This document shows, piece by piece, positions 1 through 64,000 of a stretch of 64,000 bases of DNA. The first letter of the stretch is position 1. The number at the start of each line of letters is the position of its first letter. The DNA lies in contig NIVC01000604.1 of assembly GCA_002269645.1 (NCBI GenBank), positions 186,001-250,000 on the forward strand. The letters run 5' to 3'. Below the pieces are notes generated by a model that saw nothing but the letters and a program-made list of their open reading frames with translations, searched no databases and had not been told where the DNA came from. The translations under genes were made by a program, and so were the position numbers. This stretch comes from Macrostomum lignano (lineage: Eukaryota).

Positions 1-595
1 TGACAATTTAAACAAACTTAAGCAAAGATCTCGGCTTGCAGATGATGGGAAGCTCTGGCTGCTGAGTTCCTCAGGCTCAGGGGGGTAGCTGTGGTTGTGG
101 CTGAGCAGTCTAGTTTTGCCGACAATCAGAATGCCAAATGTAGAAATTCGTAGCCAATATAAAAAACTTCAAAATAAGCTAATTTGTCAGGAGTGTTACA
201 CTGCTACTATAGTAGTAGTTTGCTGCCACCATTGCAGTTATATGCGGTAAAAGTTCTAAAGCTCAAAACTAGCTCAAGTTTGCTTTAAGACTTCTCTTGA
301 GCCCACTAAGGGTCAAATAAAGCTTCCAAGGTCACAAAGGCTAAGACACCATTTCAAAACAAGGTTAAATTTGCTGGCATATTAAAGGGCTAAAAACTGA
401 GTAAATATTATTATTGTACCAACACAGAGTTCGAGCACACGCAACTATAAGCAAGTTCACTATTGTCAAATTAGTAGCAACTTAAATTGATGGGTTGGAC
501 AAAGAGCTGGTTGGGTTGGGATGCTAGGCTTACAACTAGGGGCAACTTGTATTAGGCTAGAGATGTACTGGAGATGGACAGTACTACAAGAGTCG

Positions 596-712
596 GGTGG
601 TTCCACACAAGAGTTGGGTAAAGCCACTTGAGAGTTGGGAAAAGCCACACGAGAGTTGGGTAAAGCGACACAAGAGTTGGGTAAAGCTACACAAGAGTTG
701 GGTAAAGACACA
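596..712. repeat. Short ~21-bp tandem repeat (CACAAGAGTTGGGTAAAGC-like)
   Basis: About 5 visible units; they explain the ALPNSC repeats in ORF 466-768. Confidence 0.75.
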
Positions 713-2132
713 AGGGTCTGGCTAGGAAAGGTGGGGTGCAGACTCTTAAATAGGCTCTCATGAGCCACTGGGAGGAAAAGGGTTACCCTGAGTGGGACAA
801 GAAAGACACAGCAGCCCCGCCTACCACATATGCATCTAGCATGATTTGGACTATGTGGGTGAGATTAGCAAGGGCATTTTTAGAGATCATTGAATATCCT
901 ACTAGTGCCACTCTTATTTGAATGCCACTATATGTGCTAGAATCTATCAGTTGTAAGCAATTTTTGAGACTTGCAATATAAGGCAAAAATGTTTAGCAGA
1001 TTTGTCAAATATGTTGTTATAGTTTTCTGTTTAGGCCATGCAGGAATAATTTAGTTTCTGTAGTATTCCAAGAGAGCTATACCATAGATGCTGCTAAGGT
1101 TGCCAATGGAGCTAGGCCTAATATTTGGCTTTTTGCCAAGCAAATCCATGCCAAGAAAATGCTTGCTAAGCTGATACCTAATATTAATGAAAAAGAAATA
1201 GGCCAAATATTATCTTTTAGACCTAACAAAAATATTTTTTTCATGATATTTTTTCTTTTTACTAACCTTATAGTACTAACAATAATAATATAGGCCTCTA
1301 TTTGCTTTTTATTCTATTCTATGACTATATAGAATAAATGCCTTGCATTTTTTATTTATCTATAAGTAAAGAAACCTTTTTTATTTAACTAAGCTGATTT
1401 AAGCTGCTTTTACACCCTTTGGCATACAGGGTGTTGACAGTCTCCTTATTCTCCTATTTTTTTATTTATATTTTAAAAAGCATTTTTTTTGTTAGTTGAA
1501 ATAACAAGAAAGTTATCCAATATACTAAAAATGAAAATCTTGCTTGCTTGCTTGTAATCGATTAGAGAAAAAATGGCTTAACCGATTTTCATGAGACTTG
1601 CACTGTTCGATCAGAAATTTTCCCGTGACGGTACATGTGTCTTGGCTAAGAAATTGCTCGATGCTAAATGCATTAAATACTCGAAAAACATGCTTTTATG
1701 CAAAGGTCAAGCAAACTTTTCGACTTGAAATGCATTGTAAGAATGCTAGAGAAAAAATTGACTGGTTGAATTCTGATTCTGAAATAGATTGCATCATAAC
1801 TGAATTGTAACTCCGACTTGAATTGCGTCACAGTATTGAAAATGCAGTGTGGAAGCGTAGCACCAGACTTGATTTAGATTGCGTAACCATATTGTCAACT
1901 TTAATTGAGACTGATACTGACTTGCCTGGGAAATTGATTATGTCATAACTGCTTCGTGAGTGAGTGTTAAATTTTATATAAGTGCTACAATATTTCATTA
2001 ATAAATTCGATAAGAGCTTGCCTAGATGTGAACAGACTGGACTGCCAATGCAGCGACCTGGGTTCGAATCTTAGTAGAGAAATGTTTTTTTTATTGAAAG
2101 CTTTTATTAAAGGACTAATTAAAGGACTAAAG

Positions 2133-5100
2133 GCGTCATGTAAAAACCATAGAAGCGTCATGTAAACAATCGTAGAAGCGTCATGTAAAAAATCGTAGAA
2201 GCGTCATGTAAAGAATCGTAGAAGCGTCATGAAAAATCATAGAAGCGTCATGTAAACAATCGTAGAAGCGTCATTTAAACAATCATAGAAGCGTCATGTA
2301 AACAATCATAGAAGCGTCATGTAAACAATCGTAGAAGCGTCATGTAAACAATCATAGAAGCGTCATGTAAACAATCATAGAAGCGTCATGAAAAATCACA
2401 GAAGCGTCATGTAAAAGTCATAGAAGCGTCATGTAAACAATCATAGAAGCGTCATGTAAACAATCATAGAAGCGTCATGTAAACAATCATAGAAGCGTCA
2501 TACAAAAAATCATAGAAGCATCATGTAAACAATCATAGAAGCGTCATGTAAAAATCATAGAAGCGTCATGTAAACAATCATAGAAGCGTCATGTAAACAA
2601 TCATAGAAGCGTCATACAAAAAATCATAGAAGCGTCATGTAAAAATCATAGAAGCGTCATGTAAAAATCATAGAAGCGTCATGTAAAAAATCATAGAAGC
2701 GTCATGTAAAAAAATCATAGAAGCGTCATGTAAAAAATCATAGAAGCGTCATGTAAAAAATCATAGAAGCGTCATGTAAAAATCATAGATGCGTCATGTA
2801 AAAATCATAGAAGCGTCATGTAAAAATCATAGAAGTGTCATGTAAAAAATCATAGAAGCGTCATGTAAAAGTCATAGAAGCGTCATGTAAACAATCATAG
2901 AAGCGTCATGTAAACAATCGTAGAAGCGTCATTTAAACAATCATAGAAGCGTCATGTAAACAATCATAGAAGCGTCATGTAAACAATCGTAGAAGCGTCA
3001 TGTAAACAATCGTAGAAGCGTCATGTAAACAATCGTAGAAGCGTCCTACAAAAAATCATAGAAGCGTCATGTAAACAATCATAGAAGCGTCATGAAAAAT
3101 CACAGAAGCGTCATGTAAAAGTCATAGAAGCGTCATGTAAACAATCATAGAAGCGTCATGTAAACAATCATAGAAGCGTCATACAAAAAATCATAGAAGC
3201 GTCATGTAAACAATCATAGAAGCGTCATGAAAAATCATAGAAGCGTCATGTAAACAATCATAGAAGCGTCATGTAAACAATCATAGAAGCGTCATACAAA
3301 AAATCATAGAAGCGTCATGTAAAAATCATAGAAGCGTCATGTAAAAATCATAGAAGCGTCATGTAAAAAAATCATAGAAGCGTCATGTAAACAATCATAG
3401 AAGCGTCCTACAAAAAATCGTAGAAGCGTCATGTAAACAATCATAGAAGCGTCATGTAAACAATCATAGAAGCGTCATACAAAAAATCATAGAAGCGTCA
3501 TGTAAAAATCATAGAAGCGTCATGTAAAAATCATAGAAGCGTCATGTAAAAATCATAGAAGCGTCATGTAAAAAAATCATAGAAGCGTCATGTAAAAAAT
3601 CATAGAAGCGTCATGTAAAAAATCATAGAAGCGTCATGTAAACAATCATAGAAGCGTCATGTAAAAATCATAGAAGCGTCATGTAAAAATCATAGAAGTG
3701 TCATGTAAAAAATCATAGAAGCGTCATGTAAAAGTCATAGAAGCGTCATGTAAACAATCATAGAAGCGTCATGTAAACAATCGTAGAAGCGTCATTTAAA
3801 CAATCATAGAAGCGTCATGTAAACAATCATAGAAGCGTCATGTAAACAATCGTAGAAGCGTCATGTAAACAATCGTAGAAGCGTCATGTAAACAATCGTA
3901 GAAGCGTCATGTAAACAATCGTAGAAGCGTCCTACAAAAAATCATAGAAGCGTCATGTAAACAATCATAGAAGCGTCATGAAAAATCACAGAAGCGTCAT
4001 GTAAAAGTCATAGAAGCGTCATGTAAACAATCATAGAAGCGTCATGTAAACAATCATAGAAGCGTCATACAAAAAATCATAGAAGCGTCATGTAAACAAT
4101 CATAGAAGCGTCATGAAAAATCATAGAAGCGTCATGTAAAAATCATAGAAGCGTCATGTAAAAAATCATAGAAGCTTCATGTAAAAAAATCATAGAAGCG
4201 TCATGTAAACAATCGTAGAAGCGTCATGTAAAAAATCATAGAAGCGTCATGTAAAAAAATCATAGAAGCGTCATGTAAAAAATCATAGAAGCGTCATGTA
4301 AAAAATCATAGAAGCGTCATGTAAAAAATCGTAGAAGCGTCATGTAAGAAATCGTAGAAGCGTCATTAAAAATCATAGAAGCGTCATGTAAACAATCGTA
4401 GAAGCGTCATGTAAAAAATCATAGAAGCGTCATGTAACAATCATAGAAGCGTCATGTAAAAATCATAGAAGCGTCATGTAAACAATCATAGAAGCGTCAT
4501 GTAAACAATCGTAGAAGCGTCATGTAAACAATCGTAGAAGCTTCATGTAAAAATCATAGAAGCGTCATGTAAAAAATCATAGAAGCATCATGTAAACAAT
4601 CATAGAAGCGTCATGAAAAATCACAGAAGCGTCATGTAAAAGTCATAGAAGCGTCATGTAAACAATCATAGAAGCGTCATGTAAACAATCATAGAAGCGT
4701 CATACAAAAAATCATAGAAGCGTCATGTAAACAATCATAGAAGCGTCATGAAAAATCATAGAAGCGTCATGTAAACAATCATAGAAGCGTCATGTAAAAA
4801 ATCATAGAAGCGTCATGTAAAAAAATCATAGAAGCGTCATGTAAACAATCGTAGAAGCGTCATGTAAAAAATCATAGAAGCGTCATGTAAAAAAATCATA
4901 GAAGCGTCATGTAAAAAATCATAGAAGCGTCATGTAAAAAATCATAGAAGCGTCATGTAAAGAATCGTAGAAGCGTCATGTAAGAAATCGTAGAAGCGTC
5001 ATTAAAAATCATAGAAGCGTCATGTAAACAATCGTAGAAGCGTCATGTAAAAAATCATAGAAGCGTCATGTAACAATCATAGAAGCGTCATGTAAAAATC

Positions 5101-5620
5101 ATAGAAGCGTCATGTAAACAATCATAGAAGCGTCATGTAAACAATCGTAGAAGCGTCATGTAAACAATCGTAGAAGCTTCATGTAAAAATCATAGAAGCG
5201 TCATGTAAAAAATCATAGAAGCGTCATGTAAAAAATCATAGAAGCGTCATGTAAACAATCATAGAAGCGTCATGTAAAAATCATAGAAGCGTCATGTAAA
5301 CAATCGTAGAAGCGTCATGTAAAAAATCGTAGAAGCGTCATGTAAAAAATCATAGAAGCGTCATGTAAACAATCATAGAAGCGTCATGTAAACAATCATA
5401 GAAGCGTCATGTAAACAATCATAGAAGCGTCATGTAAAAAATCGTAGAAGCGTCATGTAAACAATCATAGAAGCGTCATGTAAAAAATCATAGAAGCGTC
5501 ATGTAAACAATCATAGAAGCGTCATGTAAACAATCATAGAAGCGTCATATAAAAAATCATAGAAGCGTCATGTAAAAATCATAGAAGCGTCAATAAAAAA
5601 TCATAGAAGCCTCATTTAAA
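2133..5620. repeat. 22-24-bp minisatellite (AGAAGCGTCATGTAAACAATCAT), roughly 150 units
   Basis: Continuous tandem array with a variable A-run, read directly from the sequence. Confidence 0.97.
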
Positions 5621-6517
5621 ACTAATGAAAGTGTCATTTAAAAAATTAAGAAGCGTCACGGTAGAATAAAAGAAACGTCATGTCAGACATGAAGGGTTCA
5701 TGTAAAAATTAAATGCAACTATAATGCTGTGCTGGGGAGAAAAACTGAGACGCAAAGGCTCTCAGAGAATAACTGAGATTACGGGGGGGGGGTTTCTGAG
5801 ATGTCAAAGCAAAAGTCAGAAGCTACTTCAAAGTTCATGTACTTTACTCCATTTTTTATTGCATTATTTGTTGGCTCGCCATGCACGGGGGGGCGCTAAT
5901 AGAAGAAGAGTCATGTAAAAAATAAAAGTAGCACTAAGTATACATAAAAGAAAAGTCATGTCGAAGTTAAAAGATTCATTTGGGAATTGCTACGATGTCA
6001 AAGCTTGGTGGAAATCGTTATAGTGCTGTGATTCTTAAAGAAAGAATCACTAAAATGTCAAGGCTTAGGGGAGAAGAATTGCTGAGATTTCAAGGCTTTA
6101 GGTTGGGTTAAAGTTAGGTTTAGGTCAGGTGTGGGTTGAGGGTTAGATTTTAGCGCGTTTCAAGGTTAACAGGGGATTTTTTAGATTTCAAGGTTTATGG
6201 GGGCCATTGCTGACATGTCAAGGCTTACGGGGGGAATAGCTGAGATGTCAAGGCTCACGGGGGTATAAATGAGATTTCAAGGCTAAAGTCAGAAGCTACA
6301 TGTAGTTTATTGAAAACTTTTTATTACATTATTTGATGCCTCCTCAGGGGAGGGATCGCTGATAAAAAAGCGTAATGTAAAGAATAAAAGAAGCTTCATG
6401 TCGAAGTTAAGAGATTCATTTGGGAATCCCTACGATGTTGAGGCTTGCAAGGAATCGCTATAATGCTGTAGTAGTGCTATAATGACTCTTAGAGAGAATT
6501 ACTGAAATTTCAATGCT

Positions 6518-6562
6518 TTAGGGTTAGGGTTAGGGTTAGGGTTAGGCTAGGGTTAGGGTTAG
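6518..6562 (+). repeat. Interstitial telomere-like (TTAGGG)n tract
   Basis: TTAGGG x4, TTAGGC, TAGGG, TTAGGG, TTAG. Confidence 0.85.
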
Positions 6563-7865
6563 AAGGTTGACAGATATTTTTAGATTTCCAAGGCTTATTG
6601 GGGTCATTGCTGAGATGTCAAGGGGGGAAGTTGATATGTTAAAGCTTGTGGTGGGATAACTGACAAGTCAAGGCTTACAAGGTTTGACAGGAGATTTTTT
6701 ATGATTTCAAGGATACATTTAGCTTATTAAAAAAACGTGTATTGCATTTCTTTGGCTCCCCAACGGGGGGCGTAGATTGCTAGTAATATCCTAATTATAA
6801 GTTATGAATATATTTTTTATGTAGAAAATATCAACTCTATCTTCTTTCCCCTTTGTACCTAAACCTTTACTTTTGCTATAATGAAGTTAAAACTATCTGT
6901 TCATCTTGTTGGCCATTGAGGTAGTTAGGTTGTAGCAATAATAATGATACATTGGTAATAATAGGGTAGCACAGAAAAGTTTTCCAAGATAACTGCTAGT
7001 GTCTAAAAGTGGTTTTAAAGTCTCTTTATTTTCTCTTTTTTTGACAGGCTAAAAACCATAGTCTGGAAGATGGCCAGTGGCCTTAATGCCAAAAAATTCC
7101 GTCTTATTTTTGCCCCCCCCCCACTGGCAATCTTGGTATATATTTGGCATATAGAATTTTTAGGTTCAACCTAAAGTGTACATAGTCGGCATACAAAAAT
7201 AGCCAAGTTCAGAGCAAGGAGCTCAAACTAGGCTTGTCTTGTTGCCTGTCCTGACATAGTATGTCTAGGTTAGATGCTTGCTGCAAAGGCAATAATATTA
7301 TAATTGGCCTAGAGTCTGGTTGCTGGTGTTTTAAAGATTTTTGAGTTTGTTCTGACAAGGGTTTTGGCTAAAAAAAGCAATCAAGCTTTTGTTGTTTTGT
7401 GAGAAGTAGTTCTATAGTATCATTCCAGTTTGTACACCCAAATTCAAGTAGAGAAAGAAATTATATAGCATAAAATATAAGATATGATAGCCTTAGCTTA
7501 TGCAACATTTTAAAGACTAAATGTATATTGTATCCTTACATGTAGAAGATCTTGGGGAAATATATTAGCCAGTTGCCTGTTTCACCAGCTATTGAGTTGA
7601 CTTGCCTAAGGATATTTGGCAGTCTAGTTTCAGCTCCATTAACTAGTCATAATAAAGCAGTGCAACATTGCTTCACCTGAACACTACTAGTATCAGTTGC
7701 CAATCTTGGCCATTTTGCTAGACTGTGACCTCCATCTCACCAATTGGCTAGAAACTCTCACCAGTGTAGGTTTTAAGAATTGTGGAAGTTAGCTACAGGC
7801 AAAGTCTAGAGTCCAGGTCTGGCTTTTCTATTTCTAGAAGCTTGGCATAGTAAAAGTTGCTGCTG

Positions 7866-8225
7866 AAAGACTGAAGATAAGTTGATCCCTCAGCCTTATT
7901 TTTTATCAGCTATGTCAAATTTTTAGTGCTTGGATGCAGCCTTGAGACTAAAAATAAAGTCAGCAAAGATTTTCTCACCTGGTCTCTACATGCACTGTTA
8001 GAACCAAAATCTTGCTGAGAGTATAGAAGTCTTTGGGGCATAGTGCTATTTCAGAAGTTTTGCCAGATCTTTGTATGAATTTGAAGACATAGCATCTGGC
8101 TAGCACAGATTGGAAAGCACTTTATATGCCTCTTTTCTAATTTTAGTTACAAGTGTTGCAATCTTTGCTTCATTTTTAATATCCTTTTTGAGGAATTGGT
8201 CAAACCTTTTCAGGTAGATGTCCAT
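7866..8225 (-). mobile_element. Decayed Ty3/Gypsy gag relic with stops and a frameshift
   Basis: Minus-strand translation MDIYLKRFDQFLKKDIKNEAKIATLVTKIRKEAYKVLSNLC*PD...YKDLAKLLK*HYAPKTSILSARFWF*QCM*RPGE...ADF...LKAASKH, then (frameshifted) RLRDQLIFSL. This follows the Gypsy gag N-terminal pattern. The relic probably extends leftwards. Confidence 0.75.
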
Positions 8226-9003
8226 ATCAGAGTTTGCTGTATGTAAGGATTCTACCAATGGATCCTAGATACTTATTGTCACTGTCAAGTTATGGCCAAT
8301 AAGACATTTGTAGGCTGTTGCCCTCAAAATAAAAACCATAGATGGTGAACTAAACTTTAGATATTTAGTATCAATAATAAATATTAAGTAGAAGTGGATT
8401 AGTGCATGCACACTAATATCTAATAGTAAAGGTCCTATGGTTTATTAATATGCTTGCAAAAAACAAATATTGAATAAAAATAGCAGGTGTTGGTATTTTG
8501 TGGCCTAGCCCAAGGCTGCGGCGTTGTTACTTTAGTTTATTAACTTAATTTAAAAAATAGAGCATCAGAAGTTCATTAAATTGACAATCAATATTTTACA
8601 AAGTAGTAATTTCACAATTGACTCTGAAAATATGCTAGGCCATGAATTACCAATACTCAAAAATAGCTTTCTTTGGAAATGAATCAGAAAATAATTGTTA
8701 AATGTTTGAATATTGTTTTTATATTTTTAGAATCCAAAAATAGATATAGGTCAAGGGTCCATGGAATTGACAGCATTACATTTTGCTGTTTGTGGAAAAA
8801 TGTTATTGAATGTGTTTCACTTGGGTGCTGACAACCCTCTTGCTTTAAAATAACTTCATTCTTATTGTGGCTACTTAGCCTTTATTATTCTTTTATTAAG
8901 GCTAAAAGTAATAAACTATAATTTTAATAAGATTTATGAATTTTGACAGTTTATTGAAAATTTTACAACTGTTTATCCTAATTGCTATCTATGCTACAGC
9001 GTC

Positions 9004-9302
9004 ATGGGTTCCAAGTCGTCTAAGATTGCATTTGAGATCTGCTCAGTAACTTCAGATTACAAAGTAGCAGACCAGGGGCCAATGGTAACCCTGCACATGT
9101 ACGACAAGGATGGCAACCTCTCGCCTGCATTCTCACTTAGTAATGCATTCTTTCAAGAGGAGGACGGCAGTGTGCGGGACAAGTTCACAATACCGCAAGC
9201 CAGCTGGTGCCGCAAAGGATTTGGCAAAGTGCACAAAATTGAATTCTGGCGAGATGCGTCTGGTGTGGAGTTTGACTGGTTTTGCGAGAAAGTTATTATC
9301 AG
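9004..9302 (+). CDS. Lipoxygenase-like gene, coding exon 1 (PLAT/LH2 domain)
   Basis: ATG at 9004; PLAT-like beta-strand pattern ending in DWFCEKVII; donor AG|GTAAAG after 9302 (phase 2). Confidence 0.85.
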
Positions 9303-9344
9303 GTAAAGCATTTCTTTATTCTATTTGTAAGAAATTATGGAATT

Positions 9345-10410
9345 AACACTGCTAGCACTTGGTCCTTCTATGGGACACTGCTAGCACCTGTTCCTTCATT
9401 AGGACGCAACTAGCCCCTGTCTTTCATTAGGACACAGCTAGCACCTGTCTTTCATTAGGACACAGCTAGCACCTGGTCCTTCATTATGACACTGCTAGCA
9501 CCTGGTCCTTCATTAGGACACTGCTAGCACCTGGTCTTTCATTATGACACTGCTAGCACCTGGTCTTTCATTAAGACACTGCTAGCACCTGGTCTTTCAT
9601 TAAGACACTGCTAGCACCTGGTCTTTCATTAAGACACTGCTAGCACCTGTTCTTTCATTAAGACACTGCTAGCACCTGGTCCTTCATTAGGACACTGCTA
9701 GCACCTGATCTTTCATTAGGACACTGCTAGCACCTGGTCTTTCATTAGGACACTGCTAGCACCTGGTCCTTCATTATGACACTGCTAGCACCTGGTCCTT
9801 CATTAAGACACTGCTAACACCTGGTCTTTCATTAGGACACTGCTAGCACCTGGTCTTTCATTATGACACTGCTAGCACCTGGTCTTTCATTATGACACTG
9901 CTAGCACCTGGTCTTTCATTAGGACGCAACTAGCACCTGTCTTTCATTAGGACACAGCTAGCACCTGTCTTTCATTAGGACACAGCTAGCACCTGGTCCT
10001 TCATTAAGACACTGCTAGCTAGCACCTGGTCCTTCATTAGGACACAGCTAGCACCTGGTCTTTCATTAGGACACTGCTAGCACCTGTCTTTAATTAGGAC
10101 ACTGCTAGCACCTGGTCTTTAATTAGGACACTGCTAGCACCTGGTCCTTCATTAGGACACTGCTAGCTAGCACCTGGTCCTTCATTAGGACACTGCTAGC
10201 ACCTGGTCCTTCATTAGGACACTGCTAGCACCTGGTCTTTCATTATGACACTGCTAGCACCTGGTCTTTCATTAAGACACTGCTAGCACCTGGTCTTTCA
10301 TTAAGACACTGCTAGCACCTGTTCTTTCATTAAGACACTGCTAGCACCTGGTCCTTCATTAAGACACTGCTAGCACCTGGTCCTTCATTAGGACACTGCT
10401 AGCACCTGGT
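9345..10410. repeat. 29-bp minisatellite (ACACTGCTAGCACCTGGTCCTTCATTAGG) in LOX intron 1
   Basis: Tandem array read directly. Confidence 0.95.
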
Positions 10411-10471
10411 CGCATATCTCATACCATCAAAACTATCTAACAGCCTATGGACAAATCACCCACCCCTGCAG

Positions 10472-10834
10472 AGACAGGCGCCAGGGCATCGGCGGCAAGT
10501 GGCTGTATTCCTACTTCCCTGTGCACCGCTGGATCCACCCGGACAGGCACTATTTCTCCCACGACTGCGAGTCCTTCCTGCCGGCCGACGACCCCATGCC
10601 GGACGAGCGCATCGCCGAGCTCACCGAGCGCAGGAACAATTTCCAACTCTATCAGCGAGGTCCCGGCCTGCCCCTGGAGCTGCAGTGTGTACCAGCTGAC
10701 GAGACATTCACGTTCGATAATCGATGGGCGATTGAAAAGACTAAGGATGAAATTATAATGAGCAAGGGCCTGGATGTGCACTATTCCAGTGTGGACCATT
10801 TTGCTAGCTTTGACGATATGGTTAACTACTATAG
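10472..10834 (+). CDS. Lipoxygenase-like gene, exon 2 (end of PLAT, start of catalytic domain)
   Basis: Acceptor CCCCTGCAG| at 10471 joins exon 1 in frame. YFPVHRWI matches the PLAT C-terminal FP..RW motif; LPADDP and LPADE-like (VPADETF) motifs follow. Donor AG|GTAGGC, phase 2. Confidence 0.9.
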
Positions 10835-10886
10835 GTAGGCTTTTTATTATTGCTTTGGGCAGGGTTAGTAACGATAACCTTGATAT

Positions 10887-11265
10887 TCCATAGAAAATCG
10901 CCTTCTAATCTCTTTGAAAATCGCCCTTCAACCCGAAGGAAAATCGTTTTCTAATCTCGTAAAAACGGCTTCTAATCCCACGATAAATCAACTTCTTATC
11001 CCATAGAAAAGCAGCTTCTAATCCCATAGAAAATCGCCTTCTAATCCCATGGAAAATCGCCTTCTAATCCCAAATCCCATAGAAAATTGCCTTCTAATCC
11101 CATAGAAAATCACCTTTTAATCCCATACAAAGGCAGCTTCTAATCCCATAGAAAAGCAGCTTCTATTCCCATCGAAAATCACCTTTTAATCCCATAGAAA
11201 AGCAGCTTCTAATCCCATAGAAAAGCAGCGTCTAATCCCAAATCCCATAAAAAATCAGCGTCTAA
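10887..11265. repeat. ~24-bp minisatellite (CCATAGAAAATCGCCTTCTAATC) in LOX intron 2
   Basis: Degenerate tandem array. Confidence 0.85.
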
Positions 11266-11433
11266 TCTAACGGAAAATCCTATTTATTGACTTTAACGCC
11301 ATCAACAATAGCCCTTCATCGCTGTCGAAACTCGCTGGTTTGAACCAATTCGCAGTGCGTTTTATTTTATTAAAAATCCGAATGTCTGACAATACAATGC
11401 AGTATTGAAGAATCTCGTCCCCGCCTTATCCAG

Positions 11434-12204
11434 GACGTACAGTATCACGGAGCCGCTGTCGGTGCAGCGCTGGTCTCCAATGGCGCAGGAGCACGACATT
11501 GTGTTCGGCGCTCAGCGCCTCCGCGGCTGCAACCCGTTCGCTGTCCGAGTGTGCAAAGCAATCCCGGACAACTTCGGCGTGGCCGTCGAATGGCTCAAGC
11601 CGCACCTGGAGGGCTGGACGCTGCAGCACATTCTCGACGCCAGGCGATTGTTCATTGTTGACTACGCCATCATGGAGGGCGTGGAGTGCAAGAACGGCAG
11701 GCAGTTCTGCTCCCCAATGGCCCTGTTTTTTTGGACTGAGCGGCTACAGCTGGTGCCGCTGGCCATTCAGCTCAACCAGACCGTCGGCCCGGCCTCGCCA
11801 GTCATCATGCCGACTGACAGCCCTCACGCCTGGCTGCAGGCCAAGCTGTGGTTCAATCTGGCTGATTCCTGCTATCACCTGGTTGTGCACCGCCTAATGC
11901 ACCATCTGATCCTTGAAGGCGTGTACGTTGCCATGCGGAAGAACCTGGCCCAATCGCATCCTATCTATCAGGCTTTGGCGCCGCATTTTCAACACCTGCT
12001 AGCGGTGAACTCGCGGCTGAAGGACTGGTTCTTCAACGACAGCGGCTGGATTGGCCAGAATATGCAGCTGTCCCGCAAGGGCATCCGGCAGCTGCTGAAG
12101 AAGGCTTATAAAGGCTGGCGATTCGATCAGCACGTTAATATTTATCGGGAGCTGGAGTCGCGCGGAGTGTACGATTCAAGTGTGCTGCCCGGATACCCCT
12201 ATCG
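11434..12204 (+). CDS. Lipoxygenase-like gene, exon 3 (catalytic core)
   Basis: Acceptor TTATCCAG| at 11433. Contains FGAQRLRGCNP, LVPLAIQL, WLQAKLW, H-x4-H (HRLMHH), HPIYQ and YPYR. Donor CG|GTAAGG. Confidence 0.95.
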
Positions 12205-12325
12205 GTAAGGTTTCACTAAGCCTCATAGAATAGCCTCATTGTTTCTCGACAAGAGGGGTTTTATATCTCTGACACAGCCTCTTTCACAACTCCCGAAACG
12301 TTAAGTTAGGGTTAAGGTTAAGCTT

Positions 12326-14378
12326 GAAGATATGAAGTTTTGTAGATATGAAATGTTGGGGATATGAAGTGTCGGGGATATACAGTGGCGGAGATATGAA
12401 GTGTCGGAGATATGAAATGTCAGGGATATGAAATGTCAGGGATATGAAATGTTGGGGATATACAGTGTCGGAGATATGAAATGTCAGGGATATGAAGTGT
12501 CGGGGATATACAGTGGCGGAGTTATGAAGTGTCGGAGATATGAAATGTCAGGGATATGAAATGTCAGGGATATGAAATGTCAGGGATATGAAGTGTCGGG
12601 GATATACAGTGGCGGAGATATGAAGTGTCGGAGATATGAAATGTCAGGGATATGAAATGTCAGGGATATGAAATGTCAGGGATATGAAGTGTCGGGGATA
12701 TACAGTGGCGGAGATATGAAGTGTCGGAGATATGAAATGTCAGGGATATGAAATGTCAGGGATATGAAATGTCAGGGATATGAAATGTCAGGGATATGAA
12801 ATGTCAGGGATATGAAATGTTGGGATATGAAGTGTCGGGGATATACAGTGGCGGAGATATGAAATGTCAGGGATATGAAATGTTGGGGATATACAGTGGC
12901 GGAGATATGAAATGTCAGGGATATGAAATGTCAGGGATATGAAATGTTGGGATATGAAGTGTCGGGGATATACAGTGGCGGAGATATGAAGTGTCGGAGA
13001 TATGAAATGTCAGGGATATGAAGTGTCGGGGATATACAGTGGCGGAGATATGAAATGTCAGGGATATGAAATGTCAGGGATATGAAATGTCAGGGATATG
13101 AAATGTCAGGGATATGAAATGTTGGGATATGAAGTGTCGGGGATATACAGTGGCGGAGATATGAAATGTCAGGGATATGAAATGTCAGGGATATGAAATG
13201 TCAGGGATATGAAATGTTGGGATATGAAGTGTCGGGGATATACAGTGGCGGAGATATGAAGTGTCGGAGATATGAAATGTCAGGGATATGAAGTGTCGGG
13301 GATATACAGTGGCGGAGATATGAAATGTCAGGGATATGAAATGTCAGGGATATGAAATGTCAGGGATATGAAATGTTGGGATATGAAGTGTCGGGGATAT
13401 ACAGTGGCGGAGATATGAAGTGTCGGAGATATGAAATGTCAGGGATATGAAATGTTGGGGATATACAGTGGCGGAGATATGAAGTGTCGGAGATATGAAA
13501 TGTCAGGGATATGAAATGTCAGGGATATGAAATGTCAGGGATATGAAATGTCAGGGATATGAAATGTCAGGGATATGAAATGTTGGGGATATACAGTGGC
13601 GGAGATATGAAGTGTCGGAGATATGAAATGTCAGGGATATGAAGTGTCGGGGATATACAGTGGCGGAGTTATGAAGTGTCGGAGATATGAAATGTCAGGG
13701 ATATGAAATGTCAGGGATATGAAATGTCAGGGATATGAAGTGTCGGGGATATACAGTGGCGGAGATATGAAGTGTCGGCGATATGAAATGTCAGGGATAT
13801 GAAATGTCAGGGATATGAAATGTCAGGGATATGAAGTGTCGGGGATATACAGTGGCGGAGATATGAAGTGTCGGAGATATGAAATGTCAGGGATATGAAA
13901 TGTCAGGGATATGAAATGTCAGGGATATGAAATGTCAGGGATATGAAATGTCAGGGATATGAAGTGTCGGGGATATACAGTGGCGGAGTTATGAAGTGTC
14001 GGAGATATGAAATGTAAGGGATATGAAATGTCAGGGATATGAAATGTCAGGGATATGAAATGTCAGGGATATGAAGTGTCGGGGATATACAGTGGCGGAG
14101 TTATGAAGTGTCGGAGATATGAAATGTCAGGGATATGAAATGTCAGGGATATGAAGTGTCGGGGATATACAGTGGCGGAGATATGAAGTGTCGGAGATAT
14201 GAAATGTCAGGGATATGAAATGTCAGGGATATGAAATGTCAGGGATATGAAGTGTCGGGGATATACAGTGGCGGAGTTATGAAGTGTCGGAGATATGAAA
14301 TGTCAGGGATATGAAATGTCAGGGATATGAAATGTTGGGGATATGAAGTGTCGGGGATATACAGTGGCGGAGATATGA
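12326..14378. repeat. 17-18-bp minisatellite (GATATGAAATGTCAGG-type) with variant units in LOX intron 3
   Basis: Tandem array with interspersed GATATACAGTGGCGGA variants. Confidence 0.96.
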
Positions 14379-14550
14379 GGAGGCGAAGATTTGAAGTTTC
14401 GCAGTTGTGAAAGAGTCTGTTGAACTGATCTGTCGAAATATGACACCTCCCCCGACATTAGAGAAAATGTGTCGGTGAACACTCATTCCAGCAGCTGCAG
14501 ATATGCACCAATTTCATGAAACCCATCCCAATCCTTGCCCGAAACGCCAG

Positions 14551-14902
14551 CGAAGACGCCATGCTGCTCCACAAAGTGATCAACGGCTACAGCGACCGCC
14601 TGTCCCGTCACTACTACGCCAACCCTATGGAGGCGATGAAGCGCCGACTAATGGAAGACATCGAACTGCAGGCCTGGTGGGTTGAAATGACCAACCCGTT
14701 AGAGAAGGGCGGCCTCGGACTCAAAGGTCTGCCCGGCAAAAATGGCATTCAACACGTAGACGAGTTGGTGTCGCTGATAACCAACTTCCTGTTTATGATC
14801 TGCGTGCAGGGCTCCGCCGCCTGGAATCCCCAGTTTGACGAGTACGGATTCGCGCCTAATTATCCCCTGGCCCTGCACGGCTGCCTGCCGCAGGATCCTG
14901 CC
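14551..14902 (+). CDS. Lipoxygenase-like gene, exon 4
   Basis: Acceptor CGCCAG| restores YPYR-ED-AMLL. Contains DIELQAWW, LITNFLF and QFDEYGFAPNYP. Donor GCC|GTGAGT, phase 0. Confidence 0.93.
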
Positions 14903-14949
14903 GTGAGTTTCGCCTTGTTGCCTGTATTTAGAGCTGAGGCGGCACTGTT

Positions 14950-15290
14950 TGGGTGGGTGTTGGTTGGGGGAGTGTTGGGGGTGGGGGTTGGTTGGGGGAT
15001 TGTTGGAGTGGGTGTTGGTTGGGGATTGTTGGAGTGGGTGTTGGTTGGGGATTGTTGGGATGGGTGTTGGTTGGGGGATTGTTGGGGGTGGGTGTTGGTT
15101 GGGGAATTGTTGGAGTGGGTGTTGATTGGGGATTGTTGGGATGGGTGTTGGTTGGGGGATTGTTGGAGTGGCTGTCGATTGGGGGATTGTTGGAGTGGGT
15201 GTTGGTTGGGGGATTGTTGGAGTGGGTGTTGGTGGGGGATTGTTGGGATGGGTGTTGGTTGGGGATTGTTGGGATGGGTGTTGGTTGGGC
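14950..15290. repeat. G/T-rich ~27-bp minisatellite in LOX intron 4
   Basis: GGGGATTGTTGGAGTGGGTGTTGGTT-type units. Confidence 0.9.
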
Positions 15291-15419
15291 AGGATTGCTA
15301 TGGTTGTTGTCAGGTTTAGTAAGATGGGTTGTGTGTCAGTTTAGAAACGTAATTATTCCGGATTATTAAATGTATTAAATTATTATTGCTTCACCTGGAT
15401 TCACCCAAAAACATCGCAG

Positions 15420-15583
15420 GAGGACCTGGCTCTAGACGAGAGCCTCCAGACGCTGCCCTGCAAGCGGGAGTTCCTAGACACGCTGCTGTCCTTTCGCCTG
15501 TGCCAGCGCCAGCGAGGCAGCCGGCTTGGCGAGTACGAGCTGCAGCTGAACCACGATCCAGCGGCCGTCAGGATGCTGCAAGA
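15420..15583 (+). CDS. Lipoxygenase-like gene, exon 5
   Basis: Acceptor CATCGCAG|; translates EDLALDESLQTLPCKREFLDTLL...LGEYE...DPAAVRMLQ. Donor GA|GTGAGT, phase 2. This exon is missing from the ORF track frame. Confidence 0.85.
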
Positions 15584-15717
15584 GTGAGTTTTTATTCTGC
15601 TGTTGTGTTTCTCAGACTGATAAATTACTCACATCAATTTACGCACTACGAAATAAGGATTCATTTTTCACCCGGTTAAAAGCATTCGACAATTCAGTAT
15701 GGTTTCATAGGTTTATT

Positions 15718-15894
15718 GACTCGCCAGTGTTGCTGGTCCGCTCTGTGCACAATTCCATTATTGTGCAACAGCATAGCAGTCTGGGGTCAACGCGAGTCTA
15801 CAGAACGCGTGAGATTGGCCTTCTCCACGAGTCACTGCCGCTGTGCCTCCTTGCACCTTTTGGCTTGACGACTCACTAACGGCTGATTACAGTC
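15718..15894 (+). ncRNA. H/ACA snoRNA copy 1
   Basis: Full hairpin-H-hairpin-ACA; two C>T variants remain G-U compatible. Confidence 0.88.
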
Positions 15895-16221
15895 TCTGAA
15901 ATCTTTTTAGTAATCAGTATGACAAAAACCAAATAATGCTGTAACCTGCTGTAAAACAAAGACTCTAGTTAATATTTAAACAGTTCTTGACTCGCCTACA
16001 ACTTAATAGGCCTTAATGCGTTCTTGGTTGGTGGTCTAATAATTATGCGAAAGTCACTTAAAATGGTTAAACTACGAGTAAGTTAAAATTAGGCTGCATA
16101 ATGTCAGGTAAAGATATCCACGAACTTACAACGGGCAAAAGCACTCTTGTCGTGATACAAGGCATGAAAAGTGCCTGAACAATACATTTTAGTGCTTTAG
16201 CAGACAGGCAGTTTGTTTGCT

Positions 16222-16398
16222 GACTCGCCAGTGTTGCCGGTCCGCTCTGTGCATAATTTCATTGATGTGCAACAGCATAGCAGTCTGGGGTCAACGCGAG
16301 TCTACAGAACGCGTGAGATCGGCCTTCTCCACGAGTCACTGCCGCTATGCCTCCTTGCACCTTTTGGCTTGACGACTCACTAATGGCTGATTACAGTC
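16222..16398 (+). ncRNA. H/ACA snoRNA copy 2
   Basis: Full copy, boxes and pockets intact. Confidence 0.88.
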
Positions 16399-16756
16399 TG
16401 ATATTGTTTTAGCAATAATTTATGGCACGGACCAAACGAAGATTCGACTAGTCGTTAAACATTGACTCAAATTAATATGTAAGCGGTCCACGACTTGATT
16501 ACCACCTTAAAATGATAAATAAGTTTGCAATTAGCTCATCTTTTGTCCAAATACATATCGTAAGCTTTGAATTCAAGCAAAACGTTTGATGTGACTTGTA
16601 GAGGCCTTTTTTGAACTTGACAAATCCGATTACAAATAAAGACACTCTCAAGATACTAAACAAGCCACATGTGTAGTGATCAAAGGCATGCAAAATGTAC
16701 CTCAGCGAAACAGTGATGTAGCTATTGGACAGACGGGCTAGTCAATGATAGTCTCT

Positions 16757-16933
16757 GACTCGCCAGTGTTGCCGGTCCGCTCTGTGCACAAATCCATTAT
16801 TGTGCAACAGCATAGCAGTCTGGGGTCAACGCGAGTCTACAGAACGCGTGAGATCGGCCTTCTCCACGAGTCACTGCCGCTGTGCCTTCTTGCACCTTTT
16901 GGCTTGACGACTCACTAACGGCTGATTACAGTC
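16757..16933 (+). ncRNA. H/ACA snoRNA copy 3
   Basis: Full copy, boxes and pockets intact. Confidence 0.88.
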
Positions 16934-17256
16934 AGATATCTTCTTAGTAATCAGTAAATCAAGGACCAAATAGGGTTTAACCAGTCGTGAAACAAAGACT
17001 CTAGTTATATTTAAACAGTTCTTGGCTCGACTACAACTTAATAGACCTTAATGCATTCTTGGTAATAACTATGCGAAAGTCACTTTAAAATGATTAACTA
17101 CGAGTAAGTTACTAGTGTAAAATTAAGCAACATAATGTCAGGTAAAGATATTTACAAAATTATAAAATCACTTTTGTACAGTAGTGATCCAGTGCATTAA
17201 GAATGCCTGAGAAGTGCAACATCTCTGGTGCTTTAGCAACAGGCAGTTTGTTTGCT

Positions 17257-17433
17257 GACTCGCCAGTGTTGCCGGTCCGCTCTGTGCACAATTTCATTAT
17301 TGTGCAACAGCATAGCAGTCTGGGGTCAACGCGAGTCTACAGAACGCGTGAGATCGGCCTTCTCCACGAGTCGCTGCCGCTGTGCCTTCTTGCACCTTTT
17401 GGCTTGACGTCTCACTAACGGCTGATTACAGTC
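17257..17433 (+). ncRNA. H/ACA snoRNA copy 4
   Basis: Full copy, boxes and pockets intact. Confidence 0.88.
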
Positions 17434-17782
17434 TGATCTATATTGTTGGTAATAAATAGTACGGCAGGACCAAACAGATTTTTCTAGTCGGTACACTGTG
17501 ACTCAGATTAATATCCAAACAGTCTGACTAGATTACAACTTCAAAAGGACAAACAACTTTTGAATTGGCATCGCTTTTGTCTAAATACGAGCGCATATAT
17601 CAGTAAGCTTCAAATTGACTTAGGACCTTTGATGTAACTTGAACGTCTCTGCACTTTCAAATAAAAGCAGTTCTATTGAATGTATATGGAAATTGGAAGT
17701 TAACCTGTATGATGACAAATAGAGATATCTGTACAATGATGGAGTAGATTTTCAGCAGAAAGGTTAATTAATGTTAGTCTCT

Positions 17783-17959
17783 GACTCGCCAGTGTTGCCG
17801 GTCCGCTCTGTGCACAAATCCATTATTGTGCAACAGCATAGCAGTCTGGGGTCAACGCGAGTCTACAAAACGCGTGAGATCGGCCTTCTCCACGAGTCAC
17901 TGCCGCCGTGCCTTCTTGCACCTTTTGGCATGACGACTCACTAACGGCTGATTACAGTC
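17783..17959 (+). ncRNA. H/ACA snoRNA copy 5
   Basis: H box variant ACAAAA still fits ANANNA. Confidence 0.88.
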
Positions 17960-18254
17960 TCTGATATTGTTTTAGCAATATTCTTACGGCGAGGACCAAC
18001 CGAATATTTAACCAGTCATTAAACAATGACTTGGATCATTTTCTAAACAGTCCATCACTTGATGCAAGTTAGCAGTTAGATCCCTAATACTCGTAGATAA
18101 GCAAGAATCACTCTTAATTGAATTAACTAAATGAAAATTAACCCGCATAATGCCAGATAAAGATATATACAAGCTTAAATAGACAAAAGCACTTTTGTAG
18201 TGATCCTGTGCATTAAGAATTCCTGAGAAGTGCGCAACAGGCAGTTTGTTTGCT

Positions 18255-18431
18255 GACTCGCCAGTGTTGCCGGTCCGCTCTTTGCACAATTTCATTATTG
18301 CGCAACAGCATAGCAGTCTGGGGTCAACGCGAGTCTACAGAACGCGTGAGATCGGCCTTCTCCACGAGTCACTGCCGCTGTGCCTCCTTGCACCTTTTGG
18401 CTTGACGACTCACTAACGGCTGATTACAGTC
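18255..18431 (+). ncRNA. H/ACA snoRNA copy 6
   Basis: Copy 1 position + 2537. Confidence 0.88.
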
Positions 18432-18758
18432 TCTGAAATCTTTTTAGTAATCAGTATGACAAAAACCAAATAATGCTGTAACCTGCTGTAAAACAAAGAC
18501 TCTAGTTAATATTTAAACAGTTCTTGACTCGCCTACAACTTAATAGGCCTTAATGCGTTCTTGGTTGGTGGTCTAATAATTATGCGAAAGTCACTTAAAA
18601 TGGTTAAACTACGAGTAAGTTAAAATTAGGCTGCATAATGTCAGGTAAAGATATCCACGAACTTACAACGGGCAAAAGCACTCTTGTCGTGATACAAGGC
18701 ATGAAAAGTGCCTGAACAATACATTTTAGTGCTTTAGCAGACAGGCAGTTTGTTTGCT

Positions 18759-18935
18759 GACTCGCCAGTGTTGCCGGTCCGCTCTGTGCATAATTTCATT
18801 GATGTGCAACAGCATAGCAGTCTGGGGTCAACGCGAGTCTACAGAACGCGTGAGATCGGCCTTCTCCACGAGTCACTGCCGCTATGCCTCCTTGCACCTT
18901 TTGGCTTGACGACTCACTAATGGCTGATTACAGTC
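18759..18935 (+). ncRNA. H/ACA snoRNA copy 7
   Basis: Copy 2 position + 2537. Confidence 0.88.
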
Positions 18936-19293
18936 TGATATTGTTTTAGCAATAATTTATGGCACGGACCAAACGAAGATTCGACTAGTCGTTAAACATT
19001 GACTCAAATTAATATGTAAGCGGTCCACGACTTGATTACCACCTTAAAATGATAAATAAGTTTGCAATTAGCTCATCTTTTGTCCAAATACATATCGTAA
19101 GCTTTGAATTCAAGCAAAACGTTTGATGTGACTTGTAGAGGCCTTTTTTGAACTTGACAAATCCGATTACAAATAAAGACACTCTCAAGATACTAAACAA
19201 GCCACATGTGTAGTGATCAAAGGCATGCAAAATGTACCTCAGCGAAACAGTGATGTAGCTATTGGACAGACGGGCTAGTCAATGATAGTCTCT

Positions 19294-19470
19294 GACTCGC
19301 CAGTGTTGCCGGTCCGCTCTGTGCACAAATCCATTATTGTGCAACAGCATAGCAGTCTGGGGTCAACGCGAGTCTACAGAACGCGTGAGATCGGCCTTCT
19401 CCACGAGTCACTGCCGCTGTGCCTTCTTGCACCTTTTGGCTTGACGACTCACTAACGGCTGATTACAGTC
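19294..19470 (+). ncRNA. H/ACA snoRNA copy 8
   Basis: Copy 3 position + 2537. Confidence 0.88.
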
Positions 19471-19793
19471 AGATATCTTCTTAGTAATCAGTAAATCAAG
19501 GACCAAATAGGGTTTAACCAGTCGTGAAACAAAGACTCTAGTTATATTTAAACAGTTCTTGGCTCGACTACAACTTAATAGACCTTAATGCATTCTTGGT
19601 AATAACTATGCGAAAGTCACTTTAAAATGATTAACTACGAGTAAGTTACTAGTGTAAAATTAAGCAACATAATGTCAGGTAAAGATATTTACAAAATTAT
19701 AAAATCACTTTTGTACAGTAGTGATCCAGTGCATTAAGAATGCCTGAGAAGTGCAACATCTCTGGTGCTTTAGCAACAGGCAGTTTGTTTGCT

Positions 19794-19970
19794 GACTCGC
19801 CAGTGTTGCCGGTCCGCTCTGTGCACAATTTCATTATTGTGCAACAGCATAGCAGTCTGGGGTCAACGCGAGTCTACAGAACGCGTGAGATCGGCCTTCT
19901 CCACGAGTCGCTGCCGCTGTGCCTTCTTGCACCTTTTGGCTTGACGTCTCACTAACGGCTGATTACAGTC
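19794..19970 (+). ncRNA. H/ACA snoRNA copy 9
   Basis: Copy 4 position + 2537. Confidence 0.88.
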
Positions 19971-20319
19971 TGATCTATATTGTTGGTAATAAATAGTACG
20001 GCAGGACCAAACAGATTTTTCTAGTCGGTACACTGTGACTCAGATTAATATCCAAACAGTCTGACTAGATTACAACTTCAAAAGGACAAACAACTTTTGA
20101 ATTGGCATCGCTTTTGTCTAAATACGAGCGCATATATCAGTAAGCTTCGAATTGACTTAGGACCTTTGATGTAACTTGAACGTCTCTGCACTTTCAAATA
20201 AAAGCAGTTCTATTGAATGTATATGGAAATTGGAAGTTAACCTGTATGATGACAAATAGAGATATCTGTACAATGATGGAGTAGATTTTCAGCAGAAAGG
20301 TTAATTAATGTTAGTCTCT

Positions 20320-20496
20320 GACTCGCCAGTGTTGCCGGTCCGCTCTGTGCACAAATCCATTATTGTGCAACAGCATAGCAGTCTGGGGTCAACGCGAGTC
20401 TACAAAACGCGTGAGATCGGCCTTCTCCACGAGTCACTGCCGCCGTGCCTTCTTGCACCTTTTGGCATGACGACTCACTAACGGCTGATTACAGTC
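20320..20496 (+). ncRNA. H/ACA snoRNA copy 10
   Basis: Copy 5 position + 2537. Confidence 0.88.
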
Positions 20497-20791
20497 TCTG
20501 ATATTGTTTTAGCAATATTCTTACGGCGAGGACCAACCGAATATTTAACCAGTCATTAAACAATGACTTGGATCATTTTCTAAACAGTCCATCACTTGAT
20601 GCAAGTTAGCAGTTAGATCCCTAATACTCGTAGATAAGCAAGAATCACTCTTAATTGAATTAACTAAATGAAAATTAACCCGCATAATGCCAGATAAAGA
20701 TATATACAAGCTTAAATAGACAAAAGCACTTTTGTAGTGATCCTGTGCATTAAGAATTCCTGAGAAGTGCGCAACAGGCAGTTTGTTTGCT

Positions 20792-20968
20792 GACTCGCCA
20801 GTGTTGCCGGTCCGCTCTGTGCACAATTTCATTATTGCGCAACAGCATAGCAGTCTGGGGTCAACGCGAGTCTACAGAACGCGTGAGATCGGCCTTCTCC
20901 ACGAGTCACTGCCGCTGTGCCTCCTTGCACCTTTTGGCTTGACGACTCACTAACGGCTGATTACAGTC
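20792..20968 (+). ncRNA. H/ACA snoRNA copy 11
   Basis: Copy 6 position + 2537. Confidence 0.88.
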
Positions 20969-21295
20969 TCTGAAATCTTTTTAGTAATCAGTATGACAAA
21001 AACCAAATAATGCTGTAACCTGCTGTAAAACAAAGACTCTAGTTAATATTTAAACAGTTCTTGACTCGCCTACAACTTAATAGGCCTTAATGCGTTCTTG
21101 GTTGGTGGTCTAATAATTATGCGAAAGTCACTTAAAATGGTTAAACTACGAGTAAGTTAAAATTAGGCTGCATAATGTCAGGTAAAGATATCCACGAACT
21201 TACAACGGGCAAAAGCACTCTTGTCGTGATACAAGGCATGAAAAGTGCCTGAACAATACATTTTAGTGCTTTAGCAGACAGGCAGTTTGTTTGCT

Positions 21296-21472
21296 GACTC
21301 GCCAGTGTTGCCGGTCCGCTCTGTGCATAATTTCATTGATGTGCAACAGCATAGCAGTCTGGGGTCAACGCGAGTCTACAGAACGCGTGAGATCGGCCTT
21401 CTCCACGAGTCACTGCCGCTATGCCTCCTTGCACCTTTTGGCTTGACGACTCACTAATGGCTGATTACAGTC
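21296..21472 (+). ncRNA. H/ACA snoRNA copy 12
   Basis: Copy 7 position + 2537. Confidence 0.88.
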
Positions 21473-21830
21473 TGATATTGTTTTAGCAATAATTTATGGC
21501 ACGGACCAAACGAAGATTCGACTAGTCGTTAAACATTGACTCAAATTAATATGTAAGCGGTCCACGACTTGATTACCACCTTAAAATGATAAATAAGTTT
21601 GCAATTAGCTCATCTTTTGTCCAAATACATATCGTAAGCTTTGAATTCAATCAAAACGTTTGATGTGACTTGTAGAGGCCTTTTTTGAACTTGACAAATC
21701 CGATTACAAATAAAGACACTCTCAAGATACCAAACAAGCCACATGTGTAGTGATCAAAGGCATGCAAAATGTACCTCAGCGAAACAGTGATGTAGCTATT
21801 GGACAGACGGGCTAGTCAATGATAGTCTCT

Positions 21831-22007
21831 GACTCGCCAGTGTTGCCGGTCCGCTCTGTGCACAAATCCATTATTGTGCAACAGCATAGCAGTCTGGGGT
21901 CAACGCGAGTCTACAGAACGCGTGAGATCGGCCTTCTCCACGAGTCACTGCCGCTGTGCCTTCTTGCACCTTTTGGCTTGTCGACTCACTAACGGCTGAT
22001 TACAATC
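21831..22007 (+). ncRNA. H/ACA snoRNA copy 13
   Basis: Full copy ending ACA-ATC. Confidence 0.87.
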
Positions 22008-22138
22008 TGTTGTTTTTGAGAATGGTTAATTGCCATTTTCATATTATATTTCTTTGGTGATTAGGTTGAAAGAATTGAAAAACGAATAGTAATTTCTCGA
22101 AACTGCATTAGACTTTAAGGCTGGTAATTAGGTACGAT

Positions 22139-22210
22139 GCGGAGTTGCTCAGCGGTAAACGCGTCTTACTCTCTTGCCAAACTCCTAGTTCGACTCCATG
22201 CGCGACCGCA
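22139..22210 (+). mobile_element. Degenerate tRNA-like / tRNA-derived SINE head interrupting the array
   Basis: A-box-like TTGCTCAGCGGTA, B-box-like AGTTCGACTCC, partial GCGG/CCGC acceptor stem. The anticodon arm does not pair. Confidence 0.4.
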
Positions 22211-22667
22211 TTCATTTGTTGCTTTTACACAGAAAATTTCCCGTAGCTATCTTACGATTCACCCATGAGAGCCAACCCAAGACACAGAGTGTAGATGTTT
22301 GAGGATTAGAAGGTCGGAGTCGATGTACAGTGTACACCTTGTATGAGCATGCTTTCTGAAGACCACAGGATGGACAGAATTGCCTCAGCGCTGGTTGTGA
22401 GACGATGTCGCCGATACCGTTGCACCAGAGTGTCCACAACCTTCCAGATATTGTTGTTAGGGCTGTTAAGTGATAAATGTTCTACTGGTAATAAAGAAGC
22501 AAAGATAATTACAGATAAATCCTTGTATGCCATGTAGTGTCTAAAGAAAGGTGTCTTGCGGAGCAATGGATCATTTTAATAGTGACAAAACGCCCATTAT
22601 GCAATAAGATTACCAGGCAGTCATCCGCGTAGCATTGGCTTATACACCATTGGTTACTTAGGCTGCT

Positions 22668-22844
22668 GACTCGCCAGTGTTGCCGGTCCGCTCTGTGCAT
22701 AATTTCATTGATGTGCAACAGCATAGCAGTCTGAGGTCAACGCGAGTCTACAGAACGCGTGAGATCGGCCTTCTCCACGAGTCACTGCCGCTATGCCTCC
22801 CTGCACCTTTTGGCTTGACGACTCACTAATGGCTGATTACAGTC
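22668..22844 (+). ncRNA. H/ACA snoRNA copy 14
   Basis: Full copy, boxes and pockets intact. Confidence 0.87.
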
Positions 22845-23202
22845 TGATATTGTTTTAGCAATAATTTATGGCACGGACCAAACGAAGATTCGACTAGTCG
22901 TTAAACATTGACTCAAATTAATATGTAAGCGGTCCACGACTTGATTACCACCTTAAAATGATAAATAAGTTTGCAATTAGCTCATCTTTTGTCCAAATAC
23001 ATATCGTAAGCTTTGAATTCAAGCAAAACCTTTGATGTGACTTGTAGAGGCCTTTTTTGAACTTGACAAATCCGATTACAAATAAAGACACTCTCAAGAT
23101 ACTAAACAAGCCACATGTGTAGTGATCAAAGGCATGCAAAATGTACCTCAGCGAAACAGTGATGTAGCTATTGGACAGACGGGCTAGTCAATGATAGTCT
23201 CT

Positions 23203-23379
23203 GACTCGCCAGTGTTGCCGGTCCGCTCTGTGCACAAATCCATTATTGTGCAACAGCATAGCAGTCTGGGGTCAACGCGAGTCTACAGAACGCGTGAGAT
23301 CGGCCTTCTCCACGAGTCACTGCCGCTGTGCCTTCTTGCACCTTTTGGCTTGACGTCTCACTAACGGCTGATTACAGTC
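23203..23379 (+). ncRNA. H/ACA snoRNA copy 15
   Basis: Full copy, boxes and pockets intact. Confidence 0.87.
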
Positions 23380-23707
23380 TGATATCTTTTTAGTAATCAG
23401 TATATCAAGGACCAAATAGGGTTTAACCAGTCGTTAAACAAAGACTCTAGTTAATATTTAAACAGTTCTTGGCTCGCCTACAACTTAATAGACTTTAGTG
23501 CGTTCTTGGTTTGTGCCTTTAATAACTATGGGAAGTCACTTTAAAATGATTAAACTACGAGTTAGTTAAAATTAGGCTGCATAATGTCAGGTGAAGATAT
23601 TTACCAAATTACAACTTACAAAAGCACTTTTTTAGTGATCAAGTGCATTAAAAATGCCTGACAAATGCAAAGTATCTAGTGCTTTAGCAACAGGCAGTTT
23701 GTTTGCT

Positions 23708-23884
23708 GACTCGCCAGTGTTGCCGGTCCGCTCTGTGTATAATTCCAATATTGTGCAACAGCATAGCAGTCTGGGGTCAGCGCGAGTCTACAGAACGCGT
23801 GAGATCGGCCTTCTCCACGAGTCACTGCCGCTGTGCCTTCTTGCACCTTTTGGCTTGACGACTCACTAACGGCTGATTACATTA
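23708..23884 (+). ncRNA. H/ACA snoRNA copy 16
   Basis: Full copy ending ACA-TTA, 81 nt before the 3' splice site. Pocket variant GTCAG can form G-U with the target. Confidence 0.85.
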
Positions 23885-23965
23885 CTTACTTTACATGGTA
23901 GAGCAAAGATTAGGAGCGAAGACAGTCAAGAAAAAAATGGAACCCGCCACCGCTAATATTCCCAG

Positions 23966-24086
23966 GTTCAAGGAGGAATTGGCGGCCGCCAGCGCCAGCA
24001 TCAAATCGCGCAACAGCAACCGCGACCCGGTGTACCTGTACACTGCACTGGATCCTGAGCGCATGCTGAATCACCTGGTTGTGTGA
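23966..24086 (+). CDS. Lipoxygenase-like gene, terminal exon 6
   Basis: CTAAT branch-like site and TTCCCAG| acceptor. Translates (E)FKEELAAASASIKSRNSNRDPVYLYTALDPERMLNHLVV*, a LOX C-terminal pattern. The six exons sum to 2070 nt = 689 aa + stop. Confidence 0.88.
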
Positions 24087-25504
24087 TTAGCAACCCAACT
24101 GAAGCTTTTAGCTAAAGACTTGATGTGTAGCGTCACCTTTTTGTATCTTTTTTGTGCGTCTTTCCCAGTGTTTAGCAGGTTAGTTGCAACTGAAATGGCA
24201 AGCATTGAATAAGTACAAGCATAGGAAAGTTGCTTCGTCACTTTTCGATGCTCTAGTCAATTCTTACTGCCTTGCCGGGGCTTTTTGAAGTACTTGCAGA
24301 AATTTATATACTACTGAGTTGGCAGTAGTTTAATATCATATGCGTCGGATAAGTCAGTTCTAGTGTCTCAATGTATATATGTACTAATAATCTGAGTACC
24401 TTTGTTACCTCTTATTGTCCAAACAGTACACTATATATATATATATATTACTGAGTAAGTAGCGTTTTATGTGAGCTGTTGTGCAATTGTTGTCTGATTT
24501 TTCCCTAGTTTTACGTAAACCAATTGCAATACGATCTCCGTTTTATACAACACTTTTTATCCCGCTTAGATGGCTGTGCCTCCCGCGTTTATTTATGTTG
24601 GATTGCACTACTTACCTACTGTCGGGGTGAGTAGTGTACTGTGGACACGTGTTTTTATAATCTCAAACTGCTTATTAATCAATTCTATGTTAGTCAAACT
24701 ATCCCTGCATTCCAGTCACTTTTTCTCTGACTCCTGCAATTTTTTCTCTTTTTGTGTGAATCTTCGTTTTTTGTTTCATAGAAAACTGCACATGTGGTTT
24801 TAAAGGTTTTATTATGTGTGTCAGGTTTTTTACTATTGTTGACAAAAATGCTGAATCGATTGTGTCCGCTCTTATACTACTGACAGACAATGCTTTGAGT
24901 AGCATAGTTAGGACATTAGTTGTCAAATAAATTTACTTTTTAAAGCGATCTGATGTGCTAAGCGTCCTCTTGCTTGCGTTAATTCTAGAAATTGCCTCAT
25001 AAAATTTCATTTATTAAAATTGTGTTTTAATAACTTGTCTGCCAATTTCAAACTCGTTTATCCTCGCCATTTTTCGGACAAAATTTTGACAAAAATACGA
25101 ACTGCATAGCCGCACATTCCTTATATTATATTATCTCAATTGAACAATATCTGAAGTCTCTCTCTGTGGCACAATAAATTATCTTTATATGCTTTACTCT
25201 GCTGGCTTATTCATTTCTATTCAGTCACAGTCGTAAAGATAATTTAGCGGTTGGCTGTATGACTTTAGGCCTATATATATAATTATACCTACCGATAAGG
25301 CTGTTATCCGTATTTATTGCAGCATGGCTTCGTTTTTATAATTTGCGGTTTGGTAATTTTTTAATTAGGTGCGTGCCCAACTGCTGTAGTTTCTATTTTC
25401 TGTTCTTCCTGCATTCCAGTGGTAATGCAGTGCTTGACAGAGCAATTGACAAGACACTCCTGAGACTATCTGTATCTGAAATATGCCATTTGAAACTGAT
25501 AGAT

Positions 25505-26915
25505 ATTATACTGATGGATATCTATATCCTGCTCTGATGGATTTCTATATCCTACTCTGGATGTCTATACCCTGCTCTGATGGATGTCTATATCCTACTC
25601 TGGATGTCTATACCCTGCTCTGATGGATTTCTATATCCTACTCTGAATGTTTATACCCTGCTCTGATGGATGTCTATATCCTACTCTGGATGTCTATACC
25701 CTGCTCTGATGGATTTCTATATCCTACTCTGGATGTCTATACCCTGCTCTGATGGATGTCTATATCCTGCTCTGGATGTCTATACCCTGCTCTGATCGAT
25801 ATCTATATCCTACTCTGGATGTCTATACCCTGCTCTGATCGATATCTATATCCTGCTCTAATGGTGTCTATATCCTGCTCTAATCGATGTTTATATCCTC
25901 CTCTGATGGATGTCAATATCCTGTTCTGATAGATGTCTATATCCTGCTCTAATCAATGTCTATATCCTGCTCTAATCGATGTTTATATCCTCCTCTGATG
26001 GATGTCTATATCCTGCTCTGACGGATGTCTATATCCTGCTCTAATCGATGTTTATATCCTGCTCTAATGAATGTCTATATACTGCTCTAATCCATGTCTA
26101 TATCCTGCTCTGATGAATGTCTATATCCTGCTCTTATAGATGTCTATATCCTGCTCTTATGGATGTCTATATCCTGCTCTTATGGATGTCTATATCCTGC
26201 TCTAATAGTGTCTATATCCTTCTCTAAGTGATGTCTACATCCTACTCTGATGGATGTCAATATCCTGCTCTATTGAATGTCTATATCCTGCTCTAATGAA
26301 TTTCTATATCCTGCTCTGATCGATATCTATATCCTGCTCTAATGGTGTCTATATCCTGCTCTAATGAATGTCAATATCCTGCTCTGATGGATGTCAATAT
26401 CCTGCTCTGATGGATGTCTATATCCTGCTCTCATGAATTTCTATATCCTGCTCTTATGGATGTCTATATCCTGCTCTAATCCATGTCTATATCCTGCTCT
26501 GATGAATGTCTATATCCTGCTCTTATGGATGTCTATATCCTGCTCTTATGGATGTCTATATCCTGCTCTTATGGATGTCTATATCCTGCTCTGATGGATG
26601 TCAATATCCTGCTCTAATAGTGTCTATATCCTTCTCTAAGTGATGTCTACATCCTACTCTGATGGATGTCAATATCCTGCTCTAATAGTGTCTATATCCT
26701 TCTCTAAGTGATGTCTACATCCTACTCTGATGGATGTCAATATCCTGCTCTAATGAATGTCTATATCCTGCTCTAATGAATGTCTATATCCTGCTCTAAT
26801 GAATGTCTATATCCTGCTCTAATGAATGTCTATTTCCTGCTCTTATGGATGTCTATATCCTGCTGTGATGGATGTCTATATCCTGCTGTGATGGATGTCT
26901 ATATCCTGCTGTGAT
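25505..26915. repeat. ~23-bp minisatellite (GATGGATGTCTATATCCTGCTCT)
   Basis: Tandem array read directly. Confidence 0.95.
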
Positions 26916-27884
26916 ATATGCACGAGCGTATATTTCCGAGACTGATAGATGTCTATATGAGATTGACGGATGACTATATTCGAGACTGATATATCCGACA
27001 ACAGAGCGATCAAACACTGACTGCTTCAGTCAAGCACTGCAAGTTTGGTGTTGAGTCAAGCCGCTTGTTGAGCAGCTCTGACAGGCAGACACGCAAGTCA
27101 GATCACCGCCAGAAGGAGCAACTCCCTGAATTCGTCTCTTAGCGCCACTCCTCTACTTCGCAGAAAGTTTGAGTGTCTTTAGCCGCGGGGAAGTCGGCTG
27201 GCTGGGAAGAGGGGCGGCGGGAGGCCGAGACCCCCAACGGCTTGAAGAGGTCCCGCTGATGCTAGCAATTAGTGGCCGCAGAAAGAGAGACAGACGGACA
27301 GACAGACAGGCTGCAGATAGGCAGCCAGTCGCACAATAAGACGCTCTTCTCGCCTGCTCTCCCCGCTGCCTCGGCATCGCCTCTCGAGGCGCAGTTTTAA
27401 CAGTGTAGCACACAGACACGGGTTTTGACTGACAGCTGCCAGTCAGTATCTTGGACGGTGTCAGGGGGAAGGCTGCCGGCCTAAGCAAGCTCAAGGAGGA
27501 CCGGGAGTGATTGTTGAGGGCGCCTGATTGGCAGCGGGGCCTCCCGTCGATGGAGGGTGTCGGGAGGGAGCGGGGGCGGCCTGTCCATGATGATGCTACT
27601 CTGGGGCCGGGCAGGCGGCCAGATTGACAGCTGGATATGCCGAGGGGACAGTGAAAGCTGCGACTGGCCTTTCCCGGGATTTCTGCGGCAACGGTTGCAG
27701 CAACTGGCGGAGCAGGAATTGGAAGCTGCGCTGATCCGTTCTCCCGCTGCGGTGGAGCAACAAACAAATGGATATAATTGCGGGAGTTACATTTATTGAG
27801 GGGTTAGAAGAAACTAACCAAAATAGGTCAAATGACTCGTCAGTTCTGATCGAAATATAAAAAACTATTGCGATAACTGAGAAG

Positions 27885-30800
27885 GCAGGAATAGATACTT
27901 GGATAGACATCATGAAGGCAGGAATAGATACTTGGATAGAGATCATGAAGGCAGGAATAGATGCTTGGATAGAGATCATGAAGGCAGGAATAGATACTTG
28001 GATAGACATCATGAAGGCAGGAATAGATACTTGGATAGAGATCATGAAGGCAGGAATAGATACTTGGATAGAGATCGTGAAGGCAGGAATAGATACTTGG
28101 ATAGAGATGATGAAGGCAGGAATAGATACTTGGATAAAGATCATGAAGACAGGAATAGATTTTTGGATAGAGATCATGAAGGTGGAATAGATGCTTGGAT
28201 AGAGATCGTGAAGGCAGGAATAGATACTTGGATAGAGATCGTGAAGGCAGGAATAGATATTTGGATAGAGATCATGAAGGCAGGAATAGATACTTGGATA
28301 GAGATCATGAAGGCAGGAATAGATACTTGGATAGAGATCGTGAAGGCAGGAATAGATACTTGGTTAGAGATCGTGAAGGCAGGAATAGATATTTGGATAG
28401 AGATCATGAAGGCAGGAATAGATACTTGGATAGAGATCGTGAAGGCAGGAATAGATACTTGGATAGAGATCGTGAAGGCAGGAATAGATACTTGGATAGA
28501 GATGATGAAGGCAGGAATAGATACTTGGATAGAGATTATGAAGACAGGAATAGATTTTTGGATAGAGATCATGAAGGTGGAATAGATGCTTGGATAGAGA
28601 TCATGAAGGCAGGAATAGATACTTGGATAGAGATCATGAAGACAGGAATAGATTTTTGGATAGAGATCATGAAGGTGGAATAGATGCTTGGATAGAGATC
28701 ATGAAGGCAGGAATAGATATTTGGATAGAGACCGTGAAGGCAGGAATAGATACTTGGATAGAGATGATGAAGGCAGGAATAGATACTTGGATAGAGATCA
28801 TGAAGACAGGAATAGATTTTTGGATAGAGATCATGAAGGTGGAATAGATGCTTGGATAGAGATCATGAAGGCAGGAATAGATATTTGGATAGAGATCATG
28901 AAGGTGGAATAGATGCTTGGATAGAGATCATGAAGGCAGGAATAGATACTTGGATAGAGATCATGAAGGTGGAATAGATGCTTGGATAGAGATCATGAAG
29001 GCAGGAATAGATACTTGGATAGAGATCGTGAAGGCAGGAATAGATACTTGGATAGAGATCATGAAGGCAGGAATAGATACTTGGATAGAGATCATGAAGG
29101 CAGGAATAGATACTTGGATAGAGATCATGAAGGCAGGAATAGATTTTTGGATAGAGATCATGAAGGTGGAATAGATGCTTGGATAGAGATCGTAAAGGCA
29201 GGAATAGATGCTTGGATAGAGATCACGAAGGCAGGAATAGATACTTGGATAGAGATCATGAAGGCAGGAATAGATACTTGGATAGAGACCGTGAAGGCAG
29301 GAATTGATACTTGGATAGAGATCGTGAAGGCAGGAATAGATACTTGGATAGAGATCGTGAAGGCAGGAATAGATATTTGGATAGAGACCGTGAAGGCAGG
29401 AATAGATGCTTGGATAGAGATGATGAAGGCAGGAATAGATACTTGGATAGAGATCATGAAGGCAGGAATAGATTTTTGGATAGAGATCATGAAGGTGGAA
29501 TAGATGCTTGGATAGAGATCGTGAAGGCAGGAATAGATACTTGGATAGAGATCGTGAAGGCAGGAATAGATACTTGGATAGAGATCATGAAGGTGGAATA
29601 GATGCTTGGATAGAGATCATGAAGGCAGGAATAGATATTTGGATAGAGATCATGAAGGTGGAATAGATATTTGGATAGAGATCATGAAGGCAGGAATAGA
29701 TACTTGGATAGAGATCATAAAGGCAGGAATAGATACTTGGATAGAGATCATGAAGGCAGGAATAGATACTTGGATAGAGACCGTGAAGGCAGGAATAGAT
29801 TTTTGGATAGAGATCATGAAGGTGGAATAGATGCTTGGATAGAGATCGTGAAGGCAGGAATAGATACTTGGATAGAGATCATGAAGGCAGGAATAGATAC
29901 TTGGATAGAGACCGTGAAGGCAGGAATTGATACTTGGATAGAGATCATGAAGGCAGGAATTGATACTTGGATAGAGATCATGAAGGCAGGAATAGATACT
30001 TGGATAGAGACCGTGAAGGCAGGAATTGATACTTGGATAGAGATCATGAAGGCAGGAATAGATACTTGGATAGAGACCGTGAAGGCAGGAATAGATTTTT
30101 GGATAGAGATCATGAAGGTGGAATAGATGCTTGGATAGAGATCGTGAAGGCAGGAATAGATACTTGGATAGAGATCATGAAGGCAGGAATAGATACTTGG
30201 ATAGAGACCGTGAAGGCAGGAATTGATACTTGGATAGAGATCATGAAGGCAGGAATTGATACTTGGATAGAGATCATGAAGGCAGGAATAGATACTTGGA
30301 TAGAGACCGTGAAGGCAGGAATTGATACTTGGATAGAGATCATGAAGGCAGGAATAGATACTTGGATAGAGATCATGAAGGCAGGAATAGATACTTGGAT
30401 AGAGATCATGAAGGCAGGAATTGATACTTGGATAGAGATCGTGAAGGCAGGAATAGATACTTGGTTAGAGATCGTGAAGGCAGGAATAGATATTTGGATA
30501 GAGACCGTGAAGGCAGGAATAGATGCTTGGATAGAGATCATGAAGGCAGGAATAGATACTTGGATAGAGATCATGAAGGCAGGAATAGATACTTGGATAG
30601 AGATCATGAAGGCAGGAATAGATTTTTGGATAGAGATCATGAAGGTGGAATAGATGCTTGGATAGAGATCGTGAAGGCAGGAATAGATACTTGGATAGAG
30701 ATCGTGAAGGCAGGAATAGATACTTGGATAGAGATCATGAAGACAGGAATAGATGCTTGGATAGAGATCATGAAGGCAGGAATAGATATTTGGATAGAGA

Positions 30801-31057
30801 TCATGAAGGTGGAATAGATGCTTGGATAGAGATCATGAAGGCAGGAATAGATACTTGGATAGAGATCATAAAGGCAGGAATAGATACTTGGATAGAGATC
30901 ATGAAGGCAGGAATAGATACTTGGATAGAGATCATGAAGGTGGAATAGATGCTTGGATAGAGATCGTGAAGGTGGAATAGATGCTTGGATAGAGATCATA
31001 AAGGCAGGAATAGATACTTGGATAGAGATCATGAAGGCAGGAATAGATATTTGGATA
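27885..31057. repeat. 33-bp minisatellite (GATAGAGATCATGAAGGCAGGAATAGATACTTG) with shorter variant units
   Basis: Tandem array; source of the DRDHEGRNRYL / WIEIMKAGIDT pseudo-ORFs. Confidence 0.97.
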
Positions 31058-31644
31058 TATTTTTAGCTTAGCGACCAGACGTCTCCACCTGCTAGCTCGG
31101 CCAGATAATATTAATTGCCCTTGGAGACTCAGATAAATTTTCAAAATTGTTTCCAGGCAGTTGATGATTGACAGGTTCGAGCAAATTTTCGGGGACGAAG
31201 AAATCGCCTTTTGTCTCCAAGCGAATAGGGGGAACTGGGCCCAGGGTTGCTAGGCCTGAGTTACGCTTGGATCCCACCCCGCACAAGTCTGCAGAGCTGC
31301 GGTGGAGTCTGCGACACAGTGCATGTTTGAGCTGCATCGGACTGCTCAGGTTTAACAATGTTTTTTTTCCGCTATCTTATCGCTGCAGCCGGCAAAGCTC
31401 GATGGGAGGCGGGGTGGATGAAAGGCCGAAGCCTCGGTTTGCTTTTAATCTTAGCCGCTCCGAGTTCGCTTTGCGAGGCCGGCGCCTCCACACAAAGCGT
31501 CCAATTTTTTGAATCGGGACCATTTTTTGCCGGTTCAGCTGGCGCGGAGGTCGAATATTCCCATGAATCCCGACCGCATGTCTGATGCGATTTGGGCCAA
31601 GTTGGCTCTGCTGTTTGCAAGTGCTTCACCTGGCTTCATTGTTA

Positions 31645-32430
31645 GAGTGGGTGTGGAATGGTGGGGCTGTTACTGAGGGTGTCACAGAGTGGGTGTGGAA
31701 TGGTGGAGCTGTTACTGAGGGTGTTACAGAGTGGGTGTGGAATGGTGGGGCTGTTACTGAGGGTGTCACAGAGTGGGTGTGGAATGGTGGGGCTGTTACT
31801 GAGGGTGTTACAGAGTGGGTGTGGAATGGTGGGGCTGTTACTGAGGGTGTCACAGAGTGGGTGTGGAATGGTGGGGCTGTTACTGAGGGTGTTGCAAAGT
31901 GGGTGTGGAATGGTGGGGCTGTTACTGAGGGTGTTGCAGAGTGGGTGTGGAATGGTGGGGCTGTTACTGAGGGTGTTGCAGAGTGGGTGTGGAATGGTGG
32001 GGCTGTTACTGAGGGTGTTGCAGAGTGGGTGTGGAATGGTGGGGCTGTTACTGAGGGTGTCACAGAGTGGGTGTGGAATGGTGGGGCTGTTACTGAGGGT
32101 GTTGCAAAGTGGGTGTGGAATGGTGGGGCTGTTACTGAGGGTGTCACAGAGTGGGTGTGGAATGGTGGGGCTGTTACTGAGGGTGTTGCAGAGTGGGTGT
32201 GGAATGGTGGAGCTGTTACTGAGGGTGTTACAGAGTGGGTGTGGAATGGTGGAGCTGTTACTGAGGGTGTCACAGAGTGGGTGTGGAATGGTGGAGCTGT
32301 TACTGAGGGTGTCACAGAGTGGGTGTGGAATGGTGGGGCTGTTACTGAGGGTGTCACAGAGTGGGTGTGGAATGGTGGAGCTGTTACTGAGGGTGTCACA
32401 GAGTGGGTGTGGAATGGTGGGGCTGCTACT
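31645..32430. repeat. 42-bp minisatellite (GAGTGGGTGTGGAATGGTGGGGCTGTTACTGAGGGTGTCACA)
   Basis: About 18-19 near-identical units, open in several frames. Confidence 0.96.
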
Positions 32431-34061
32431 GAGTCTGTTACGGTGTGCAGTGGGTGCAGAATCGTGAGGCTGTTACAGAGGGTGTTACGAATGGCAATAG
32501 AATTTATAGCTGTGTCACAAGGTAAATGTGAGGGTGTTGCAATTGTTATAGAAATCTGAAGCTACCTGTCTGCCTTAATGCCATTGCGTGAGGCGCGACG
32601 ATGCGAGCCTCTATTCATTATGACTGCCAGCTCCAGGTGCATTGACTTTGGTGCAAAAGTGGGTGCTACAATTGAATTTTTTAAACCTCGACTCAGACTT
32701 GAGGGGTTTGAGTCGATGTGTCACAACGTCAATCTTAATTTCATAGCCTCAAAGCTTGGTCTAGTTGTGCAAAAATGCGGTTTCCCTTCCATATCCCAGT
32801 GAACATTGTCGCCCCTATTAATCTATCAATCATTTTAACAAATTGTCAATCAAAGCCATCCCAACGCGTGCCTCGCCCACTACAAGTTTTTACGGTTCAC
32901 AAAGAAATTCACAAAAGTTGATTGGACTGGCTGGGTGCTAGAAGCAAACACTTCTCTGGCCTTCGTGTCTGCCTGCCCCGTCTGTCTCTCCGAAGCGAGC
33001 ACAAACTGTTTTGAATGGCATCGGCGAGCAACAGGTGGCTTCAAGCAAGCCCGGGCCACTTCTGCTTTCGTCTCTCTCGGCCACGGCACACCCGGGCAAG
33101 CCTCGGGGTGCCGGGGAGGGGGGGTCGTGCGCCCCTTCCCTCTCCCCCCCACAGTATTCAGGTTACAAGTGTAGACGGGCGATGGACCAGCGCTGCGGGG
33201 GGGTTGGGCCATAGACTAAACACACTCCAGTCCCAAGTCGGGCTTTGACAATGGGCTTGTTTTACTCTCTTGTTAAAATTGAAAATTTTCGAACAACCTC
33301 TTCTGCGCCTGTCTGTGGATTGAAGCAGCTCCGACTATCGATTGAACAACAAAGCCGAGGATTTTCTGTGCTTCTCTTTGTCAAGAGCTCGTCTTCAACT
33401 GCACACTCCCGCTCCCTGGGGGGCACACAAATGAAGCGCGGGCATGTGGCAAGTGAAGAAGATCGAAATTTCTAGTGCAAGAAAGAAGTTGAAGGAGGCA
33501 GTTTGTTGAAATGCAGTGTGAAGTGACAGAGAGAGAGATAAGGCGCCGGGCGTGACTGAGGGGGGGCTTCACTGGGGCACATAAAGGTGTGGCTGATTTT
33601 GACAGCCATTCATTTTTGCTGCACGTATTCATAGATGCGGATCGCGGCCCTCGTATCAATTGTTAATATCACGGCCGGCTGCAACATGCTTCGTTAAAAA
33701 TCTGTTCCTACAGCGAGGCTGTGCTGCACTAATCAGCCTGTCAACCTGTCCATCATCAGTCAGTTCGTGTCAGTGCTCGATTTTGGCTGCTTGATGGACA
33801 CTGCGTTGATTGCACTGACAAAGCTATGGGCTGGATTTGGACATATGATCGCTTTTTCTGTGCACCTGCCTGCCTTATCAATGTGTCTGTTTGACATGCG
33901 CCACACTAATGCAGGTGTTATTTGAGCATAATTGCGCCCCCCCCCCCCAGACTGGAGGTTTTAAGCTGTGAGGGAGATGGCATGGAAACCAGAGCTTGAG
34001 ATTGGAGCAGATAGAAATAAGGAAGAGAAGGAATAGAGAAGGAAGAGACAGATGGAGAGTG

Positions 34062-34712
34062 CCTGGTGGACAGTGGCAGAGACAGAGGAGGCTGGCTGGT
34101 GGACAGTGGCAGAGACAGGGGAGGCTGGCTGGTGGACAGTGGCAGAGACAGAGGAGGCTGGCTGGTGGACAGTGGCAGAGACAAGGGAGGCTGGCTGGTG
34201 GACAGTGGCAGAGACAGAGGAGGCTGGCTGGTGGACAGTGGCAGAGACAGGGGAGGCTGCCTGGTGGACATTGGCAGAGACAGGGGAAGCTGGCTGGTGG
34301 ACATTGGCAGAGACAGGGGAGGCTGGCTGGTGGATAGTGGCAGAGACAGGGGAGGCTGGCTGGTGGACAGTGGCAGAGACAGGGGAGGCTGCCTGGTGAA
34401 CAGTGGCAGAGACAGGGGAGGCTGGCTGGTGGATAGTGGCAGAGACAGGGGAGGCTGGCTGGTGGATAGTGGCAGAGACAGGGGAGGCTGGCTGGTGGAC
34501 AGTGGCAGAGACAGGGGAGGCTGGCTGGTGAACAGTGGCAGAGACAGGGGAGGCTGCCTGGTGGACAGTGGCAGAGACAGGGGAGGCTGGCTGGTGCACA
34601 GTGGCAGAGACAGGGGAGGCTGCCTGGTGGATAGTGGCAGAGACAGGGGAGGCTGCCTGGTGGACAGTGGCAGAGACAGGGGAGGCTGGCTGGTGGACAG
34701 TGGCAGAGACAG
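34062..34712. repeat. 33-bp minisatellite (GGCTGGCTGGTGGACAGTGGCAGAGACAGGGGA)
   Basis: About 20 units. Confidence 0.96.
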
Positions 34713-35169
34713 GGTGAGTGGCGGTCAGAGATGGGGAGAGCAGGGCAGGAGACTGTGAGCGGTGTCCGGTGGCCGGGCATCCATCATTTTCTTATCAATC
34801 AAGCTGGGTGGCTGCCCGCTGTTCGTCTCGCGTGCGACACCCCGCAGTCCCTCCTCGCCTCCCCCCTTTCAGGCGGCGCCGCTGGTGGCACGTCGGGGGG
34901 GGGGTTCGGGAAGAAGGAAGAGGGGAAAAGATTGAAAAGGAATGAAAAGTAAATAAAGCTGCGGATTCTGCCGCTAAGCCCGCAGATGGGCGGCCGGGCC
35001 TCTCCGCTGTCTCGCTCGTGTCTTGACACTTTTTTGATAGATTCGGTGGACTGCCGCCGCTGCTGCCGCCGCTGAGCTGAGCCGCTCCTGCGAGGGTTTC
35101 GCGTGTCCTGCAAGTAGCGATGAAAGCGGCAGAAATCAAATCAAAATCATAACTTAGAAACCGAATACT

Positions 35170-35580
35170 TTTGATGTCGGACTATGCCACTTTTGATGCC
35201 ACTTTTGATGTCGGACTATGCCACTTTTGATGTCGGACTATGCCACTTTTGATGTCGGACTATGCCACTTTTGATGTCGGACTATGCCACTTTTGATGTC
35301 GGACTATGCCACTTTTGATGTCGGACTATGCCACTTTTGATGTCGGACTATGTCAGTTTTGATGCCACTTTTGATGTCGGACTATGTCACTTTTGATGCC
35401 ACTTTTGATGCCACTTTTAATGTCGGACTATGCCACTTTTGATGCCACTTTTGATGCCACTTTTGATGCCACTTTTGATGTCGGACTATGCCACTTTTGA
35501 TTACGGAATCTGCCATTTTGATACCGGAATCTGCCATTTTGATACCGGAATCTGCCATTTTGATACCGGAATCTGCCACT
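35170..35580. repeat. 22-bp/12-bp composite repeat (GATGTCGGACTATGCCACTTTT) plus a 21-bp GATACCGGAATCTGCCATTTT tail
   Basis: Tandem units read directly. Confidence 0.92.
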
Positions 35581-36449
35581 TTGCATTGGTTTCTGTTCAA
35601 TCAGATTGACTCAAGTGACCAACGCTTTACCAGCCATTAGAGGCTGGCAAGACTTTTCCCGTGCAGCTCAAGGTGGGCAAGAGGCGATTCATAAAATATG
35701 CGAAAATTCTTTCATATTTTCGTATTTTCCCAACGCCTGCCTCCTTGACTCGCAAGCCCCCCCCCCTTATTTCCATTATCAGAGCCTCTGACTGACGTCT
35801 GTCTGTCATGGGCGACTGCAGACTTGAGTAGCACCGGACTCCCCCCGTCTCTTCCAGTGAAGCGGGCAGCGGCCAATCTGATGAAGGAGAGAGGCTGGGC
35901 AGTCCGCTTCCCTCTCTCTCTCTCCTCTCCTCTCTCAGCCCCATCAATTACGCAAAATGACAGCGCCTTATCAAGCCGGGGAGCTGCTTGTCAAAAACCC
36001 AAGGCCTCCTTGCCCCCCCCTCCTCCCTTCTCCGCTTGCGGCCCCCCTGGGAGGCTGGGAAAGGCGGAGGACGAGTCCAGACTGATGGAGAAAATGGAGG
36101 AAGGGAGACTGCGGCGCAGGGGGGGGGTAGAGTTCTTGGCGGGTCCGGAGAGAGCGGCGAGGGGTCAGCGGCAGCAGCGACTGCCTCTCGGGCTCCTCGA
36201 GTGACTCCTCAGAGAGCGGAGCTTCTGGTCACTCAGAAGGGATTGGGAAAATTGAAAGCCTTCAAGCCCGCTTTTGCATACGCACTCAGCGGCCCCCCAG
36301 CTGCCCTCCTGCAAGTTTTGATTAGATCGTGTCACATGGGAGGCAGAGGCGGGCAGCGGTTGTCTTGTGACAAGAGGTTTTGGCACGGCACAGGAATTCC
36401 GGGGTGCAAAAGATGAAGTAGGGCTTATGAGTGAGCGCGGTTAGTTAGA

Positions 36450-37343
36450 ATCTGAGATCTGGGATCTGAGATCTGAGATCTGGGATCTGAGATCTGGGAT
36501 CTGAGATCTGGGATCTGAGATCTGGGATCTGAGATCTGGGATCTGAGATCTGGGATCTGAGATCTGGGATCTGAGATCTGGGATCTGAGATCTGGGATCT
36601 GAGATCTGGGATCTGAGATCTGGGATCTGAGATCTGGGATCTGAGATCTGGGATCTGAGATCTGGGATCTGAGATCTGGGATCTGAGATCTGGGATCTGA
36701 GATCTGGGATCTGAGATCTGGGATCTGAGATCTGGGATCTGAGATCTGGGATCTGAGATCTGGGATCTGAGATCTGGGATCTGAGATCTGGGATCTGAGA
36801 TCTGGGATCTGAGATCTGGGATCTGAGATCTGGGATCTGAGATCTGGGATCTGAGATCTGGGATCTGAGATCTGGGATCTGAGATCTGGGATCTGAGATC
36901 TGGGATCTGAGATCTGGGATCTGAGATCTGGGATCTGAGATCTGGGATCTGAGATCTGGGATCTGAGATCTGGGATCTGAGATCTGGGATCTGAGATCTG
37001 GGATCTGAGATCTGGGATCTGAGATCTGAGATCTGGGATCTGAGATCTGGGATCTGAGATCTGGGATCTGAGATCTGGGATCTGAGATCTGGGATCTGAG
37101 ATCTGGGATCTGAGATCTGGGATCTGAGATCTGGGATCTGAGATCTGGGATCTGAGATCTGGGATCTGAGATCTGGGATCTGAGATCTGGGATCTGAGAT
37201 CTGGGATCTGAGATCTGGGATCTGAGATCTGGGATCTGAGATCTGGGATCTGAGATCTGGGATCTGAGATCTGGGATCTGAGATCTGGGATCTGAGATCT
37301 GGGATCTGAGATCTGGGATCTGAGATCTGGGATCTGAGATCTG
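36450..37343. repeat. (GATCTGGGATCTGA)n 14-bp repeat built from a 7-bp dimer
   Basis: Nearly perfect array. Confidence 0.98.
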
Positions 37344-38014
37344 GGGAAATCTTCAAATCGGAATATTGGGATTGCAATCTTAGATGACACAGGCGGTCTG
37401 TGTTTCTGTAGTTAAGAAAAATAATTGTAAAAAGCATTTTACTTGTGAAAACAGCAGAGTCAGTAACTGACTGCAGCGGCACCCACCGCAGAAGTTCCGC
37501 ATTTTTCCCCAATTTCGCTTTCAATTTTCCGTGTCGGGGCTTTTTGCCTGACGAATTGCGGTGGAAATCTCTCAAATGGGATTCGGCGCGAACAGCAGCA
37601 GTGATCCCAGAGGCCATAAGATTTCACTCCGCCTCGGTGACTGCCGCGGTGCGGTAGGTCCCTCCCTCCGTCTCCCTACACCTGCTCCTCTTTGTGGCCT
37701 AAAAAGTGGCGCGCCTAAAAACAACAAAAATCCAACTTCTGGCTTCGGTTTCGAAATTGATGAAGCGGAGGCTAAATTGTAACGATCGCCGCGGAGTGGC
37801 TGGTGTGGAGTGGGGAAGATTATCCCCAGCCCTCCGCCCCGACGCGGTCGAGACTTTCTGCGCCGTTTCCTAAGATTTTCTGTCTTTAAAGAGCCGGCCA
37901 CCCTCCCCCCCCAGTCGACCTCCCTAGTGACAAGTGGCCCAGAAAATTCTTGTTGCTTTCTGCTGTCGCCGCCACAACAGTCAGGGGACTTCACCTCTTA
38001 ATTATTCTGCGAAT

Positions 38015-38345
<331 letters not shown>

Positions 38346-38699
38346 CATGTCGCAGGTGTGCATCTGATTAACCAGCATCAGCACACACATATTCCAAGCG
38401 AGCAAGATTGCTGTCCATGTCTACCTGTGTGCAGCACAGCACAAACTGTGCTAGCCGCAACGCAGCCCCGTCTGTCTGCCTACTCGCCTGTCTGTCAGGT
38501 GATTTGTTGTTTCACTTTTTAATCCTTCATTCCCGCGGGTTGCTGAAATAATTCTGCCCGGCAACTCGCAGCCCGGTCGGAGCAGCCGCCCGCCCCCACT
38601 CCGGCGCAATCGCCCGCTGCCTGTCAAAACTGCTGGGCTCGCGTCTTCCTCTGCAGACCTGCCGACTGCAGCGGCCAGCGCCCGCCAGCTTTCCTTCTC

Positions 38700-38741
<42 letters not shown>

Positions 38742-40949
38742 AATTTGTTGACAGCTAATTCGTTCTCCCCACCCCATTGCCCCAGCAGCAGTGGCCTGCC
38801 AGTCCAGTCAAGTCCTGTCAATCGAGAGCCTGAGGCGCAGGCAGTGTGCTTGCTGGAACAATTATTGTAACTTGCGCCTCTGTAACTCTGTATGCTTGCC
38901 CAGCACTGAACTCCCCCCCGCTGCTGCCACTGCTGCATTGTATTCTATTATAGTCTTTCCCACCGCTGTCACCCTCACTGGGGTGGCATGGAAGCAACGA
39001 GATTTTTTCAAGCATATCAGAGAATCAAGTCTTCTTAGTTGTGATCTTCGGCTGGCACGACTTCTGCCGGCTTACTGGAGCCGCTGGATTATTGAGCAGC
39101 GAACCGAGTTGAGTATAGGAAAGCCAGGATTTCCGTGAAGATGCGCATAGACAGGGGATGAGATGCTGCTGTATGATGAGGCTCTTGCAGCATCTTCTTT
39201 TCCCCTGCTCTCCCAGTCTCCCGCGCCCCTCCCCAATCCGCTATCGCACTGACTCACTTCAAACTGACAAGGGCGGACAGACCTGAGAGGACTGGGGGAG
39301 AGGCGGATAGGAAAATAATAATTCAAAGGGATCTGGGATTAGCTAACGGCTCGATTAAGCCGACTGGGGAATGGGAGGTGAGGCGGCAGTTTGACGTCTC
39401 AGCTGCTCCGCCCCGAGTTCAAGTCTCTCTGGGGTGGGGAGCGGGTGCTCAGCTGACTGGGGGTGAGAAAACTTCATCCTGCCAGCTCCCCCCCCCCAGC
39501 AGCAGGACTTTGATGGGGACGGACAGACTCCGCCTCGTAGGGGCTCGGGTCAGTTGGGCCAGACTGCCAGCCATGACGGCTCTCACGGGGATGGCAGCAT
39601 TGAGGGCTGGCTTGGCTGGCAGTGAGGACTGGAACTCTCTCCCCTCTCCCTTTTGCCAGTTCAATCACCTCGGCTCGCTGGGCGAACTGAAGGGGAAAAT
39701 AGACGGGAATGAGTAAAGAAGGGAGCCGCTGTGCGCGAGTCCCAGTGCCAGACCCCTGCGTGCTCGGCCTGTATTTCACCTTAGCCTGCCGCTGCAGTGT
39801 CGCGGGCCGGGCTGAATCTGAAGTCGGGGAGGGGAGAGCAATGGAGAGATGGGGCGGCACGGCCGGTCAGTTTGGGATTTGAGCAGGCGCTCATCCTCCC
39901 CAGAGTCCAGTCGCAATTTCTCCTCTATACCCTGACCAGTCAGTCGCCCTTGACGGCAGGGATGTGAGAGCTGCCGAGGCGGTGGGGCAGTGGCAGGCCG
40001 AGCTGACTTTGACGCATGTACAAAACTGCGCACAGCTCGCCCTCCCACTCTCTGCCCCCCCCCCTGGCTGTCTCTCGCTCTCTCCGCTCCGCCAACCGGT
40101 GGACGCCGGGCCCAGCCCCTGCCCTATCGCTGCGTGCCGCCACCCCCATCGAGCCCTCGGGCCGTGGCTGCAAACTGGAGGGGTGAACGGTGACTGATTG
40201 ACTTGACTCGCCCTCCACCCCTCCCCCACACACCTCCCACAGCCCCCCTCTCGCTCACCCTCCTTCTCTGCCTGTTTTTCATGCGCTGAAGACCCTCCCA
40301 GCTCGAGCCGCCTCGGTTCTCCTCCGCCGCCGCCGCCGCCTCCTCCATTCGCTTCTTTTCGCGATGCAACCGAGACACTGACTGATCGGAGCCCCGGGAG
40401 CTGCCAGCGGCTTCTTTAATTATTGTCGAATTCGAATCAGCTGCCAGAAGCATTCGAAACACAGTTTGAGCCGGCCAGCCGCCGGGACGCAGCTGCTATT
40501 CGAACCCTCCGCACGCGGCGTCAGCGCTTCATCAAGCTTCATCAGCGACCATAAAAATATCCCCCTCCCTTCATCCAACCCACTCCGCTCCGTCTCTTCA
40601 CCGTCAGTAAGACGAGACGCCCCCTCCCTGCTTGCCACACATTGCCTCTTCCTCTGATCCCAGCAGCTCCAAGCCGAAGAATGGCCCACCTGATCCCGCC
40701 GCCCCATCCATTCCTGCTAGCTTTTGAAGGCTGATAAACCTCTTCTCAGCGTCAAATCCTCCCGAATACTCCCAGGCCCGCCTCTGCCTTTCTCCGAGCC
40801 GATACCCTAGAAAGCCGCTCGGATAAATTTTCAACAAGAAGCTTTCACTCCCAAATCCCGGCTCCTCAAAACTTTTATCCTCTCCGTTTCCCTACTCGCT
40901 CTCCTCGCCCGGCGCGGGCCAGTCGGCACAAACAGCGACAGCAGCCGGC

Positions 40950-41459
40950 ATGGGAATATTTCCTCAGATCGCCCCGGCAGAGGTCCTCGTGCTCAGCTGT
41001 CCGCTCTGCCACTTCGTCACGCACCACGTGGACAAGCTGGAGGCGCACTTCACCGCCAAGCACCAGCACCAGCACCTGAACGGCGACGCAGCGCGCGAGC
41101 CGGCGGAGGCAGCCGACGCCGACGCTGACGGCTCCCGGTTCAACCTGCTCCGCTGCTCTGTCTGCGCCAAGGTCAGCAACTCGGCGGCCTTCATGTCCGA
41201 GCACTTGGCCATCGCGCATCCTGGCGAGTCCGGCTCGAGTACGGGTGTTGAGACCGTTTTCCGCGGCCTGCTCAAGCCGACCGCCGTTGCCACCAGCGCC
41301 ACCGGAGACGCAGCCGGGGCTTCGCCGTCCCGCCGGTGCCTGTTCTGCCCGTTCCGAGCGGCCAGCGTTGCGGAGCTGAGGCGGCACTTCGAGTACCACG
41401 GCCTGCGCAACGTGGCGGGCCTGAGCTGCGCCGAGGCCGATGGGACCGCCGCACCACTG
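40950..41459 (+). CDS. Exon encoding three C2H2 zinc fingers
   Basis: CPLC-x12-H-x4-H, CSVC-x12-H-x4-H and CLFC-x12-H-x3-H, with GC-rich codon usage. Starts at ATG 40950 or at acceptor TTTCCTCAG| (40968). Donor CTG|GTGAGT after 41459, phase 0. Confidence 0.85.
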
Positions 41460-41494
41460 GTGAGTCCGGCATTCCTGTCATTGAGTTCAGCTGC

Positions 41495-42700
41495 TTTCTG
41501 GCCATTCTGGTTATAGAATCTAGTCTCATTCGTCTCATTCTGGTCATAGGATCTAGTCTCATTCGTCTCATTCTGATCATAGAATCTAGTTTCATTTACA
41601 TCTCATTCTGGTCATAGAAACTAGTCTCATTCGTCTCATTCTGATCATAGAATCTAGTCTCATTTACTCTCATTCTAATCATAGGATCTAGTCTCATTCG
41701 TCTCATTCTGATCATAGAATCTAGTCTCATTTACTCTCTTTCTAATCATAGGATCTAGTCTCATTCGTCTCATTCTGGTCATAGGATCTAGTCTCATTCG
41801 TCTCATTCTGATCATAGAATCTAGTTTCATTTACATCTCATTCTGGTCATAGAAACTAGTCTCATTCGTCTCATTCTGATCATAGAATCTAGTCTCATTT
41901 ACTCTCATTCTAATCATAGGATCTAGTCTCATTCGTCTCATTCTGATCATAGAATCTAGTCTCATTTACTCTCATTCTAATCATAGGATCTAGTCTCATT
42001 CGTCTCATTCTGATCATAGAATCTAGTCTCATTTACTCTCATTCTAATCATAGGATCTAGTCTCATTCGTCTCATTCTGATCATAGAATCTAGTCTCATT
42101 TACTCTCATTCTAATCATAGGATCTAGTCTCAGTCTAGTCTCTTATTCTGATCGTAGAATCTAGTCTCAGTCTAGTCTCTCAGTCTGATCATAGAATCTA
42201 GTCTCAGTCTAGTCTCTCAGTCTGATCATATAATCTAGTCTCAGTCTATTCTCTCATTCTGATCATAGAATCTAGTCTCAGTCTAGTCTCTCATTCTGAT
42301 CATAGAATCTAGTCTCAGTCTAGTCTCTCATTCTGAATTTAGTCTCATTCCTAGTCGGAATTTTCATTTTGACCATAGAATTTTGTGTCATTCTGGACAT
42401 AGAGCTCACTCTTATTCTGGTCATAGAGCTCACTCTTATTCTGGTCATAGAGCTCACTCTTATTCCGGTCATAGAGCTCACTCTTATTCCGGTCATAGAG
42501 CTCACTCATATTCCGGTCATAGAGCTCACTCTTATTCTGGACATAGCTCACTCTTATTCCGGTCATAGAACTAACTCTTTTTCTAGTCATAGAACTCACT
42601 CTTATTCTGGACATAGCTCACTCTTATTCCGGTCATAGAACTAACTCTTTTTCTAGTCATAGAACTCACTCTTATTCTGGTCATAGAATCTAGCGTCATT
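41495..42700. repeat. ~33-bp minisatellites (TCTAGTCTCATTCGTCTCATTCTGATCATAGAA, then 27-bp TCATAGAGCTCACTCTTATTCCGG-type)
   Basis: Tandem arrays immediately after the zinc-finger donor site. Confidence 0.92.
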
Positions 42701-43588
42701 CTGGTTTTGGCCTCTGTCTGGTCTAAATCGAAAGAAACTAGAAATTAGACATCAACACTTGAGCAGCTCGATAGTGTAGCAAATGACACACTGGCTCAGT
42801 CAAATTCCTTCACTAAACTCATTAAAAGTTTGCTAATAGGGAAACTCTGGAAAAACAAAATGAAGGCTTGAGTAAGCTTCGAGACATTGCTGAATTCACT
42901 CAAGTTGCTGGCCCGGGGGACACTACGGGGGGCACCGGGACCGCCTGAACTGAAAACCGGAGACTCCCGAGCTGCTCGAAGGCCTCGGTAAAGAAATATT
43001 CCGCCTCTCTCTGTGAGAGGATCGGCATTTCCCAGGAAAATGAAAAAAAGTTTTTTTCTGAATTCATGGCTCGATTGCTTGGCGAGGCTGCCCCCCCCCC
43101 CCCAGTAGGCTGGCATTGCTACATTTTAATCGAGGGGGGCGGGCGGCGGCTGAACCGCTCTTTGAAGGGGTCGCCAAGCGGGTTGTGCTTGCTGCTAGCG
43201 AACCGAATTCTACAGAGCATTCCTCGGCCCCGTAGACTCGGCGTTCAGAGAGATATTTGCCAAGGCTGGGCTGCTTTGCTACATCACGGGTCCTCTCTCA
43301 AAAATGATTAGCATTGCGGGTGCCTGACTGCCTGCCATTTGACTGCCACTACTGCAGAGAAAACACAAGAACCAGTCTAGAATCAGGCCTGCGTTTACGA
43401 GTTCAAATATAGACATTGTCACTTAGCTCTCCAGTCTCTTATAGCACAGAGGCGCAGGCTCTCAACCAGTCTTTGTTTCACTTACCAGCGCTTCAAAGGC
43501 CCATGAAAGCCTGCATGTCGTTTTCGAATCCGATACAGTCCAGAGTTTTTTCAGTTTACGGTCGTGCTGTTTCTGACCTGGATTTCCG

Positions 43589-43635
<47 letters not shown>

Positions 43636-43938
43636 ATTCGATTCATTCGCGTCAAAAGTTTTTATGACCATGCCATGCAGAGTAGAAATAGTATTGGAAT
43701 ATTAGTTCAGGCTCGAGACAGTCGCTGGCAGGACCTGCCTGCACGGGGTGGGCCCGCGGCTTCGGCACGAATTTCCGCTGCCTGCTGGCGAGCAGCATGC
43801 GGGACTGCCTGTCTGTCTGGCCCGGCTGCAGCCTGTGGGTGGTCCGCCTTCCACTTCTCCTGCTTTCTGATCTCCTCAGTTGGACTGGCAAAAGTGTCAA
43901 TGATGCTGACAATTGCTTCGAGCCGGCATCCTGCGACT

Positions 43939-44707
43939 TGACTGCCACTACTTGACTGCCAGCCACTTGACTGCCAGCCACTTGACTGCCAGCCACTTGA
44001 CTGCCAGCCACTTGACTGCCAGCCACTTGACTGCCGCTATTTGACTGCCTGCCATTTGAGTGCCACTATTTGACTGCCACTATTTGACTGCCTGCCACTT
44101 GACTGCCAGCCATTTGACTGCCACTATTTGGCTGCCTGCCGTTTGACTGCCACTATTTGACTGCCTGCCATTTGACTGCCACTATTTGACTGCCACTATT
44201 TGGCTGCCTGCCGTTTGACTGCCACTATTTGACTGCCTGCCATTTGACTGCCACTATTTGACTGCCACTATTTGACTGCCACTATTTGGCTGCCTGCCAT
44301 TTGACTGTCATTACTTGACTGCCTGCCACTTGACTGCCACTATTTGACTGCCTGCCATTTGACTGCCACTATTTGACTGCCACTACTTAACTGCCTGCCA
44401 TTTGACTGTCATTACTTGACTGCCTGCCACTTGACTGCCGCTATTTAACTGCCAGCCATTTGACTGCCACTATTTGACTGCCACTATTTGACTGCCTGCC
44501 ATTTGACTGCCACTCTGCCACCACTTGACTGCCTGCCACTTGACTGCCACTATTTGACTGCCTGCCATTTGACTGCCACTATTTGACTGCCACTATTTGA
44601 CTGCCTGCCATTTGACTGCCACTATTTGACTGCCACTATTTGACTGCCTGCCATTTGACTGCCACTATTTGACTGCCACTATTTGTGTGCCACTATTTGA
44701 CTGCCAC
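43939..44707. repeat. 13-bp minisatellite (TTGACTGCCAC(T/C)A variants)
   Basis: Tandem array read directly. Confidence 0.94.
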
Positions 44708-45636
44708 TAAGGGTCAGCAGAAAATTTGTGACAGTCAGATGGCTCCCAGTCAAACGTCAGGTTCCTTGCTTTGGTTTGAGTTAAAAAATCTGCGCCGGAT
44801 TTTTGAGTGAAAATCCCTGCCTAAGGGATTAGGATGGACTATGGGAGATTTGAGAAGCTGGAAATTAACGAGCTGGAACTCGGTGAAGCTGGGGACACGC
44901 GATGACGTGATGCAATTTCCAAGACTCATACAGCGTCTGTTCCATTGCTTCCGCTCTGCTCCCTTCCCCTTTGAGGATCGAAGATCCAACGATTCTTAGA
45001 AAAGGAATCCTTCAGTATCAATGTCCCCTGGAGCAGATCAGTTCGGCGATCGGGGTCCCGATCCCGTCTGTGAGCTGTGGTCGGAGCGGCACCATGAGAT
45101 CACACAATGGTACTCGACCACGCGATTAGGAAAGGAAGATGCGGAGCGCGGGGGACGGCCAGGCTCTGCAGCCGAGCTAATGACATGGGCCAGTAAAACA
45201 TAGGAAATGCAAACACAAACAGGGCATAAATTTTGCAACTGACTTTATACCAGGGGGTCTGCGCAGCGACATCGGTGAGAAAGTTCCCCCCAGGTCGCGC
45301 TTTTTTTGACATTACAAGCCACGGTTGAAGCGTTATTAACATTGAAGCTGGCAGAGACATGCAAAGGTAGTTCGGCATGCGGACCGGCACTAAGGTGGGG
45401 CCCAATGGGTCGCTCACTCCGAGGGCCACAGAGCCAAGATGAAAATTGCGCAGAAGATTGCCGAGCAGCAGAGAGAGAGAGAGGGGGACGGCCCGAATTC
45501 TAAGGTAGAAACCACACAGGGCATGTGGCACCCTGAGTGTTAAGTGTTGGCATGAGTGCGGACTGCAGTCAGGTAGGTTTGCGTAATTGCGCAGTGTCAA
45601 CCGCTTTTGCCTTTATCTTTGGACTGGGCGTTCCGG

Positions 45637-46117
45637 CTTCTGTCAGGACTGTCTCAGGAGCTCCTCAGCTACACCTGACCGTGTCCTTCAGGCTTCTGTC
45701 AGGACTGTCTCAGGAGCTCCTCAGCTACACCTGACCGTGTCCTTCAGGCATCTGTCAGGACTGTCTCAGGAGTTCCTCAGCTACACCTGACCGTGTCCTT
45801 CAGGCATCTGTCAGGACTGTCTCAGGAGCTCCTCAGCTACACCTGACCGTGTCCTTCAGGCATCTGTCAGGACTGTCTCAGGAGCTCCTCAGCTACACCT
45901 GACCGTGTCCTTCAGGCATCTGTCAGGACTGTCTCAGGAGCTCCTCAGCTACACCTGACCGTGTCCTTCAGGCTTCTGTCAGGACTGTCTCAGGAGCTCC
46001 TCAGCTACACCTGACCGTGTCCTTCAGGCATCTGTCAGGACTGTCTCAGGAGCTCCTCAGCTACACCTGACCGTGTCCTTCAGGCTTCTGTCAGGACTGT
46101 CTCAGGAGCTCCTCAGC
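45637..46117. repeat. 56-bp tandem repeat (CTGTCAGGACTGTCTCAGGAGCTCCTCAGCTACACCTGACCGTGTCCTTCAGGCAT)
   Basis: Period 56 (45641 to 45697), about 8.5 units. Confidence 0.95.
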
Positions 46118-48739
46118 TGTTCCGTCTTGATTCCATCTTATTCTTTGACTCTTTCCTGCTGGCTCTCCCTCATCAACCACCTTCGCTCTCACCAAGTCTT
46201 CCCTGTTTCTTTCTCTACATCTTTATTTTCATTCTCCCTCCCTGTTTACTTCCTTTCCGTTGCTCCCACCTTCAATCGGTTGCACAGCCTTCCCCCATTC
46301 TCGCCTGCAATTTTCTATTCCCAAGACGACATGCTGGAGGTCCAGTCTGAGCTGCAGGAAGCGGGGGGCCCGGCACCCTCTACTCGGTCAAGCAGCCGAC
46401 GGAGCAACAAGCTAAAATATATTTTTGCTATTCCAACCGGAAGTTCGGCTTGATACCCGTGTGAAAATTTCTGGGACAGGAAAAGCCCAGCGCGACTGCC
46501 ATGAGTCTTCTTCTTCTTCTTCTCTCGCTCTCGCTCTTCTCCCCCGACGCTGGGGCATAAAAGGCGGGCCTCAAACTCGCATTTGCTGCAATGCTTTTAA
46601 GCCTGCCAGCTCATCGCGTCTTTTGTGGATGCCAGCCAGTCACTCTGTGTATTATCCAACCTCTGCAGTGCCATCAGGCTGGGGGCATTTTAAACCCGCC
46701 TGGCATGGAGAGCAGATTCAGGTTTTATACAAAAGACGAACTGGCAGTGGGTATTTACCCTGACAACAAGACGCAGCCTCCCCCCCCGTCTGGCACAGCC
46801 GGCCTGCCGTGCATCCGATATCAATAATTGGCACAGGCAAGGCAAAGATGCAGCTATTAGTTGGAAACTGGCTTACAGGATCAGGTTGAGATTCGGATAC
46901 CTTTTTAGTCGTTTTGGGAAGAAATAGAGAGAGAGCGCGAGAGACAGAAAGAGGATTTCTGCTTCTTAGCCGGCGATTCCGCGAAGCAGCAGAACGGAGC
47001 CTTGGGATGACAGCGGGGATGGCTGTCAGCTGAGCCAAGGCCTGGGCGCCGGGCCTAAAAGGCAGGATTTTTCTAAAAAATGAAAGGATCTCTGCATGGG
47101 GAGAAGCGGCTGCGTGACAGTGACAGCTGGCCTCCCCCCCCCCCCCGGCCTCCCAAATTCACCGTAGCGGGGGGGGGGAGGCTGCAGCGGCAGCAGGCAG
47201 CATGCTGCAGGCTGGGCTCACCTCGGACTTCCCAAAGCACTAACTCTCTCTCTCTCTCTCCTCCCCAGCCCCAGCGGCCTCAGCTCCCCTGTCCGAGACC
47301 GGAGCCCCAACTGACAGGGGAGAAACCGAGGGGTTTGGGCTGGGAGAAGCAGCCAAGGCTTGGAGGGCTTACAGAGGATCTGGAACGAATTGGCACGAAT
47401 TGGACGAAAACAGCAGTGAAGGGATAAAAGAGTCTGCAGGACTGACCGGCAAATGGGCAGGACATTTCTGGGGTTCTGAAGTGACTTCCATCATTGCTAA
47501 ATTGTCTTGCCGTTTGTATTTCTCAAGCGGCTCCTACTCTCTTCTGGATTCTCCCTGCCAGGTCTCTGTCTGAGAATGGATGCACCTGATGTCACCTGAC
47601 CGCGAATTCAATGCCACCTCGTCAGCTCCCTTCGATAGGTCTCTCAACTGCCAAGAAAGCTGGGCTCTCTGTGGAACCATCTCTGCGGAAGATCTTCTCC
47701 TAGAAGCAAGGCAATAGGGGACACCCCACTCCCACTCAGCCGTCTATGCCGCCGCCGACTCCCCAGGGGGGGGGGCGCCCCGCCGAGCTGGGAGTCAGCA
47801 GTTAAGAGAAACATTAGGATGGAACACGGGAGGAGCTAAGGAGCTGGGACAAATGAGGGACAGGAGCAGAATGGGGCTGCGTGCTGGGCAGGGAGGGGCG
47901 ACAGAAGGGGCTGAGGGCGAGGAACCCAAATGGCCCCCGGTTTGACAGATGACACTGACAGATAAGAGAAAAGGCGGCTTTGAATTCTCCAGCCTTGCAG
48001 TGCCCCCAGGTTTGGGTGGTGGGGGCGGGGAGACGGCTCTCGGGCTCGCGTGCTGCCCCCCCCCCCCCGTGTCCCGTCGCTCTTTGACATGCCAGCTGTC
48101 GGGCTACAACTGTCACCCCAGCCTGCCCTGCCGAGCCGCACACTTAGGGCCGAGACCCCCGGGGGGTCGCCTCTCGCTTCAGCGACATCCATTTCTACTG
48201 ATCTATCAGGCCCTCTGCGGCCCCCGTCGCTAACAAGCCGCGTTCCCCGCCAGACCGGCTCTCCCCTCCCCTCTCTTGGCCGGTTATCACTTTAATCGCA
48301 TAAATAAATCCCCCCAGCTAAAGAGGGGCTTGGAACCCTCCAATTTTCCCATTGGGCGGCTGGGCGAAATCTTGTTGACACTTGGCCCCTTATCCTTGGC
48401 TGAAATCGCTGCTAACAGTGGGTGGGGGGAGCATCCGGCAGACAGCTTTCGGATGTCCGTCTTTGCGGGGCTGCATGGCAGCAAGGCTTGGGGCAGAGGC
48501 CGGGACTGCTTGACAGGGGCACCTGGTGCACTGCGACAGCTACTTCTAATCCTGCCTGTCTCTTCCAACTTCAATGCCCTTTGACATGCTGACTGTCTGT
48601 CGCTGTTTTTCTGTTTCTACTTTAGCCCTGCTGCTACTGCCCTTGCTGTGGCATTCAGCCTAAGCCGGCAAACCCCGGCCTTTGGGTGCTTTCATAATAG
48701 CAATCCGGCCTGCTCAAGGCTCGTGTCTCCTCTCAGCTC

Positions 48740-49320
48740 TATTCTCTTCTCACTTCTGTTCTCTTCTCCTCTCTCATCTTTTCTCTTTTCTTTCTTTTCT
48801 TCTCTTCTCTATTCTCTTCTCTTCTCTTAACCGTTCTCTCCACTTTCCTCCATCTACTCTTCTCTTCTCTTCTCTCCTCTTTTCTCTTCTCTTCTTTCTT
48901 CTCTCCTCTTGTCTCTCCTCTTGTCTCTTGTCTCTTCTCTCTTCTCTCTTCTCTTCTCTTAACCGTTCTCTCCACTTTCCTCCATCTAATCTTCTCTTCT
49001 CTTCTCTCCTCTTGTCTCTCCTCTTGTCTCTTGTCTCTTCTCTATCTTCTCTCTCTTCTCACCTCTTTTCTATCTTCACCTCTCTCCTCTTTTCTCCCTT
49101 CTCTTCTCTCTCTCTCTTTCTTCTCCTCTCTCCTCTCTCCTCTCTCCCCTCTTCTCTCATCTCTCTTCTCTCTTCATCTCTCTTCTCTCTTCTCTCTTCT
49201 CTCTTCTCTCTTCTCTCTTCTCTCCTCGCTTTTCTCTTCTCTTCTCCTCTCTCTTCTATTCTCTTTTCTCTTCTCTCTTCTCTCCTTTCTTCTCTCCCAT
49301 CCATCCTCTCACCTCCTCTC
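48740..49320. repeat. Polypyrimidine (CT-rich) low-complexity tract
   Basis: Almost entirely C/T on the + strand. Confidence 0.95.
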
Positions 49321-49744
49321 GACATTAATTAAGAGTAGCCTTGTTGGAAAGCTTTCTGGCTTCCGGATTACTTTTTCTTTGCTGCTTCTGGGCAATTTCA
49401 CAATTCTGCTTTTCTACTCGGACCTGTTTTTAAGCGCATCGCAGCCGCACTAAAAGAGAACTTTCCCACCGTCGAGCAGAGCAGAAGCAGCAAGTTGATC
49501 TGTTTTCTGTCAACAAGCAGAACTGGGGCGCGAAAGACCGCCAGGCCTGATGGACAGATGTTTACTGGGGATAACCAGGAGGGCCCTGGGTCAGCTGGAT
49601 CGGATCAGCTGCCTCACTTTGCCAGTTTCTCTGTGGTTTGAATGCATCTAGATTTTCTTCGAAACACAGAAGCAAACTGGAATATAGTTAGTATTAGTGT
49701 CCGTCTGTCTCACCGTCCGTCTATCCGTCTGTACGAGTGTATGT

Positions 49745-50204
<460 letters not shown>

Positions 50205-50236
50205 TGCAAGAGTCTCCAACCGATTGGCATTCGCAG

Positions 50237-51793
50237 ACGAGCCGCAACGGCCTGGCCGATGAGGCGGCAGCTTCAGAAGACGAGGAAGCAGCTGGCAACG
50301 CGTCTGCCGCATCCGCTGCTGCGGCTGCCAACAAGTCGCCTGAATCCCCGGTGAACTTGGACACAAAGTCGGCACCGGCAAGGCGCAAGCGACCTGCGAA
50401 CGAGTCGCCCGCCAGGCAGCCGCACAAGCAGCAACTGCAGAAACTGCGGCAGCAGCAGCAGCAGCAGAAGCGGCGTCACCTGCCGCAGCCGCTGCCCCTG
50501 ACGCCCCCGCCGCGGCCAGCGCTGCCTCTGCAGTCACCGACGCCGATCTCCTCAACTGAGCGCGTCACCAACGGCGGCGGCTCCGCGCCCAACGTCAAGG
50601 TCGAGGAGCTCGCCGCGGTCAATTCCGGTGATGAAGTCGATGAAGAAGACTTGGAGGAGCTGGAGGAGGAGCTCGACGAGGGGCCCGACGCGCTGAACAA
50701 CCACTCCGGCTCCGAGGACACCACCGAGTCGGCCGGCGGCTCCGACGGCTTTCTGTCCTACGCAGCCGCCGCCGCCGCCGCAGCCTCCTACCCGGGCTTC
50801 CCGTTCTTCAGCGGCGCCCTCGGCCCGATGGCGCTGCACCACTCGTTTGCCGCCTTCGCTGGCCAGGCGGCCGCTCCGCTGTTCTTGCCGCCGCCGCCGC
50901 CGCCTCCGCCGCCCCCGCAGACTACAGGCAGCGCCACCACCACCAGCAGTCTGGAGCTGCTACGCAAGAGTTTCCAGCCGTCCAAGTCCAGCGCATTCCA
51001 GACTCCGTCGCATCCCTCCCAGCTGCCTCAGCCGCTCACGCAGTCGGCCTCATCCTCCTCGTCGGCAACCTCCGTCGTGGCCTCCGGTGAAGTGGCTGAC
51101 GCAGCAGTCAGGGAAGCCCAGCCGGCAACAGACAGTCCCGGCTCCGATGCCGGCGTGGAAAATCAGCATCAGGCGCAGCTTCTCCAGCAGCGACATCGTC
51201 TGCAGCACGGATCCGGCGTGTCCGCGGCTGCCGCTTCGCCGTCCTCCGCAGTTCTCGGCTCTTCGCCTTGCAGCGGCGGCGGCGGTGGCGGAGGCGGCAG
51301 CGTCGGTTCTCTGCGCCTTGACTGGTGCTCCATCAAGCGGGGCTCGCGGCCCAACCTGCCCTACTCGGCGCGCAGGAAGCTGTTCCACTGGCTGGCCACG
51401 CACCTGCACCAGCCCTACCCGTCCGAGGAGCAGAAGGAGGCCCTGGCCAGGGACACCCAGCTGACCAAGACCACCGTGAACAACTGGTTCATCAATGCCC
51501 GACGCCGCTACGTGAAGCCGCTGCAGGAAGGCCGCACGGTGCCCGGATTTGATCTCTACCGGGTCGCCGGGCTGCGGTCTCCGGAGCCGCCCTGCTCTGT
51601 CGACAGCAGCGGCGGCGTCATCGGCGTTGGCGGCGTCGGCTCGACTTCGCCCGACTCCGCGGCCATCTCCGTGTCGTCTCCCCCGCCGCCGACGCAGCAG
51701 CCGCCGCTGCCAGCACCGCCGCCGCAACAGCAGCAGCCGCAGCTTCCTACGGTGATGCCGCTGAGCGAGAAGCTGGAGCCGAGCACGCCCTGA
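50237..51793 (+). CDS. Terminal exon of a TALE-class (Meis/Prep/TGIF-like) homeobox gene
   Basis: Homeodomain at about 51335-51520: [62 protein letters not shown], with the PYP loop and WFIN-ARRR. Acidic and poly-P/A/Q low-complexity flanks. Likely acceptor TTCGCAG| at 50236 (phase 0); stop at 51791-51793. Confidence 0.92.
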
Positions 51794-53204
51794 TGATGAG
51801 GAACTTTTTCTGAGCTCAAGCCTGCAGCGCGTCTGCTTCTTTGATCAGAACGGTGGCTGTTTTGCTGGGTGAAATGAATTAATTCAAGTCAAAGCGGGAG
51901 ATCATTATTTAACATTCGCGCCAAAGTCTTCAATTAACCCCCATCCCCGATGGCTGCTTCTGAGGTTGCCAGAAACCCAGCAGCCCAGTCTCTCTGCCTC
52001 ATCACTTTTCAATAAGGACTGCCAGGGCGGCAACCTGTAGCGCTCTCTGCAGCAATAACCTGTTGCATTTGGTTGGCTCTAAGGTGTACAGCAAATTCAC
52101 TTAGGACCCAAATTGCTGTTGGACACCATCTTGACCCACGTTGACCTTGGCTGTCCAGACATTTGTCAGTCCGCTCCTCTCCTGAGCTCAAATCTGCAGT
52201 TTCTGCCACAGCTGAGTCGAAAGTAAATAAAGTATTCCAGTGCCGCAATAATTGCTGCTTTCGCGGCAGCAAAAATAATAGCAATTTTTCGGATTTCCCT
52301 TGTCAGTATTTGTCACGTTAGACCCGCCGCTTACTACTGCGACTAGTGTGCAATGCATTCTGCCTGCTCCCCCTTATCTATATTCGCACTGCTCAGCTGT
52401 TTCAGAAATCATGAAAAAAATGTCAGAAAAACGCCTGAAGGCACCCAGTAACAAGCTGAATTTCTGCTTTCTCATTCTGTTTTTTCCTCCTACTAATTGC
52501 GGCAATTTTCCTTCCGTAATTCCGCCGTTTGTTTCTGTTTATCGGTTCTGTTGACAACAAAAAATAAATATTTGAACGCGCGAGTTTCGTACATACTACT
52601 TACTAGCGCCAGGCTAGTAGCAATAAACGTAAATAATTCTGAAAATTGACTTTAAAATATTTTTAACAAAAATGTAAGGAATCGGATGGGTAGCCACTGA
52701 AGGATAGCTGGAGCTAGCAGAGAGCACTGAGATAACAGAGAGCAGTGAAGTACAATATTGGAGATGGTAATGGTAACTTCTAGTGGCCCTTGCTTCAAGA
52801 AACTTTTTTTTAGATGAGAGCGTTCAAGATAAATAGGAAATCACGAATCGTCCCAACTGTAGTTCCTGCAGCTCAGGTCAGGTGACAAGGCCGCCGATCA
52901 ACTCAAATCAACTCGATCAGCTCATGCGCTACCTTCGAGCCACACGCAGTAAATTCAAAACCGAAGAACCCACCTGGACGGCACGGCAGCAACCCCCCGT
53001 CCATAGCGACGACGCGTCGGCCGTTCAGTAATTAGCGGAATGGGCGTCCGTGCCTTCCCGCTGTGTCCCCCCGGGACTGCCTTGTAAGTACAGTAAGTCA
53101 AGTAAGTCAAAGAGTCAACTGCAAGAGCAATGAGCATATTAGGCCCCAGCTACTAGCATATGCAACTTCAAGCTTGTGACTGTAAGTATTGAATAAGACA
53201 GATT

Positions 53205-54049
53205 TCTCCTGCAGAGGACGGCTTTCTACTGCAAAGGCGCACCGGTCGGCGACACCCGGAGAAGAGGCTGTCCCTCCTCGGCTACGCGGACGACCTCGCC
53301 CTGCTGTCCACGACGGTCGAAGGCGCCCAACGGCTGCTGGATGGCCTGACTGTGGCGGCTGCGAGGTTCGGCCACGTCATCAACGCCAAAAAGACCGAGG
53401 TGCTGACGGTGCCCCACGATCTACCCACCGAGATTCGACTCAGAGACGGCGATGGCCCTGGGACGGTGCTCCCGAGGTGCGCTCAGTTCCTCTACCTCGG
53501 CGGGCTGGTGCCGGACGTCAGCGACGATCTGGCGAGATGGCGCGGCAAGGCCTGGGCCGCCTTTCGATCTGTTCGGGCGGTGCTGCTCTCAAAGGCCCTG
53601 TCGGTCAGCGCCAGGTAACAGCTGTTCCAGGCTGTTGTTGAGACCGCTCGACGCGGCGCATGCGGCTCTGGTTCGTGCCGCGTTCGGCGCCCGCCGCGGC
53701 CCCGGCAGCGAGACGACCGACTCCCTGTACCAGCGAGCGCGCCTGACGCGGCCTTCTGTCCTGCTAAGCAAGCGACGTCTGCGGCTTGCCGGGCATGTCA
53801 TCCGGGCCGAAGCCTACTGCCCAGAGCCGCTGCAGGACGCCCTACTGGGGACTCCGCAGGGACCGCGCAGGCACGGACAGAGACGAGCGGCTCGCTATAT
53901 CGACCGTCTTTTCGATGATGCGCGAGCCCCCAGCCAGGCAGCCGGCGTGAAGCACGTCAGAGACCTTGCCCTGAAGCGCGCGATTTGACGCCCCCCCCCT
54001 TTGGCCAGTTGTGTGTTCGGCGCGAGGCGTGACATTATTATTATTATTA
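53205..54049 (+). mobile_element. 5'-truncated non-LTR retrotransposon (RTE/RTEX-like), 3' half of RT with (ATT)n tail
   Basis: LGYADDLALLSTTVEGAQRLL...FGHVINAKKTEVL...FLYLG...RGKAWAAF...RRLRLAGHVIR, with frameshifts. (ATT)n tail at 54034-54049. Confidence 0.9.
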
Positions 54050-54668
54050 GATTCCTCGGTTAGTATGAATAGTTTCCTCTATTGGTACTCGTAGATGCCC
54101 AAGTTAGTGGAATGGGCAGCAATGCCTCTCGCCGGTTGTGCGACAATATTGCTTAAAGTGCGCCAAGGTGCACACAGTACACAGTCGCCTTTAATAAAAA
54201 GCAATTTACCGGTAGGAGCTAGCAGAGATCTCTTAAGTACAATAGGGATAAGCAGAGACCTTGAAGGAAGTCGGACTTGGTTTCAGACCAACTAAATTCC
54301 ATGCAGGAGCTTGGCAGCTTTCTTAGAAAGATACTTATTTGGTGTTACGCCTTTCCATAATATAGGGCCTAAGGTATTTGCTAACGAAGTCAGCTGACCT
54401 CCACCAGCGGTACTTGATTAATTTTCTTCTGAAGAAAATGGGATTAAAATGGCAGAGTTTAGTCTCAAGTCGCATTGGTCTGCCAAAAGTAATTGCTAAC
54501 TCGGTCTGTTTAAACAGTGTTGACCTTGTTTCTATGAGCAAAGCGGCGAGAACAAAGGAAAATACAGATGTTTAAATAGCAATTATTGCAGACATCAATT
54601 TGGAACGAAGGGCGAGGGAGCGAGAGGAAGTTGCACCGCTGGCCCGCAGAGCCTCAATTAGCCACGCT

Positions 54669-54740
54669 CTGATAAGCCGTGCGCTGATAAGCTGGGCTTA
54701 TAAAATGCAAAGTCGACTGATGCGAAGCTCACTCAGTCGC
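54669..54740 (+). promoter_or_regulatory. Candidate core promoter of the neuropeptide gene (2x GATA site, TATA box, Inr)
   Basis: CTGATAAG twice (about 54669 and 54685), TATAAAA at 54699-54705, TCAGT at 54733-54737, about 90 nt before the ATG. Confidence 0.55.
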
Positions 54741-54822
54741 TGGAAGGCTACGATTGTCAATCAGAAAGTTCCCAGTCTTAGTTGAGCAGAGAACTTTAAA
54801 AAATTCTACTGAAGGAAACTTC

Positions 54823-55095
54823 ATGCCAGCTTTGATGCATCTTCGAGGCGCTCAGCTGCTGCTGCTGCTACTGCTGCCGATTCTGCTGACGGCTTCGCCG
54901 GCCGCTCATCCGCAGGCCACCGCGCCCAGCCCGCGGCAGGTCCTGGCGCACCATCCGCCGCAGGGGCCGGTCCCGGTCTCGAATCCCTGCCCGAAGCCGA
55001 AGCCGCCGGGCAGCGAGAAGGAGCTCCGGGACTACTTGAAGTGCCTGGAGAAGTACTTCGATTCTGAGAAGGGCGGCTGGTGGGGCCGGCGCTGA
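54823..55095 (+). CDS. NPY/NPF-fold neuropeptide prohormone, divergent (GGWW-amide)
   Basis: Hydrophobic signal peptide ([17 protein letters not shown]), Pro-rich segment, then helix SEKELRDYLKCLEKY with Tyr at -17 and -10 from the amidated end, then G-RR-stop. Confidence 0.82.
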   Translation: MPALMHLRGAQLLLLLLLPILLTASPAAHPQATAPSPRQVLAHHPPQGPVPVSNPCPKPKPPGSEKELRDYLKCLEKYFDSEKGGWWGRR

Positions 55096-55887
55096 TAAGA
55101 GAGAAACTCGGACAGCCTCAGCGCAGTAATGCTATATTCCTATATTTCTCTCGATATTATATTTTCTTGCAGCTGTCGCTACAGAGTTTTGCGCAAGACA
55201 GGAAAAACAAACATTTTAAGACTTCGAGATAAGATTCCGTAAACTAATTCTTGATCAGCGTTTGCAATATATTTAATGAAAAATACACGTGTCAACGCCA
55301 TTCTCACCATAATGGTAATCTTCGTTGGAATAACTCGGTGATTAATTATTTGGGCTCTAATTGCAATAATTGACAGGCCATAGTTAAGGTACTAACCTCT
55401 CATCATCAGTAGTACAGTCACATGATAAAGAAACGAGGATATGCCACGCGGAGACTATAAACATATGGTTAACAGAACGATAAGAAAACAAGGATATGCC
55501 AGTCTGAAAAAAGGCATATTAAAAGTCTACAGATTGATGTTCGGTGCAACACGCATACATTTCTACACACTGATAGCGCAGAGAACGGTCGGATAAAATA
55601 CAAGGACCAAACTGAATGCATGTATAGATCGGCGAGTTTTATCAGTTGATCCTTCTATCCGTCTGACTGCATTCCGAAAATAAGTTTGCATTCAAGTCTG
55701 GTAAATTTGGAGAAGAAAAGAACGGGTAATTATCAATTGTATCGAGGATATACCTTATTCTGCATTTTGACGAAATTCTTGAAATTTAATATTGATTTTA
55801 CTTTATTTGTTTTATGCTCAAAACCATAAATATCGCGATCGGAGTCATCCCCGGCTCATTCTAAACTTCTATAAACAACAACAAATT

Positions 55888-57050
55888 ACGCAGCCCTGTG
55901 AGGATCTGTGTCAATGTACCGCGTTGCTGCCGGAATCCGTTCTGCTCGTACCGCAGGTACGGGTCCAGCACCGACTGCAGACGATCGAGCAGCAGCCGGT
56001 TGAAGAGCTTTGCGGTGCAGGACATCAGCGAGATCCCGCGGTGGTCTTCTTTCCGCGTTGTCCCTGCATTCTTCGGGATCGGCACGATGTGCGCAATTGT
56101 CCACTCGGTGGGCGCAGGAGCGCCGGCGAGCACGCGGTTCATGACGCCTGTGACCTGGGAAGTCACACAGCGGAGCCGCAGCGCTTCGACTGGGACTTCG
56201 TCAGGGTCGAGCGCCTTGCCGCCTGATGTTTTCCGAACGAACAGCACAACGTCCTGGGCTGGTGACTGGGCTGGTGCAGAAGTCCTCCTCAGCTTTCTGC
56301 GCCCCGTCAGAGTCCGGACGGCCGTCCACACTGCGTGGCTCTTCACGTCGGGGCCGGCTGCAGTGATGGACCTGACGGCGTCGTCGACAGCGGTCTGCTG
56401 CCGCTCTTCTAGAAGGCGCTCAAACGCGTCTTCAGCGTTACCCGTGGGCCACCGTTTCTTCGGAGTCACTCGATGTTGCAAGCCGTGCTTGCCTGATGGT
56501 CGGGTCGACCCGCATCAGTCGCAGGAACAGCGAAGCGCAGTGCACGCTCTGCCGAAGGCGCGGTCCGCGGTCGTCTGCGAACGTGTACAGGAGGCTCCAA
56601 CCGTCTCCAAAGGTCCTCAAAGTGGAGCACCAGCTCAGCCACGATAGAAAACCTCGTGCAGAATGATAAGGTCCAGATGTAGGTCGTGGGTCAGCTGGAC
56701 GAGGATCATGCGACACCAGGGGGCATTAGAGTTCGGCAGTTCATCGTGCCGAGTCTAAGGCGTCCACCTGGTACAGCTGGGGCCAGATGAAGGTTGGCCT
56801 CATGGTCCCCGGCTCCACCCGGCGGATCCATAGTTGGAGTTGCAGGGACTCGGGGCAACAGGCGCCTGACCGCGACACGGAGTAGCCCTCGCCGGTTGCG
56901 CTCGCGCTGCCGTTCAGTGCGACGTTGCGCGCTGCGCCGACCTTTGCGAGTCGCTGCTGTGCTGAACTTTGCTGCCGCAGCCGAAGCGCGGCCGTCCGAG
57001 CCAACCGAGGTCATCCGCGGCCTGATGATCTGGCCGCGATGCCAGGTGTC
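55888..57050 (-). mobile_element. Internally deleted non-LTR retrotransposon, 5' part (APE N-terminus and first RT motifs)
   Basis: RLGTMNCRTL (APE start), then GKALDPDEVPVEAL...WTIAHIVPIPK...DHRGISLMSCTAKLFNRLL...EQNGFRQQRGT. Confidence 0.9.
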
Positions 57051-57827
57051 AGCACTATTGCACGGGTGTGCAAATATAATGGTTCTAGTGTAATTCTAAA
57101 CTTCTATGTAATTAAAACACGAGTGCGTTTTTCTACATGTATTCCGTACAAAAAAATTCGTTACGCATGATGAGAACTTTAAGAAGTTGAGAGAAAATAA
57201 TTGAGAGAAGAATTTTTTTACCTTTTAAACTTTTTAAACTGAGCGCATACCTGTCAATTCGAAAGTCAGGGCCGCTCTTGTACACCCGGCAGTTGTGTAA
57301 TGTTAGTGTGAGTTTGAGTGTGAGTCGTCTCTGAATTTAAAATTTGTCCGTCGATAAATTTAAATTAACGTCGTCCGTCGGACACATTAAAAACATGTCC
57401 GTCGAGGTCAGTAGTGAAAATAATCGTTGTGATTTCCGAAAAGAAACGTGCTCCGTTCGCGGTAAAATTGTTAGTAAACTATTATTATTTCATTAGGATA
57501 AAAATAAAAATTTCAAATGCATTTTTGAATTTTTATGTCAGTTTTATTTGCAATTTTAATATGAAGTCCTGCAGTAGTTGTTATATGCATTGTGTTCAAT
57601 TCAATTGTCGAGAGAGAGAGAGAATTCCTCACCAAGCACCAAGTTCCAAACCCACAAATTTATATGTTCATTCTAATGAAAGATCTATTAGTATTTGAGT
57701 CAAAGACTTGATTTTTTGATAGCTTAGACTATAAATCTGCTAAAACTTTAAAAAATTATTAATTTAATTTTAAATGTTTCAAAACTATCTTTTCTTTTGT
57801 GTGCTTACACCTGTATAACTTTCACCA

Positions 57828-58008
57828 ACACATTTTCAGACACATCTTCCAACACTTCTTACAACAGTTGAAATGTTGCAAAAAGTGTTGGAAAATTGTT
57901 ATAACAGTTAACTCTCGTTGACACATTTTTAGACACATTTTCTAATTACCTTTCATGACAAATTTTGCAACATTTTAAGTATCAGAAGATGTGTCTGAAA
58001 AGTGTGTG
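57828..58008. repeat. Imperfect inverted-repeat element (MITE-like)
   Basis: CACATTTTCAGACACATCTTC ... GAAGATGTGTCTGAAAAGTGTG, plus an inner AAATGTTGCAA / TTGCAACATTT pair. No TSD identified. Confidence 0.5.
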
Positions 58009-61000
58009 CAAAAAAACAGGTATTTGTCACAATCTTGGCTCTTATTAATTTAAAGTCCTATTTAACCTTGCATTTATTTAAGCCCAAAGTCCAATTAATT
58101 GTTTTAAGCTTCTTAGGGCCCAGAGGAATCTCTAAGCCCAGTCACCAATCACTTTGGCGACAGGTCAAATTTTTTGCCAATGAAACTTTACAATTATACG
58201 TCGTAAAAGCAAAACAAATTTAATGTATATTTAGATATTTAGCTAGGTATATTTATTCTCAATTTAATAAGTAGAAGGCGGGGTTAACAAACACAAGCTC
58301 TAGTGGGGGGTTGTAAATGTGCATGCATTACTATGTACTCGTACATTAACCAATCAGAATGGGGGTTCTCTTTCTCTTTCTTTATTTCTGAGTAACACAG
58401 TGTATGTGCCTATATATGCCAATATGCCAAATAAATTTATAACAATACTTACAATACTATATAATGCAAGTCAATTCATTTTGTACTTTATTGTATTTAT
58501 CGTAAGCATTCATAACAAAGTACAGAAAATTTGTGTTGCTTTTTTAATAAATCCAGATAAATCACACTTTTTAATCATGAAGTTTCATTGGCAACAAATA
58601 TGTCCTTTAGCTGTTATTAATTGTTGCTGAAGTGATCCAAATGTGTTGCTGAAATGACTATTGCCAAAGTGACTGTCGCCAAAATGATTGTAATTCCTAG
58701 GCCTTACCCCACTCTCCTCCCTTAACTTCTAGTTCAGTCATTTTAGTTTTCAAAATGTACATTGCTTAGAAAGATTTATATCTGAACCAATAAACCCCAA
58801 ACCAAATGAGGGAATGAGGGATGACAATGACAAAAGCATTTTTTTCATATTGATGCACTAAGCCATTCTGCTTCATTTTTTAAACCAGCCTTGTCCCTGG
58901 CTATTCCAAGGTTAGGGGCCTTCTCTAAAATAAATGTGTCAAAGGGCTAACCTTTTGTCTTTATAAATATTAGTAGCTGCCATCAAGACTATTCTATTAA
59001 TAAATTACGAGTTTATTATTATTAGAATAAGTCTAAGTATATATATGAATATTTGTCTAAGTATATATTTTTGAGTATTTGTTTGAGTATATAGTGTGTG
59101 AAGTGTTTTTAGAATATCTTTTTAGCCCTTACAAGTATCATTTTTTGTTATTCTGGTAGCATTTACTATTATTCTGGTAGTATTCTAGTAATTTGGCCTG
59201 AGTAGTATATTGGCTTACTGGTATATGTATTGAATGTATTTCCAATCCTGGGTGTTACTGAGATCAGAGGGTCATAGCCTCCAGTTATTCTTACATATAT
59301 CAACTTAGGATCTACTTTGTTTCCTCTCCCACTCCTTGCACTTCTCAGTAGTATCTAATGTATATACTTTGGTCTATTTCACTTTACTTTAGAAAAACAA
59401 TTAACTTGGAAAACACTTCTTAAATATTTCTTGAACAACTCACTATTATATGCTTCACTTATTAGTGCTGCTTTGTAGCTTAAAACCGCAAACCAGGTTG
59501 CCTCTTCTGGCTCCAAAAATGCATCTATTTATACTAATTTTCATTGTTGTTTATAACAAAAATTAAATTGGAAAAATAGTTAGAAAATCATGAAAAGTAA
59601 AACAAAAATTATTGCATATATATAACAATGTTAGATTTCTTTTTTCACAGTGAAATATAAGCAGTCCAACATGATTTGCTTTAAGATGAGCCTAGTCTTA
59701 AGGTTATTAAGACCAGTTTTAGAAGCAAGAAAAAAGAATTTTAATCAAGAGTAGAACCTAAGAAGATACCTATTGAGTACCTTAGCTTACTTCCAGGCAT
59801 GAAAATATAGATATAGCACTGCATAGCTGAAGGGAAATACTTTCAGTCAATAGTGAATATTTATATAATAGTTGCCAAGTATTTTAGTGCCTATGCTTCT
59901 TGTTATCTGGCATTTTGATTTGATTTGATTTTTTATTTGAATTTAATTTTTCTTTGAGTGCCTAATATTTTAAAATAAAAAATTAATAACTTCCTAATAA
60001 AAATTAATTCAAGGATTTTAGTTGAATTCCTTAGAACCCTATCTTGATTAAAACAAAGTTAACACTAGTAAAGGTAGACATCTACTATTTATTGTTTTAA
60101 TAATAAAATATCTTATTAATAATACTCTAATAGGCCTACCTACTAAAGTACTAGAAGAATTTTTGAAATTTGGGTATATAAATTAGTTGTAGTTTTGATA
60201 CAACCATAATTGTTTAAATTTTTTTGACATTTGCTTCAAATTTAAGTTTGATTTTTTAGCTTCCATCTAACTATAAATAGCCAACCACTAGGGGGCATGG
60301 AAAATAGAAGGTTTTAGGGTAGGGATAGTTTTTATAGGGATTAATTCTTAATTTCTTATTGAAATTAAATAAAATTACCCGAAATTTAATAGAAGCATGC
60401 CTAATCTATTATAAAATTTTAAAATAAAATTTAAAATATATAAAATTTTGCCCTAATTAAATAAAACTTAAATTTCAAATCAACCTATAAGAACCCCCAT
60501 AGAAAAGAAATTATAGTCCTTTCAAAACTAGAACTATTTTTACCTAAACTTCAATAGAGACTTAATTAGTATACTATTGAAAATTAGATAGATTAATTTC
60601 TAAAATATAGAAATTATGTTTTATATTTATATATACTAGCAAATTATAACAGTTAAGTGATTAAAAGCGTGATTAAACCAGACTGGACCAAAATTGATTT
60701 GCACTTAGTATTGTACAGTTTTCATTTCCTAAATAAATATATATAACATGGTTCTGTGTGATTAATTGACATGTCTGCCCTGAAAGATGACTGTGGTCGA
60801 AATGCATTGGCAAAAGTCTAAGAAACTAAAATGTTGATTTTGAGTTTTCTCTACTTAATTGTTGTCAAGCAAGCAGCCCTACCAAAGTTAAGTTAATGGT
60901 AGTCATAAAATAAGCTATAGAATATAAGTAGCACAATAGCAAAAGTTAGCTTGCCATTATTAGAAACAGATTAGTAAATATATTAATATCAATAGATAGT

Positions 61001-61292
61001 ATAGAAGAGTTAGTTACTATTAATTAATATATTATTGATGATTTATAAAACTAAATTAGTTGGCAAGAAATGTTGATAAATATAAAACACAATCCTAGCA
61101 AAAGTATTAGCAAATCAAAAAGTGGAAATCAGCAATACAAATTGTGATTAGAATGACAAATGTATATGCCAATGATAGATCCAGGTAGAAGGCAAGAAGG
61201 GTGGCTGTCCACTACTTTTGCTATGGCTGGACTTTGGTACTTTAATTTCAGGATTCTATTCTACAATATTTTTATTGCTTTTATGGTTTGTC

Positions 61293-61493
61293 CAGGGACA
61301 ACTAAAACACCGGGATGGGAAACTGGAGATTTTTATGAGGCTGGTCTTTTTAGCAGCAGTAGAAAATAACCATAGACAACAAAGTAACACAGCGTCGCTC
61401 TAATGAAAATAAGCCAACAAGCCTCGTCAGCTGCTAAAGACCAGCCTTGTAAAAAATTCCTAGTTTCCCGTCCCGGTGTTTGAGTAGTCCCTG
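61293..61493. mobile_element. hAT-type MITE (201 bp) with ~65-bp imperfect TIRs and 8-bp TSD
   Basis: Termini CAGGG...CCCTG. Identical flanking GGTTTGTC at 61285-61292 and 61494-61501. Confidence 0.88.
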
Positions 61494-61900
61494 GGTTTGT
61501 CTTTGTCTGTTTGCAATGTGTCTTTTTTCTTGGATTGTAATAGAATTTCATCAAAAATAGGTACTTTCCTACTAGAACAGAGATGCAAAATCAATAATTA
61601 GTCTTAGTCAAAGCAGAAATTGGCTAGTATAGTATATAAGTGTTATTGTATAGGCCTATTCAGAGCAAGCATTTGAGGAAGGCCCCTCTCATTTTATGTA
61701 CGAAAATCCTTTGTTGGTATGCATTTGCGCAAAACAAAGAAAAACTTTTTGTCATTTTATCATATGTAGCAGTGCTTGTATTACATGTACTATGTTGACT
61801 CACTATTGATTTCCTAGATTAGTTCATGCGCTTACAGTGAATCATATTCATATAATTTGAGCATCTAGACTTATATTTTGTAAAGAGGGTCCTGTATTAC

Positions 61901-62116
61901 TGTAGTGAGTTGCAAGTGTACTTGTATGCGCCAGTCGCTAGAGTGGGGTGGGGGTTGCTATTGTACAGCATGTACGTGCTTTTCACCCACCCCTGTCTCT
62001 ATCTTTTATACCCAGTTATGTAACAATCGTTGTATCGTATTTAACCTGCGTATCGATCTAATAAACGCCAAGAGGCTTCGTCAACTCTCAGTTGTATCTC
62101 TCTGCCTTAGTCTACA
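61901..62116 (+). mobile_element. 5' LTR of a Ty3/Gypsy element
   Basis: TGTAG...CTACA termini, AATAAA at 62060, followed after 2 nt by a PBS. Confidence 0.88.
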
Positions 62117-62118
62117 AC

Positions 62119-62129
62119 TGGTAGCAGAG
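62119..62129 (+). other. Primer binding site complementary to the animal tRNA-iMet 3' end
   Basis: TGGTAGCAGAG is the reverse complement of CUCUGCUACCA. Confidence 0.9.
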
Positions 62130-62143
62130 CAAATTATTCTAGA

Positions 62144-62952
62144 ATGGCTGAGAAAGGTTTGACCGCCAGTGCAGCGCTGCCCAGAGTTTTCAGTACCGGC
62201 AACTTTAAGGAATGGCTGCAGCGTTTCAATGTATGCGCAAAAGTCAACAAGTGGGACACGTGCAAAGCGGAGCGACTGGCCACATTTTTGGATGGCGAGG
62301 CTCTCGTCGTTTATTTGGAACTGTCGGCAGGAGATCAGGCAGACTACGACAAAGTAGTCCAGGCATTGGATGATGCATTCCACCCGAACCGCGAGCACTT
62401 CGCCGTCATGGAGGCGTTCAAATCAAGGAAGATTTTGTCGAATGAGACTCCACGCATGTATCTTTACGAGTTAAAGAAGATGCTCAAAAGCTCCTCCGTG
62501 GACAACAAAGATGCTCAAGAGGCTCTGCTGTTCCATCAGTTCGTCTGTGGCCTTCCCGAATCCGTGAGCTGGCAGATTCGCGCGGACTCCAGCGTTAAGA
62601 CCTCAGAGCAAGCGCTTCAAAAGGCCCAGCTACTGATGCAGCACAGCTCGCCAAGCATCCCAGCAGCAGCGGTGCAACCTCAGTCGAGCCAATCCAGCAA
62701 GTTCAGGAGCTGCGGGACACTGTGCAGAGTCTGCAGGCATCGGTGAGCACCCTGAGTTCCCAGCTGCAGCAGCTGGCAGCCTGTGGAGTGAGGACGAGTA
62801 GCACAACGAGACCGCAGCACCGTTCGAAGTCTGACATCATCTGCTACAACTGCCACAAGGCCGGCCACATTGCCAGAGATTGCTACAGCAGGCGACAGCC
62901 GGGAAACGCCAGAGGCTGGGGTGTGCGGGCCCGCAACCCCGGCCAGCAGTAA
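62144..62952 (+). CDS. Gypsy gag with CCHC zinc knuckle (one internal frameshift near 62695)
   Basis: FKEWLQRFNVCAKVNKW...LATFLDGEAL...Q-RQ/ETPRMYL region, then CYNCHKAGHIARDC in the adjacent frame. Confidence 0.9.
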
Positions 62953-62962
62953 CTGCGGGCCC
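62901..62962 (+). other. -1 ribosomal frameshift signal: G GGA AAC slip site plus H-type pseudoknot
   Basis: Heptamer at 62901-62907 in the gag frame, 6-nt spacer, stem 1 62914-62922 / 62936-62944, stem 2 62927-62935 / 62954-62962. Confidence 0.85.
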
Positions 62963-64000
62963 AGCAGCAGCGGCTTCAAGGCCGGCGCTCACAGTCGGCG
63001 GGATCTTCGACGGATGCAGCGTCGCGCCCGACCGACTATCGCAGTGTGAGTGCAAGCTTGATGGCAGAAGTGTGAAGGCGCTGTTAGACACCGGAAGCCA
63101 GTGCTCACTAGTTGAGTCCAGCATCCTGACAAAATCCCAGCTCAGACAGGCAACTGCAGCCAGAGTGCAACTTCATTCAGTGAACAAGCAGCCAATTAGC
63201 ATAGAACGGCAAATCGAATTGCCACTTACAGTCGGTGGAGTGACAGCCCGGCAATTGTTTTTCGTTGTGTCAGGTTTGGTCTGCCCTGTCATTGTTGGAG
63301 TCGACTTCATCGGCAAGCATAATTTGCAACTGGACTTCACAGGATCTTCACAAGAAGCCGGCCAAGTCTGCAGCACCAGATTCCAGGCTGACACCGACGA
63401 TCCAGTTGACATCGAAGACGCACTCGTCCCCGAGTTCAGCTGTGAAGAGTTCGAGTTGCCGACTACCGACGACCCTGATGTACAACGGCTGCTGGTGGAG
63501 TTCAAAGACTTGTTCAAGAAAAAGCCGGGACTAACTCATCTGCAACAGCACCGAATTGTTCTCTCGGATGAAGTACCTGTCCGAGTGCCACCGCGCCGAA
63601 TGCCTGTGCATTACCGGGAGAAGGTAGAGCAGCTGATTCAGGAACTGCTGGAGAACGACGTGATAGAGCTGAGCGAAAGTCCGTACGTGGCCCCACCGGT
63701 GTACGTGACAAAGAAGGATGGCAGTCTCCGCCTGACCATAGACTATCGAGAGATCAACAAGAAGACTATTCGCTCTGCACAGGGAATTCCGTTGATGGAG
63801 GAGGCAAGAGATCGAATCGCAGGCAGTTCAGTGTTCTCTGTGTTGGATCTCAATGGAGGCTATTTTCAAATTCCGATGGCAGAAGAAGACAAGCTAAAAA
63901 CTGCTTTCTGTCCGGGACCAGGGATGCCGCTGTACCAATTTAAGAGAATGCCCCAAGGTCTGTCGGGGGCCCAAGCACATTCTGCATGCTAATGTCAAAA
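62901..64000 (+). CDS. Gypsy pol (protease and RT N-terminal part); runs off the window
   Basis: ALLDTGSQCSLV protease; KKDGSLRLTIDYREIN; FSVLDLNGGYFQIPM; YQFKRMPQGLSGA. A 1-nt deletion near 63970 shifts the expected GAPSTF. Confidence 0.93.

Follow-up and report, generated by a model that had tools for sequence, protein, structure and literature searches.

In rice and Drosophila, clusters of snoRNA genes within introns were reportedly described by Liang (2002) and Huang (2004, 2005). As related in a citing paper (PMC2780460), several snoRNA genes, including locally duplicated H/ACA isoforms, lie on the sense strand of a single host intron. A repeated snoRNA unit inside a longer Pol II transcript likewise characterizes SNORD116/SNORD115-type arrays and sno-lncRNAs; the SNORD116/SNORD115 arrays are box C/D, have a non-coding host, and in mouse carry one snoRNA per repeated intron (PMC5054931).

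The closest functional counterparts are guides of two 18S rRNA pseudouridines. In yeast, Psi1191 is guided by snR35 and Psi1290 by snR83, also called RUF3 (PMC5699541). In chicken, 18S-1206 is guided by the 5' hairpin of ACA13 (SNORA13; 5+6 nt) and 18S-1305 by the 3' hairpin of ACA4 (SNORA4; 7+5 nt) (PMC2653536).

Here we analyse a 64,000-nucleotide stretch of DNA (the window) in which 16 near-identical blocks occupy one intron of a lipoxygenase gene. We judge the array very likely to be a genuine cluster of H/ACA snoRNA genes, and consider it probable that its blocks are two-hairpin box H/ACA snoRNA genes which guide small-subunit rRNA pseudouridylation and derive from an intron of the lipoxygenase pre-mRNA. 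What the analysis shows is the repeat anatomy, the intron location and strand, the H/ACA architecture, the complementarity of pockets to targets, and how constraint is distributed. The original prediction had called a polycistronic intronic cluster of this sort unusual; 16 copies in one intron were indeed found, but because intronic H/ACA clusters are already known from rice and Drosophila (PMC2780460), an arrangement of this kind has precedent, and the array is a large example of one already known in flies and rice. It differs from those clusters, as the citing paper presents them, in its 16 near-identical copies, higher-order repeat, lipoxygenase host, and flatworm-like genome, and from the SNORD116/SNORD115 arrays in that its units are H/ACA and all lie within one annotated coding-gene intron, where internal splice sites are hinted at only weakly.

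Organization of the array and its host gene

A repeat search, MAFFT, and blastn agreed on 16 copies of a 174-177-nt block, all on the + strand, and detected no further copy elsewhere in the window:

15718-23884, +, whole array, 16 H/ACA-type blocks and spacers
15718-15894, +, copy 1
16222-16398, +, copy 2
16757-16933, +, copy 3, reference for sub-features; one base off the 16-copy majority (block position 36)
17257-17433, +, copy 4; A154U disrupts one upper-stem pair, A117G gains a pair with C152
17783-17959, +, copy 5; H box ACAAAA
18255-18431, +, copy 6
18759-18935, +, copy 7, identical to copy 2
19294-19470, +, copy 8, identical to copy 3
19794-19970, +, copy 9, identical to copy 4
20320-20496, +, copy 10, identical to copy 5 (H box ACAAAA)
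20792-20968, +, copy 11
21296-21472, +, copy 12, identical to copy 2
21831-22007, +, copy 13; tail ACAATC
22668-22844, +, copy 14; G67A disrupts the C16-G67 pair
23203-23379, +, copy 15
23708-23884, +, copy 16; 5'-pocket A73G still pairable with the target U; tail ACATTA

Exactly as originally predicted, 16 almost unchanged copies are set between diverged spacers, with identities of 92.5-99.4% among blocks and 38-87% among spacers, and the spacers have diverged at least six times faster than the blocks of the same units. Conservation sets in abruptly at (C)TGACTCGCC and ends at GATTACA(GTC), edges that correspond to the base of hairpin 1 and to the ACA plus three nucleotides. Lineage-specific variants persist among the blocks, so their homogenisation is incomplete.

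The spacers fall into two classes that alternate along the array, and a five-unit higher-order repeat of 2537 bp occurs in about three copies that are roughly 100% identical, so that no more than about 6-8 units count as evolutionarily independent. Unit length is regular (472-535 bp), and copy 13 precedes an atypical spacer of 660 nt. Growth probably proceeded by tandem duplication, first of a two-unit repeat and next of the 2537-bp five-unit repeat. Neither the alternating spacer classes nor the higher-order repeat had been mentioned in the original prediction. Tandem repeats are abundant throughout the window.

The host gene was delimited as follows:

11405-12253, +, upstream lipoxygenase exon (Pfam PF00305, E 4e-26)
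14465-14908, +, lipoxygenase exon
15400-15583, +, penultimate lipoxygenase exon, ending ..DPAAVRMLQE; 5' limit approximate
15584-23965, +, last intron, 8382 nt, GTGAGT...CCCAG, holding all 16 copies
23966-24086, +, last lipoxygenase exon, FKEELAAASASIKSRNSNRDPVYLYTALDPERMLNHLVV; stop codon at 24084-24086

The proposed location on the sense strand of the last intron is borne out by an in-frame junction, 15583^23966, across which the Pfam match continues: ..RMLQE (then GTGAGT) joins the exon after CCCAG to give FKEELAAASASIKSRN...NHLVV and the stop, and the joined exons match positions 464-655 of 673 of the Pfam Lipoxygenase profile. A mollusc lipoxygenase aligns to both exons: its ..AVKILDK falls on the final residues of the upstream exon, its FRSKLAKIGMDIEKRN on the first residues of the last exon. 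The closest relatives of the exon at 11405-12253 are flatworm proteins. Copy 1 begins 135 nt downstream of the 5' splice site, and 81 nt separate the end of copy 16 from the 3' splice site.

H/ACA architecture of the repeated block

The predicted sub-features of copy 3 are:

16757-16837, +, 5' hairpin (block 1-81), lower stem 1-7/75-81
16764-16771 and 16824-16830, +, 5' pocket strands, block 8-15 (CAGUGUUG) and 68-74 (GGUCAAC)
16839-16844, +, H box ACAGAA (ANANNA), 15 nt from the upper stem
16853-16926, +, 3' hairpin (block 97-170), lower stem 97-103/164-170, upper stem 112-116/153-157
16860-16867 and 16914-16919, +, 3' pocket strands, block 104-111 (UUCUCCAC) and 158-163 (ACUAAC)
16928-16930, +, ACA box, 14 nt below the upper stem and 3 nt short of the conservation end

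This order of hairpin, ACAGAA hinge, hairpin, and ACA tail appears both in the single-sequence minimum-energy fold and in the RNAalifold consensus. Counted on the predicted structure, the 15- and 14-nt distances from upper stem to box fall within the 14-16 nt of the H/ACA rule. All motifs named at the outset are present (GACTCGC/GCGAGTC; ACAGAA, or ACAAAA in copies 5 and 10; ATCGGCC/GGCTGAT; GAGTC/GACTC). The ACA is likewise present, with GTC after it in 14 of the 16 copies; the tails of copies 13 and 16 read ACAATC and ACATTA. That most variants keep pairing through G-U was overstated: among ten variable positions in predicted pairs, four (17, 31, 33, 99) retain the pair in this way and six (28, 44, 47, 67, 126, 154) break it, these lying in apical hairpin parts except for G67A. 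No compensatory double change, and hence no covariation, was found among predicted pairs across the copies, and fold stability did not exceed that of shuffled sequence (z = -0.21).

A single copy matched no Rfam family, even at E <= 10; such a negative is expected, since homology searches are known to miss snoRNAs of flatworms (PMC2770079). Our searches likewise retrieved no orthologue of the block from another species. At 177 nt the predicted RNA is longer than the listed chicken H/ACA snoRNAs (128-147 nt; PMC2653536).

Variation within the block is unevenly distributed. Core positions (stems, pockets, boxes) vary at 4 of 66, versus 19 of 108 for the others (Fisher p = 0.037), and all four core variants are compatible with function: A73G forms a G-U pair with the target, C99U retains a G-U pair, the change at position 86 falls on an N of ANANNA, and the base at position 163 lies opposite no target base. 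This pattern suggests that the RNA-coding core was kept under constraint while the spacers drifted.

Predicted rRNA targets

The pockets were scanned against two complete, Rfam-annotated rDNA units (L003 and L036), which belong to unrelated eukaryotes and not to the host organism. For the 3' pocket, the best site across 18S, 5.8S, and 28S rRNA is 18S UUAGU-UG-GUGGAG, with 5+6 Watson-Crick bp; the 11 contiguous Watson-Crick pairs sit flush with the unpaired U-N, and only 6-8 of 1000 shuffled pockets reach this score (p ~0.007). The uridine so held would be yeast Psi1290, the site of snR83 and of vertebrate ACA4/SNORA4. A joint-best site for the 5' pocket is the 18S helix-31 loop UUGAC-UC-AACAC (5+5 Watson-Crick pairs), tied with a 28S site of 6+6 pairs, 4 of them G-U. 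This match requires one unpaired guide G atop each pocket strand and alone is not significant, 12-14% of shuffled pockets matching at least as well; the target is most likely yeast Psi1191, the site of snR35 and of vertebrate ACA13/SNORA13. We take both sites to be universally conserved. Pseudouridylation of the helix-31 loop uridine initiates the formation of m1acp3-Psi.

The two predicted target uridines are 99 nt apart in L003 as well as in L036, which is the spacing of yeast Psi1191/Psi1290 and of chicken 18S-1206/18S-1305 (PMC5699541, PMC2653536). Hairpin assignment and duplex sizes also agree with chicken ACA13 (5' hairpin, 5+6 nt versus 5+5 here, our 5' assignment not being statistically secure) and ACA4 (3' hairpin, 7+5 nt versus 5+6, all Watson-Crick, here) (PMC2653536). 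The proposed H/ACA identity gains support, of a kind that the original prediction did not have, from the bipartite complementarity of both loops, placed the appropriate 14-15 nt from the H and ACA boxes, to two known 18S pseudouridine sites. With two pockets for two targets, one RNA would replace two separate vertebrate or yeast guides; since the second target of yeast snR83 is Psi1415, not Psi1191 (PMC5699541), the pairing of targets within one RNA differs. No similarity in sequence or structure could be detected between the array RNA and the Rfam families of SNORA13/snR35, nor any at family level with SNORA4/snR83; compared with SNORA13/snR35 the array RNA has an additional well-matched pocket for another site, and its 16 copies contrast with the single copy listed for chicken ACA13 (PMC2653536). 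Pockets are intact in nearly all copies, internal ones included, the sole change being the wobble-compatible A73G of copy 16, a pattern suggestive of guide function in every unit.

Proposed expression and processing, and alternative interpretations

Given the sense orientation of the blocks within an 8.4-kb lipoxygenase intron, transcription within the host pre-mRNA is most likely. What follows, from expression and the RNA ends to the protein partners, pseudouridylation itself, and the mode of release, is inferred: H/ACA proteins would assemble on every unit, splicing would excise the intron, which would then be debranched, endonucleolytic cuts or splicing at 5'-splice-site-like motifs within the spacers would eliminate the latter, and exonucleolytic trimming would then stop at each protected snoRNP. 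If true, up to 16 snoRNAs could be obtained per host transcript; a coupling of rRNA modification to the tissue expression of the host gene is speculation.

It is possible, though unlikely, that the H/ACA units mainly give rise to one or more long intron-derived RNAs of the sno-lncRNA type, bearing an H/ACA snoRNP at both ends. Exonucleases would then halt at the outermost snoRNPs and internal spacers would survive, as in two-snoRNA introns, which yield sno-lncRNAs, H/ACA-ended examples among them, because the intervening sequence is protected (PMC5054931). The single intron shared by 16 units is consistent with this outcome, as are spacer folds (z = -0.83 and +0.56) in which no unusually stable hairpin offers a candidate endonuclease site. 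The poor conservation of the spacers, however, is not suggestive of a functional long RNA, the rice and Drosophila intronic clusters are reported as snoRNA genes (PMC2780460), and pockets kept intact in internal copies point to guide use of each unit. Free snoRNAs and a sno-lncRNA are not mutually exclusive.

Transcription from own promoters is usual in tandem arrays of spliced-leader RNA, snRNA, or 5S genes. We regard it as slightly more doubtful still that the blocks are H/ACA snoRNA genes with a promoter in each ~500-bp unit, their position in the lipoxygenase intron being incidental. The regular units resemble arrays of independently transcribed small-RNA genes, and the sole stretch common to all spacer classes is a short GTGAT-containing motif that precedes the blocks by ~80-90 nt. 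Against this, the sequence immediately upstream of the blocks varies with spacer class, a downstream T-run terminator is not conserved (copies 3 and 4 have none), and all copies are in host sense and confined to one intron, the last lying so near its 3' splice site.

That the element is instead a non-functional long-period satellite, with a core homogenised by gene conversion and a coincidental H/ACA-like fold and rRNA matches, is improbable. It would accord with the richness of the window in tandem repeats, with the nearly identical higher-order repeat copies, which imply that much of the array is very young, and with the missing covariation, missing Rfam match, and near-zero fold z-score. 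It does not account for limits of conservation that are the exact limits of the predicted RNA, nor for blocks that are incompletely homogenised yet diverge so much more slowly than their spacers. Moreover, the 3' pocket match falls on a known pseudouridine, a joint-best match of the 5' pocket is a second known pseudouridine at the expected spacing, and both pockets lie in the hairpins that the vertebrate guides employ.

Finally, it is scarcely credible that the block is a coding exon, such as a duplicated alternative terminal lipoxygenase exon, even though one frame is open across 53 codons, another reads ..TIPLLCNSIAV.., like the lipoxygenase C-terminus ..PNSIAI, and a G-to-A change in copy 14 places TGA right behind NSIAV: in both open frames most differences between copies are non-synonymous, the block translated in six frames gave 0 matches among 5.8 billion proteins, the offsets from upstream AG to block are mutually out of frame, and the true terminal exon downstream of the array completes the domain in frame.

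Organization of the repeat array

A repeat search of the window located 16 copies of the H/ACA-like element (the block, 174-177 nt) at 15714-24003, spaced 472-535 bp apart with a single 837-bp gap, and a higher-order period of 2537 bp, comprising five units, is apparent in the copy spacings. TRF overlooked the array, since 500 is the longest period it handles. Used as a blastn query, one block matched 16 places, all on the + strand and with 94-100% identity, and no further copies were found in the 64-kb window; the extent of 15718-23884 given in the original prediction is exact. Alignment of the copies and their flanks with MAFFT revealed a near-invariant core that starts with (C)TGACTCGCC and ends with GGCTGATTACA(GTC), and both flanks lose similarity abruptly. 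Pairwise identity is 92.5-99.4% among blocks versus 38-87% among the downstream spacers of the same units. Since the spacers form two alternating classes (class A and a second class), and the three copies of the higher-order repeat are approximately 100% identical to one another, the array comprises some 6-8 old, mutually independent units, the remainder being due to recent amplification.

The lipoxygenase host gene and its last intron

An ORF at 11405-12208 (+) matches the Pfam Lipoxygenase family (E = 4e-26), and its closest relatives among 5.8 billion proteins are from flatworms, namely Echinostoma caproni (58% identity) and Dibothriocephalus latus (51%), which supports an origin from a platyhelminth. 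Two further exons were located by tblastn with these flatworm homologues:

14465-14908, lipoxygenase exon
approximately 15378-15584, lipoxygenase exon ending ..DPAAVRMLQE

A donor, GTGAGT, is found at 15584, directly 3' of the exon end ..DPAAVRMLQE, and an acceptor, ..TTCCCAG/GTTCAAGG, at 23965/23966, right behind the last repeat copy, where it opens the frame FKEELAAASASIKSRNSNRDPVYLYTALDPERMLNHLVV followed by a stop. The exons flanking the array join in frame, the joined sequence corresponds to positions 464-655 of 673 of the lipoxygenase profile (E = 5e-11), and a mollusc lipoxygenase spans both exons, with ..AVKILDK matching the end of the upstream exon and FRSKLAKIGMDIEKRN the start of the last one. 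Based on the in-frame join and the continuation of the profile, the last intron is placed at 15584-23965 (8382 nt) and contains 16 of 16 copies in sense orientation, so that the location originally predicted is correct. The 5' splice site lies 135 nt from copy 1, and the end of the last copy 81 nt from the 3' splice site. With splicing deduced from these signals, the array would constitute an intronic cluster, that is, at least two snoRNA genes on the sense strand of one intron.

The large intron opens with a seemingly complete 32-nt micro-intron (GTGAGT...TTTCTCAG, 15584-15615). Use of its acceptor would give ..RMLQE-LINYSHQFTHYEIRIHFSPG with a stop at 15677-15679, the predicted product being a lipoxygenase without the C-terminal iron-binding end that stops 39 nt before snoRNA copy 1; the acceptor at 15615 may serve as an alternative site or as a decoy. 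In Echinostoma, the deposited lipoxygenase model terminates with ..TILEE followed by TAA (15190-15210 of contig L001), and the GA/GTAAGT donor of that contig occupies the position of 15583/15584 in the window. As this TAA is part of the donor, the public model is truncated at the intron homologous to the one that bears the snoRNA array. The Echinostoma contig ends 619 bp into this homologous intron; a search for the element in the host intron of other flatworms, which had been suggested as a check, therefore covered these first 619 bp, in which no related element is present. No orthologous locus was retrieved from another flatworm. The Logan contigs are too short, and exact look-ups with two window ORFs as well as a spliced C-terminal lipoxygenase query returned nothing.

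H/ACA architecture of the block

Folded alone at minimum energy or as an RNAalifold consensus, the + strand forms two hairpins, at block positions 1-81 and 97-170, with a single-stranded hinge between them. Hairpin 1 has the lower stem GACUCGC/GCGAGUC, and hairpin 2 the lower stem AUCGGCC/GGCUGAU and the upper stem GAGUC/GACUC. The H box ACAGAA is located at 83-88, 1 nt past the lower stem of hairpin 1, and its variant ACAAAA in copies 5 and 10 fits the ANANNA consensus, as had been claimed. U-ACA occupies positions 171-174 and is followed by three more nucleotides. In H/ACA RNAs, the ACA stands 3 nt before the mature 3' end. The original prediction placed the ACA exactly 3 nt from the conserved boundary; it is invariant (172-174) and near the edge, 1 nt past the lower stem, but conservation ends anywhere from 0 to 3 nt downstream.

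Pocket-sized internal loops are present in both hairpins: the loop of hairpin 1 is made up of strands 8-15 and 68-74, and that of hairpin 2 of strands 104-111 and 158-163. In H/ACA guides, 14-16 nt separate the target position from the H or ACA box downstream of it. Counted on the consensus structure, the distance from the upper stem is 15 nt to the H box (68-82) and 14 nt to the ACA (158-171), and the modelled pocket-to-box distances thus obey this rule. A CAB box (UGAG) in the apical loops is the mark of an H/ACA scaRNA, and none occurs in the apical loops UUCCAUUA (36-43) and CUUCUU/CUCCUU (130-135), so that the blocks lack the scaRNA mark.

The fold energy of the + strand is ordinary (z = -0.21 versus shuffled sequence), and compensatory double changes affect 0 of 51 predicted pairs in a comparison covering the near-identical copies of this array; the structure therefore rests on architecture and not on covariation. 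Among variable positions in predicted pairs, 4 retain the pair through G-U and 6 break one, so that the expectation that most variants keep pairing in this way was too strong. H/ACA snoRNAs as a class are stable RNAs that are bound by dyskerin/Cbf5, Nop10, Nhp2, and Gar1 and direct pseudouridine formation at their target, and we consider it very probable that the 16 blocks are real snoRNA genes of this class.

Predicted 18S rRNA targets

The starting point for the target analysis was an apparent complementarity of the pockets to two conserved 18S sequences. Target rDNA consisted of eukaryotic units from metagenome contigs of other organisms, three of which were annotated with Rfam and their local sequences confirmed. 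Each U in the 18S, 5.8S, and 28S rRNA of two complete units was scanned for two-part duplexes that directly abut an unpaired U-N, using shuffled pockets as a control.

For the 3' pocket (UUCUCCAC / ACUAAC), the top site of the whole rDNA was 18S GUUCUUAGU-UG-GUGGAG in these other organisms' rRNA, with 5+6 contiguous Watson-Crick pairs and the candidate target U within 18S UUAGUUGG; the score was matched by 6/1000 and 8/1000 shuffled pockets in the two rDNA units, respectively. For the 5' pocket (CAGUGUUG / GGUCAAC), two sites tied for best: the 18S helix-31 loop UUGAC-UC-AACAC, where 5+5 Watson-Crick pairs form and a single G atop each pocket strand is left unpaired, and the 28S sequence UUUGAUU-UU-CAGUAC, with 6+6 pairs of which four are G-U. 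As 12-14% of shuffled pockets equalled the 5' pocket score, this assignment is not significant alone.

The predicted 18S target uridines are 99 nt apart (1194 and 1293 in the rDNA unit L003). Yeast Psi1191, guided by snR35 as the first step of m1acp3-Psi, and Psi1290, guided by snR83, are likewise spaced by 99 nt (PMC5699541). In chicken, 18S-1206 is guided by the 5' hairpin of ACA13 with 5+6 nt, and 18S-1305, again 99 nt away, by the 3' hairpin of ACA4 with 7+5 nt (PMC2653536). The block matches chicken ACA13 and ACA4 in hairpin assignment and duplex lengths. What makes the target assignments convincing is that both sites are known pseudouridines at the 99-nt spacing. Known pseudouridines number a few dozen among approximately 1300 rRNA uridines; the best hit of a random pocket would therefore fall on one only a few percent of the time, and a joint coincidence would be very unlikely. 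Taken together, both strands of the pockets are predicted to pair with rRNA around an unpaired U-N, and we assign the 18S UUAGU-UG-GUGGAG site as the putative 3' pocket target with high confidence and the helix-31 loop U as the putative 5' pocket target with moderate confidence.

At least 120 metagenome contigs carry the two target sequences at a distance of 70-100 nt, consistent with their treatment as universally conserved, although these loci were picked by exact match to both motifs and their tally therefore informs on flanks only. An 18S scan of viral contigs found nothing.

Constraint on the block and alternative readings

Core positions (lower stems, pockets, and boxes) vary less often than the rest of the block (4/66 versus 19/108; Fisher p = 0.037). 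All four core changes are tolerable under the predicted structure and pairing: A73G permits G-U pairing with the target, C99U retains a G-U pair, the change at 86 falls on an N of ANANNA, and that at 163 lies opposite no paired target base. Lineage-specific variants in the blocks track the duplication history, which argues that the blocks are not merely homogenised by gene conversion. Block divergence is at least 6 times less than that of the blocks' own spacers, and this slow divergence is a sign of purifying selection on an RNA that would be coextensive with the block.

Membership in a known RNA family (snRNA, spliced-leader RNA, ribozymes, or snoRNA families) was rejected, as Rfam gave no match in the window at the gathering threshold and none on the block at E <= 10 (2.7-kb and 191-nt searches); the Rfam check of one copy proposed with the original prediction thus returned no snoRNA. 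In schistosomes, homology searches found no known snoRNA other than U3 (PMC2770079), and the absent Rfam membership is therefore to be expected. For the same reason, flatworm snoRNAs are almost unannotated (PMC2770079). Given the missing match, the block is to be regarded as a functional analogue and not as a demonstrated member of SNORA13, SNORA4, or another family.

The block was also considered as a coding exon or a duplicated lipoxygenase terminal exon. One frame is open for 53 codons, and another reads ..TIPLLCNSIAV.. (block 47-66, in each copy), resembling the lipoxygenase C-terminus ..PNSIAI; in copy 14 (22668-22844) a G-to-A change creates TGA exactly past ..CNSIAV... This reading was rejected, since the gene's true terminal exon follows the array (23966-24086). 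Inter-copy differences are mostly non-synonymous in both frames, and a concatenated six-frame translation of the block matched no protein. With the terminal exon downstream, the NSIAV look-alike is a coincidence on all three grounds.

One spacer type (units 4 and 9) shows a weak SNORD44 match at 17704-17728 (E = 5.3) along with a C-box-like AUGAUGA, and the CUGA that opens all blocks except copy 1 can be read as a D box; the match is probably due to chance, being confined to that spacer type and devoid of a terminal stem. A minus-strand RNA was dismissed, its fold having z = +0.53 and no box architecture.

Proposed transcription and release of the units

The units are most likely transcribed inside the lipoxygenase pre-mRNA, and would most likely assemble into H/ACA snoRNPs before release from the excised intron. 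Nothing supports the alternative that each unit is transcribed from its own promoter: the immediate upstream sequence differs between the spacer classes and a terminator T-run is not conserved. For units carried by the host transcript, exonucleolytic trimming alone proceeds no further than an intron's outermost snoRNPs, and two snoRNAs per intron give rise to a sno-lncRNA (PMC5054931). A sno-lncRNA is a stable long RNA that carries a snoRNP at either end and comes from an intron with at least two snoRNAs. The intron here has more than one predicted snoRNA, and liberation of 16 separate snoRNAs would consequently need endonucleolytic spacer cuts or extra splicing.

No processing hairpins were detected in the spacers, which fold no better than their shuffled versions. 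Both spacer classes contain GTAAG[TC] at a conserved offset of 338-360 nt, counted from the start of the block (16078, 16560, 17104, 17603, and the repeat copies of these), and CAG/GT[AG]AAG in class-A spacers (16105, 17139, 18642, 19676, 21179, and 23588). The latter has 6 of its 10 window occurrences in the array, with 1.2 expected for the whole window. Because they are inherited through duplication, these 5'-splice-site-like motifs provide only a hint that the spacers may hold internal mini-exons or stepwise splice points, and our confidence in any specific release mechanism is low. Conceivably, though we regard it as unlikely, the 8.4-kb intron could yield a long H/ACA-capped RNA with several snoRNPs, or a ladder of such RNAs, or be cut stepwise by splicing at the conserved spacer GTAAGT and CAG/GTAAAG motifs, such that the output of a bifunctional guide (SNORA13 and SNORA4 activities combined) and with it the first step of m1acp3-Psi would be set by transcription and splicing of a tissue-restricted lipoxygenase gene.

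Comparison with known guide RNAs

Intronic snoRNA clusters are known from rice and Drosophila (PMC2780460), and the arrangement itself is not new. New aspects of this case are its copy number and higher-order repeat organization, its taxon and lipoxygenase host, and the predicted pairing of targets in one RNA, in which the SNORA13/snR35 site is assigned to the 5' hairpin and the SNORA4/snR83 site to the 3' hairpin. The locus is a well-supported candidate guide for two universally conserved 18S pseudouridines, one of which initiates m1acp3-Psi, and the guide for that modification matters for small-subunit biogenesis in yeast (PMC5699541). The array also offers a clean natural example for asking how many snoRNAs one intron can release, and how selection preserves an RNA core whose spacers are being reshaped by tandem duplication and drift.

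Other features of the window

Minisatellites are unusually dense in the window; their periods lie within 14-72 nt, their copy numbers reach 155, and strong GC skew is seen beside several, at 12-14 kb and 28-32 kb:

2133-5658, minisatellite
9346-10411, minisatellite
12328-14401, minisatellite inside a lipoxygenase intron
14946-15289, minisatellite inside a lipoxygenase intron
25511-26915, minisatellite
27881-31057, minisatellite
31644-32433, minisatellite
34044-34714, minisatellite
41503-42687, minisatellite
43938-44709, minisatellite
45631-46118, minisatellite

Because the window is so densely packed with them, tandem amplification seems common in this genome. Three further ORFs were noted:

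36445-37617 (-), 390-aa ORF matching many coiled-coil Pfam families
49697-51793 (+), long ORF of approximately 65% GC whose residues 565-604 match a TALE-class homeobox (Homeobox_KN, E = 6e-18)
62880-63992 (+), ORF encoding an aspartyl protease domain and, after it, the first part of a reverse transcriptase

The first was rejected as a gene, since it arises artefactually from a tandem repeat of 14 nt (36450-37345). The true homeobox exon is shorter than its ORF, as a (GTCT)n repeat (49749-50204) overlaps the 5' part of the latter. The last is an LTR-retrotransposon pol fragment that runs past the end of the window.

Follow-up and report, generated by a model that had tools for sequence, protein, structure and literature searches.

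The segment at positions 16,757 to 16,933 of a 64,000-nt stretch of Macrostomum lignano DNA (NIVC01000604.1:186001-250000, whose full length is referred to here as the window) raises the question of whether one small RNA could guide two separate pseudouridylations in 18S rRNA. An earlier note on this DNA had assigned two guide pockets to the segment, with strands GTGTT/GTCAA and CTCCAC/ACTAA, and had predicted that these would direct modification of the uridines equivalent to yeast U1191 and yeast Psi1290. The elements of the segment, in which RNA positions 1-177 correspond by direct reading of the sequence to window positions 16757-16933, are as follows:

16757..16933, plus strand: candidate box H/ACA snoRNA copy of 177 nt, consisting of hairpin 1, box H, hairpin 2, and ACA followed by 3 nt
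16766..16770 (RNA 10-14), plus strand: 5′ pocket strand of hairpin 1, GUGUU, pairing with 18S AACAC 1205-1209, 3′ of U1203-C1204
16825..16829 (RNA 69-73), plus strand: 3′ pocket strand of hairpin 1, GUCAA, pairing with 18S UUGAC 1198-1202
16839..16844 (RNA 83-88), plus strand: box H, ACAGAA, which fits ANANNA, in the single-stranded hinge
16862..16867 (RNA 106-111), plus strand: 5′ pocket strand of hairpin 2, CUCCAC, pairing with 18S GUGGAG 1304-1309 and abutting the upper stem
16914..16918 (RNA 158-162), plus strand: 3′ pocket strand of hairpin 2, ACUAA, pairing with 18S UUAGU 1297-1301
16928..16930 (RNA 172-174), plus strand: box ACA, followed by 3 nt, with between-unit conservation stopping 1-3 nt past the box

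All four pocket strands claimed earlier could be read at exactly these positions. The 5′ part of the segment runs GACUCGC-CAGUGUUG-...-GGUCAAC-GCGAGUC-U-ACAGAA, and the part that follows ACAGAA runs ...-GAUCGGCC-UUCUCCAC-GAGUC...GACUC-ACUAAC-GGCUGAUU-ACA-GUC. The minimum-free-energy fold of the plus strand (-59.5 kcal/mol, z = -1.71) contained exactly two hairpins, and both this fold and the centroid fold placed these at 1-81 and about 90-176 with a single-stranded hinge between them, while the fold of the minus strand of the same segment lacked the two-hairpin H/ACA architecture. In hairpin 1, the lower stem is formed by 1-7/75-81 and the upper stem starts from C16-G67 (16-19/64-67), leaving RNA 8-15 and 68-74 as the full pocket strands. 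In hairpin 2, the lower stem (96-103/164-171) and the upper stem (112-116/153-157) enclose the full pocket strands 104-111 and 158-163. The 14-15 nt rule invoked by the earlier note for both 3′ pockets was borne out, as we counted 14 nt from the start of the 3′ guide strand to the box in both hairpins (G69-U82 to box H; A158-U171 to ACA), which agrees with the 14-16 nt that separate target U and box in the H/ACA class. Because a G15.G68 mismatch separates the guide strands of hairpin 1 from the first Watson-Crick pair of its upper stem, the hairpin 1 pocket is slightly less canonical than that of hairpin 2, and its distance to box H becomes 15 nt when counted from G68.

This architecture follows the textbook scheme for eukaryotic box H/ACA guide RNAs, and every feature of the H/ACA class that is visible in sequence is present. 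No CAB box (UGAG) was found in the terminal loops at 36-43 (AUCCAUUA) and 130-135 (CUUCUU), the sole UGAG of the RNA being located in the hinge at 93-96, and because the terminal loops have no CAB box the identity of an H/ACA scaRNA, or Cajal-body guide, was rejected.

The earlier note had taken its 18S motifs from conserved eukaryotic 18S, and both turned out to be present in the host's own 18S, which was read from the rDNA of the same genome (L004:307-2119, 1813 nt). The first target, AAUUUGAC-U-C-AACACGGG, holds the motif UUGAC-U1203-C-AACAC with U1203 unpaired, and the second, UUCUUAGU-U-G-GUGGAGCG, holds UUAGU-U1302-G-GUGGAG with U1302 unpaired. Against these motifs the proposed pairing of 5+5 and 6+5 was confirmed as Watson-Crick throughout. 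The RNA is in this way a predicted guide for both the helix-31 U (GAC-U-CAACAC), the SNORA13/snR35-type function, at U1203, and for UUAGU-U-GGUGGAG (yeast 1290, human 1347), the SNORA4/snR83-type function, at U1302. Both uridines belong to the same 18S domain and are separated by 99 nt, a spacing common to yeast 1191/1290, human 1248/1347, chicken 1206/1305 and Entamoeba 1216/1315. The two motifs are identical in yeast.

The specificity of the pairing was examined by testing each U of 18S, 5.8S and 28S for a bipartite pairing that runs from the top of the pocket outwards. For hairpin 1, U1203 (5+5 bp) was the only match without G-U pairs in these three rRNAs, the next-best site, close to the 5′ end of 28S, having 11 bp of which two are G-U. 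For hairpin 2, U1302 (5+6, all Watson-Crick) was the only match of at least 8 pairs. The guide-target duplexes are short, at 10 bp for hairpin 1 and 11 bp for hairpin 2; shuffled hairpin 1 pockets reached at least 10 Watson-Crick pairs anywhere in the rRNAs in 18/5000 trials (0.36%), and shuffled hairpin 2 pockets reached at least 11 in 5/5000 (0.1%). Because both of these rare matches also correspond to known, deeply conserved pseudouridine sites, coincidence is very unlikely.

Taken as a whole, the unit is probably a canonical eukaryotic box H/ACA snoRNA of M. lignano and, as predicted from its pockets, a dual guide for U1203 and U1302. It might instead be a real H/ACA snoRNA in which one hairpin is a working guide while the complementarity of the other is fortuitous, or redundant with a dedicated guide elsewhere, a reading that we regard as unlikely. 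It would accommodate the less canonical pocket of hairpin 1, with its G15.G68 mismatch, its duplex of 10 bp and its alternative 11-bp 28S site with G-U pairs, and it has precedent in the many H/ACA snoRNAs with one orphan hairpin and in the single-target H/ACA RNAs of Neurospora (PMC2780460). A second guide for U1302 was sought with the pattern CTCCAC-N30-60-ACTAA-N9-10-ACA, which gave 272 matches compared to 888 for a reversed control. Among the 100 matches listed, a stem of at least 5 bp abutting the pocket was present only in the array copies described below, and the coverage of 100 listed matches out of 272 leaves this reading some room. Against it, both pockets match conserved pseudouridine sites by Watson-Crick pairs only, each match being rare among shuffled pockets, and both are, A73G aside, invariant in 40 genomic copies while loops and spacers vary.

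These copies became apparent from blastn of the unit against the window, which placed the segment in an array:

15718..23881, plus strand: array of 16 tandem copies, all in sense orientation, 94-100% identical to the unit

The first eight copies start at 15718, 16222, 16757, 17257, 17783, 18255, 18759 and 19294, and the other eight at 19794, 20320, 20792, 21296, 21831, 22668, 23203 and 23708; the copy at 19294-19470 is identical to that at 16757-16933. Five unit types, spaced by 504, 535, 500, 526 and 472 nt, make up a 2537-bp higher-order repeat. A DNA search of the whole assembly (764.4 Mb, 5269 contigs) brought the genome total to 40 copies on three contigs, with 16 on the contig of the window (C604), 13 on C149 and 11 on C4311, and found no dispersed or diverged copies beyond these 40 near-identical ones. 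Each of the three arrays adjoins the same lipoxygenase exons, and the three contigs are alleles or homeologues of one locus in a neopolyploid genome.

Between the five unit types, the RNA segment (174 nt) is 94-98% identical in pairwise comparison (mean 96%), while the spacers are 56-76% identical (mean 62%, with 52% for shuffled spacers). Conservation begins at G1 and ends within 3 nt past ACA, with indels and divergence elsewhere. Because the RNA segment is 96% identical compared to 62% for the spacers, the RNA itself is under constraint. The distinct copies differ at 25 columns, and varying positions make up 2/57 of the guide strands, box letters and lower stems, as opposed to 23/120 elsewhere (Fisher p = 0.005). 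The GUGUU, CUCCAC and ACUAA strands are invariant in 40/40 genomic copies, and the sole guide-strand variant is A73G in GUCAA, which is carried by the final copy of every array and still allows a G-U pair with the rRNA. A C99U change in the core likewise preserves pairing, as a U-G pair in the lower stem, and the box H variant of four copies, ACAAAA, is still ANANNA.

Across 11 distinct copies, 98% of the paired cells remained paired. We observed no compensatory double changes, four one-sided changes that preserve pairing as wobbles, and six pairs broken in few copies; covariation is absent because the copies, 94-100% identical, are too alike, and with so little variation the comparison speaks neither for nor against the structure. 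The stem-breaking changes among the 40 copies (C16.A67 in 4, U115.U154 in 5 and A126.C139 in 11) imply that not all copies need be functional, and some copies may be decaying.

This pattern also bears on whether the array could be an intronic tandem repeat, such as a satellite or an amplified fragment of a mobile element, whose H/ACA-like fold and rRNA complementarity are accidental. We consider this highly improbable. The region is indeed very rich in tandem repeats, the 2537-bp higher-order structure is recent, the fold z-score (-1.71) is modest and covariation is zero. Yet such a repeat would not have kept 177 nt at 96% identity while the interleaved spacers of 300-360 nt fell to 62%, nor would it carry ANANNA and ACA exactly 14 nt past two pockets that match known rRNA pseudouridine sites; moreover, the unit is confined to one locus in three allelic or homeologous contigs.

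Several features of the spacers can be recorded beside these copies. The array of C149 (about 154828-172126; L044, L045) carries a 16.97-kb insertion within a type-C spacer, without an ORF of at least 250 aa, and 6 bp of the spacer (window 17001-17006) are repeated at both junctions, resembling a target-site duplication. The spacer at 22008-22667 is 660 nt long compared to the usual length of about 330 nt, is unrelated to the other spacers and occurs once in the window. A spacer block (e.g. 17180-17230, which precedes the copy at 17257 by some 30-80 nt) shows some conservation between unit types and contains a C-box-like GUGAUC (AUGAUGA in one type), CUGA and the complementary ends GCACUU/AAGUGC. 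This GUGAUC...CUGA block, which is found before each copy at a distance of about 100 nt, was considered as a C/D snoRNA and rejected, being too short (~45 nt), with imperfect boxes that vary across unit types and no Rfam match.

The position of the array within its host gene was determined by tblastn of an M. lignano lipoxygenase (P0001) against the window, complemented by the splice junctions:

9004-9303, 10470-10835, about 11432-12208 and 14552-14917, plus strand: other lipoxygenase exons (tblastn)
15405..15583, plus strand: penultimate coding exon of the lipoxygenase host gene (tblastn)
15584..23965, plus strand: last intron of the lipoxygenase host gene, GT...AG, 8382 nt, containing the whole array in sense orientation (tblastn and junctions)
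23966..24086, plus strand: last coding exon of the lipoxygenase host gene (...FKEELAAASASIKSRNSNRDPVYLYTALDPERMLNHLVV, then stop; tblastn match 23966-24083)

The junction GA/GTGAGT ... CCCAG/G (the slash marking the splice site) joins the flanking exons to ...LQE-FKEE..., and the array fills most of the intron, its first copy starting 134 nt past the 5′ splice site and its last copy ending 84 nt before the 3′ splice site. A lipoxygenase encoded just upstream of the array is 96% identical to an M. lignano protein, with lipoxygenases of flatworms as the next closest sequences. In a paralogous lipoxygenase gene the last intron, at the corresponding position, measures only about 200 nt and holds zero copies of the unit; the array therefore arose or expanded in the host gene after the duplication.

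Animal snoRNAs are normally intronic and encoded on the sense strand, usually one per intron, from which they are released by exonucleolytic trimming. The presence of 16 copies in one intron departs from this pattern and would require additional endonucleolytic cleavage or internal splicing. The spacers of unit types A and C (e.g. at 17020/17021 and 17142/17143) contain a possible 3′ site UUUAAACAG/U and a possible 5′ site GUCAG/GUAAAG, which bracket about 120 nt and are not conserved in types B, D and E. These putative sites hint at optional mini-exons in the spacers, comparable to those spliced in SNORD116-type hosts, with one or two snoRNAs per sub-intron.

Multicopy snoRNA clusters are known from Drosophila intronic H/ACA genes (e.g. 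Psi18S-1377a-e) and from the mammalian SNORD115/116 arrays, and tandem snoRNA repeats from plants, trypanosomatids and Euglena. As in these clusters, the genes of the flatworm array are near-identical and arranged head-to-tail, and would be transcribed within a longer precursor; unlike them, the array consists of 16 copies of one snoRNA, apparently in a single intron of a protein-coding lipoxygenase gene, organised as a 5-unit higher-order repeat.

The site assignments given in the earlier note (yeast 1191 with snR35 and human 1248; yeast 1290 with snR83 and human 1347) agree with the literature (PMC3045603, PMC5699541, PMC3542256), as does its statement that yeast and human use separate RNAs for the two sites. 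The loop oligonucleotide GACUCAACACG contains a single U, yeast U1191, whose pseudouridylation by snR35 precedes its methylation by Nep1/Emg1 and its acp modification; the human equivalent, U1248, is guided by ACA13 (PMC3045603). For the second site, the guide of yeast Psi1290 is snR83, which also serves Psi1415 (PMC5699541), and that of human U1347 is ACA4 (PMC3542256). Separate RNAs are likewise used for 1216 and 1315 in Entamoeba (PMC3542256) and in chicken, where the ACA13 homologue uses 5+6 nt of its 5′ hairpin to address 18S-1206 and the ACA4 homologue uses 7+5 nt of its 3′ hairpin to address 18S-1305 (PMC2653536).

The flatworm RNA resembles SNORA13/snR35 in its predicted target, the helix-31 loop U, in the use of the 5′ hairpin as in chicken, and in its similarly short duplex (5+5, compared to 5+6 for the chicken SNORA13 homologue); SNORA13 is intron-encoded in animals, as is the flatworm RNA. 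Whereas the chicken homologue of SNORA13 is listed with one target and one copy, the flatworm RNA has a second predicted guide in the 3′ hairpin and comes in 40 tandem copies. With SNORA4/snR83 it shares the other predicted target, addressed by the 3′ hairpin as in chicken (6+5, compared to 7+5). However, yeast snR83 couples this site with Psi1415 while the flatworm RNA would couple the equivalent site with the Psi1191 equivalent, and the chicken SNORA4 homologue is a single copy in intron 9 of EIF4A2, as opposed to multiple copies in a lipoxygenase intron. The combination of the two targets in one RNA was not found in the species compared, namely yeast, human, chicken and Entamoeba.

A search with Rfam covariance models gave no family at its gathering score on the window and no snoRNA family at E <= 10 (901 and 191 nt), and hence no covariance-model match of the flatworm RNA to SNORA13/snR35 or SNORA4/snR83. 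Two matches that did appear were dismissed as chance, one of them a minus-strand C/D match to snR73 within a spacer (17.1 bits, the gathering score being 37; E = 4) and the other a match to Plastid-rpoB (E = 5.7). The missing Rfam match is the usual situation in flatworms, because homology searches in schistosome surveys yielded U3 as the only homologue of a known snoRNA (PMC2770079). As judged from its sequence, the flatworm RNA is not demonstrably a homologue of SNORA13/snR35 or SNORA4/snR83.

H/ACA genes commonly exchange guide hairpins by recombination, and the two-target pairing of the flatworm RNA illustrates such reshuffling. A further reading, to which we attach little weight, is that a single guide for helix 31 (the P-site loop with m1acp3-Psi) and helix 34 of the 18S head has been preserved or re-created here, in which case the 5′ hairpin would correspond to the working hairpin of vertebrate SNORA13 and the 3′ hairpin to that of SNORA4. 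If the dual-guide state were ancestral, the two vertebrate genes would have come from a duplication followed by reciprocal loss of one pocket each. If one particle were to engage both sites together, the two modifications would be coupled and folding of the 18S head might be aided, and such simultaneous engagement, if true, could explain the dosage of 40 copies.

It could also be asked whether the main role of the RNA is that of a folding or assembly chaperone that binds helix 31 and helix 34 simultaneously, with pseudouridylation being secondary and the copy number stoichiometric. The 99-nt distance between the targets within one 18S domain and the 40 gene copies would suit such a role; in addition, several snoRNAs have chaperone-like roles, and a non-canonical role has been reported for SNORA13. 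Nothing in the sequence, however, demands more than standard guiding: no extra conserved complementarity to rRNA occurs outside the pockets, and copy numbers of 16, 13 and 11 on the three contigs may reflect recent unequal crossing-over. We therefore hold a mainly chaperone-like function to be quite improbable.

Under the favoured interpretation as a dual guide, the array would be transcribed within the last intron of the lipoxygenase pre-mRNA, and each unit of 174-177 nt would, as expected for its H/ACA class, be bound co-transcriptionally by dyskerin, Nop10, Nhp2 and Gar1, with trimming that would stop at the base of hairpin 1 on one side and at ACA+3 on the other. Once in the nucleolus, the RNA would pair through its hairpin 1 pocket with 18S 1198-1202 and 1205-1209, presenting U1203, the helix-31 loop U that is m1acp3-pseudouridine in other eukaryotes, and through its hairpin 2 pocket with 1297-1301 and 1304-1309, presenting U1302, which corresponds to Psi1290 of yeast and Psi1347 of human. 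The Emg1 homologue would subsequently methylate Psi1203 at N1, and the Tsr3 homologue would add the aminocarboxypropyl group. We infer by analogy that the RNA is expressed, processed and assembled into an RNP, and that both uridines are modified. Homologues of Emg1, Tsr3 and dyskerin (DKCLD) were each found at three loci of the M. lignano genome, so that the enzymes for Psi and then for m1acp3-Psi are encoded.

The rDNA of the same genome provides an indirect hint regarding the first target. Among the 36 genomic matches to a helix-31 21-mer, 12 carried a C in place of the target U1203. When the rDNA units L007, L008 and L009 were compared with the U-type unit L004 (in which position 1203 is L004:1509), position 1203 was the only consistent substitution between C-type and U-type units over 2.6-3.0 kb of ETS-18S-ITS1-5.8S. 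The M. lignano assembly was polished by Pilon with both RNA-seq and DNA reads (PMC5730564), and m1acp3-Psi leaves an acp-dependent signature of reverse-transcriptase misincorporation in RNA-seq (bioRxiv 10.1101/840132). On the simplest reading, the C at 1203 may be such a misincorporation signature that was fixed by polishing, rather than a polymorphism, and T1203C in the rDNA would hint, indirectly, that U1203 is N3-modified in M. lignano. T1203C is no proof of pseudouridylation, because yeast without snR35 still adds acp (PMC3045603). That one rDNA unit in three carries C in place of the target U is nonetheless practically useful, as this may be a polishing artefact that marks a modified base.

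The rDNA also revealed a recurrent breakpoint at nt 1148 of 18S, at which the units L005 and L009 (on C1212 and C4525) are 5′-truncated exactly. Isolated 18S fragments spanning 1148-1215 were found in two non-rDNA contigs (L001 and L002; C85:824953 and C247:159173), together with a piece of ~65 nt from 1078-1142 located 1.3 kb away. An rDNA-specific insertion element could have left the breakpoint at 1148 as its footprint.

Overall, the locus appears, with good support from its sequence, to be a new H/ACA snoRNA whose target pairing was not found in the species compared and whose multicopy organisation within a single intron is unusual. Flatworm snoRNAs are almost uncharacterised, and in the literature searched M. 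lignano and snoRNAs were linked only in passing mentions, so the locus would supply a regeneration and stem-cell model animal with an H/ACA snoRNA to which targets can be assigned with confidence. The predicted guide would cover the initial step in making what is the most complex modification known from rRNA. Because a single intron of a protein-coding gene contains 16 near-identical snoRNAs, and because their number varies among contigs, the locus also poses a concrete question of processing.

Elsewhere in the window, minisatellites with periods of 16 to about 100 nt occur at exceptional density, several of them within the lipoxygenase introns (14000-14378, 14946-15289, 25511-26000, 27600-31060, 31570-32560, 33880-34790 and 36430-37410 for the window as a whole), which fits the reported tandem-repeat content of 15% for the M. 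lignano genome. A long open frame with a TALE-class homeodomain lies at 49688-51793 on the plus strand and is preceded by a long (CTGT)n-type microsatellite, of which another stretch occurs at 37890-38522. Finally, retroelement remnants with reverse-transcriptase-like frames on both strands occupy 53186-56650 and 62111-63992, including an LTR-type gag-protease-RT frame that runs past the end of the window.

Follow-up and report, generated by a model that had tools for sequence, protein, structure and literature searches.

Here we describe Mlig021254, a gene of the flatworm Macrostomum lignano, and put at about even the chances that the following account holds as a whole: the gene is transcribed and intronless, its product is a secreted, prohormone-like precursor with a conserved core that belongs, in divergent form, to the NPF/NPY superfamily, and it is related through gene transfer to a gene of the bacterium Cysteiniphilum litorale. 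Homology between the worm protein and its bacterial counterpart, WP_440994039.1, is secure at the level of sequence, and the NPF link of Mlig021254 is probable from the same kind of comparison. The gene lies in a stretch of 64,000 nucleotides (hereafter the window; assembly GCA_002269645.1, contig NIVC01000604.1, positions 186,001 to 250,000 of the forward strand), and all coordinates below refer to the window. An earlier, sequence-only reading of this DNA had proposed here an undescribed NPY/NPF-fold prohormone with a GGWW-amide end and a putative disulfide staple.

Results

Mlig021254 is a real gene with its own promoter

A complete open reading frame of 90 codons plus stop, bearing the transcript-cluster locus tag Mlig021254, occupies 54823-55095 on the forward strand. 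Its ATG stands at 54823 and the frame runs unbroken to the tandem stops TGA TAA (55093-55098); the gene is intronless, since nothing interrupts the frame and the CDS was annotated as one range. The sequence-only reading had already recorded the missing intron, and on re-reading its coordinates for the frame and for the candidate peptide (54973-55092) proved exact.

Near-identical copies of the gene are present on three contigs of the M. lignano assembly GCA_002269645.1 (NIVC01000604.1, NIVC01000149.1 and NIVC01004311.1). This is consistent with the redundancy that is a known property of the assembly (PMC5730564). The frame on NIVC01000149.1 differs from that on NIVC01000604.1 by one synonymous change, and the NIVC01004311.1 copy carries one extra Leu codon, located in the signal peptide; the flanks of the copies are as similar as the frames themselves, and the copies are too alike to be informative on selection. 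The NIVC01004311.1 copy corresponds to GenBank PAA47850.1 (‘BOX15_Mlig021254g2, partial’). Gene models in the NIVC annotation derive from RNA-seq data and a de novo transcriptome, with the use of TransDecoder; those that were non-coding or overlapped repeats were left out (PMC5730564). A transcript therefore stands behind the Mlig021254 model. An exact-sequence look-up of the 90-residue protein returned no record, the protein collection held no Logan or other transcript-derived Mlig021254 protein except the NCBI gene models, and no paper naming Mlig021254 was found in the literature searched.

Direct reading of the upstream sequence places a TATAAAA box at 54699-54705 on the forward strand, 36 nt upstream of the A in an initiator-like TCAGTC (54733-54738, forward strand), which is the likely transcription start to judge from its sequence and its position relative to the RNA-derived CDS. 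That CDS is 5'-partial and starts at 54739, and an in-frame TGA occupies 54718-54720, so the transcript model must start at 54737-54739, i.e. 2-4 nt past the A of TCAGTC and 38-40 nt past the first base of TATAAAA. The same strand carries two GATA-type CTGATAAG motifs, one spanning 54669-54676 and the other 54684-54691, which puts them some 45-65 nt upstream of this likely start. There are three such sites in the window, all at Mlig021254, the third of which overlaps the stop codons. These motifs may have a regulatory role, and the pair beside the TATA box may, speculatively, hint at expression in the gut. The frame has a GC content of 67.8% (GC3 82.4%) between flanks of 37-44% GC; a neighbouring TALE-homeobox exon has 64.5% GC (GC3 73.2%), and the codon bias of Mlig021254 is thus host-like. 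Given the RNA-derived model, the geometry of TATA box and initiator, and the host-like GC and GC3, we conclude that Mlig021254 is genuine and driven by a promoter of its own.

The gene neighbourhood is rich in retroelement fragments and satellites, and Mlig021254 itself sits between retroelement fragments. Two other interpretations of the locus were considered and rejected. An 11-nt GCGCTGATAAG flanking promoter and frame hinted at the target-site duplication of a retrogene; the segment lacks a poly(A) tract, however, and the gene's own TATA box lies inside it. A polycistronic unit with the homeobox gene had been suggested by the ‘g2’ suffix, which numbers near-identical copies of a transcript cluster (PMC5730564).

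The precursor has the layout of a single-peptide prohormone

The product has a prohormone layout, with a predicted signal peptide, a single peptide and a Gly-Arg-Arg-stop ending. The predicted signal peptide, Met1-Ala27 (54823-54903, forward strand, as are all features of the precursor), reads MPALMHLRGAQ, then seven Leu, then PILLTASPA; it combines a basic n-region, the run of seven consecutive Leu and S-P-A before the cut, which was placed by eye with the -3/-1 rule. A Pro/Ala/His-rich spacer follows, evident from the sequence, from Ala28 to Pro55 (54904-54987). It has no counterpart in the C. litorale homologue and its sole monobasic site is Arg38 (54934-54936), followed by Gln39. The conserved core of 32 residues, Cys56-Trp87 (54988-55083), consists of a CPKPKPP arm, a turn, a helix and SEKGGWW, is defined by a gapless alignment with the bacterial protein, and reads C56-PKPKPPGSEKELRDYLK-C74-LEKYFDSEKGGWW87, with its Cys codons at 54988-54990 and 55042-55044. 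It is followed directly by Gly88-Arg89-Arg90, readable as an amidation donor plus dibasic site, and the stops TGA TAA (55084-55098).

Counted back from the last Trp, the peptide has Tyr at -17, Cys at -14, Leu at -13, Tyr at -10, Phe at -9 and a further Cys at -32. The NPY-like spacing of Tyr, Leu and Tyr that the sequence-only reading had described was therefore counted correctly, and the two Cys, at -32 and -14, do fall on the equivalents of NPY positions 5 and 23.

From this layout a processing pathway can be proposed. The signal peptide would be cut after about Ala27, and a monobasic cut after Arg38 is possible, which would leave Gln39 free to form pyroglutamate. A prohormone convertase (a pc2 homologue is present in M. 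lignano; PMC4490696) and a carboxypeptidase would take off Arg-Arg, and Gly88 would be converted into a C-terminal Trp-amide (Trp-NH2). The mature product would then have 49-60 residues rather than being a 36-37-mer. The 37-residue form with its N-terminus at Pro51, as first proposed, does not hold up: there is no cleavage site at that point, a cut at Ala27 is likely, and Arg38 is the sole basic residue before the core.

AlphaFold2 predicts an amphipathic alpha-helix at Glu65-Lys83 (55015-55071), which contains the NPF-like ELRDYLKCLEKYF. In the 46-mer that was modelled, the helix spans residues 21-39, corresponding to precursor residues 65-83 and NPY residues 14-32. Mean pLDDT of the 46-mer is 69.7, with block means of about 80-88 over its residues 11-30, and of about 80 over residues 11-20, which include the arm. 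Both the worm and the bacterial protein are given a non-helical arm of moderate confidence before the helix, and block-mean pLDDT over the first 20 core residues of the two proteins is about 73-89. The predicted layout of Mlig021254 fits the PP-fold pattern of arm, turn and helix; a Foldseek search of the predicted model against PDB gave no match. Cys74 is at i+3 from Tyr71, on the Y71/L72/L75/Y78/F79 face, which would pack on the proline arm bearing Cys56. A Cys56-Cys74 disulfide, joining the polyproline arm to the hydrophobic helix face, would staple a PP-fold-like hairpin. To our knowledge, no PP-fold peptide has a disulfide-held fold.

The core resembles NPF peptides below family thresholds

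The Pfam model PF00159 (Hormone_3), with a gathering cut-off of 28.7 bits, scored the precursor at 13.3 bits (E 0.088) and the 46-mer at 15.1 bits (E 0.025), both below the cut-off, and the weak match spans profile positions 6-27. Further comparisons used an NPF/NPY reference set of database sequences and ten planarian npy precursors (Collins et al., PMC2953531). With a general NPF HMM the worm peptide scored 16.0 bits, and 0/2000 shuffles were as high. With a lophotrochozoan NPF HMM, put together after the hypothesis existed, the Mlig021254 frame came first, at 16.7 bits (E 5.5e-4), of the 1844 ORFs read from the six frames of the window, the next best reaching 6.3 bits, and the 46-mer scored 19.1 bits, a value reached by none of 5000 shuffles (best shuffle 4.4). 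Being the best of 1844 ORFs, with no equal among 5000 shuffles, argues that the likeness is not due to chance.

Profile-profile comparison by hhalign against 15 NPF/NPY peptides gave 89% probability (P 2.4e-6) for the two-member family of worm and bacterial proteins and 86% for the flatworm protein alone; P ranged from 2.4e-6 to 4.8e-6, and the matches are short, over only 22-23 columns, and helical. All in all the similarity is limited to some 22-26 residues of an amphipathic helix in which E, L, K and R abound. The alignment PKPPGSEKELRDYLKCLEKYFD / PREFRHPNELRQYLKELNEYYA is gapless and keeps the distance from the conserved Tyr to the C-terminus exactly as in NPF. When the family HMM was run against PDB sequences no NPY, PYY or PP chain was recovered, and an NCBIfam search gave nothing useful. 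Taken on these sequence comparisons, the NPF resemblance of Mlig021254 is sub-threshold, reproducible and more than chance.

The flatworm NPF signature is recognizable in the worm peptide as Tyr -17 and Tyr -10 with the helix motif in register and without gaps. Tyr -17 and the aromatic pair at -10/-9 are equally far from the C-terminus in flatworm NPF. The helix motif itself, E-[LI]-[RK]-D-Y-L-x-x-L-x-x-Y-F, is common to Mlig021254 and its closest motif matches, Moniezia expansa NPF (LRDYLRQINEYF) and Smed-npy-11 (EIKDYLHHLNLYF). The nearest known peptides are those of the flatworm NPF and planarian npy family, among them M. expansa NPF, Smed-npy-1 and above all the atypical Smed-npy-11 and Smed-npy-10. 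Precursor architecture is shared as well: flatworm NPF and planarian npy precursors have a signal peptide, a single long peptide and a Gly-dibasic site, with a Pro-rich segment ahead of the amphipathic helix, and the Smed-npy-10 precursor, ending in …PRYGKR-stop, has the same layout as Mlig021254 with its GRR-stop (PMC2953531). Vertebrate NPY, PYY and pancreatic polypeptide have the same arrangement as predicted here, with a polyproline arm, a turn and a helix at residues 14-32, and the same aromatic spacing on one helix face.

The C-terminus differs. Flatworm NPFs finish in x-x-x-G-R-P-R-F/Y/L and vertebrate PP-fold peptides in RQRY-amide, whereas the last eight residues of the Mlig021254 peptide are DSEKGGWW, with no Arg at -2 or -4. 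The replacement of RxRF/Y-amide by GGWW, reported in the sequence-only reading, was borne out: the frame ends K-G-G-W-W and then G-R-R-stop, and no RPRF relic was found in any other reading frame. The NPF receptor-activating octapeptide (…GRPRF-amide) would thus be replaced by DSEKGGWW(-amide), and we conjecture that the peptide signals via a receptor unlike the canonical RxRF/Y-recognising NPY/NPF receptors. The worm peptide also has two Cys, where the NPF/NPY peptides aligned here have zero. Among the eleven known planarian npy genes, 10/11 (npy-11 included) have kept an intron that splits the penultimate Arg codon (Collins et al. 2010, PMC2953531) and that Mlig021254 lacks; the intron also shows in truncated NPF/NPY gene fragments from databases, which break off after …RPR, …RQR or …RVR. 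Some latitude at the C-terminus exists within flatworms. The ‘atypical neuropeptide Y’ npy-11 has 46 residues and ends …DEIKDYLHHLNLYFQIVSRPRL-amide, an RPRL-amide end without a C-terminal aromatic (PMC2953531), so that flatworm members can reach 46 residues and lose the C-terminal aromatic.

The original description as an NPY/NPF-fold prohormone consequently stands in part. The precursor layout, the C-terminal register, the likeness by HMM and hhalign and the AlphaFold2 helix agree with it, but the Pfam score below threshold and the absence of both RxRF/Y-amide and intron do not, and for these three reasons we speak of an atypical NPF-like prohormone rather than of a proven family member. Mlig021254 would work in the manner of NPF and probably descends from it, while not being demonstrably a member.

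The amidated C-terminal Trp predicted for Mlig021254 also recalls the Wamides (MIP/allatostatin-B, APGWamide-type peptides and molluscan WWamides; PMC7270403). Unlike Mlig021254, Wamides are short, usually present in many copies per precursor, and have neither a polyproline-helix domain nor a Cys pair. The W(x6)W pattern of MIPs is absent from Mlig021254, as are internal dibasic sites; its precursor holds one long peptide, and no sequence relationship between Mlig021254 and Wamides was seen. The literature searched, from which the main flatworm neuropeptide catalogues were absent, yielded no GGWW-amide and nothing like it; to that extent the peptide is, as first supposed, undescribed, and its novelty is provisional.

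The only detected homologue is bacterial

HMMER searches over 1.84 billion cluster representatives returned one other protein, of 75 aa (phmmer E 1.9e-5): WP_440994039.1 (P0002), a hypothetical protein of Cysteiniphilum litorale with the sequence MSNQVKKIIIGTTTVIISTMTVNTAFA followed by SYPLCPKPTPPVSIQDLKNYVNCLNEHYHSEKGGWWSDIRVKQNINIL. It aligns with the worm core without gaps over 32 residues at about 55-56% identity and 41 bits. Eighteen positions are invariant (CPKP.PP, S, L, Y, CL and SEKGGWW), and the Cys are 17 residues apart in both proteins. Both members display the same family pattern, C-x17-C-x6-SEKGGWW, composed of a secretion signal, a CPKPxPP arm and an L..Y..CL helix; both would be secreted by their predicted signals and share the arm-plus-helix architecture in AlphaFold2 models. 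They differ after GGWW, where the worm protein has Gly-Arg-Arg-stop and the bacterial protein has SDIRVKQNINIL, 12 residues with no Gly-dibasic site. The sequence-only reading had looked to homologues with conserved Tyr and Cys spacing as a check. One relative does conserve that spacing, but it is the only one, it is bacterial, and its GGWW is internal.

The bacterial gene has a ribosome-binding site, a Sec signal cleaved between AFA and S, and a GC content of 35%, like its surroundings; the mature protein is predicted to begin four residues ahead of its first Cys. It is found on a 44-kb contig between a C39-ABC/HlyD/RTX type I secretion cluster and plsY, fpg, holA and pheST. A double-glycine leader for the neighbouring C39-peptidase ABC exporter was considered and rejected, the protein having a standard Sec signal and pre-GG residues off consensus.

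WP_440994039.1 is itself NPF-like. With the lophotrochozoan NPF HMM it scored 12.3 bits, the best of 457 ORFs at its locus, with 0/5000 shuffles as high, and its QDLKNYVNCLNEHY matches eeLrdYLrkLNeYy in the same register as the worm peptide. Comparison with NPF by hhalign gave 43% probability (P 2.5e-4). The resemblance partly involves residues absent from the worm copy, namely LNE.Y, where the worm uses ELRD…YF. A broader HMM that included vertebrate and insect peptides does not single out the bacterial protein (3.6-4.8 bits).

No confirmed further relative emerged from pattern scans, sensitive to fairly close relatives only, of 185,579 species-representative bacterial and archaeal genomes, or from such scans of JGI metagenomes and viral contigs. 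Tblastn of plasmids gave only non-significant matches, and the one with best coverage, on a Burkholderia gladioli plasmid, is unrelated and has no Cys. Neither a flatworm nor any other animal homologue was found in databases that sample animals thinly. The genus Cysteiniphilum is a coastal marine relative of Francisella with an open pan-genome and many mobile elements, and has been linked to shrimp-puncture wound infections and coral disease.

Discussion

The bacterial homologue changes how the C-terminus of the worm peptide is best read. Bacteria do not possess the animal amidation machinery. Since GGWW is internal in WP_440994039.1, with no Gly-dibasic site after it, conservation of SEKGGWW there cannot depend on amidation, and to judge from the alignment the conservation of this segment, the most conserved element of the family, must rest on structure or binding and not on an amide. 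This weakens an amide-centred reading of the GGWW end. The Gly-Arg-Arg-stop of the worm precursor, placed in NPF register, still predicts amidation of the worm peptide.

The pair of sequences suggests gene transfer between an animal lineage and the bacterium. The direction from animal to bacterium appears favoured, because no other bacterium yielded a copy and the one from C. litorale is NPF-like itself; any transfer would not be recent, because both genes match their respective genomes in base composition. The most economical story would be an NPF-derived animal family of which one member passed to a host-associated bacterium.

The opposite course is that C-x17-C-x6-SEKGGWW proteins are secreted mini-proteins unrelated to NPF, one of which the flatworm acquired from a bacterium and equipped with a eukaryotic signal and promoter, its Gly-Arg-Arg arising by chance and its NPF likeness reflecting convergence on a polyproline segment plus amphipathic helix. 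This has real points in its favour: the sole significant homologue is bacterial, the worm gene is intronless and lies between retroelement fragments, the similarity to WP_440994039.1 (41 bits) far exceeds the 13-19 bits obtained with any NPF, the bacterial GGWW is internal, and Pfam, PDB sequence and Foldseek searches gave no significant NPY match. A native bacterial family should have relatives, however, and the gene is a singleton across all collections scanned. Moreover, each protein on its own matches lophotrochozoan NPFs in that one register, using residues that differ in part, the Gly-dibasic-stop of the worm peptide falls exactly where NPFs end, and the base composition of each gene is that of its own genome, which makes any transfer old. 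We consider a bacterial origin a serious rival, though unlikely on balance. An animal origin could be carried further, to a disulfide-stapled, GGWW-ended offshoot of lophotrochozoan NPF in a basal flatworm, with an unsampled marine-invertebrate version captured by C. litorale and secreted there via Sec, possibly as a mimic of a host peptide; the worm peptide would then be a new class of ligand with its own receptor, and SEKGGWW the shared functional epitope. We offer this fuller scenario tentatively, as possible but somewhat doubtful.

What the worm protein does is a separate matter from where it came from. It might be a secreted, non-hormonal mini-protein (antimicrobial, gland, adhesive or seminal-fluid) with a folded, Trp-capped and disulfide-stabilised core, the Gly-Arg-Arg being incidental. 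Conservation of SEKGGWW in a bacterium without animal amidation machinery and the long Pro-rich N-terminal extension without a dibasic site would suit such a role, as would, speculatively, the GATA-type motifs by the TATA box if they mean gut rather than neuronal expression. Planarian prohormone genes are also expressed outside the CNS, e.g. in intestine and pharynx (PMC2953531), so the site of expression alone is not decisive for a hormone. A non-hormonal role nevertheless strikes us as fairly improbable in view of a layout that is that of a classical single-copy prohormone such as Smed-npy-10, a C-terminal register equal to that of NPF, and a protein with no antimicrobial-type cationic or amphipathic excess and no family match for another function. 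Very improbable, in our judgement, is a chance ORF or functionless transcriptional noise in a repeat-rich region. The region is indeed full of retroelement fragments and satellites, the assembly copies are uninformative on selection, and the collection contains no Logan or transcript-derived protein. Against this, a bacterial protein aligns gaplessly with the 32-residue core, at an E of 1.9e-5 for the library as a whole, GC3 is 82% amid AT-rich flanks, the TATA box and initiator-like motif are correctly spaced from the start of the RNA-derived model, and the GenBank set leaves out non-coding and repeat-overlapping models.

If the divergent-NPF account is true, the NPY/NPF scaffold has kept its polyproline-helix body while its whole receptor-binding end was swapped and a covalent staple gained, a natural experiment separating the fold-bearing from the signalling parts of an NPF peptide. 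For M. lignano, a model in which transgenesis and RNAi are available, the peptide would be a tractable orphan ligand. If instead the gene came from bacteria and its NPF likeness is convergent, it would cleanly illustrate the domestication of a bacterial mini-protein into a peptide secreted by an animal. Cysteiniphilum lives in the sea and infects or colonises invertebrates, and now and then people; on the divergent-NPF account, WP_440994039.1 would rank as a rare candidate neuropeptide-like gene common to animals and bacteria, and microbial copying of host peptide signals would become directly testable. Such a cross-kingdom neuropeptide-like family, if true, would be far more notable than a variant of NPF.

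Repeated motifs and retroelement fragments at the peptide gene

The intronless peptide gene (54823-55095, plus strand) lies among short repeated motifs, with the apparent remains of a retroelement directly beyond its 3′ end. All three CTGATAAG sites found in the 64-kb window fall at this gene: a pair within 54669-54691, just 5′ of its TATA box (54699-54705), and a third within 55089-55099, over its stop codons. The 11-mer GCGCTGATAAG is found in two identical copies, at 54681 and at 55089, which enclose the promoter together with the open reading frame. These sites and the repeat may bind GATA factors, may be left over from an insertion, or may have arisen by chance.

Further downstream, a minus-strand ORF at 55861-56481 encodes a fragment of a reverse transcriptase (Pfam RVT_1, E 2.5e-6). 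Identical 15-nt copies of ATTCTAAACTTCTAT, in direct orientation, lie on either side of this fragment, at 55858 and 57093. The whole span (55858-57107) has the appearance of a non-LTR retroelement that inserted in truncated form and duplicated its target site, placed directly 3′ of the peptide gene. There is also a pol ORF of an LTR retrotransposon (62880-63992), comprising an aspartyl protease and the beginning of a reverse transcriptase; this ORF lies about 10 nt from the right edge of the window.

Within the peptide gene itself, a CTG/CTA run (54856-54876) encodes the poly-leucine core of the signal peptide, and its length varies across the assembly copies, with eight leucines in NIVC01004311.1 (L004, 10001-10360) versus seven in the window.

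Neighbouring genes and satellite arrays

A homeodomain gene of the TALE class (Homeobox_KN) has a large, GC-rich exon (49697-51793) 3 kb 5′ of the peptide gene and on the same strand. This exon adjoins the peptide gene in all three of its assembly copies. A more distant ORF (11405-12208) clearly matches positions 192-441 of the 673-position lipoxygenase domain profile (Pfam PF00305, E 4e-26) and is probably a single exon of a lipoxygenase gene amid satellite arrays.

Much of the window is occupied by six very large minisatellite arrays, with repeat units of 23 bp (2133-5658, 155 copies), 29 bp (9346-10411, 37 copies), 16 bp (12328-14401, 130 copies), 23 bp (25511-26915, 62 copies), 33 bp (27881-31057, 97 copies), and 14 bp (36450-37345, 64 copies). 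These arrays give rise to many spurious long ORFs. A satellite at 15700-24000 is built from monomers of ~470-535 bp that are 64-76% alike; every fifth monomer is 98-100% identical, which defines a higher-order unit of 2537 bp that is present in three or more copies. At 6518-6562, the telomere-type hexamer TTAGGG forms a short interstitial array of 7.7 units.

Locus of the bacterial homologue

The surroundings of the bacterial homologue P0002 (WP_440994039.1) were covered by positions 1-10700 of Cysteiniphilum litorale contig JBPXJY010000023.1 (L003). Its gene is divergent from an adjoining ABC exporter with a C39 peptidase, and is also neighboured by HlyD-type adaptor genes and by the gene for a protein of >2000 aa with RTX-type repeats. 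The 111-aa ORF that follows it matches Peptidase_S74, a phage tail-fibre chaperone domain, weakly (E 0.0076). Two nearby genes, whose products are 271 and 302 aa long, are lower in GC (30-33%), and no family was found for either.

Exon structure of NPF/NPY genes

Many of the database NPF/NPY entries (P0005, P0006, and P0014-P0033) are gene fragments that stop precisely at …RPR, …RQR or …RVR. These ends show that a conserved intron lies ahead of the final residue in molluscs, insects, and vertebrates, whereas the peptide gene of Macrostomum lignano is intronless.
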